Source: Macrostomum hystrix (taxonomy: Eukaryota > Animalia > Platyhelminthes). Taken from it: 64,000 nucleotides of DNA. The translations under genes and the position numbers were made by a program. The DNA is taken from the NCBI GenBank assembly GCA_950097015.1, contig CATNEN010000011.1:806001-870000 (forward strand), read 5' to 3'. Position 1 is the first letter of the stretch. Every line of letters begins with the position of its first letter. Positions 1-64,000 of this stretch are shown here, in pieces. Under the pieces are notes generated by a model, which was not told where the DNA came from, did no database searches, and saw only the letters and a program-made list of their open reading frames with translations.

Positions 1-3000
1 ATCCGCTCATTGTCGACGCTCCGCCAGCGCCACCGCCGCTGTCTTTGACAATTTCGTCGCGAAAATCTTCCAAACTGCTTCTGGCCTGAGTTCGCATGTC
101 TTTAGCCAGGTCTTCAAGGCCTCCGCGCAGCGTTGGCGGAAGCGACGACAGCTCCTGGCCGAGGTGGCGCAGACGGTCTAGAACAGCGACAAGGCGAAGG
201 AGAGCCTCCGGATCCTGCTTGAACTCGCGGCGAACGCTGGCTTCGAAGGACTGAGGAATGGAAAGTGATGTATGAGGGCGAATGAGGTGGGGTGGAAGCT
301 GAGGAGTGAATGATGAGGTGGGGTGGAAGCTGCGGAGTGTGAGAGTGATAGGTTAAGAGTCCGTGGAAATTCTAAGCACGCTTACTAAGCGTAGATTTGC
401 AGCAATGATTCAACTCACGTGGACATCTTCAAACATGGTCTCTTTTGCTTTGCTGATAATCAGATCAGCCAATTGCTGAGGCCGGTTCAATTTAATACCG
501 AACATTGGCGCTACCATGGACTCCAGCTGTGGGAATTCGGATTTTTTAAAAATTACTGTTAAATGTCCATTTTAGCAAAATGCCAACTTAAGATCCTGGT
601 GCCAAGGAAAACTCACAATGGACATTCTAAGAAACGCTGTAAGCATAGCGTTAACATCGTCGGCGTCCAATTCTGATTGGTCAGCGGAGTCCGCGCCCAG
701 CGCCGGTTGCTGGGTTAGAGCGGTGGGCCGCGACTTCCTGCGTTTCATTGGGTCAGGGATTAGAAGAGTGAAATGGGATGGGGTATAAAGTGGGTCAGGG
801 ATGAGAAGAGTGAAATGGGATGGGGTATAAAGTGGGTCAGGGATGGGAAGAGTGAAATGGGATGGGGTATAAAGTGTGTCACGGATGAGAAGAGTGAAAT
901 GGAATGGGGTATAAAGTTGGTCAGGGATGGGAAGAGTGAAATGGGATGGGGTATAAAGTGGGTCAGGGATGGGAAGAGTGAAATGGGATGGGGTATAAAG
1001 TGGGTCAGGGATGAGAAGAGTGAAATGGGATGGGGTATAAAGTGGGTCAGGGATGGGAAGAGTGAAATGGGATGGGGTATAAAGTGGGTCAGGGATGAGA
1101 AGAGTGAAATGGGATGGGGTATAAAGTGGGTCAGGGATGGGAAGAGTGAAATGGGATGGGGTATAAAGTGGGTCAGGGATGAGAAGAGTGAAATGGGATG
1201 GGGTATAAAGTGGGTCAGGGATGGGAAGAGTGAAATGGAATGGGGCATAAAGTGGGTCAGGGATGGGAAGAGTGAAATGGAATGGGGTATAAAGTGGGTC
1301 AGGGATGAGAAGAGTGAAATGGGATGGGGTATAAAGTGGGTCAGGGATGGGAAGAGTGAAATGGGATGGGGTAAAAAGTGGGTCAGGGATGGGAAGAGTG
1401 AAATGGGATGTGGAACAATGTGGGTCATTGTATACAACTACCCAAACACAGCTATCTTTGTGTTGGAATTCTGCTAAGCATTTACTAATTTATAATCTTT
1501 TGTATCAGAAAGGACAAGTGTCAGTTTATCATTTAAAAAACGAAATCAAACTAACTCTATAGAAAAAACAATCAAATAAAAATCCAGACCATTTTACAAA
1601 AACATCCGTTCGCCTTGAATTTAGATTTTTTTCTTTAAAATAGCGAAACAACTAACAAAACAGAATCTTGCCACCTAAAAACCAAAAAACATTCGCAAAA
1701 CGCTACTTAAATTGACATTGATGAAGCACAAAAAATCATAATCGAGCAATATATATCTGTAAATATAAAAGTTTCCTAATCCCAAAATCGCTACTTGTTA
1801 CTTGTAGTAGAGCTACGAGCAAATAACATCTTTAGAGTAAAATTGTCTGTTTTTATTTTCATGGAATCTTTTATCTACGGCTACATCATCCAGTCACAAT
1901 GGCAGACTGCAGAAAATTGACCAGCGGACAATGATTTAGCAAATCGGTCGCAATCAATTGCTCTAAGCAACGAGTCTAAAAGATCGGTTCCTAACACCGA
2001 TTTATACTAGACAGCATTTTTTCTCATTACCGTCTGTCAAGAAAGATGATGGAATTCGATCTCGGCACAGATTTAGCAAACTCCTGCGAACTACTGCAAG
2101 TAGCATGACGTTGTAAAATATTTTTTATGGACCAAAAAGTAAAAAATATACACGTGTGGGGGTTGATAAAGCATTTTTTTAATAGGAAAAAATGAGAAAT
2201 TAACAGCATATTTTTACACTCGTACTCACATTTTCCGCTGCAGGGTTGCCGCCTTTGACGGGGTGTCCCTGGGACCGCCTCGGCGAGCCTGAAAAAAACA
2301 TTTGAACAATATGTCTGTGAATTTGCGACTAACCTGAGAATCTACAAACCCTGAAGCGACTGACCTGACAATCTACAAACCCTGAAGCGACCTGACAATC
2401 TACAAACTCTGAAGCGACTGAACTGTAATTCTACATGCCCTGAAGCGACTGAACTGGATTTCTACATGCCCTGAAGCGACTGAACTGGATTTCTACATGC
2501 CCTGAAGCGACTGAACTGGATTTCTACATGCCCTGAAGCGACTGAACTGGATTTCTACATGCCCTGAAGCGACTGAACTGGATTTCTACATGCCCTGAAG
2601 CGACTGAACTGGATTTCTACATGCCCTGAAGCGACTGAACTGAGAATAAAAAATAAGGAAGCGACTAAACAGAGAATGAAAATTAAAACCTGAAGTAAAA
2701 GTTTTAAGAACAATCTACATGTTCTAGTCAAAGAGAGTATGATTACAAGCAGCTTACCAATGATGGCGATGCACCAAATGCTGTGTTCGCTGTTCCGATA
2801 AGCGAGTCGCGAAATCTAAAGACAAATTGTGGTAACACTCTCAGGCAACTTATCTCTGTTCGTCCCTAATCCCTCCTCAAGATTACAAATTACTCCTCAA
2901 CACCCTGATCTCACCTTGACACCCCTAAACCCGAATCCCTACATTAGTTTAATCCCATTACTCATTATGCTCAAAGTAAAACTCGCCAGCATAGCAACGC

Positions 3001-5243
3001 ATCTCAGAGTGCGAACTCACTTCTTTAAGGCATTGCACATGGACAAAGAGCGCACTTCAATGTACACCTGAACATAGTCAGCGGACTTGCCCTGACTGTC
3101 CAGCCAATCGGTGATTAGCCGCAATTCCTGCAGCTGGCTGTCGTTGAACTTCGGTAGAAACTCTGCCAACAAATAAACATAGATTCATTAATCATTAATG
3201 TTAGTAATGAATCATAACTGTCAAATATAATGTTTCTAACCCTTCAGATCGACAGCGTGTAGGCCGGCTAAAGTCAGGCATTTCTCAGGCGGCAGACGCT
3301 CTGACTGGGTCATGGAGGTGAGCTGCTCTTTGAATTTATCGCGCAGACCTTTAGAGCCCTCAGTGATTATATATTGCTGCAATGTTAATAGTCACAGGTT
3401 TTAACAATAGCAAAATTCTCTAAAAATATAATTTAATTATCACAAAATAACTCACGAAACTTACAAGATTCTCAGCATTCTTCTCCTGCGGTAGGTAGGA
3501 GGCAAAAAAGTCCAGGGACTCTTTGGCTTTGGCTAGAGATGACACATAGTCTTCTACATTGATTATTCTAAAGGAAAAACAGATAATGTTGTAAAGAACT
3601 TGTTTAAAAATCTTGTCTACATTTATTTGTTGCCACTTAGAAACAAAAAATTTTTCTGGATTCCAAGAAATCAAACAATAAAGATAAAACTTACTTTGAT
3701 GGTTTGAGCTCCTGAATGTACTTGTCTGTTGTAACTTGATAAGAGCTTGTCTGTTTTAGAAACAGTCTACAAGATTCATAGCCTAAAAAGTTCATATTGG
3801 TTAAAATGTTTTTGCAAATCAATGAACAAACTCATGAAAAACCTACTAGGCAAGAACAGCTTTAGCTAAAGAAATCACCTTAAAAATGTATTATTTTACA
3901 ATGCGCACATGAAATTTAGAAATTATAGTTATAATCTTACACTTCCACTTAACTCCCCCACTGCTAACAAGTAAAATAAGTTTCAATGGTAAGCATCATA
4001 GGTATGTAAAACCAAACCTATTTAAACTATTAGTGAGTTAAAATAATATTAAAACACATTTTAAATGAGATAAATTGAAATTATAGTAGGTAAAAAAAGA
4101 AAGACAATAATTAAATAGTACGAAAAATATTTCTTTTAATTTTCTATTTTTTATATACAAAGTTTATAGAGCCCTCAAAATCCTCATTAAAATATATTTT
4201 AATATTTATAAGCCTTAGTAATAATATTTAAAAAGCTAACAATAAGTTAAAATAAAACAAATTTAAAAATACTCTTTCTTAAAATAGAACCTTAAAAAAC
4301 CCTAAAAAAATAAGATGCCAAAATAAAATGGTACACAAACAATATTTTTTTGAAAATACTGACCTGGTCAACGTTTTTATACCTTAAAAAATAAACTAGA
4401 TAGCTATTGAAATACATAATAGCATAGCTAATATGCTAATTTATTATGCCCAATTATTGATTTAAAGGGTGTACCTAAAGTCAGAATATTTGTTCTGGCT
4501 AATCAATATTTAGTTCAATTGTAACATGTTTTTTAGTAAATAATAAATTTCCTTAAAAAGTCAACAGTTTCAAAAAAGAGTGACCTAAAATTTTGTATGA
4601 AGGTCAGCCCTAATTCTAACTTCCAATGTTACATTTCGAAAATAATATGGTTGCTGTAAGATTAGGTCTATATTGTCTAATGAGCCATGCAACCAAACAG
4701 GCTGAGATCTTGGAAGCACATTACAATTGAAGGATCTATTGATGAGTTAGACTATCAGGAGACTGTGGGTGTGGGACACCCCATAAATACAATAGCAAAA
4801 ACATGATTAATTAGATATAAGTATTTGCTTAGACTCTATATGGTCATATGGAAAATAAGCTAGGAAGTGAGACATTGGTAATAATAATATATAAAATGTA
4901 GGGCCTACCATTATTTGTTTTTAAGTCAACTATAAATGGAATAGTCAGAGTCAACACCATCAATAAAATCAAGTCTAACAAGCAAGCACAGAAATAATAA
5001 CATACATGACATAAAAACGAATACAATCATCACCTTACCTTTTCTTCTGGCACGGAGGATTTCCATTTGTTCATTGATGGGCGACATTTTTTGCTGAAGC
5101 ACATTAGCTGTTTCAATTACAATATGTAGCTTGTCTTCTGTTTCTTTAGTAAGAGCTTCGAACCTAGAAGAAATGTCATTTAACTGTTGAAGCCTATCTG
5201 AGAGAACATGAAGATAATCTTGCCGAAAGCTAAACTGGTCCAT
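1..5243 (-). CDS. EXOC7: Exocyst complex component 7 (Exo70), multi-exon, 3' part beyond the window edge
   Basis: Phase-consistent GT-AG exons (- strand): 5243-5039, 3782-3695, 3567-3465, 3376-3241, 3162-3021, 2815-2758, 2288-2230, 2093-2031 (possible cassette), 737-617, 526-419, 250-<1. Peptides VEDYVSSLAKAKESLDFFASYLP, LRLITDWLDSQGKSADYVQVYIEVRS, RDTPSK and ARSSLEDFRDEIVKD match my recollection of Exo70 segments in order. The protein is divergent and was identified from memory. Confidence 0.8.
745..1410. repeat. 42-bp minisatellite (about 15 copies) in an Exo70 intron
   Basis: Unit GGGATGAGAAGAGTGAAATGGGATGGGGTATAAAGTGGGTCA; the 14-aa periodicity of ORFs 760..1437 and 773..1477 confirms the period. 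Confidence 0.97.
2330..2645. repeat. 31-bp minisatellite in an Exo70 intron
   Basis: Unit CTGAAGCGACTGAACTGGATTTCTACATGCC; TCTACATGCC recurs at 2461 and 2492. The left copies are degenerate. Confidence 0.95.
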
Positions 5244-6052
5244 TATGGATTAAAAAACTCAAAGGAGCCTCAATTTAAGTATCAAGCGTTTGCAATGTAT
5301 ATTTAATCGTACAATATTTTATGTTCACAGAATATTTATGTAACTATCTAAAACGCAACCATGCAGTGTTGTTGAATTCTGCAAAGTGGTGAGGTTTCCC
5401 GGAAACACCAGATTTTAAAATTGTTCAAAAAAACATGGGACTAAAAAAACAAAGTCCCAGAAAACAATTGAGACCCGTGTGTAAAAGCAAGTACACACAG
5501 ACATCGAGGGAAAAAAACAAGTTATTTTGTTTAAAACTTTTAAAAGTGATATTTTTTCAAGAATGTTCTAAAAACATGTAGTAAAAATTTACGGCACACT
5601 TTTATCCCAATTTGCGTTTGTAAATCTTAAATTAAAAAAAGAGCAGGCTTTTTACGAAAAGTTGTAAACAGTACTTGAAAAATTATCTAACATGAAGATC
5701 TAAAATTAACATGACTTTCCGCCACCATCTGACAAAGCGTTTTAAAGTTTGCAAATAGGCTCTTTGGGCTGGACGGGTACAAAAAGAAAAAACAAATACT
5801 CGGTCGCAAAAAAATACATTATTATAACAAGCAATTGATATATAATTATTTGCATATAAATTTATTTTAAACCAAAAAAACTTAATATATAACAACATTT
5901 TCAAAAGCTTTACTACATTTGTTTAATTTACATGTTTTGGGGCAATATTCCTTACTTGACAGCATAGCTTTTCTGAACTACAAAGTAGAAGACTAAAGTT
6001 AATTATTCTCTTTTATTTTACTAAAGAAAACAATCAACTAGCAAAGACAAAA
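5244..6052. promoter_or_regulatory. Short divergent intergenic region, candidate bidirectional promoter (Exo70 / CaMKII)
   Basis: The head-to-head ATGs at 5243 (-) and 6053 (+) are 809 bp apart. No promoter motif was identified. Confidence 0.45.
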
Positions 6053-23567
<17,515 letters not shown>

Positions 23568-26557
23568 TAGAATTGCATTATTTGTTCTTATCGGCACGCA
23601 AAAAACTCGTATTTTTTTTCTAGTGATTTTGAAATATTCACTTAAAACGGTCAATAAACTATCTCGTAAGTTATTAGCCTGACACACTAAATTTGACCAA
23701 TATATAATTTTAGCCACATATGTGTGTCAAACATGATCGACACATTGGTACCACCAATGTAGTGGTACCAATATATAAATCCTTGTCTATAAAAATGGCA
23801 TGTCTTTAACAGGTTGAGAATCATAACATCTTGCTACGGATATTAAAACCTTTCATAATATTTTAAATACTATAATTTAAAGTACACAATCCACGATACA
23901 TAATAAGAATCATGCTTCTTATCCTTTAATGTTAAACACTGATTAAACTTTATTAGTTATCATATTTCTGAATGTTTGAAATATAATTATAAACACTCGT
24001 CTATATCTCTAACGTAAATATATTTCACACTATTCTGTGTTGTAATAATTGGTTTCCTTAGCAATTATTATATTTTTTGTGCTTTGAAGTTCAATATTTT
24101 TAATGTCAAACCGTTATGTAACTTCTTTAAATTAATTTGTTTTTTAATGCTTATAAAATTGTTTATCCCAGGATTAACGTGAAAACTGTAATTCTTAAAG
24201 TGGCTTGAGGTTTAAATATGCTCGTAAATATTAACCAGTGAAGGAAATGTATATTTTAAATCTATTGCAGCAGTCCAGTTAAAAGCTTTGTTTTTAATTC
24301 ATCAGTCTCTTGTAAATGCAAGTAAAATACTTGTAATGCTTGTAAAATACGACAATATTATCTGTCGTAAAATAATTTATATTTAATTGTTGTACCGGCA
24401 TCTTATATTGCTTGTATTTTATATCCTTAAAGCTTGTAAGTTTATTTGGTATTAAGTGGTTTTAAATGCTTATTTCTTCTTGGATTGGATCTTTTTAGTC
24501 CATTGTTTTTTGCGCTCTAATTTCCTTGATTAGATTAAAGAATTATCAAATGAACAATTATTTTCCTTCGAAAAGCATCTGCCCTAAAAATTGTCGAACA
24601 TGAGGAAAACCTAAAAGAATGAACCGTATCTATAGTGTTGTGAGGTATCGGTTATTTTAACATTCGAAATCTAGTATACTTATATCCCAGCGTCCAGAAG
24701 TGGAAAATATTGTGTCAAGTGCGCTTCACTAGCTATAGCTTTTAATGGCTAACAGCATTAGCTGGGAGCAGATGAGAGTCGGTGTGGCGCCTCCTTAAGT
24801 CCATGGACTAAATAGCCATTTACAGCATATATTTGAGTCGCGCAATAGACTTGCGAGAGTGCCGCGCAGTCTGCTGATCAACTAGTCCTCTCGAGGACCA
24901 TTTCATTGTTAGACCCTGGACCAGGCTCAAAATTGTCCTGTAGATCATTTTTGACACTTGATCCGATTGGGGGGGGGTTATGTGCATATGTTTCTACCTT
25001 GTTACAAAATAGCATAGGTGTTAGGGACTCGTGAAAACATTTATTCGAAATGCATGCATCGCAGTCATTCCTTTCCCTATTTTGACTTGCCCTTTATTAA
25101 TTTTGACATTTTCGTTACAGGTGTTAGTTTCACTTGTCATGCTTATTGTTTGCCAAATGTCCTATGCTCGGAGAGTGAGAAGAAAATTATGTTAGTTTCA
25201 AACGCTAATTGCTTCGACTTTACATACGTCTGTTGTGTGAGCAGAGCGGCTTTTGTGAAAAAAAACTATTTTTTTAATAACTTTTAAACTGCCGTTGCAG
25301 TTGTTTCACGGTAGTATCAAACTCTCTTGTCTTTATCTAGGTTTTTTAGCTTTCATTAACTGAATCAAATTCAATTAATCAAAAGACAAGTGAAAAGAAT
25401 ATTTTTATCTTCACAACTACTAGCTCGTGATTAGCTTTCAGATTTTTTCAGTTTAGCTTGAAAAAGCTAACATAAATTCATCAACTTTAACTTCAACCGA
25501 AAATGCAAATGTTATACTTGATTACTTTTGCTATATAAAAGCAAAGAAGTTGTAACGGTTTACGTTTTGTCTCTATCAGATTATTGCGCTTAGGCTCAGT
25601 TTAGCTCTGTTAGCTGTGGTTTTCGTCAGCTACGTGTTTTTTAAAGTATTGCTTGTTTATTTTATAACTCAAATCTTTGTTTTCGTGTTGTATTTTCATG
25701 TCTTTAGAATTATTATGTTAGTTGTTAGTCTCTGCATCAGTTTGTCCTTTTCACTATGTCGTTATATTACATGCGAAGTTGTTGCAAAATATTTATAATG
25801 TTGTATGCTACATGACCAAGGTAAAGTCTGTTTACAATAATTATTTATCTACTTCACTCTTTCTTGTTGTCCTGAAAAGTCTAAATATTTTATTTGCAGG
25901 TAAATAAAGTTTCTTTATATTCCATCGATTAGCAATTTTGGCTCTTTATATCGAAATATATTTCATTCTAGCTAAAGTAATAAAAACGAAGTAAAGTTAA
26001 TAAATCACATAGATGTGCTTCAGAAACAAAACTAACATCTTACACGAGCTCATTAGAGCGCTGTTAACATTGCTTGCATTTTTCGCGAATTTATTTTCCA
26101 CTTTTCAAGTGGTTAAAAATAAGGTTCTTATTGCTAATGCTAATATCTGCAACCAAATGAAGAAACGAAAACACAATTGTTTACGCCTCCATATTTTTTT
26201 ATTTTCTGAACCAAAGCATTTTGTAGACTACAGGTAAATATGACGCTTTGAAAGTTTCGCTACAGATTAGACGAAAATATGGGCAAAAAACTATGTAATC
26301 CCATCGAAGTCAGTCGAAAATTAAGCTGTTGTAAAAGCAGTGTTTTTTTAGATCTAAATTACGCTCTTACTTTAAAGATTATTACATTACATTTATGGTT
26401 TTTGGCACAAATGGCACAAACAAATCAAGAATATTTCGTATTATGAAGTACTGTCAACTATACTGTCAAGAGTGAAAGAAAGAATGAAGAAATAAAGCAT
26501 ATTTTTGTATTAAATGACTATTGGTTTGTTACGATATGCATTATTCCTATTCATTGT

Positions 26558-27120
26558 CAAGGACCACTGTTGTATAACAGGACGGGAAACTCAAAGATCG
26601 TGTAAATTTTTAGAAGGCCGATTTCCTGGAAAAAATACACTGCGGAGATAGGAAAAAGTCATTTTTCAGCACATAATCAACTATTGCTTTTGATCTGGAG
26701 CAAGTACAAATCCGTTTATCTTAGTACAGCATGCCCAACATTAAGCTCCATTGTTTTTATATAGCTTTGTTTATAAAAGTCTTATTTTTACGTATATATA
26801 TATTATATAATAGTGTCGTGAATCTATATAGACTATAGACTAGCACATTTAATGGCTCACAATATGATAGCTAAATATTCTTAATTTGGCCTAAGTTGTT
26901 TGAATTAACAAACTAGCTAAATATTTTGGCAAAAATAACAGCCAAAAAATTAAATTACTACAAGTTCTACAACAGTAGCAACTATATAGCTATAAAGGTA
27001 CAACAAATTTCAAAATGATTTTTTAAAATGCAACCACGTAAGTTAATAATTTTTTTTTAAAAATTTAAAAATTTACACGATCTTTGAGTTTCCCGTCCTG
27101 TTATACTACAGTGGTCCTTG
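26558..27120. mobile_element. MITE (563 bp) with about 55-bp TIRs and 8-bp TSD (hAT- or P-like)
   Basis: TIR CAAGGACCACTGT(T/A)GTATAACAGGACGGGAAACTCAAAGATCGTGTAAATTTTTA at both ends; TTCATTGT duplicated at 26550-26557 and 27121-27128. Confidence 0.93.
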
Positions 27121-27689
27121 TTCATTGTTAGCTTCAAGTACAAACAGTTAGCTGCTAGTTATCGATATGTTCATTATTGAAATCGCCTCCTCATATTTTC
27201 GAGGTTAATCTTAACAATTCGGTATTTCAAAACATATGGTTAGTTCATTTAATATTTATCAGTGCAGGGTTTGTCTCATATCGAACAAAGTGCAAAATTA
27301 TATGAAAAATTTGTGTTTTTCAAATTCTATTGACAATTGTTAAGTTTTTGTTTTGTTTTTGTATGCAGAAATGGCCCAATTATAATTGATTGCACTGCAC
27401 GACACACAGGCTGTAGTATGTATCGTTTATATATCTTTACGCATGACGTGTTTCTTACATTTTATGCATTTATTTATTTATTTTGCGTTAGCTTGTGTTT
27501 TTGGAGATTAGCACAAATATTGCATTTTTAATAATAGAAAGTTGTAATGTGTTTTGGACCACAGTGCTCGCTATACGAGTAGCATACCGCTATCATATTT
27601 GGGTAAATTGACACATACTTCAAGTACATTTTCTATACTTAGAAAAAAGAAACAATAGTAAATTAGCAGCAGCATAAAGAGTTCTGCTT

Positions 27690-28420
27690 ATTAAAGTTAC
27701 CATGGCTGAAATTCCTTTCTCTTATTATGTATAACCTCAACAAGTGCTCCCTCCTTCTTCCTTGGTTGGCAGCCTGGCTGGGTCGCTCAGTCTGGTACTC
27801 TCGCCCCGGGCTGCCTTCCCCTGCTGCACTGTGATTAGCCAGTGGGTGCATGAAGGGTTTGGGGTTGGGTGGGGGCGGTGGGCTGTGGCTTTGGGGCGCC
27901 CCTGGGCCAGGATGAGTCGTGGCACTATAAGAGCCGCGACTCTGGTGGCTGGGGGGCCGTCCTCCGCCTCCTCCGCTTCACTCTCTCTCGACTCTGGTCA
28001 ACTGGGACCTGCCATTGAAGCCAAATTGTCTCCAAGTCTAAGTCGCTGCCTTGTCTTGCTTAATTCGGTAAATTGCCATAGCGGGGGGCCAGATAGTCCC
28101 TGTGTCCTGTCGCCGATAAGTGGGGAGCTAGACAAGGGAACAGATATAGGGTTACTCCGTACTGTACACAGGCGGTACTCCTACGCCAGCCTGTGCGTCC
28201 TGACTTCAGCGTCAGCGTCAACGCGGAGGTCAGTCGCGGAGATGCGTCCTGACGCCTAATTTGGGACCAATGTGAGCTCTGGCGTACTGACGCTGACCAG
28301 CAGAGGGACCCGCATACTAGTAAACGATACCGTATATCTGTATATCTGTATATCTGTATATCTGTATATCCGATAGGTACACCTCACCCGGGGATCGCCA
28401 TATTGATAGATTTTTGTATC
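27690..28420. mobile_element. GC-rich island, possibly a degraded retroelement fragment, with an adjacent (TATCTG)n microsatellite
   Basis: Abrupt GC-rich block in AT-rich flanks; no recognisable protein motif in any frame; (TATCTG) run at about 28333-28368. Confidence 0.3.
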
Positions 28421-29928
28421 TGATTGATTGAGCATGTTACATTGCAGCCTTTTACATGGGGTCAAAGTATGCACAAAATATCTCGCCAAAAATTTACAAA
28501 AAATAAATGGAGCTTTATGCAATCAGATAGCAATAGCAATCAGTGATTAGTTTGTTGACTCTGCTGCCGTCTGTTTTGGTGATGGTGATGCCGGTTCTTC
28601 ATTAGTTCAAGCGTTGAACTCTTCCTATTTGCTGCGCGTCCGTGCGTTTCGACCATCTGGTAAAACTGGACCTTATTCTAAAATGAATAATGAGAAAAAG
28701 TAGTTGCATAAAGGTAAAAAGCTTTTAATTATAAAACAATTAATGGAAGAGTGATCTGTGACGAACAAGAAGTCATTACAATACAATTAAAATGGTTTAA
28801 GCAACGCGCAGAGAAAATTTATTTCCACACAAAATAAAGTTTCGATCAGCTTTTAATAACTGCCCATGTTAATCAAGTTCTATTTTTAATTGAATGGATT
28901 TTTATCGTAACTGCAGTGAAAAGTGATATGAAATAATTGGTTCAGCGCGCATTATATACCCTCCACGACTTCTCGCTAGCTCCTAAAATAAGTATTCAAG
29001 TTTTTTTTGTAATTACTTGTACTTTTTGTGAGCCGAGGGTTAGGGTCTTTAAATTCATTGACTAATTGCTAATTTAGCAGACGAAAAAACCTTAAACCTT
29101 AATACTTAATAAGGAATGCACTTATATGTCAGGGATGATTTCGAACGAGAGTAAACTTACCCGAAGATATTAGTATAGTTTCCTTTATACCTCATATTAT
29201 TATAATCAAAACGTGTCTACAAAAGAAGCTCATATAATCAGCTCGCCTTTTAGCTAAAATATAAAATTTAAGACTTTCCTTCGATCTTTTTCACAAAAAA
29301 ATTCTTACTTTTAGTTAAGGCACCCTTTTTGGATCATCAACAAATTGTTATTAGTTTTTGTCTTGCAGTCAGTAAGCTTTTTTATTTAAACACTTTTCTT
29401 ACCTAAAGGGCGACGTTGCTAAATTGAATCCAGATTTCTTTTTTTAATTGAAGACTCGTGAAAGTAACTATTCTTCGATCCTGACCTGGCTCTATACCTG
29501 ACGTATAAAGTATCAATAAAATTTACGATCTAACACTTTGTTTTCTCTTGTTTGCCTTTGCTTACTGAATTAAAGGAAAACATTATGATGCTACTTATAA
29601 GCAGTTAAGGAAAGGCAATTATTTAGGAATCACTAGACATCAAATTATATTTCATGACTAAAGCTTTTGCGCATTTCGCAACCGCCAGGATCGATTATTA
29701 AAACGGTAAGACATTAGAAATTAGACACCGATACGAACACAATATGCGAGTATGTTTATTTATTAACGATAAAGTCACATTAAAAGCGAAAATAAGACTG
29801 ATACAATAGGCAACAGAATATTTCAAAAAATAGTATAACATCATGTTTCGCACAAAATCCTACCCAGACTTGATGGTCCTTCATTAGTTGAATTTTTGGT
29901 ATTAGACTACAAATCTTGATTTTCTAAT

Positions 29929-32900
29929 TTACACAGCCAAAACATTCGCCGTAACTGACGAAGATGTGCGCCTAACTCCGTGCTGCATTGCGAGCTCCAG
30001 AGCTCTGGCGTGCCATTCCTTCTTTTTGGCCAGCCATTCCTTAATAAAGCAAATCACAAAAAGTAAAATATTATTGCAAAACTGAGCGAGGGCGAGAGGG
30101 TTTTTCGAAAGTTAATAAAACTTTATAGGTTAAAGTACCGTGCAGTGTCAATATATTTATTTATATATTTATATTTATATATATATTTCGATCATTATAT
30201 TCGAAGGGCTGCATGAGAGATTACTTATTACCTCAGCATCTTAAATTATAAAGAAGTAGGTTTCAACTATTCTTATGTAAAGTAAAATTCTTATAATGGC
30301 GATAAAGTAGCATAGATTAAATTTTTTAACTTATTTCCTTGTAAACAAAATCTAACTCTGTAGGTCGAATATCTACACAAAGTATCTACACGAATTGCAA
30401 GAGTTTTTATAAAAGTTTGTGCCGCTTTATACGATATAATAAGATTGTGTGAAAGATAACTGTCATAATTTGCTTAACTTAAACTAATAACATTACTATT
30501 TATTAAGATGTGATTTGCAATATCAATGTACTTTGTTCCAATGTACTTTGCAATTTTATGTGAATGCATGGCGTTTCTCCCCTAGTATTTTGTCTATATT
30601 TTAAAGTGACGACTTATCAAATGGAAAATCTATTGTGATTCTTAGTTAAGCAAGACTACAAAAACAAAAGCTCATCGGAAATTCACCTAGCAGTGCTGGC
30701 TTTTACCGTAGAAAAATGTTCTGATAATAAATTCGAAAAGACATGACCAAACCTACCTTGTATTCACGATCTTTCTTATGCATCTCCCGGCGTCTTCGAC
30801 AGGCCTATAAATATATTAGGTATGTTTTTGCATGTATAAAACGCTTCTAACTCTACTTTAAGTAGCGATGCATAAGTTTGGAAAAATAGTTCTGAAAAAG
30901 CGAATAATCAGCAAAGTCGCGTTTCTCACGTCGTAGTAAAGCCAGAATATGAAGATTACATGAGCCAGTACGTACAGGGCGGCGAAGCTGATGAAAACGT
31001 CCTTTTCAATCTTATTGACCATTTCCATTCTGCGAAGATGCTTCGAGCATGGCTCACCGGTTGAGTCTCCCTGGAAAATACAGTCACGGAGTGCAGAACC
31101 ACCGCTGCCGCCACTGGTCACAACCTTGGGATGAATCTGGGAAGTGCCGTTGTGTCTGCCAAGACTTGGCGGCTGGATCATTGTTACCACAGCGTGCCAG
31201 ATGCTTACAATGCAGAGAATGGCCAGAGACATTAAAACGTACTTATCCTGCAATATTTGAGAGTTCGTGCTTGTAGGGAATGAAAATACACCAGTTTTTA
31301 CACATTAATCGTAATCCACTTAGTAGGTGATTAAGTTTATGTAGTGCTCAAGAAAGAGTGTAATTTATGGGGACATGGGAGATTTGGCTATAAGGCACGT
31401 CGATGCATTCGTCTGAGCCAAGAAGCATCAATAAATTAATAATGACTTTTATCCTCCTCGCAGCTTATTCAAGTGTGCCAACCGGCTCCTGTCATGAATC
31501 TCTAATGTCCATGGGTCCGCATGCAGTCGTGCGTGCATTCGCAGTGTCATAGCAACGGAGGGAGGTCCCTTGGATACTTGAACTGCGAAAATTGCAGATT
31601 TTAATGCGAATTAAAAATCGTTTTTCATATTATTTTATCGTATCCAAGGTCAATCTGCGTTGCTATGTGCCAGAATTTCCGGGCTTTTTATTAATTGCGA
31701 GGCGACAATTTGGCTGTGGCGGGGCGGCGGTCGGGTCCTCGCTCTACGGCAGCAAACTAATCCGCAGCTTTAGCACTTCTCAATTAACAAAAAAGCCCGG
31801 AAAATCGTTAATGAACGAGTTTTTTTATCCTAAATCGTCCATTGGATCGGTAGCTTATTCTCCTCCCTGATCATTAAATTCGTTTATTTATCGGGCATTT
31901 GATAGGCGTTAATCGATACTAACTTTAGTGAGTTAAGTCTGGTCTAGACCAGGGGCTCATGCTTCAAATCTAAATGAGCTACATGTAGAAGTGTCACTCT
32001 ACAATGAGCCTCGGGGCGAGAAGTGGACAGGAGAAAGCCGGCGAGGTCCAGCTAACCGCGCACACACGAATTCCCGCCACGCACCAAATTTTATTCGCGG
32101 CTCTAGCAACGAAAAAAAACTGGCCCGATTAAATTCGCGAACTCAGCAGACTGCAGCCTCACCATGTAGGTCAGGTAGGATATTCTTGGCAGAGACTGGG
32201 CCACCACGTATTTAAAGGTGACGCTCGTTAACACCAAGGTGAAGCTAAGCCTTAGCCTGTGCTCGCATTTGTGCGGCTCAACAGCGAACGTGGCGAATGA
32301 AAGGCCCGAGATCATGAACTGCAATTAGCCGGAGCGGGTGGGGTGGCCAAGCATGAAGAGTTCTCTTCTAAAAAAGTTTCTCACCATGTAAGTTAAGTAG
32401 GAAATCTTCGGCAATGACTGATTGATGACAAACTTGAAGGCCACGGATGTTAGGAACAGAGTGAATGACAGCTGTAGGCGACTCTCGGGCTTGTCAGCGG
32501 CCACAGCGAAGGTGGCAAACGACAGGCCTGTGATGAAGAACTTCAATGGTGGCGCGATGGATTTAGAGCTGCTTGCTTTGCTAAAAGTTCTGCTTTTTAA
32601 CGCCTAAGTCGCACAATTTCGCTAAAATACCTTCGTTCATTAAGTGAAATTTATCCCTTATTATCAACTTTTTTGACACTTACTGAAGGGTCCATTTTCC
32701 TGACACTTCCAATAATACAACCTTGCTGATGCTGACACATTCCTTAACTATAGGGTCTTGTTGATGCTGACACATTCCTTAACTATAGGGTCTTGTTGAT
32801 GCTGACACATTCCTTAACTATAGGGTCCTGTTGATGCTGACACATTCCTTCACTATCGGGTCTTGTTGATGCTGACACCTTCCTTAACTATAGGGTCTTG

Positions 32901-35900
32901 TTGATGCTGACACCTTCCTTAACTATAGGTTCTTGTTGATGCTGACACATTCCTTAACTATAGGTTCTTGTTGATGCTGACACATTCCTTAACTATAGGG
33001 TCTTGTTGATGCTGACACATTCCTTAACTATAGGGTCTTGTTGATGCTGACACATTCCTTCACTATCGGGTCTTGTTGATGCTGACACATTCCTTCACTA
33101 TCGGGTCCTGTTGATGCTGACACATTCCTTAACTATAGGTTCTTGCTGATGCTGACACATTCCTTAACTATCGGGTCTTTCGAAACTTAGAAGACTTTTG
33201 TGTTCTAAAACACAAAAAATTGTTTTACATAAAAAAAGTTAGAAGCCTATGAAAAAGTATTCTTAATGACACAAATCTTTCTTTTAATGCCTTGAAAATG
33301 ACGATATAATTCTAAAACTTTTGTAATTCAGCTCTCAACAATTTTATTGCGTTTGCTTGGGTCGGCACAAAAAATTGATTGCTTGTTTAATAAAAAATTC
33401 AGAAATGGTTCATTGTGAAATAAAAGCAAAGGTTTCCTAGCTCTGCTATTCTGGTTTCTAGTCGAAAGGTCACACTCATTTAAGATTGGAAGAGAAATGC
33501 ATTTTAAAGTAAAATATTTGAATAACAAAAGCACGATATTCCCTGGGGATATCTGACTATAGAAAAAATGGCTTTAAGTACTTTTTAGCCATAGCCAGCT
33601 ATGTTAGAGATAAACATGTTTTCCCATTCCATCACACTCGCAGATTCGCCTCAGGGAAATCCCTGAGTGAAACTGAGAATTCCCAAGGAACTGGGCATTC
33701 CTTGGACGGATTTTTTAATCTCACTCGAGACATGTTCGAGATTCTAAAAATTGGAGGTCAGATTCCTAACAGGGTAATTCTAATTAAAAGGTTCCTAAGG
33801 GAGAGATTCCTAAGGGGGAGATTCCTAAGGGGGAGATTCCTAAGCAGGAGATTCCTGATAGGGGATTTCCTGATGGGGAGATTCCTGATAGGGAGATTGC
33901 TGAGGTGCAGATTTCTAACTGGGGAATCCTAATTGAAAGATTCCTAAGGGGGGAGATTTCTCAAGGGGGAGATTCCTAAGGGGGAGATTCCTGATGGGGA
34001 GATTCCTGATGGGGAGATTCCTGAGGCGGAGATTCATAACATGGGAGATTACTAAGTGGGAAGTTTCTCAAGGGGAAGATTTCTAAAGGGCAGATTCCCA
34101 ACGTGAATGTTTCTAATAGGGAGATTTCTAGGGTAGATTCCTAAGTGGAAGATTCTTAAGGGGCTACAAGGAAGATTCCTACGGGAGATTCCTAAGGGGG
34201 AGGTTCATAAGGCAGGGATCGAATGTTGGGAAATTTCTAAAGCGAAAATTCTTCAACATGAACATTCTCACTAATCTAAGGAAGTTGGTTAAAGGAAAAA
34301 CTCCGAAAAAGCGGTTCAAGGGATAAATTATCAAGATTAGATTCTTCTGGAAGAAGTCTTTTGGGATTTTATAGTCTCAGAAAAAAAGACTAGTCGATTG
34401 AATTAGAACTAGCGGGCAATAATTGGCAATTAATCGCTGTATTGACTAATTGATTATTTAGAAATGAGTAAAATGCTTCAGGTAAGAATGTAAAGTATAG
34501 AATAATTCCCAACCTGCTTTTCTACCGTGTGTGGTATGTGGCAACAACAGGAATAAAACCGCATCCCATCTGCTGGCCAAATGCTAAAATTGTTCAATCG
34601 ATTTATTTAGACAGAGAAGCAAATTCACAATTAATTAGCAGGCTCAGCGGGCCGCAAGTCCCGGGTCAGCACAAACAAAGCAGAGATGGATAAGACCTCT
34701 CTGCTGCTATGCTGTTTTGCACAATGGCCCATAATTCTCTGGGGCCGCTATGCGTAAAGTCAAGCCTGCCTCTCTTCCCCTATTGTTTGATATGCAGCAT
34801 GCAGTCAGAGTCTGCTAATGCCACGCCTGTCTGGGGGAAGGGCATACTAATTCCTAAATAAAACTGGAAATTACCGGTTCTATTAGCTTCAGTTAGCTTC
34901 TACTCAGATCTTCAGTTTTGCTAGACTCTACGCCAGCGGTTTCCGTCTACTCGATGAAAGCGAGAAACTTTTAGAGAAGTTTTCTGTTTATGTTAGACTC
35001 AAATGTTCACCAAGCTGTTAGACTCAAATGTTTACCAAGCTGTTAGACTCGAATGTTCACCAAGCCGTTAGACTCAAATGTTCACCAAGCTGTTAGATAC
35101 AGATGTTCACCTAGCTGTTAGACACAGATGTTCACCTAGCTGTTAGACACAGATGTTCACCTAGCTGTTAGACACAGATGTTCACCTAGCTGTTAGACAC
35201 AGATGTTCACCTAGCTGTTAGACACAGATGTTCACCTAGCTGTTAGACTCAAATGTTCACCTAGCTGTTAGACACAGATCTTCACCTAGCTGTTAGACAC
35301 TTATCTTCACCTAGCTGTTAGACACTTATCTTCACCCAGCTGTTAGATACAGATCTTCACCTAGCTGTTAGACACAGATGTTACGCTGAGATTGGCTGCT
35401 CACCATGATCAAGAAGACATTCCAATAGAAATATCCCGGTCTCCTTGCAGCCCTGCAGCGCACAGCAAGGCAAGGGTGGGACTTCATTGTGCTTGAAAAC
35501 TCCTGAGTCAAGGTGCGCTTCTCAACCTCAATGTGCTCATGAAGCCGCCATTCCTGCTGATCAACGAAGGTCTGAATATTGATTCCGCTCATTTCAGCCT
35601 CGTCTGGAATCAGCTCGATCTCGGTGTCTGGTCGCTCCGATGTGATTGTGATCGTCAGGTCCTGGTTAAGTGTGGTTTGCCATGAGCTCAATAATCGATT
35701 GTCCCATTCTACACATTCCAATGAGTCATTTATCCCATTCTAAACATTCAATGAGTCAATTGTCCCATTCTCAGCCTTCCAACGAGTCAGTTATCTCATT
35801 CTAAACCTTCGATTGGATCAATCATTGAATAGTTTCATGTATCGCATTAATAGCCTACCTGCACATCCAGCGGGAAATCGTTTAGCTCGAGAGTTTCTAA

Positions 35901-38900
35901 GAAAACGCCCTTTATACGACGCCGTTCAACAATGTACACGTCTGATGACAATGGATCATGCTGGCCAACAATCCAGGTGGCCTCCTTTGTCTCATTCAGA
36001 ATGTTGTCGATGTAGATGAGCGGGTTCCAGTACTTCTCCAGGTCCACCGTCTTCAGCTCCTGATAAAAGTACATGGCAGTAACTTGATAATTTGTTAAAT
36101 TTGCATAACAGATTACGGAATACAATGCTAGCTATTCTAGCCTCAGTGATGAAGGAATAGAATGGATTGCTAGTCTAGCCTCAATGGATGAAGGAATAGA
36201 ATGGATTGCTAGTCTAGCCTCAATGGATGAAGGAATAGAATGGATTGCTAGTCTAGCCTCAATGGATGAAGGAATAGAATGGATTGCTAGTCTAGCCTCA
36301 ATGGATGAAGGAATAGAATGGATTGCTAGTCTAGCCTCAATGGATGAAGGAATAGAATGGATTGCTAGTCTAGCCTCAATGGATGAAGGAATAGAATGGA
36401 TTGCTAGTCTAGCCTCAATGGATGAAGGAATAGAATGGATTGCTAGTCTAGCCTCAGTGGATGAAGGAATAGAAGGATTGCTAGTCTAGCCTCAATCGAG
36501 AAAGAAATAGAATAGATAGCTAGTCTTGCCTCAGTGGATGAAGGAATAGAATGGATTGCTAGTCTAGTCTGTGTCCCAGACACACGAGTATCGATAAAAA
36601 TCTGTCGAGGTAAAATATGTTTTTAATGCGTGCTCAGTTGAGAAATTTTGATTGATTAATTACTTTTATTTTAAAGGTTTCCAGAATACAGAAAAGTGAC
36701 AGGCTGGTGATAACGCATTCAAGGGAGATATAAAATGGCTATGATATTTATATGGAGCATGAGACATCTGATCTGCTGTTTGGATGAGAAAACTGCTGCT
36801 GCTGCTGCTGCTGCTGCCTGGGAAAATATTACATTAGTTGGCCTTTTTCGTCCAACATAACTAACCTTTGGAGGATTATCACCCTGGATCGATGCATTTC
36901 AAATTAGACGGGGTATTAGGCTAAGATTTTTAGGCTTCACATTTTTATATACGCCGTATAATGCCTCAGCTCAGTTGTAGAGTTTAGGAACTCAATATTG
37001 CTTCTTTAGTTTATTTTAGACAACTAACTATAACTATTTGAAACATAAACAGGATTTATATAAATTTATGAGTTTACATCGTAAGTGAAAATTGATTAAC
37101 TGGGAATTAATGTTAATTAATAGAAATATTCTATTAATTCCCGAGAAAAGTTAAAAGCATTTCTTAGAACTTTTACTTTTTCAAATATTTTCTTTAAGTG
37201 ATCCCAAGTTTTTGAAAGAGATTCCAAGAAGTTATGTACTTGTGATTGTCTGTTCTACAAAAGCCGCTAAGACTTCAAGATTGTCTAATTCTTTGTCGAA
37301 TATGCGATAGAAGGTTCCTAAATAATATGCAAATTGATTCTAAAAAGCGCACGCTAATTATTCGAAACGAATATTAACACTAGTCTGAGACTATTACTAG
37401 ACAGCTTCTATATTATATATAACATACAAGAATACAAACCAACACTTGAGTACGCGCATATTCTTAAATTACTCATAAATATTCCGTAGAAAATAATTTA
37501 TATTAGGAATAAAACCGTAAAAATGAACTATTGTCTCGCACTTCATCAATCGGTGCTTGGATTTTATTTCTGCCTGGAATTCTTCAGGGAATTTATGGGA
37601 TTTTGTGGATGCATCAATAGATAATTCTTTAGTAGTGGTAAGCTAAGATATATTATATACGTTCGACCAATGGATTGCTGATCCTTCCAAATTTTCTACA
37701 TATGGATCCAAAGTTCAGAAATTCTCAGTTTTTTTCTACATGTTTTATTCATTCATTTTCTCCCTTACCGAACATAGTGGAGAGATGAATTAAAGTAATT
37801 CAATTTACAAAGGCCGGAAATTTTCCGGCTTTAACCAAATTAGATTACAACTCGTAATGGGCCAAAAGCCGGCAAGTTTACACAGTCGCCGAAAGCGGTT
37901 TTTATAACTCTCTGAAATTTACGCGAACCGGTTGTAGCGATCACGTTATGTGACGGAGTGAAGAAGGAGAAAGAATTGAACAGAAAAAAATCCTTTAAAA
38001 CCCGCTGGAAAGTCACGTCTATCGCGCGCGACACTTTCTAATCACTCCCGATGCCAGTATAGGAGTTAAGGGAATATGAATACTTTTCTGGCGACTGCAG
38101 GGATATTCTGGGGACACTTTGGATGGGTAAGGAGGGTGTGGGTGCTTGGAAGATAGATAGATACCTCACGACCATCCTACAAACTCAGCGTAGAACTCTC
38201 ACAATACCCCACCCCATGCACCACGCAGTCTGTTACCGCGCGCGCCAAATTCTCTCCCATTTTCTCCTCGTTCTGCGTCTAGCAATGTATGCATACTAAA
38301 TTCTGAGAAATCCGACTGTGCCATCACGAGGGGGAGAAAGTTTTTGGGACAAGATTTACGCGCACTAACACGCATACTCAATATAATCCTTCTGAAATAA
38401 AACTGCTTGATTTTGTTGAACTGCTCAAATAAAGCATAATACTTGGCTGAAGGTCGCGAGTTCTAATGTCAAAGTGCATCTTTTAGATTCTCTTGGCAAT
38501 ATATATTATAAAATAAACAATTTTAGCATGAAAGTTCACCTGTTATTTACATTTTTTGCTTTATGTAAAGTTTCCTTTGATATTTAATAATGCATTAGCA
38601 ATGTCACTCCCAACAAAAGCACTCTTTGTCCATTTCATTTCCCTGCTACTGGGCTCCAATGGGGAAGAGGAAACTGGGGAAATTTTTGGGATTGGGTCGG
38701 TGTGAGGATACAATATGCGGGGGGGGGACGTTTTTGGCCCGCAATTATCACACCTTGTGCAGTTTTTTTCCACTTCTTTTTTCTTTCTTTTCATTTCCAA
38801 CCCAACTGGGGGCATACGAGAGGCAGAGAATTGTAAATTATGCACTAAATGCTAAGCTGAAGAGTTGCAGCCGGAATACAAACAGAAGAAATCTAGTTCC

Positions 38901-41900
38901 CAGGAGCTGACGCCTATTTCCGTGCTCCATATAAAGTGCTAGGCCTGCAGCTTTTGGAACATAGCTTGGGGTGCAGGGAAATGGGATGAATTTAGATGGG
39001 CACTAACTATAGATCTCTCATGTTTTCACCTTTATCGGCTAAATTAACTAGCCTCATAATATGCTGTTAAATACAGCTTACAGACTGCCCTATGATATAG
39101 TCACTCAACTCAGGGACAAATGACAAATGCTGGCATGTTATACCTATAACTGCTCAAATATATTAGCTTTCTAATTGCTAATCTCAACTCAAAATCAATA
39201 ATCAGGATAGGTTATAAATATAATTCATGTAAAATCTAGCCTCACTGGAGAAAGGAGTAGAATGGATTGCTAGTCTAGCCTCACTGGAGAAAGGAATAGA
39301 ATGGATTGCTAGTCTAGCCTCTGTGGATGAAGGAATAGAATGGATTGCTAGTCTAGCCTCTGTGGATGAAGGAATGGAATGGATTGCTAGTCTAGCCTCT
39401 GTGGATGAAGGAATAGAATGGATTGCTAGTCTAGCCGTCTAGCCTCAGTGATGAAGGAATAGAATGGATTGCTAGTCTAGCCTCAGTGATGAAGGAATAG
39501 AATGGATTGCTAGTCTAGCCTCAATGGATGAAGGAATAGAATGGATTGCTAGTCTAGCCTCAGTGATGAAGGAATAGAATGGATTGCTAGTCTAGCCTCA
39601 ATGGATGAAGGAATAGAATGGATTGCTAGTCTAGCCTCAGTGGATGAAGGAATAGAATGGATTGCTAGTCTAGCCTCAGTGGATGAAGGAATAGAATGGA
39701 TTGCTAGTCTAGCCTCTGTGGATGAAGGAATAGAATGGATTGCTAGTCTAGCCTCTGTGGATGAAGGAATAGAATTGATTGCTAGTCTAGCCTCTGTGGA
39801 TGAATGAATAGAATGGATTGCTAGTCTAGCCTCTGTGGATGAAGGAATAGAATGGATTGCTAGTCTAGCCTCTGTGGATGAAGGAGTAGAATGGATTGCT
39901 AGTCTAGCCTCAATGGATGAAGGAGTAGAATGGATTGCTAGTCTAGCCTCATTGGATGAAGGAATAGAATGGATTGCTAGTCTAGCCTCAATGGATGAAG
40001 GAATAGAATGGATTGCTAGTCTAGCCTCACTGGAGAAAGGAATAGAATGGATTGCTAGTCTAGTCTCAGTGGATGAAGGAATAGAATGGATTGCTAGTCT
40101 AGTCTCAGTGGATGAAGGAATAGAATGGATTGCTAGTCTAGCCTCTGTGGATGAAGGAATAGAATGGATTGCTAGTCTAGCCTCAGTGGATGAAGGAATA
40201 GAATGGATTGCTAGTCTAGTCTCAGTGGAGAAAGGAATAGAATGGATTGCTAGTCTAGCCTCACTGGAGAAAGGAATAGAATGGATTGCTAGTCTAGTCT
40301 CAGTGGATGAAGGAATAGAATGGATTGCTAGTCTAGTCTCAGTGGATGAAGGAATAGAATGGATTGCTAGTCTAGCCTCAGTGGATGAAGGAATAGAATG
40401 GATTGCTAGTCTAGCCTCAGTGGATGAAGGAATAGAATGGATTGCTAGTCTAGCCTCAGTGGATGAAGGAATAGAATGGATTGCTAGTCTAGCCTCAGTG
40501 GATGAAGGAATAGAATGGATTGCTAGTCTAGCCTCAGTGGATGAAGGAATAGAATGGATTGCTAGTCTAGTCTCAGTGGAGAAAGGAATAGAATGGATTG
40601 CTAGTCTAGCCTCACTGGAGAAAGGAATAGAATGGATTGCTAGTCTAGTCTCAGTGGATGAAGGAATAGAATGGATTGCTAGTCTAGCCTCAGTGGATGA
40701 AGGAATAGAATGGATTGCTAGTCTAGCCTCAGTGGATGAAGGAATAGAATGGATTGCTAGTCTAGCCTCAGTGGATGAAGGAATAGAATGGATTGCTAGT
40801 CTAGCCTCAGTGGATGAAGGAATAGAATGGATTGCTAGTCTAGTCTCACTGGAGAAAGGAATAGAATGGATTGCTAGTCTAGCCTCTGTGGATGAAGGAA
40901 TAGAATGGATTGCTAGTCTAGCCTCTGTGGATGAAGGAATAGAATGGATTGCTAGTCTAGCCTCAGTGGATGAAGGAATAGAATGGATTGCTAGTCTAGC
41001 CTCAGTGGATGAAGGAATAGAATGGATTGCTAGTCTAGCCTCAGTGGATGAAGGAATAGAATGGATTGCTAGTCTAGCCTCAGTGGATGAAGGAATAGAA
41101 TGGATTGCTAGTCTAGTCTCAGTGAATGAAGGAATAGAATGGATTGCTAGTCTAGCCTCAGTGGATGAAGGAATAGAATGGATTGCTAGTCTAGCCTCAG
41201 TGGATGAAGGAATAGAATGGATTGCTAGTCTAGCCTCAGTGGATGAAGGAATAGAATGGATTGCTAGTCTAGCCTCAGTGGATGAAGGAATAGAATGGAT
41301 TGCTAGTCTAGCCTCAGTGGATGAAGGAATAGAATGGATTGCTAGTCTAGCCTCAGTGGATGAAGGAATAGAATGGATTGCTAGTCTAGTCTCAGTGAAT
41401 GAAGGAATAGAATGGATTGCTAGTCTAGCCTCAGTGGATGAAGGAATAGAATGGATTGCTAGTCTAGCCTCAGTGGATGAAGGAATAGAATGGATTGCTA
41501 GTCTAGTCTCACTGGATGAAGGAATAGAATGGATTGCTAGTCTAGCCTCAGTGGATGAAGGAATAGAATGGATTGCTAGTCTAGCCTCAATGGATGAAGG
41601 AATAGAATGGATTGCTAGTCTTGCCTCAATGGATGAAGGAGCAGAACGGATTGCTAGTTCAGCCAACTGCTGCTCATGGCCCGAAGCCAACTCACCTCCG
41701 GACTTCTGCCTTCAAGCAACGGCTCCTTCCACTTGGCCTGAATAAATGCGTCGGCATGGTACAGCTCCTTGAGGGTGTCGATTTCGCCGATTTTAAGAAA
41801 GACGACACGAATTTCGACGACCACCTGCAGTTTGCGGGGTTGGGAAAGTGAGATTAGAGAGTGGGATCTGAGTTTCTAGTGAGATTAGAGAGTGGGATCT

Positions 41901-44197
41901 CAGTTTCTAGTGAGATTAGAGAGTGGGATCTGAGTTTCTAGTGAGATTAGAGAGTGGGATCTCAGTTTCTAGTGAGATTAGAGAGTGGGATCTCAGTTTC
42001 TAGTGAGATTAGAGAGTGGGATCTCAGTTTCTAGTGAGATTAGAGAGTGGGATCTGAGTTTCTAGTGAGATTAGAGAGTGGGATCTGAGTTTCTAGTGAG
42101 ATTAGAGAGTGGGATCTCAGTTTCTAGTGAGATTAGAGAGTGGGATCTCAGTTTCTAGTGAGATTAGAGAGTGGGATCTGAGTTTCTAGTGAGATTAGAG
42201 AGTGGGATCTGAGTTTCTAGTGAGATTAGAGAGTGGGATCTCAGTTTCTAGTGAGATTAGAGAGTGGGATCTGAGTTTCTAGTGAGATTAGAGAGTGGGA
42301 TCTCAGTTTCTAGTGAGATTAGAGAGTGGGATCTGAGTTTCTAGTGAGATTAGAGAGTGGGATCTGAGTTTCTAGTGAGATTAGAGAGTGGGATCTGAGT
42401 TTCTAGTGAGATTAGAGAGTGGGATCTGAGTTTCTAGTGAGATTAGAGAGTGGGATCTCAGTTTCTAGTGAGATTAGAGAGTGGGATCTCAGTTTCTAGT
42501 GAGATTAGAGAGTGGGATCTCAGTTTCTAGTGAGATTAGAGAGTGGGATCTCAGTTTCTAGTGAGATTAGAGAGTGGGATCTGAGTTTCTAGTGAGATTA
42601 GAGAGTGGGATCTCAGTTTCTAGTGAGATTAGAGAGTGGGATCTCAGTTTCTAGTGAGATTAGAGAGTGGGATCTCAGTTTCTAGTGAGATTTTCCTTCC
42701 TACGAACATTTTAGTTAATGTGGATCGTATAGTCCCGTAAAATTAGTTACAGTCATTCATTTTAATGCCTGGTATGATTATAATTCATAAGATAATAGTG
42801 AGTTATAGCGGATTGGTAAAAGGTCATTTAGAAAAACCTAGTTGTCGACTTTTTTCTCGACATCAGAAAATAAGATAGAAAGTACAATATTTAGTAATTT
42901 CCGTCAGATTATCAGAAAAATGTCTGTATTAACAATCAGTTAATTCTGCTTTATCAGCTTCGATACATAGGCTTGAATATAAGTAATGAAATGCTGTTGC
43001 ACTGATCACGAAAGTGCTGTTCCTGTTCTGTTACTGTTTTATCTTTTTTTCCAGCAAATTTCATAAATGAATTTACCATCTGAAAACTGGCATTCTGCAT
43101 GCAACTAATTAGATTTGTTTGTTATTGTTAAAAGACATTCCGGTTTGCTTAGTTTAGTAGCTTCGCATTATTGTTGACTTGAAATGTATAATGAGCTGTT
43201 CAATTAAAAGGTTTGCACAATGACCTTACGAGTATATGTGCTCCTGATTTTCTAAAAAACAACGAAATCGTCCCTTAATAAACTATTCTCTCCCCTGACA
43301 TCCTCTCCCCTGAAATCCTCTCCCCTGACATCCTCTCCCCTGACATCCTCTTCCCTGACATCCTCTCCCCTGACATTATCTCCCCTGACATCCTCTCCCC
43401 TGACATCCTCTCCCCTGACATCCTCTTCCCTGACATCCTCTTCCCTGACATTATCTCCCCTGACATCCTCTCCCCTGACATCCTCTCCCCTGACATTCTC
43501 TTCCCTGACATCCTCTCCCCTAACATCCTCACCCCTGACATCCTCTCCCCTGACATCCTCTTCCCTGACATCCTCTTACCTGAAATCCTCTTCCCTGACA
43601 TCCTCTTCCCTGACATTATCTCCCCTGGCATCCTCTTCCCTGACATCCTCTCCCCTGACATTATCTCCCATGACATCCTCACCCCTGACATCCTCTCCCC
43701 TGACATTATCTCCCATGACATCCTCTCCCCTGACATCCTCTCTCCTGACATCCTCTCCTGTCCGACCAGCTGCAGACCTTCTCTGATCGAATCCGGCAGC
43801 GCTCATCCCTCTTCAGCGCGCTGCTCTTGTAATTGACCTGACCGGCCGAGGTTCCCCGTCGCCGGTTTCTGGTGCGGGTCTGCTGGAGCGCCACGCTGGT
43901 GCTGTCGTTAATTGAGTCGCGCAGAGTCTCCAGAGCTTCAATCAATCGTCTGGTTGGATTCAGTGTGCTCAGGATGTCCTCAGCGGCAGCTTGGCCGATG
44001 TCCATCGAATCAGCTTCAGCGTTGGCAGCCGCTGGATTATCTTCGACGCCTTCGACTGATTGATTTTCAGCTGATGTCGGTTGATAATTAACACCTGCGC
44101 CTTTGAGTTTTGTGCTCAAGCACTCGGTCGAATTGAAATCTGCGCTGTTGTTAGAGAAGCAGTCATCGTCCGTGTCGACGGCGTGGTAGGCTGCGTC
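29929..44197 (-). CDS. Cys-less (Pro-loop) pentameric ligand-gated ion channel subunit; first coding exon not located
   Basis: All exons are phase 0 and GT-AG: 44197-43778, 41824-41696, 36059-35859, 35661-35404, [32540-32385 or 32318-32163], 31247-30930, 30804-30757, 30039-29929 (TAA). Motifs: RVVFLKIGEIDTLKELYHADAFIQAKWKEP, YWNPLIYIDN, LELNDFPLDVQDL (no Cys), RRPGYFYWNVFL (pre-M1/M1), RLQLSFTLFLTSVAF...LPKISYLTYMDKY (M2-M3), and M4 VFISFAALYVLAHVIFIFWLY. Confidence 0.9.
32163..32318 (-). CDS. pLGIC mutually exclusive M1-end/M2 exon B
   Basis: ttgcag|TTC...ATG|gtgag; 156 nt; FMISGLSFATFAVEPHKCEHRLRLSFTLVLTSVTFKYVVAQSLPRISYLTYM. Confidence 0.9.
32385..32540 (-). CDS. pLGIC mutually exclusive M1-end/M2 exon A
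   Basis: ttgaag|TTC...ATG|gtgag; 156 nt; FFITGLSFATFAVAADKPESRLQLSFTLFLTSVAFKFVINQSLPKISYLTYM. Confidence 0.9.
32725..33178. repeat. 35-bp minisatellite (about 13 copies)
   Basis: Unit TTGATGCTGACACATTCCTTAACTATAGGGTCTTG; recurs at 32761 and 32796. Confidence 0.96.
33790..34200. repeat. Degenerate repeat of about 15 bp (GGGAGATTCCTAAGG)
   Basis: Repeated GGAGATTCC cores; explains ORF 33702..33932. Confidence 0.85.
34990..35380. repeat. 25-bp minisatellite (about 15 copies)
   Basis: Unit GTTAGACACAGATGTTCACCTAGCT, ending about 25 nt from the splice donor at 35403. Confidence 0.96.
36130..36570. repeat. 39-bp satellite, array 1
   Basis: Unit GATGAAGGAATAGAATGGATTGCTAGTCTAGCCTCARTG; 13-aa periodicity in ORF 36184..36489. 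Confidence 0.97.
39230..41660. repeat. 39-bp satellite, array 2 (about 60 copies)
   Basis: Same unit as 36130-36570; source of ORFs 39549..41690 and 39835..41745. Confidence 0.98.
41849..42690. repeat. 31-bp minisatellite (about 27 copies)
   Basis: Unit GTGAGATTAGAGAGTGGGATCT(C/G)AGTTTCTA, starting about 25 nt from the acceptor at 41825. Confidence 0.97.
43285..43760. repeat. 15-bp minisatellite
   Basis: Unit TCCTCTCCCCTGACA; source of ORFs 43275..43751 and 43576..43806. Confidence 0.96.
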
Positions 44198-44239
44198 CTA
44201 GAAATTTTTGGGCACTTTTTTAATACTAATTATATATTC

Positions 44240-44906
44240 AAATGAAAGGAATAGAATGCATTGCTAGTCTAGCCTCAGTGGATGAAGGAGTAGAATGGAT
44301 TGCTAGTCTAGTCTCAGTGGATGAAGGAATAGAATGGATTGCTAGTCTAGCCTCAGTGGATGAAGGAATAGAATGGATTGCTAGTCTAGCCTCAGTGGAT
44401 GAAGGAGTAGAATGGATTGCTAGTCTAGTCTCAGTGGATGAAGGAATAGAATGGATTGCTAGTCTAGCCTCAGTGGATGAAGGAATAGAATGGATTGCTA
44501 GTCTAGCCTCAGTGATTGAAGGAGTAGAATGGATTGCTAGTCTAGCCTCAATGGATGAAGGAATAGAATGGATTGCTAGCCTAGGCTCTCTCTTGGTGGA
44601 AGGAGTAGAATGGATTGCTAGCCTAGGCTCTCTCTTGGTGGAAGGAATAGAATGGATTGCTAGCCTAGGCTCTCTCTTGGTGGAAGGAGTAGAATGGATT
44701 GCTAGCCTAGGCTCTCTCTTGGTGGAAGGAATAGAATGGATTGCTAGCCTAGGCTCTCTCTTGGTGGAAGGAGTAGAATGGATTGCTAGCCTAGGCTCTC
44801 TCTTGGTGGAAGGAGTAGAATGGATTGCTAGCCTAGGCTCTCTCTTGGTGGAAGGAATAGAATGGATTGCTAGCCTAGGCTCTCTCTTGGTGGAAGGAGT
44901 AGAATG
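44240..44906. repeat. 39-bp satellite, array 3, switching to a 42-bp variant
   Basis: 39-bp unit up to about 44570, then GAAGG(A/AG)TAGAATGGATTGCTAGCCTAGGCTCTCTCTTGGTG-type units (14-aa period in ORF 44242..44907). Confidence 0.95.
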
Positions 44907-45679
44907 AAATGGTTTGTCAACAGAGAGTCTACTTTTTAGTTAAAAGCGATGCAGGACTATAATTTTTTAAATAATTGTTTTTTGTTTCCAGTTTTTAAGT
45001 GTTTTTCAAAAAAATAATAAAATGAATAAGGCTCGCTCTAAAAAAACACAACACAAAAGTACATAATATTGTATCCATGCTGCATAGCAATGTCACGCCG
45101 GGTTTTTTTTATCGTCGCCTAGTAAAAACTTACTCCGGTAGCTGTACAGTATCGTCTTCGTCCTTTCTTCTTTAAATTGACCAATTCCTGAGCTGAGGTC
45201 ATAGCTAATCAGCAGCCTATTGTTTATAATTTTTGCAGTTGCACGAGTATAAGCTGTTTCCTATCCTCGAAGTGATGCTATGTGAATTCTGCTCTTAGAT
45301 TTTTATATCTTTGCCAGTCTCGATTATGCACGCTCTGTGGGGGTGGCTATTCACCAGTGTGACTGCTCAAAGTGAAATAGGACGAGATGAGGCATAACGG
45401 AGGCTGGGAGTCCACCTCAATTAGGCCCTGGGAGCCAATGGTAGGAATCTATTGGGTTAGTATGAGTTGTTCTCCAGTTTTGCTTAAGCTCGATCAGAAT
45501 TTTTTATTTCTAATAGTCATTACAACTGCTGGGCAATAATAGTTATATAGTTTAAATAAAATAAACAGACAAATATTTTCCTTCCAAAAAATCTATTGGA
45601 AATATTTACTTTAAACTAAAAAAATGCGGAAAATAACTCACTTACTTTAAGCTACTATGAGTAGTCCAGGGAGAATTCT

Positions 45680-48600
45680 TCAGAAGACTGAAGAAGTCTG
45701 AAGAAGACTGAAGAAGTCTGTAGAAGTCTGAAGAAGACTGAAGAAGACTGAAGAAGTCTGTAGAAGACTGAAGAAGTCTGTAGAAGTCTGTAGAAGACTG
45801 AAGAAGACTGAAGAAGTCTGTAGAAGTCTGTAGAAGTCTGAAGAAGACTTAAGAAGTTTGAAGAAGTTTGAAGAAGTCTGAAGAAGACTGAAGAAGTTTA
45901 AAGAAGACTGAAGAAGTCTGTAGAAGTTTGAAGAAGTTTGAAGAAGTCTGAAGAAGACTGAAGAAGTCTGTAGAAGTCTGAAGAAGACTGAAGAATTCTG
46001 AAGAAGACTGAAGAAGACTGAAGAAGACTGAAGCAGTCTGAAGAATACTGAAGAAGTCTGTAGAAGTCTGAAGAATTCTGAAGAAGACTGAAGAAGTCTG
46101 TAGAAGACTGAAGAAGACTTAAGAAGTCTGAAGAAGTTTGAAGAAGTCTGTAGAAGTCTGAAGAAGTCTGAAGAAGACTTAAGAAGTCTGAAGAAGTTTG
46201 AAGAAGTCTGAAGAAGTCTCAAGAAGACTGAAGAAGTTTAAAGAAGACAGAAAAAGTTTGAAGAAGTTTGAAGAAGTCTGAAGAAGTTTGAAGAAGTCTG
46301 AAGAAGTCTGAAGAAGACTGAAGAAGTTTGAAGAAGTCTGTAGAAGACTGAAGAATTCTGAAGAAGACTGAAGAAGACTGAAGAAGACTGAAGAAGTCTG
46401 AAGAATACTGAAGAAGTCTGTAGAAGTCTGAAGAATTCTGAAGAAGACTAAAGAAGTCTGTAGAAGACTGAAGAAGACTTAAGAAGTCTGAAGAAGTTTG
46501 AAGAAGTCTGTAGAAGTCTGAAGAAGTCTGAAGAAGACTTAAGAAGTCTGAAGAAGTTTGAAGAAGTCTGAAGAAGTCTCAAGAAGACTGAAGAAGACTG
46601 AAGAAGTCTCAAGAAGACTGAAGAAGACTGAAGAAAAATGAAGAAGACTGAAGAAGACTGAAGAAGACGAAGAAGAAGTCTGAAGAAGACTGAAGAAGAC
46701 TGAAGAAGTCTGTAGAAGACTGAAGAAGTCTGTAGAAGTCTGAAGAAGACTGAAGAAGACTGAAGAAGTCTGTAGAAAACTGAAGAAGTCTGTAGAAGTC
46801 TGTAGAAGACTGAAGAAGTTTGAAGAAGTCTGAAGAAGTTTGAAGAAGTCTGAAGAAGTCTGAAGAAGACTGAAGAAGTTTGAAGAAGTCTGTAGAAGAC
46901 TGAAGAATTCTGAAGAAGACTGAAGAAGACTGAAGAAGACTGAAGAAGTCTGAAGAATACTGAAGAAGTCTGTAGAAGTCTGAAGAATTCTGAAGAAGAC
47001 TAAAGAAGTCTGTAGAAGACTGAAGAAGACTTAAGAAGTCTGAAGAAGTTTGAAGAAGTCTGTAGAAGTCTGAAGAAGTCTGAAGAAGACTTAAGAAGTC
47101 TGAAGAAGTTTGAAGAAGTCTGAAGAAGTCTCAAGAAGACTGAAGAAGACTGAAGAAGTCTCAAGAAGACTGAAGAAGACTGAAGAAAAATGAAGAAGAC
47201 TGAAGAAGACTGAAGAAGACGAAGAAGAAGTCTGAAGAAGACTGAAGAAGACTGAAGAAGTCTGTAGAAGACTGAAGAAGTCTGTAGAAGTCTGAAGAAG
47301 ACTGAAGAAGACTGAAGAAGTCTGTAGAAAACTGAAGAAGTCTGTAGAAGTCTGTAGAAGACTGAAGAAGACTGAAGAAGTCTGTAGAAGTCTGTAGAAG
47401 TCTGAAGAAGACTTAAGAAGTTTGAAGAAGTTTGAAGAAGTTTGAAGAAGTCTGAAGAATACTGAAGAAGTTTGAAGAAGTCTGAAGAAGTCTGAAGAAG
47501 ACTGAAGAAGTTTAAAGAAGACTGAAGAAGTTTGAAGAAGTTTGAAGAAGTCTGAAGAAGACTGAAGAAGTCTGTAGAAGTCTGAAGAAGACTGAAGAAG
47601 TTTGAAGAAGTCTGTAGAAGACTGAAGAATTCTGAAGAAGACTGAAGAAGACTGAAGAAGTCTGAAGAATACTGAAGAAGTCTGTAGAAGTCTGAAGAAT
47701 TCTGAAGAAGACTGAAGAAGTCTGTAGAAGACTGAAGAAGACTTAAGAAGTCTGAAGAAGTTTGAAGAAGTCTGTAGAAGACTGAAGAAGACTTAGGAAG
47801 TCTGAAGAAGTTTGAAGAAGTCTGTAGAAGTCTGAAGAAGTCTGAAGAAGACTTAAGAAGTCTGAAGAAGTTTGAAGAAGTCTGAAGAAGTCTCAAGAAG
47901 ACTGAAGAAGACTGAAGAAGTCTCAAGAAGACTGAAGAAGACTGAAGAAAAATGAAGAAGACTGAAGAAGACTGAAGAAGACGAAGAAGAAGTCTGAAGA
48001 AGACTGAAGAAGCCTGAAGAAGACTGAAGAAGTCTCAAGAAGACTGAAGAAGACTGAAGAAAAATGAAGAAGACTGAAGAAGACTGAAGAAGACGAAGAA
48101 GAAGTCTGAAGAAGACTGAAGAAGACTGAAGAAGTTTAAAGAAGACAGAAAAAGTTTGAAGAAGTTTGAAGAAGTCTGAAGAAGTTTGAAGAAGTCTGAA
48201 GAAGTCTGAAGAAGACTGAAGAAGTTTGAAGAAGTCTGTAGAAGACTGAAGAATTCTGAAGAAGACTGAAGAAGACTGAAGAAGACTGAAGAAGTCTGAA
48301 GAATACTGAAGAAGTCTGTAGAAGTCTGAAGAATTCTGAAGAAGACTAAAGAAGTCTGTAGAAGACTGAAGAAGACTTAAGAAGTCTGAAGAAGTTTGAA
48401 GAAGTCTGTAGAAGTCTGAAGAAGTCTGAAGAAGACTTAAGAAGTCTGAAGAAGTTTGAAGAAGTCTGAAGAAGTCTCAAGAAGACTGAAGAAGACTGAA
48501 GAAGTCTCAAGAAGACTGAAGAAGACTGAAGAAAAATGAAGAAGACTGAAGAAGACTGAAGAAGACGAAGAAGAAGTCTGAAGAAGACTGAAGAAGACTG

Positions 48601-50365
48601 AAGAAGTCTGTAGAAGACTGAAGAAGTCTGTAGAAGTCTGAAGAAGACTGAAGAAGACTGAAGAAGTCTGTAGAAAACTGAAGAAGTCTGTAGAAGTCTG
48701 TAGAAGACTGAAGAAGTTTGAAGAAGTCTGAAGAAGTTTGAAGAAGTCTGAAGAAGTCTGAAGAAGACTGAAGAAGTTTGAAGAAGTCTGTAGAAGACTG
48801 AAGAATTCTGAAGAAGACTGAAGAAGACTGAAGAAGACTGAAGAAGTCTGAAGAATACTGAAGAAGTCTGTAGAAGTCTGAAGAATTCTGAAGAAGACTA
48901 AAGAAGTCTGTAGAAGACTGAAGAAGACTTAAGAAGTCTGAAGAAGTTTGAAGAAGTCTGTAGAAGTCTGAAGAAGTCTGAAGAAGACTTAAGAAGTCTG
49001 AAGAAGTTTGAAGAAGTCTGAAGAAGTCTCAAGAAGACTGAAGAAGACTGAAGAAGTCTCAAGAAGACTGAAGAAGACTGAAGAAAAATGAAGAAGACTG
49101 AAGAAGACTGAAGAAGACGAAGAAGAAGTCTGAAGAAGACTGAAGAAGACTGAAGAAGTCTGTAGAAGACTGAAGAAGTCTGTAGAAGTCTGAAGAAGAC
49201 TGAAGAAGACTGAAGAAGTCTGTAGAAAACTGAAGAAGTCTGTAGAAGTCTGTAGAAGACTGAAGAAGACTGAAGAAGTCTGTAGAAGTCTGTAGAAGTC
49301 TGAAGAAGACTTAAGAAGTTTGAAGAAGTTTGAAGAAGTTTGAAGAAGTCTGAAGAATACTGAAGAAGTTTGAAGAAGTCTGAAGAAGTCTGAAGAAGAC
49401 TGAAGAAGTTTAAAGAAGACTGAAGAAGTTTGAAGAAGTTTGAAGAAGTCTGAAGAAGACTGAAGAAGTCTGTAGAAGTCTGAAGAAGACTGAAGAAGTT
49501 TGAAGAAGTCTGTAGAAGACTGAAGAATTCTGAAGAAGACTGAAGAAGACTGAAGAAGTCTGAAGAATACTGAAGAAGTCTGTAGAAGTCTGAAGAATTC
49601 TGAAGAAGACTGAAGAAGTCTGTAGAAGACTGAAGAAGACTTAAGAAGTCTGAAGAAGTTTGAAGAAGTCTGTAGAAGACTGAAGAAGACTTAGGAAGTC
49701 TGAAGAAGTTTGAAGAAGTCTGTAGAAGTCTGAAGAAGTCTGAAGAAGACTTAAGAAGTCTGAAGAAGTTTGAAGAAGTCTGAAGAAGTCTCAAGAAGAC
49801 TGAAGAAGACTGAAGAAGTCTCAAGAAGACTGAAGAAGACTGAAGAAAAATGAAGAAGACTGAAGAAGACTGAAGAAGACGAAGAAGAAGTCTGAAGAAG
49901 ACTGAAGAAGCCTGAAGAAGACTGAAGAAGTCTCAAGAAGACTGAAGAAGACTGAAGAAAAATGAAGAAGACTGAAGAAGACTGAAGAAGACGAAGAAGA
50001 AGTCTGAAGAAGACTGAAGAAGACTGAAGAAGACTGAAGAAGACTGAAGAAGTCTGTAGAAGACTGAAGAAGACTTAAGAAGTCTGAAGAAGTTTGAAGA
50101 AGTCTGTAGAAGTCTGAAGAAGTCTGAAGAAGACTTAAGAAGTCTGAAGAAGTTTGAAGAAGTCTGTAGAACACTGTAGAAGTGTGAAGAAGTCTGAAGA
50201 AGACTGAAGAAGTCTCAAGAAGACTGAAGAAGACTGAAGAAGTTTCAAGAAGACTGAAGAAGACTGAAGAAAAATGAAGAAGACTGAAGAAGACTGAAGA
50301 AGACGAAGAAGAAGTCTGAAGAAGACTGAAGAAAAATGAAGAAGATTGAAAAAGACTGAAGAGAA
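45680..50365. repeat. 10-bp satellite (CTGAAGAAG[A/T]), about 4.7 kb, with a 1898-bp higher-order duplication
   Basis: Identical ORF translations at 47000..47926 and 48898..49824; the rare variant GACAGAAAAAG occurs at 46246 and 48144. Confidence 0.97.
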
Positions 50366-50424
50366 CTGAAAAATAATAAACAAAAAGCATGTTATAGGAA
50401 AGAATTCGAGCATATTTAGATTAA

Positions 50425-51033
50425 CAGTAGGACTACCAAGCCATTTTGCCGCCCGTGTTTATACCAAGGGGGGATTTACCCCCCCCCTGAGAACATTTTT
50501 GGCAGCGCCTGAAAGCTAACCGCGTAGGGTGGTGACTGATTGGTTGACAGACTAGGCGATGGTGTACTGTGGTTGAGCTGCGCCTAATATTTAGGCTTCA
50601 GCAGTGAAATTTTAGAAATTCGCGTCAGGGTGTCCAGAGTGGCCTATTTCCACATTTTTTTGCATTTGAAGGTCCCGCAGTCCGTCTAGATAAAGGTAGG
50701 TGACCACCAAAGACGGAGATGATGCAGGCACATTCGGGTGACATGCTGATAAAGTTTGAAGGTCTGGAAAGGCCGCACTGAGGCGCAGTGCAAATTCGTG
50801 TATAGGGGTGTATGAAACTCACTAGCTCTTATGGGAAAAATCGGACCTTCGGCCAGAAACATTGAATATCTCGACGGTCTGAAGAGCTGGCGACTTGTTT
50901 CTTGTTTCAGAAGATGCGCAACAAAAAGTTGGCCCGTGTTCTTGAGTTTCGTGTGCTTGGATTGTTCCGTTCGGGTGCAGCAAAAAAAATGTCAGGGGGG
51001 GGGGAAATTCCTCCCCCCTTCGTAGTTCTACTG
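50425..51033. mobile_element. TTAA-flanked MITE (piggyBac-like), 609 bp
   Basis: TTAA at 50421-50424 and 51034-51037; TIR CAGTAG(G/A)ACTAC(C/G); subterminal inverted GGGGGGATTT-CCCCCCCCTGA-CATTTTT blocks. Confidence 0.75.
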
Positions 51034-51699
51034 TTAAGCACAACTAGAAGAACTAATGAAGAAGAACAATACGAGGGCACATAATTGTTTGGAATCGGCA
51101 GTAATCTATGTAAAGCTACTGACAAACCCTCAAATTAGGGAGCTCATATTGCCCGTCTAGTTTCTGTTGATCAGCGAGAAATCAGCCAACCACAATGATT
51201 GGTTCTGCTCAACGAACGGCGAAAAATATCTCGCCGAAAGCTAAAGTCTTGAATTAGCTTCTCAGCTGAGCACAGTAGTGTACAGAATCGTCGCTTACCC
51301 AATTATATGCTAATTTTCTCGATATCTAAATCTTGTGAAAAGTCACGTTTAGACTCTTCTCAGACAAGGCAGACGGTCTGTTGGACTGTGCGGGTTCAGG
51401 GCGATAGATGCAGCTGCTTGTCGTCTGTCACGACTTGATCACGTGGCTGAACTTTTACGATTCGACTCGATATGTGACTCCAAACACAGCGACAGATATA
51501 ATTGTTAAAGAGCTTAAAAATTATTAAATGCATAAAATATAAATTTATCTACACGACCACAATAAACACACGACTCACTGAACACATGACAGCATAGGCA
51601 CAAAACTCAATGATCCCACGACACAATAAACACACACCAGTGTTAGTGAATACCCGACACAATGCATAAAAGACATAAAAATACTAGAAAAAATAAACA

Positions 51700-52030
51700 C
51701 ACAAATAAACATTTGACACAATAACCACGTGACCTAAATAAACACACGATCGAATAAACATTTGACACAATGACCACGCGACCTAAATAAACACACGATC
51801 GAATAAACATTTGACACAATGACCACGCGACTTAAATAAACACGTGGTTATTCGAATAAATATCGAATAAATATTTGACACAATGACCACACGACTTAAA
51901 TAAACACACGATCGAATAAATGTTTGACACAATGACCACGCGACTTAAATAAACACACGATCGAATAAATATTCGACACAATGACCACACGACTTAAATA
52001 AACACACGATCAAATAAACATTTGACACAA
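51700..52030. repeat. Minisatellite of about 49 bp (about 6 copies)
   Basis: AATAAACACACGATCGAATAAACATTTGACACAATGACCACGCGACTTA; GACCTAAATA recurs at 51731 and 51780. Confidence 0.88.
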
Positions 52031-53948
52031 TAAATATCAAATAAAGACAGAAAAAATCATAGCGGGATACAAGAAACTCAGAAGCAACTCACAATAAACT
52101 CACAGGAAACACACCAGCAAAAAGCACACAGATTCCAGAAACCCATAGCTTCAACGCTAGTTTCGCAGCGTTCAATGCTAGCGAGAAACTAACATTAATT
52201 AAACTATGATAAATCCCAATCCCAGATTTGCACTTTAGCCAAGAAAACGGACAGCCATTCTGCGGTTAGATTGTTCAGATTTCCCTTCAGATCCCCATCC
52301 CGATCCAAATAGGGATCTATTTGGCTGTGAGGGAAATCTCCCAAATGAATCTGGGAAATGGCTGAGCAATCAAAATTTGCATTCTATGTCTTCCTGAAAA
52401 GGCACACGACAAGCGAGTGAGATGAGCTGCATGAACTGTGCTCAGGGCAGGATGCTGCCCCGCCAAATTAACTATTTATAATGCGGCTTTGACATTCTGA
52501 TCTTCTGGTTTCAGTTGTACTTTAAAAAACGCGAACCTAAAACTAAAGCGAAGCGGGGACATTTGGGAATGGGGCAAAACGATGAGGAAAATTTCCCAAA
52601 TTCATCATCGCATGCAGTGAATTGCTAGAAAAGCAGACAATCGCCAAAGTTGAAGTGGGCCTTCTAACTGCAGCAGTGAAATTTCCAAGCATTCCCCCCA
52701 TAGAAATTACTAGTTTCTGGAATTGCAAAATCTAACATTATAACAAACTGAAGTAAATTACTGGCGCCATTGATGAAAGCAAGGTTATATTTCAGCATAC
52801 GAAAGTTGGAAGCATAAATTATTGGCGGCTATTAGTGAGGCTATTTCCACTATTTTTATGCCAACTATGCAAAAATGAACAAAATCTTACAAAAAAAGTC
52901 GCCTTTGTCAAGGATTTTTATACACAGCTGGGCCTTGGATTGCTACGGAAAATTTAAGTGCCAATGGCTAGTCATTACGAGCGTATTTGGGCCAGTAAAC
53001 AGAGCCTGTGTCTAACAGGTTATCGTATGTCTAACACGTCATTATGTGTCTAACAGGTTATCGTATGTCTAACACGTCATTATGTGTCTAACAGATCAAC
53101 TTGTGTGTCTAAAAGTAATACTTTTGTGTCTCATTTATAAGCGTGTGTCCAGGAAAATAAAATAAAATATTAAACGTAAACGCAGACTTTATCTAGCGAT
53201 AAATATTAGCGAATAAAGTATAAGTTTTTGTTAGTTTTAGTTAGAGTAGCATATGAAGCAGCTATGAGCATTATTGAGGCCATCTGTCGCTAGCAATCCC
53301 CGCGTTATCGAGATACCCCTAGCAACCAGGCCTCTCACATAGAAACCCATGGAGGTTGGCTGCAGGTATCTGCCCCCGAAACCGAAATTTCTTGCCGAAT
53401 CGGATCTGAAACAGCCGCCTCCGACTGTTAATGAGCCGGTCTTTGAGCACGAAAGCACCGATCGTGAGAAGTACATTGCTTTTTAGCGCAGCTTATTCGG
53501 GCTGGGCGAATTAGTGATTGGACAATTCTGATTGGCTAAGGGCTATTCGGAGGTGGGGTGGGTGCGTGGGGTCGCAGGCGCTCTGTCGCAATTCCTGATT
53601 GGTGCCGACCTTCGACTAATTCAAATTGAAGTTCTGTCGATGAAATTGTCAAATTTGGCATGTTTAGCAATGTAGCTCGTATGTTGAACCAATAAAGCTA
53701 CAACAGGAGGCTCAGCAAAAAGGCATTTCATTTCGATCTTCCGATTCAAAATTGAAATTCTTAATCGAATATCTAGTAACTCGAGACTGCATTAGCTTGA
53801 GATGTGAGACATTTAAAAGCTATATATTGAAGCATTTTAATATCTCATACAGATATCTATCTAGGCAGAACCGGTATGAGATCAGGTTATCAGAAAAAAA
53901 GAGAAATTAATAAAAAGCAACAGACTCATCGGTTTACCGATGACTTAC

Positions 53949-53981
53949 CTGGTAGTTGCTGCTCTGTGCATTTGATCTCAG
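53949..53981 (-). CDS. Possible 33-nt upstream microexon of the pLGIC gene (LRSNAQSSNYQ)
   Basis: ttattcag| acceptor and strong |gtaagt donor; phase 0 to 0, compatible with the exon starting at 44197. No independent homology support. Confidence 0.3.
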
Positions 53982-54499
53982 CTGAATAAATGCGCTCTGG
54001 GCATTCATTGCGTCGAAACAGAGTATGATATAGCGAGCTAATATGGTGACTATTCGTAAAAGCCTCACAATATTCAGGTCCTGGCCCTTACAGCATATGA
54101 GAAACCATGGGCAGATGGTGCTTTTTAAGATTTTGGGGGAAAGGGAAAAGGAGAGGGAGGGGTTGACAAACTCGATGCCCAATGGGCGGGCGCTCGTGGT
54201 AAAAAACCAGCTATTTCACTATCCTGTGTGATAATGTCGCATTATTTGTCATCTTCCTAAAGTGAGGTGTAAAATTTCCTGACTAGCTTCACGAAACAAA
54301 AACCTTTTTGGGATAAAAGGGATTAAAAATCAAATCGAAATGCTAAAATTTGAGAATCTGAATCTTCAGATTAATGTCATTAATTTCCCAGATCCTCAGA
54401 CTAAATTCTCATCTCTCAAATATCATGAGTCCTAAAGTCGCATCTCTTAAAAATCCTCACGTTGAAATTGCCGCTTTCATCAGATCCTAAGATTAAAGT

Positions 54500-57400
54500 C
54501 GCAACTCTCCCAGATCCTCAGATTAAATCACAACTCTCCCAGATCCTCAGATTAAATCACAGCTCTCCCAGATCCTCAGATTAAATCACAGCTCTCCCAG
54601 ATCCTCAGATTAAATCACAGCTCTCCCAGATCCTCAGATTAAATCACAACTCTCCCAGATCCTCAGATTAAATCACAGCTCTCCCAGATCCTCAGATTAA
54701 ATCACTGCTCTCCCAGATCCTCAGATTAAATCACAGCTCTCCCAGATCCTCAGATTAAATCACAGCTCTCCCAGATCCTCAGTTTAAACCAAAGCTCTCC
54801 CAGATCCTCAGATTAAATCACAACTCTCCCAGATCCTCAGATTAAATCACAACTCTCCCAGATCCTCAGATTAAATCACAGCTCTCCCAGATCCTCAGAT
54901 TAAATCACAGCTCTCCCAGATCCTCAGATTAAATCACAGCTCTCCCAGATCCTCAGTTTAAACCAAAGCTCTCCCAGATCCTCAGATTAAATCACAGCTC
55001 TCCCAGATCCTCAGTTTAAACCAAAGCTCTCCCAGATCCTCAGATTAAATCACAGCTCTCCCAGATCCTCAGTTTAAACCAAAGCTCTCCCAGATCCTCA
55101 GATTAAATCACAGCTCTCCCAGATCCTCAGTTTAAACCAAAGCTCTCCCAGATCCTCAGATTAGATCACAGCTCTCCCAGATCCTCAGATTAAATCACAG
55201 CTCTCCCAGATCCTCAGATTAAATCACAGCTCTCCCAGATCCTCAGATTAAACCAAAGCTCTCCCAGATCCTCAGATTAAATCACAGCTCTCCCAGATCC
55301 TCAGATTAGATCACAGCTCTCCCTGATCCTCAGATTAAATCACAACTCTCCCAGATCCTCAGATTAAATCATAGCTCTCCCAGATCCTCAGATTAAATCA
55401 TAGCTCTCCCAGATCCTCAGATTAGATCATAGCTCTCCCAGATCCTCAGATTAAATCACAGCTCTCCCAGATCCTCAGATTAAATCACAACTCTCCCAGA
55501 TCCTCAGATTAAATCATAGCTCTCCCAGATCCTCAGATTAGATCACAGCTCTCCCAGATCCTCAGTTTAAACCAAAGCTCTCCCAGATCCTCAGATTAAA
55601 TCACAGCTCTCCCAGATCCTCAGATTAAATCACAACTCTCCCAGATCCTCAGATTAAATCATAGCTCTCCCAGATCCTCAGATTAGATCACAGCTCTCCC
55701 AGATCCTCAGATTAAATCACAGCTCTCCCTGATCCTCAGATTAAATCACAAGTCTCCCAGATCCTCAGATTAAATCACAACTCTCCCAGATCCTCAGATT
55801 GAAGTCGCCACTCTCCCAGATCCTCAGATTAAAGTCGCCACTCTCCCAGATCCTGAGATTAAATCACAACTCTCCCAGATCCTCAGATTAAATCACAGCT
55901 CTCCCAGATCCTCAGATTAAATCACAACTCTCCCAGATCCTCAGATTAAATCACAGCTCTCCAAGATCCTCAGATTAAAGTCGCTACTCTCGCAGATCCT
56001 CAGATTATTAAAGTCGCCACTCTCCCAGATCCTCAGATTAAATCACAGCTCTCCCAGATCCTCAGATTAAATCACAGCTCTCCAAGATCCTCAGATTAAA
56101 TCACAGCTCTCCCAGATCCTCAGATTGAAGTCGCCACTCTCCCAGATCCTCAGATTAAAGTCGCCACTCTCCCAGATCCTCAGATTAAATCACAACTCTC
56201 CCAGATCCTCAGATTGAAGTCGCCACTCTCCCAGATCCTCAGATTAAAGTCGCCACTCTCCCAGATCCTCAGATTAAAGTCGCCACTCTCCCAGATCCTC
56301 AGATTAAAGTCGCCACTCTCCCAGATCCTCAGATTAAATCACAACTCTCCCAGATCCTCAGATTAAATCACAACTCTCCCAGATACTCAGATTAAAGTCG
56401 CCACTCTCCCAGATCCTCAGATTGAAGTCGCCACTCTCCCAGATCCTCAGATTAAATCACAACTCTCCCAGATCCTCAGATTAAATCACAGCTCTCCCAG
56501 ATCCTCAGATTAAATCACAGCTCTCCCAGATCCTCAGATTAAATCACAACTCTCCCAGATCCTCAGATTAAATCACAGCTCTCCCAGATCCTCAGATTGA
56601 AGTCGCCACTCTCCCAGATCCTCAGATTAAAGTCGCCACTCTCCCAGATCCTCAGATTAAAGTCGCCACTCTCCCAGATCCTCAGATTAAATCACAGCTC
56701 TCCCAGATCCTCAGATTAAATCACAGCTCTCCCAGATCCTCAGATTAAATCACAGCTCTCCCAGATCCTCAGATTAAATCACAGCTCTCCCAGATCCTCA
56801 GATTAAATCACAACTCTCCCAGATCCTCAGATTAAATCACAGCTCTCCCAGATCCTCAGATTAAATCACAGCTCTCCCAGATCCTCAGATTAAAGTCGCT
56901 ACTCTCGCAGATCCTCATATTATTAAAGTCGCCACTCTCCCAGATCCTCAGATTAAATCACAGCTCTCCCAGATCCTCAGATTAAATCACAGCTCTCCAA
57001 GATCCTCAGATTAAATCACAGCTCTCCCAGATCCTCAGATTAAATCACAGCTCTCCAAGATCCTCAGATTAAATCACAGCTCTCCCAGATCCTCAGATTA
57101 AATCACAGCTCTCCAAGATCCTCAGATTAAAGTCGCTACTCTCCCAGATCCTCAGATTAAAGTCGCTACTCTCGCAGATCCTCAGATTATTAAAGTCGCC
57201 ACTCTCCCAGATCCTCAGATTAAATCACAGCTCTCCCAGATCCTCAGATTAAATCACAGCTCTCCCAGATCCTCAGATTAAATCACAGCTCTCCCAGATC
57301 CTCAGATTAAATCACAGCTCTCCCAGATCCTCAGATTAAATCACAGCTCTCCCAGATCCTCAGATTAAATCACAACTCTTCCAGATCCTCAGATTAAATC

Positions 57401-57660
57401 ACAGCTCTCCAAGATCCTCAGATTAAAGTCGCTACTCTCGCAGATCCTCATATTATTAAAGTCGCCACTCTCCCAGATCCTCAGATTAAATCACAACTCT
57501 CCCAGATCCTCAGATTAAATCACAGCTCTCCCAGATCCTCAGATTAAATCACAGCTCTCCAAGATCCTCAGATTAAAGTCGCTACTCTCGCAGATCCTCA
57601 TATTATTAAAGTCGCCACTCTCCCAGATCCTCAGATTAAATCACAACTCTTCCAGATCCT
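54500..57660. repeat. 29/30-bp satellite, about 3.1 kb
   Basis: Interspersed units CTCTCCCAGATCCTCAGATTAAATCACAG (29 bp) and CTCTCCCAGATCCTCAGATTAAAGTCGCCA (30 bp). Confidence 0.98.
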
Positions 57661-58619
57661 CTGATTGGAGTGGCCCTTTTCTAAAGCGTTCTTTAACAGG
57701 AAGAAGCGTGTCAAACTGTTGTATTTCGATAATGCTTTAAAAAAGCTTTAAGCATGCACCGTTTACAATTTAGAAAATTGCTTTGCCTAAGCGCCCGGAC
57801 TGTCTGGAGTTAAGCCAAATGATTATTTATCTTTCATCAGTCAATAATTTCGCACGGTCGGAGCTGCAAATCCTCCCTAGCGAAATGTTCAGCTGTTTAG
57901 CGCATTGCTGCCTTGTCCAGCCTTTGACTGGCATTAGTAAAATTGGACCAGCCATTTTCTGGTGTATTTTCAGTCCCGAAAAAACCCGATTCGCAACAAA
58001 GTCTAATACGTTCAACCCGCTTGACCAGCACTTAGGCATGGGTACATGCGAATTCTCTCTTTTCTACATCCGCAATGGGCTTCTTGATTTTAGGACTTGC
58101 TTAGTGTATTGTAGTGCATTGCTATCCGCACGTTGGGCGCATTTAGGCAAATTGTGTACGCCGTGCTGTTCCTGTTGGTATAATGTGTACAAATGCAGGC
58201 CTGTTACTTTATGCGCCATTCTTATAAGGCTAGATAGAGATAGCCAGATTATGACATTGAAGCCTCTGCTGCTGCTGCTTCTGCTGTGAATGTCAAATAA
58301 GGCCGTGCCACACACTAGCTAGCATTACTGATCATGTTTCCGCATGCATGCAAGCAGCATATTTCTGCAAGCACATGTCTCGTGTGCACCACACTGTCCA
58401 TGTTGTCCCAGATTTGTAAGCCAAATTCTGTAACTTATCTTCATTGCATTGATGCGGCGCTGCGAAAGTTGTCTCGGGCTTACAACTAGTACAAGATGCC
58501 TATCGCCTTATCTTTCAAGTGAAATGGCCGTTTTGGGGTATCGGAAAAGACTAAATTTTTTGTTAGAACTTGACAACAGACTTGACAAAACAGGTACCAA
58601 AGCAGGTCCAAACTCAAAA

Positions 58620-58922
58620 TAATTTCTCATATCGCCTCGGACTAAAGTCCACATGCGATTCTGCCCATTTCGCTGACTCCTGAGCACACACGCACACAGA
58701 TAATGTACAGGTGTGTACATCTGCCCTGACTTTCTCATCGTCAGGCAGTGTATACTTTCACTGTGCCTTGGAGGTTGGCCCTCGAAGGCGTAAATTGCAC
58801 GACAAGCCTCCAAGCCTTCTCTCCGCGGTTGCGACCCAAAAGAATGTGGCCTCGCCGTGGAATCGAACTTAGGCACCTTGATGCGAGAGGCAAAGGCGTT
58901 AACCGCTCTGCCACCGACCTCC
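58620..58922 (-). mobile_element. tRNA-derived SINE, family A, copy 2
   Basis: A box TGGCAGAGCGG (58913-58903) and perfect B box GTTCGATTCC (58868-58859); homologous to 10736-11015. Confidence 0.9.
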
Positions 58923-59419
58923 AATAGGTAGGTATAGGTATTAAAATCGGTGTTTTCAAGCTCTACATAAAATATTACAGTTCCAGTGAAAAAATAATGC
59001 AATAATCGTATGTTTTCTCTTGTTGCTGCTGTGACATTGACATTATTTATATGTCCGCTATTGATATAGCTGATTGCTGGTCGCCAGGAAAACGTGACGA
59101 GCCGTGTTGGTGCCGGAACATTGTGACTAAACCAGACAAAAGCAGCCCTTAACCACTGAATGCCAATTCTTGTCCAGAATAGCACGTACTATAACGCTTA
59201 GTAACTGGGGAAACAAAAATAAGGTCAAACTGGGAGAAAAAAATGTGAAATCTGAAGATAAACAGCAGGCATGACGCAGTGAATCTAACAGCCTCTGCGC
59301 TTTAGTACTTTAAGAGATTGATCGTTTTGAACACTTTAAGTAAAATTTTAGGAAAAAGTAAAAAAACAATTAAAGAAAGGCACCTTTCTTTGTTGTGGAT
59401 CTCGAAACGTAGAGACATC

Positions 59420-59905
59420 AAACTGAGGATCTGGGAGAGTGTGGACTTTAATCAGAGGATCTGGGAGAGTGTGGACTTTAATCAGAGGATCTGGGAGAGT
59501 GTGGACTTTAATCAGAGAATCTGGGAGAGTGTGGACTCAAATCTGAGGATCTGGGAGAGTGTGGACTTTATTCTGAGGATCTGGGAGAGTGTGGACTTTA
59601 ATCAGAGGATCTGGGAGAGTGGTGACTTCAGTCTGAGGATCTGGGAGAGTGGTGACTTCAGTCTGAGGATCTGGGAGAGTGGTGACTTCAGTCTGAGGAT
59701 CTGGGAGATCTGGGCGACTTCAGTTTGAGTGTCAGGGAGATTGCGGACTTCAGTCTGAGGATCTGGGAGAGTGGCGACTTTAATCTGAGGATCTGGGAGA
59801 GTGGCGACTTTAATCTGAGGATCTGGGAGAGTGGCGACTTTGGTCTGACGATCTGGGAGAGTGGCGACTTTGGTCTGACGATCTGGCAAAGTGGCAAATT
59901 TAATC
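59420..59905. repeat. 30-bp satellite, reverse complement of the 54.5-57.7 kb family
   Basis: Units such as GAGGATCTGGGAGAGTGGCGACTTTAATCT; 10-aa periodicity in ORF 59318..59728. Confidence 0.95.
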
Positions 59906-60536
59906 TGGCGATCTAGGAAAGGAACAAATCGGAGGGTCTCGTAGAGCAAGAAATTTTGCAATGGCTACTATGAGTAGACAGAGTAAAAGTTTTGCTTTGC
60001 CAATGTTATACTTTGTGCCATAAAAAATTTCTTGCCTAGCCAGAGGGAAAGATTCTGGATGTTTATTTTCTTCGCTGTAGAAAGAGTAGAGCAACAGAAA
60101 CGGTTTCGAAAAGCTGAGGCGATAAGATCTCGCGGTGCGCAAGTTGTCTCTCTGTCTCTCCAGCTTTCTTTCTCGCCCAAAGCAATGAAATCGAGTTGTT
60201 CATAAGATCACTAACGTGCAGAGAGAGAGATAGAGCGCTTAAATTCTTAGCAAGCAAGAGCAGTGCAATGGAGACAGAGGCAGAATTGCATTGCTAGTCG
60301 GTTGTCAAGGTAAAAAAGTAGAGAATAGGTTGTTAGATAGCGAAATAATAGCAGAGTTTAGTGTGGACTGCAAAACGATTGGCTAGTTGGAGCCTTGAGT
60401 CTATTGGGCGACTGGGCTTGGGCTGGAGGGCAGTTATTTTGCCACACCTGTAAATAGGTGGGCGCCATGGTCAGCAAGAAAGCAACGAGTTTGAAGAGAG
60501 TCGGTAAGAGAGATCAAGGCTCGCTGCGGCAGAAAC

Positions 60537-61494
60537 ATGTCCAGAAACTATCCGGCCGACATCGCAGCTCAGAAGAGTCTGGAGGAGCGGTACACGAAGG
60601 AGCGCGACTCTCAGCTGCACTGGTACCTGAAGAAGAAGGCCGAGAGGGAGCGCCTGGCGGCCGAGGCTGGCGGCCAGCCGGCGGAGCACAGGAGCCGCCA
60701 GATGGAGGTGTTCAAGAAGAAGCTGGAGATGGCGCCAACCATGACTGAGGAGCTGCGGCAGCAGGTGGACAAGTTCAAGGCGCAGAAGCATCTGAAGCCG
60801 AAGCGCGACGAGAACCAGGAAGTGCTGGACGCCATCGGACGGCTACAGGGCGACAGTCAGGAGCTCTGCGTGGAGATGCGCCCGATTTCGCCCAAGACTC
60901 GACAGCTGCTGTACGAGGGTTTCAGCCGTGAGGGCAAGGGCAGGTGAGTCAGCCACTTTTTTTATTAATTAGTGATTGATCACTGTTCAATATTTTTAGA
61001 TTCGGTATAACCTTACTTATATCTTCTAAATGTCTAACAGGTACAAATCCATGTCTAACAGGTGCACAATCTTGTCTAATAGGTGCACAATCTTGTCTAA
61101 TAGGTACACATCCACGTCTAACAGGTACACAACGGTGTCTAATAACTACACACGATTTTTTAATAGGATGTTAGGTACACATGATTTTCTAACCGGTGGA
61201 CATTCTTTAGAACAGGTAAAAATTATTGTCTAAAGCACTCTGATTTCGAATCAAATCACCAGGACCCAGTACCTGAGACAGCGGACCGACAAGGCGCCAG
61301 AGGACAAGTATCAGTTCCCCATCGTGTCCTCCTGGGAGTACGGTTGGAAGCTCGGCGATGTCATCAAGATCGAGGACATCAAGAAGCCGCCATTCGGTCG
61401 CACCCGGCTCATCAATGACACATTCTATACGAGGACCGGAGTGCCAAGCAAGCAGGGTGAGGGCGCCCTGAGCAGGTCCAAGACGGTGTTCTGA
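60537..61494 (+). CDS. SPMIP1: SPMIP1/ATP6V1FNB-like microtubule inner protein (ciliary/flagellar), two exons
   Basis: Exons 60537-60943 (|gtgagt) and 61263-61494 (TGA), phase 2 to 2. EMRPISPKTRQLLYEGFSREGKGRTQYLRQRTDKAPEDKYQFPIVSSWEYGWKLGD resembles the recalled family signature (MRP..P.T..LLY.G.S..G.GR..YL..R....PE.K..YP..SSW.YGW). Confidence 0.8.
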
Positions 61495-62589
61495 GACCCA
61501 AGCGACCAAAGAATTCGCTGTTGCTCATTAAAATATGTCTTTACATTCGCTTTTTTAAGTTTGTTAATTGACCAGTGTTATCAGTTAGGGATGGAAAGTT
61601 TCCAGATTGGTTCTCCGTCCCGTGGTTCTTTTGCGTTCTTTTGCTTTATTGTTCTGTTTTAATTTTCCTATCAAATCTCACGTAAAAATCAGCACAGATT
61701 TCCGTCCAAGTTTTCCAGCCTTGTCAGTTTAGAAAGCCTTCACAGTTGAAGGTCAGAGACCAAGGACTGAGAAAATGTACAGAGAATTGTTTTATTGGAA
61801 CACAAAAGCCGCATTAAATACATGCTTGTGCGCACAATACTATTGCAACTGTAACACAAAATCGCTACTGCTTTTAAGAGCCCAATGGAAATACTACAAA
61901 CTATAATATATTAAGTAAGTATGCAATCAAGCCACATTAATTATGCGCATATTGTTCTCTATTTGATGCATTAATTATGAAATAAAAATAAAGCTAGCTA
62001 GGCTCGTAATATCGCTATGTAGCTCGTATAACATATTTTATTCATGAACACAATGGTTTATACTCGTATATTCACATCGATAAACAGAAAAAAGACCATA
62101 TTTATAATTAGACTGTCTGCTTTATTAAATGCTTTTTGCACTCTTTATTTGCACATTTTATAGTTATAGTTTAATATTAAAACTGTTAGTTCATACTTTT
62201 ACTTTGCCGTGAAATCTGATGTGAATAATTTTAACAAAACATAAAGTTAAAGATTGTCTTTAATTCAAAATGACACAATAATTACTTCACCAAAGTGGCC
62301 TATTGCTTTGTAAATTCTTGATCAAATTAGTAGATAGTCTCACCTATCTTTCAGTAAGAAATTGCTTAAAATACTTAAAATGTAGGTTTTTGTTACTCGT
62401 ATATTTAACATCATGACTTATTTAAAATGCATGGTTTCAATGTTTGCCTAACAGTGCGTTTCTAATTGTCAACAATTGAATAAATGGCAAGTATGGACGC
62501 TTTGTGAAAGCCGAGACTTTTTCTAACGTTTGAATCTTGAGCTGTTTTTGTACTAATTTATGTTCCTTTAGAACGGGTCGACAAGCTTC

Positions 62590-63040
62590 GACGAATCTCT
62601 CCCCAGTCTTGTCTCTCTGCCAGTCTCATCTCTCCCCTGTGTCATCACTCCACTATCTTGTCTCTCTCTTGTCTTACCTCTCCCCTGTATCATCTCGCCC
62701 CTGTCTCATCTCTCCCCAGTCTCGTCTCTCTTATGTCTCATCTCTCCCCAGTCTCGTCTCTCTTATGTCTCATCTCTCCCCAGTCTCGTCTCTCTTATGT
62801 CTCATCTCTCCCCAGTCTCGTCTCTCTTATGTCTCATCTCTCCCCAGTCTCGTCTCTCTTATGTCTCATCTCTCCCCAGTCTCGTCTCTCTTATGTCTCA
62901 TCTCTCCCCAGTCTCGTCTATCTTATGTCTTATCTCTCCCCAGTCTCGTCTCTCTTATGTCTCATCTCTCCCCAGTCTCGTCTCTCTTATGTCTCATCTC
63001 TCCCCAGTCTCGTCTCTCTTATGTCTCATCTCTCCCCTGT
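62590..63040. repeat. 32-bp pyrimidine-rich minisatellite
   Basis: Unit TCTCATCTCTCCCCAGTCTCGTCTCTCTTATG; the 32-aa periodicity in the ORFs equals 3 units. Confidence 0.95.
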
Positions 63041-63777
63041 CTTGCCTCATAAGTTTTTTAAAATGATTATTTTGTGCCGAAATAGAAACGAGTGAAGTTT
63101 GTTGACGTCCGATTTAATTGCACCCAATTAAGGGCGAATAATTGGAGAGATAAGCTGAGCTGATAGGTGCTAATTAGCAGGGAACATTTTTTAGTGGCTG
63201 TCAACCTAGTCGACTCGATTAGATTTGATTTCAATCTCCAATTAATTAACCTTTTAATATGAAAGAAGTTATATATAATGATTGTGAAGAGTTCTTTTAA
63301 TTACAACGATCCGTTAATGTCAAAAGTTTCGTCGAAACTTCGATATGCTAAAACCTAGCAAAGCAAGTACACCGACGGACAGTATAAACAAGAACAAGTT
63401 GTCTTTTTTATAAGTTATAATAAAGTCGTCGAGATTGCTGAAGAGTTCAGTAGAGAATGCCCCTCCCTATATGTACACTATACCTGAAGAATAAATATAT
63501 GCAGCCTAAGCCAAAGAGCAGTAACAGAAACAGTTGGCAATGGGCAGACATAAAGCTCTGACTGCGGTTGCTATGCTAATGCTGCAGTGTCTAATGCCGA
63601 TAATAGACGAAAAGTATGAAAGCAGAATAAGGGTAGGACAAAGTGGGCTGGCTTTGAATGCAAATTATTGTGGTGAATAGCTGAGAAAAAAAGTGTGTCA
63701 AAGCAGACAAAACTAAAACCAACTATGATGAATTTTGTAGCTACTTTATATTATATTCAGTAAAAAAGCACTGCACT

Positions 63778-64000
63778 ACAGGTAACACTACTATCTAACA
63801 GGTGACACTCCTATCTAACAGGTGACACTCCTATCCAACAGGTGACACTCCTATCTAACAGGTGACACTACTATCTAACAGGTGACACTACTATCTAACA
63901 GGTGACACTCCTATCTAACAGGTGACACTCCTATCCAAGAGGTGACACTCCTATCCAACAGGTGACACTCCTATCCAACAGGTGACACTCCTATCTAACA
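63778..64000. repeat. 20-bp minisatellite running off the window end
   Basis: Unit GGTGACACTCCTATCTAACA, about 11 copies. Confidence 0.96.

Follow-up and report, generated by a model that had tools for sequence, protein, structure and literature searches.

The window, a stretch of 64,000 nucleotides from Macrostomum hystrix (assembly GCA_950097015.1, contig CATNEN010000011.1, positions 806,001 to 870,000), contains a gene that, judged from its coding sequence, is a Macrostomum Cys-less (Pro-loop) pentameric ligand-gated ion channel (pLGIC) of about 578 amino acids. Its coding exons are listed in Table 1, including two tandem exons, A and B, that each encode the M2 helix.

Table 1. Coding exons of the Cys-less channel gene and the intron between exons A and B, in order of transcription (positions are those of the window).
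Feature	Position	Strand	Length and content
Coding exon 1	45134..45202	-	23 aa from ATG; located by tblastn with the M. lignano N-terminus and by sequence reading
Coding exon 2	43778..44197	-	140 aa; tblastn against P0001/P0002, E 5e-39
Exon Ea	41696..41824	-	43 aa; beta1-beta2 of ligand-binding domain, GEIDT motif
Exon Eb	35859..36059	-	67 aa; ligand-binding domain to Pro-loop NDFPLDVQ
Exon Ec	35404..35661	-	86 aa; beta7-beta10, pre-M1, M1 start; donor at 35403
Alternative exon A	32385..32540	-	156 nt, 52 aa; end of M1, M1-M2 loop, M2, M2-M3 loop
A-B intron	32319..32384	-	66 nt, GTGAGA...TTGCAG, with a C-rich tract
Alternative exon B	32163..32318	-	156 nt, 52 aa; M1 end to M2-M3 loop, as A
Exon Ed	30930..31247	-	106 aa; M3, short loop, M4
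Exon Ee	30757..30804	-	16 aa; basic post-M4 motif ACRRRREMHKKDREYK; RNA joint in both runs
Last coding exon Ef	28540..28677	-	45 aa and TGA stop; matches M. lignano P0286

Coding exon 1 starts with MTSAQELVNLKKKGRRR, lacks a signal peptide and ends at a GTAAGT donor. Coding exon 2, with an AG acceptor and a GT donor in the sequence, contributes a hydrophilic N-terminal extension before the ligand-binding domain. The join between these two exons was deduced from tblastn and sequence reading, and RNA support begins at the Ea-Eb junction, where an RNA contig ends loosely at 36061 in letters that match the end of Ea. The joints between Eb and Ec (35858/35660) and between Ed and Ee (30929/30804) are present in both RNA runs (X1 and X2), and a contig end left loose at 30757 matches 28677, linking Ee to Ef, the tail of which is basic and rich in His and Gln.

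Single exons gave only weak Pfam matches (including that of Ea to Neur_chan_LBD), and full-length orthologues were therefore required for assignment. The Macrostomum lignano orthologue P0002 scores 31.9 bits against Neur_chan_LBD (cut-off 26) and 21.1 bits against Neur_chan_memb, which is under the cut-off of 28.1 for that family. When P0002 was compared with the PDB using phmmer, matches over residues 205-476, spanning the ligand-binding domain to M3, were found to ELIC (E 7e-15) and GABA-A gamma2 (E 2e-14). The prime numbering of M2 was fixed by this alignment, and the register adopted in the sequence-only reading, with the conserved Arg as 0', is borne out by it. Hydrophobic segments for M1, M3 and M4 were also detected. 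The FPxD Pro-loop is present without its cysteines: Eb ends in ...LELNDFPLDVQ and Ec starts with DLTITI, and no flanking Cys is found in these two exons at 6 to 8 residues from FPLD on either side. Across the whole family, signal peptides are missing in 105 of 107 members, and a poly-basic motif after M4 is conserved. The region has no match in a phage-collection DNA set, a result of no relevance for an animal gene. The earlier description of an orphan gene is apt as regards the ligand: for no member of the flatworm clade has a ligand or a current been described (PMC9874803). The gene itself nevertheless falls in a published clade of flatworm and spiralian Cys-less ligand-gated ion channels (PMC9874803, PMC4795631).

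Exons A and B are both in phase 0 with 52 codons each, and both are flanked by AG and GTGAG; the coordinates, lengths, phase and spacing first read from the sequence were all reproduced, as were the flanking junction positions 35404 and 31247, by exon mapping and in spliced RNA. The two exons are identical at 38/52 amino acids (73%) and 99/156 nucleotides, a similarity well beyond chance (reciprocal exon tblastn within the window, E ~1e-21), and tblastn with each exon detected no third copy of an M2 exon in the window. Both encode R0', T6', L9' and L22'-P23', followed by ISY. The pore residues of exon A are E-2', S-1', Q2', T6', L9', A13' and F16', and those of exon B are E-2', H-1', R2', T6', L9', T13' and Y16'; from 2' to 16', exon A agrees with both ELIC and the spiralian consensus. 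The residues initially assigned at -1' (S/H), 2' (Q/R), 13' (A/T) and 19' (N/A), the shared 6' T and 9' L, and the loop (AADKP in A versus EPHKC in B) are all correct; further differences, absent from that list, occur at 8' (F/V), 16' (F/Y), 18' (I/V) and 24' (K/R). Altogether 14 positions differ between A and B, of which just three (2', 13' and 16') line the pore.

Both exons occur in spliced RNA, in keeping with the proposal that this pLGIC gene has a homologous pair of alternative M2 exons. The joint from Ec to A (35404>32540) was found in run X1, spliced contigs in which A is joined to Ed with B skipped (32385>31247) occur in X1 and X2, and a spliced contig in X1 joins B to Ed; the A and B joints both enter Ed at 31247. 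These are three of the junctions put forward in the sequence-only reading. At the site of a fourth, 35404>32318, a contig from X2 spans the whole of B and exits the genome exactly at the B acceptor, with only 15 unplaced letters beyond, and among protein fragments from RNA assemblies none from Macrostomum bridges the junction 5' of B. The fifth, 32385>32318 from A to B, is listed in neither run, and the same is true of an Ec-Ed joint and of any joint that removes the A-B intron. Since depth was low (2-9) and contigs drop rare forms, some mRNA with both exons or with neither may occur alongside the single-exon forms.

Gene models from M. lignano supply the junction 5' of B: in GenBank entries PAA66589, PAA70238 and PAA65257, which come from an RNA-seq-based annotation (PMC5730564), Ec is joined to B and B to Ed. 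Two UniProt models, P0001 and P0151, fuse A straight to B. These are weak evidence because they derive from older gene prediction and end inside B; the 39-nt intron that separates the exons in M. lignano looks spliceable to a gene finder, and the comparison made here flags the A-B fusions as wrong database models.

The expectation that the exon pair would be conserved in a related genome holds for M. lignano, in which both copies are kept intact at two loci. Exon A is 96% and exon B 98% identical to the M. lignano counterparts, exon Ec matches M. lignano proteins with 100% identity, and the C-rich tract in the A-B intron is common to both species. Between A and B, dN is 0.25 and dS is saturated, with 24 of the 38 codons for identical amino acids differing synonymously. 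On these substitution patterns, both exons are under purifying selection.

Outside Macrostomum, the two pore types are distributed differently. Each of the fluke loci examined has a single M2 exon, of A or B type, and many neodermatan species have one A-type gene and one B-type gene. The B-type exons, with Arg at 2', form a single clade (support 100/100), and in a tree of the constitutive parts the Macrostomum genes, the neodermatan B genes and the neodermatan A genes form one flatworm clade (99/97). Molluscs, annelids, nemerteans, rotifers and brachiopods have Gln at 2' without exception. The pore lining of isoform A (Q2', T6', L9', A13', F16') is the ancestral one, resembling that of ELIC, and the type B lining (R2', T13', Y16') is specific to flatworms. 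The A/B duplication is ancient; the order of the gene duplication and the Macrostomum split is a trichotomy, with none of the three resolutions rejected by AU tests. Two candidate relics of the missing exon type in flukes were rejected as not significant: a 10-aa match (LRLSFTQVLT) in Fasciola, correctly oriented and lying between A and Ed (E ~2), and a stop-containing match in Opisthorchis (E 0.5). Since the A and B pore types are separate paralogous genes in flukes and tapeworms, splicing in Macrostomum takes the place of the two genes of the parasites.

Taken together, A and B are probably a tandem duplicated, mutually exclusive exon pair in a Cys-less pLGIC gene, with one or the other included in each mRNA. 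Every mRNA would then hold A or B between Ec and Ed, and one gene would encode two subunits that differ only from the end of M1 to the M2-M3 loop. With regard to function, R2' would sit one helical turn (i+4) above the -2' Glu ring and face the pore, where it would cancel or invert the negative charge of the narrow end; such a change would be predicted to reduce cation or divalent permeability, or conductance, either alone or when A and B form heteromers. That the A/B swap alters ion selectivity is a proposal made from the residues themselves.

It is also possible, although we consider it the less likely course, that the exons are truly alternative and were selected not for selectivity but for gating or desensitisation, for assembly or partner choice, or for sensitivity to lipids or modulators, acting via the M1 end, the M1-M2 loop, 8', 13', 16' and the M2-M3 loop. 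The small share of pore-lining residues among the 14 differing positions would be consistent with this, as would the position of the change, given that the -2' to 2' region of pLGICs is a desensitisation gate too, and the occurrence of the two neodermatan types as separate subunit genes, which would fit heteromer partners. Against it stands the nature of the most radical and clade-defining difference, which is one of charge at the pore-facing 2' position, where Gln does not otherwise vary from phylum to phylum.

A different and distinctly unlikely arrangement is one in which B is an optional cassette after A, so that transcripts are either Ec-A-Ed or Ec-A-B-Ed, the latter with a duplicated M2 and perhaps non-functional or regulatory. 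In the window species B was seen joined to Ed, with 15 unplaced letters on its 5' side, inclusion of both 156-nt exons stays in frame, the two UniProt models show precisely this fusion, and flatworms can splice introns of 39-66 nt. However, the three RNA-based M. lignano GenBank models proceed directly from Ec to B, the A-B joint is missing from the lists of both runs, and the B-type M2 serves as the sole M2 in neodermatan genes; furthermore, B is under strong purifying selection, and a subunit with five helices would misorient M3 and M4. That one exon is a little-used relic whose appearance in RNA is splicing noise, as the low depth (2-9) might suggest, is very improbable, because neither reading frame has decayed, be it in the window species or at two M. 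lignano loci, although synonymous sites have diverged to saturation, each type has an orthologue among the genes that neodermatans maintain, and A and B are each present in assembled spliced contigs or gene models.

If A and B are mutually exclusive, the very short intron between them is a candidate enforcer of the choice, as was suggested at the outset. The length of 66 nt is confirmed, but spliceable microintrons of less than 75 nt, some of about 37 nt, are numerous in flatworms, M. lignano among them (PMC6530080), and 66 nt (39 nt in M. lignano) alone is therefore no bar to splicing from A to B. Mutually exclusive exons kept apart by steric interference include exons 2 and 3 of alpha-tropomyosin and account for 9% of human clusters of this kind (PMC5740500); the flatworm pair resembles them in having adjacent alternative exons and a very short intervening intron, although the threshold of ~50 nt from donor to branch point is a mammalian figure, and flatworms splice microintrons shorter than that (PMC6530080). 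Two other mechanisms were considered and rejected. For incompatibility of U2 and U12 splice sites, the four donors concerned are all GTGAG[A/G/C], the acceptors are CAG or AAG, and no [AG]TATCCTT donor occurs. For pairing of docking and selector RNA elements, blastn of the window against the M. lignano introns matched exons only. Duplex energies between the A-B intron and the flanking introns also lie within those of dinucleotide-preserving shuffles at all three loci, in a crude test that weak or structured elements could escape.

A more speculative and rather doubtful reading is that the family is "inside out", with the ligand-binding domain in the cytosol and the channel gated intracellularly, and with ion selectivity set by exon choice in Macrostomum and by paralogue choice in the parasites. 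This reading is suggested by the family-wide lack of signal peptides, the lack of a disulphide loop and the poly-basic motif after M4. Were it true, the choice of exon in Macrostomum would determine whether the pore carries a Gln ring or an Arg ring at its narrow end, and A/B heteromers could tune permeation much as the Q/R site does in GluA2.

Whatever its physiological effect, the pair represents a natural minimal pore swap, in which the ligand-binding domain, M3 and M4 are identical, the M2 cassette alone differs, and Arg takes the place, at a pore-facing site, of a Gln that several phyla keep. It is also a clean case in which duplicating an exon and duplicating a gene stand in for each other, with two pore exons in a single gene of a free-living flatworm and one pore exon in each of two genes in flukes and tapeworms. 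The correspondence between exons and genes indicates which schistosome subunits to compare or co-express, within a family that is missing in humans and has been put forward as a target for anthelmintics (PMC9874803).

Among known systems, the closest by descent is the Cys-less clade itself, which includes Smp_336620, Smp_334630 and Smp_135040 of S. mansoni and the planarian gabrg1 and gabrg2 (PMC9874803), and to which the name "Cys-less Pro-loop receptors" refers (PMC4795631). The Macrostomum gene shares with these channels the lack of Cys-loop cysteines, the retained FPxD and the Glu at -2', which was pointed out for the schistosome proteins (PMC9874803), and it groups with them in trees. However, both papers (PMC9874803, PMC4795631) describe separate genes; alternative M2 exons are not mentioned, and neither the occurrence of Arg or Gln at 2' nor the lack of a signal peptide is discussed. 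ELIC, the Erwinia pLGIC (PDB 2vl0, 8d67), is the best PDB match (E 7e-15), and exon A has the same lining at 2', 6', 9', 13' and 16' (Q, T, L, A, F). Unlike the flatworm gene, ELIC is bacterial and periplasm-facing and has a signal peptide, no exon structure and no Arg variant.

The Q/R site of the AMPA receptor subunit GluA2, at which Gln or Arg is placed in the pore by A-to-I editing of one codon, offers a parallel. In both systems one gene yields, by a post-transcriptional choice, Gln or Arg at a pore-lining ring, and the stoichiometry of heteromers could be used for tuning. The fold is unrelated, however, since GluA2 contributes the pore loop of a tetrameric ionotropic glutamate receptor; in the flatworm gene the choice is between exons, 13 further residues change, and the effect on the pore is a predicted one.

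The earlier impression that no such arrangement had been described does not stand, as exons 8a, 8b and 8c of the insect nAChR alpha6 subunit are mutually exclusive and alter TM2, including a Glu that determines conductance (PMC2064938, PMC1919356). That system is found in Drosophila, Tribolium, Apis and Bombyx, its duplication is about 300 million years old, and its usage is regulated (PMC2064938, PMC1919356). As in the flatworm gene, tandem-duplicated pLGIC exons replace TM2 residues, and one variant swaps a conserved charged residue there that is implicated in conductance. Orthology with alpha6 was considered and rejected, given that the window gene has neither the Cys-loop nor GEK and clusters with spiralian Cys-less channels; the resemblance is one of mechanism only. 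The insect gene encodes a cationic Cys-loop receptor with three variants rather than two and with no described Gln/Arg switch at 2', whereas the flatworm pair arose by an independent duplication, in another phylum and in the Cys-less Pro-loop clade, and has as its counterpart two separate genes in related classes. Swapping of pore exons is thus already known from insects, and it is the flatworm Q/R case that is new.

The two tandem M2 exons described in the sequence-only reading, A and B, are indeed present, separated by an intron of 66 nt and identical at 38 of 52 residues and 99 of 156 bases; no third copy of the M2 exon was found within the window. Rebuilding the rest of the gene gives nine coding positions and a product of about 578 amino acids. 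All nine are divisible by three in length, and therefore every intron is phase 0 and the skipping of any one exon stays in frame.

Coding exons of the channel gene and repeats surrounding it (positions as numbered in the window)
Feature	Position	Strand	Length and flanking bases
Exon 1	45202-45134	minus	69 nt
Exon 2	44197-43778	minus	420 nt
Ea	41824-41696	minus	129 nt
Eb	36059-35859	minus	201 nt
Ec	35661-35404	minus	258 nt
A or B	between Ec and Ed	minus	156 nt
Exon A	32540-32385	minus	156 nt, 52 codons; AG before, GTGAG after
Exon B	32318-32163	minus	156 nt, 52 codons; AG before, GTGAG after
Ed	31247-30930	minus	318 nt
Ee	30804-30757	minus	48 nt
Ef	28677-28540	minus	135 nt + stop
39-nt minisatellite (42/78-nt variant)	36117-36567, 39235-41658, 44246-44906		
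Repeat arrays	45682-50362, 41847-42692, 43288-43758		

One gene very probably gives rise to two mature mRNAs that differ only in the M2 cassette. Contigs from two public sequencing runs of unrecorded type, X1 and X2, skip five GT-AG introns of the gene, and are therefore derived from RNA. The joint from Ec to A (35404>32540) is present in X1, that from A to Ed with B skipped (32385>31247) in both runs, and that from B to Ed (32163>31247) in X1; the Eb>Ec and Ed>Ee joints are also present. An X2 contig spans the whole of B and leaves the genome exactly at the B acceptor, which is therefore in use, with 15 further letters that place nowhere. Neither an A>B nor an Ec>Ed joint is listed among the X1 and X2 contigs, at a low depth (2-9). 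In Macrostomum lignano, three GenBank models run Ec>B>Ed, in an annotation made from RNA-seq with StringTie/TACO (PMC5730564). Two older M. lignano UniProt models, P0001 (A0A1I8GSY0) and P0151 (A0A1I8GBW9), splice A straight to B, duplicate M2 and stop short inside B; these joins are probably artefacts of annotation or prediction, with co-inclusion a formal possibility. The models P0003, P0008, P0019 and P0217 contain frameshifts or translated intron, probably annotation errors at the locus.

Judged by its sequence, the gene product is a pentameric ligand-gated ion channel (pLGIC) without Cys-loop cysteines, the loop reading NDFPLDVQ. The M. lignano orthologue matches the Pfam family Neur_chan_LBD above cut-off and Neur_chan_memb below cut-off, and a sequence search of the PDB matches it to ELIC (E 7e-15). 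The window gene is a member of a previously published Cys-less clade that takes in flatworms along with other Spiralia (PMC9874803, PMC4795631). Its Ec matches M. lignano proteins at 100% identity and its constitutive parts match at 96%; at the DNA level, the exons are only 76-84% identical to two fetched M. lignano loci, which makes the window either a different species of the genus or a diverged homeologue.

In a HMMER alignment of the full-length orthologue with GABA-A gamma2 and ELIC, the conserved Arg falls at 0' and LPxxSY at 22'-27', so the M2 numbering used in the sequence-only reading is correct. The residues that it assigned to A and B are likewise borne out (S/H at -1', Q/R at 2', A/T at 13' and N/A at 19', with Thr at 6' and Leu at 9' common to both). 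The exons differ additionally at 8' (F/V), 16' (F/Y), 18' (I/V) and 24' (K/R), at the end of M1 (F/M, T/S) and in the M1-M2 loop. At 2', 6', 9', 13' and 16', the lining of isoform A is that of the cation channel ELIC. Glu at -2' has been tied to cation selectivity in schistosomes (PMC9874803), and isoform A would combine this residue with its ELIC-like lining. In isoform B, Arg 2' follows Glu -2' by four residues, which puts both on one face of the helix; a ring of Arg there would cancel the charge at the pore's narrow end or switch its sign. Arg 2' is thus expected to change permeation or desensitisation: isoform B may show reduced cation/divalent permeability or conductance, or changed desensitisation, and the effect in A/B heteromers would be graded.

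Comparison of A with B gives a dN of 0.25 and a saturated dS, with synonymous differences in 24 of the 38 codons that encode the same residue; the duplication is thus an old one, and constraint acts on each copy. The pair is conserved in a related genome, since two M. lignano loci (L004 and L005) retain A and B undamaged and in unchanged order, although the A-B intron there is only 39 nt; a C-rich tract upstream of B is common to these loci and the window. Flukes and tapeworms (neodermatans) have two paralogous genes, one with an A-type M2, carrying Gln at 2' (e.g. Fasciola, S. japonicum KAH8850228, E. granulosus, Opisthorchis felineus and Paragonimus), and the other with a B-type M2, carrying Arg (e.g. 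S. mansoni A0A5K4EMP5, Opisthorchis, Echinococcus and Hymenolepis). Each of the three fluke genomic loci examined has a single M2 exon, and a search for relics of the other exon type in fluke genes gave no significant match. The peptide LRLSFTQVLT, at 25009-25038 of a Fasciola gigantica locus (L001), lies on the gene strand 1.7 kb downstream of the sole A-type M2 exon and before the M3 exon; it could be what remains of a B-type exon since lost, but the match is not significant (BLAST E ~2).

In a tree of the 52-residue segment, every B-type exon, including Macrostomum B, falls into one clade (support 100/100). Trees of the constitutive parts unite Macrostomum with the neodermatan A and B genes in one flatworm clade (99/97), the branching of the three being a trichotomy of which all three resolutions survive AU tests. 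The simplest history places exon duplication first and the neodermatan gene duplication later: the M2 exon would have been duplicated in an early flatworm, with copy B gaining Arg 2', T13' and Y16', Macrostomum would have retained both exons in one gene, and the neodermatan lineage would have duplicated the gene, leaving one M2 exon in each copy. The reverse order, in which the gene was duplicated before Macrostomum underwent exon transfer and lost a gene, could also have occurred, though it takes more steps. Outside the flatworms, molluscs, annelids, nemerteans, rotifers and one brachiopod all carry the motif QNRLQLSFTL, with Gln at 2', without variation. Glu at -2' (PE[SN]R, CEHR, AELR) is typical of the flatworm clade. 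Among the remaining spiralian members listed, Gln (PQNR) stands at this position in nearly all; one Tubulanus and one Mytilus sequence read PENR, and two others have His. A single lineage may have given rise to both the negative ring and the Arg 2' variant.

Co-inclusion of A and B and the skipping of both preserve the reading frame, and nonsense-mediated decay therefore cannot police the choice between them. The sequence-only reading had tentatively attributed exclusion to the short intron, and an A-B intron of 66 or 39 nt does fit a steric model (PMC5740500). However, microintrons below 75 nt are abundant in flatworms, including M. lignano (PMC6530080), and intron length alone therefore proves nothing; the alternative pair is real and ancient, but the short intron does not establish the mechanism of exclusion. 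U12-type introns are ruled out by the splice-site sequences. No conserved element was found between the window and M. lignano introns, nor any intronic complementarity above chance. More speculatively, a branch point could lie near the donor of A, for example within GCAAC of the 39-nt M. lignano intron.

In the window protein, beta1 is preceded by 163 hydrophilic residues and M4 is followed by a basic tail of 62 residues. Among 107 Met-initiated members of the spiralian Cys-less family, a hydrophobic stretch precedes beta1 in only two, and a poly-basic motif directly follows M4 in 69 (DACRRRREMHKKDREYK in the window protein). The family is, from its sequences, without a signal peptide, which together with the basic motif and tail and the missing Cys-loop disulphide suggests an N-in/C-in topology with a cytosolic ligand-binding domain; no published statement of this topology for the Cys-less family was found in the literature. 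The N-terminal extension is 150-280 residues in most A-type paralogues; the 390-675 hydrophilic residues that precede the ligand-binding domain in neodermatan B-type paralogues (Schistosoma P0006, P0175 and P0177) greatly exceed both this and the 163 of Macrostomum.

Satellite DNA surrounds the 5' half of the gene. Just upstream, a 10-nt unit with strong GC and AT skew is repeated 466 times over 4.7 kb, and the exon 2-Ea intron holds two more arrays, one 31-nt and one 15-nt, the latter beginning ~20 nt beyond the exon 2 donor. The 39-nt minisatellite, which yields spurious ORFs of up to 713 amino acids on both strands, takes up a large part of the 5.6-kb intron between Ea and Eb and reappears between exons 1 and 2. 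RNA-contig depth at its edge (36013-36200) is ~100x that of the gene, and the repeat is therefore dispersed or separately transcribed.

The belief that such an arrangement was undescribed proved wrong, since the insect nAChR alpha6 gene is established as a pLGIC gene in which the choice among mutually exclusive exons 8a/b/c changes M2 residues (PMC2064938, PMC1919356). M2-exon swapping is thus already known as a kind, and the Macrostomum instance is new; a search of the literature found no account of it in flatworms or in the Cys-less clade. Q/R editing of GluA2 is a fair functional analogy to the Q/R difference at 2', although mechanism and fold differ.
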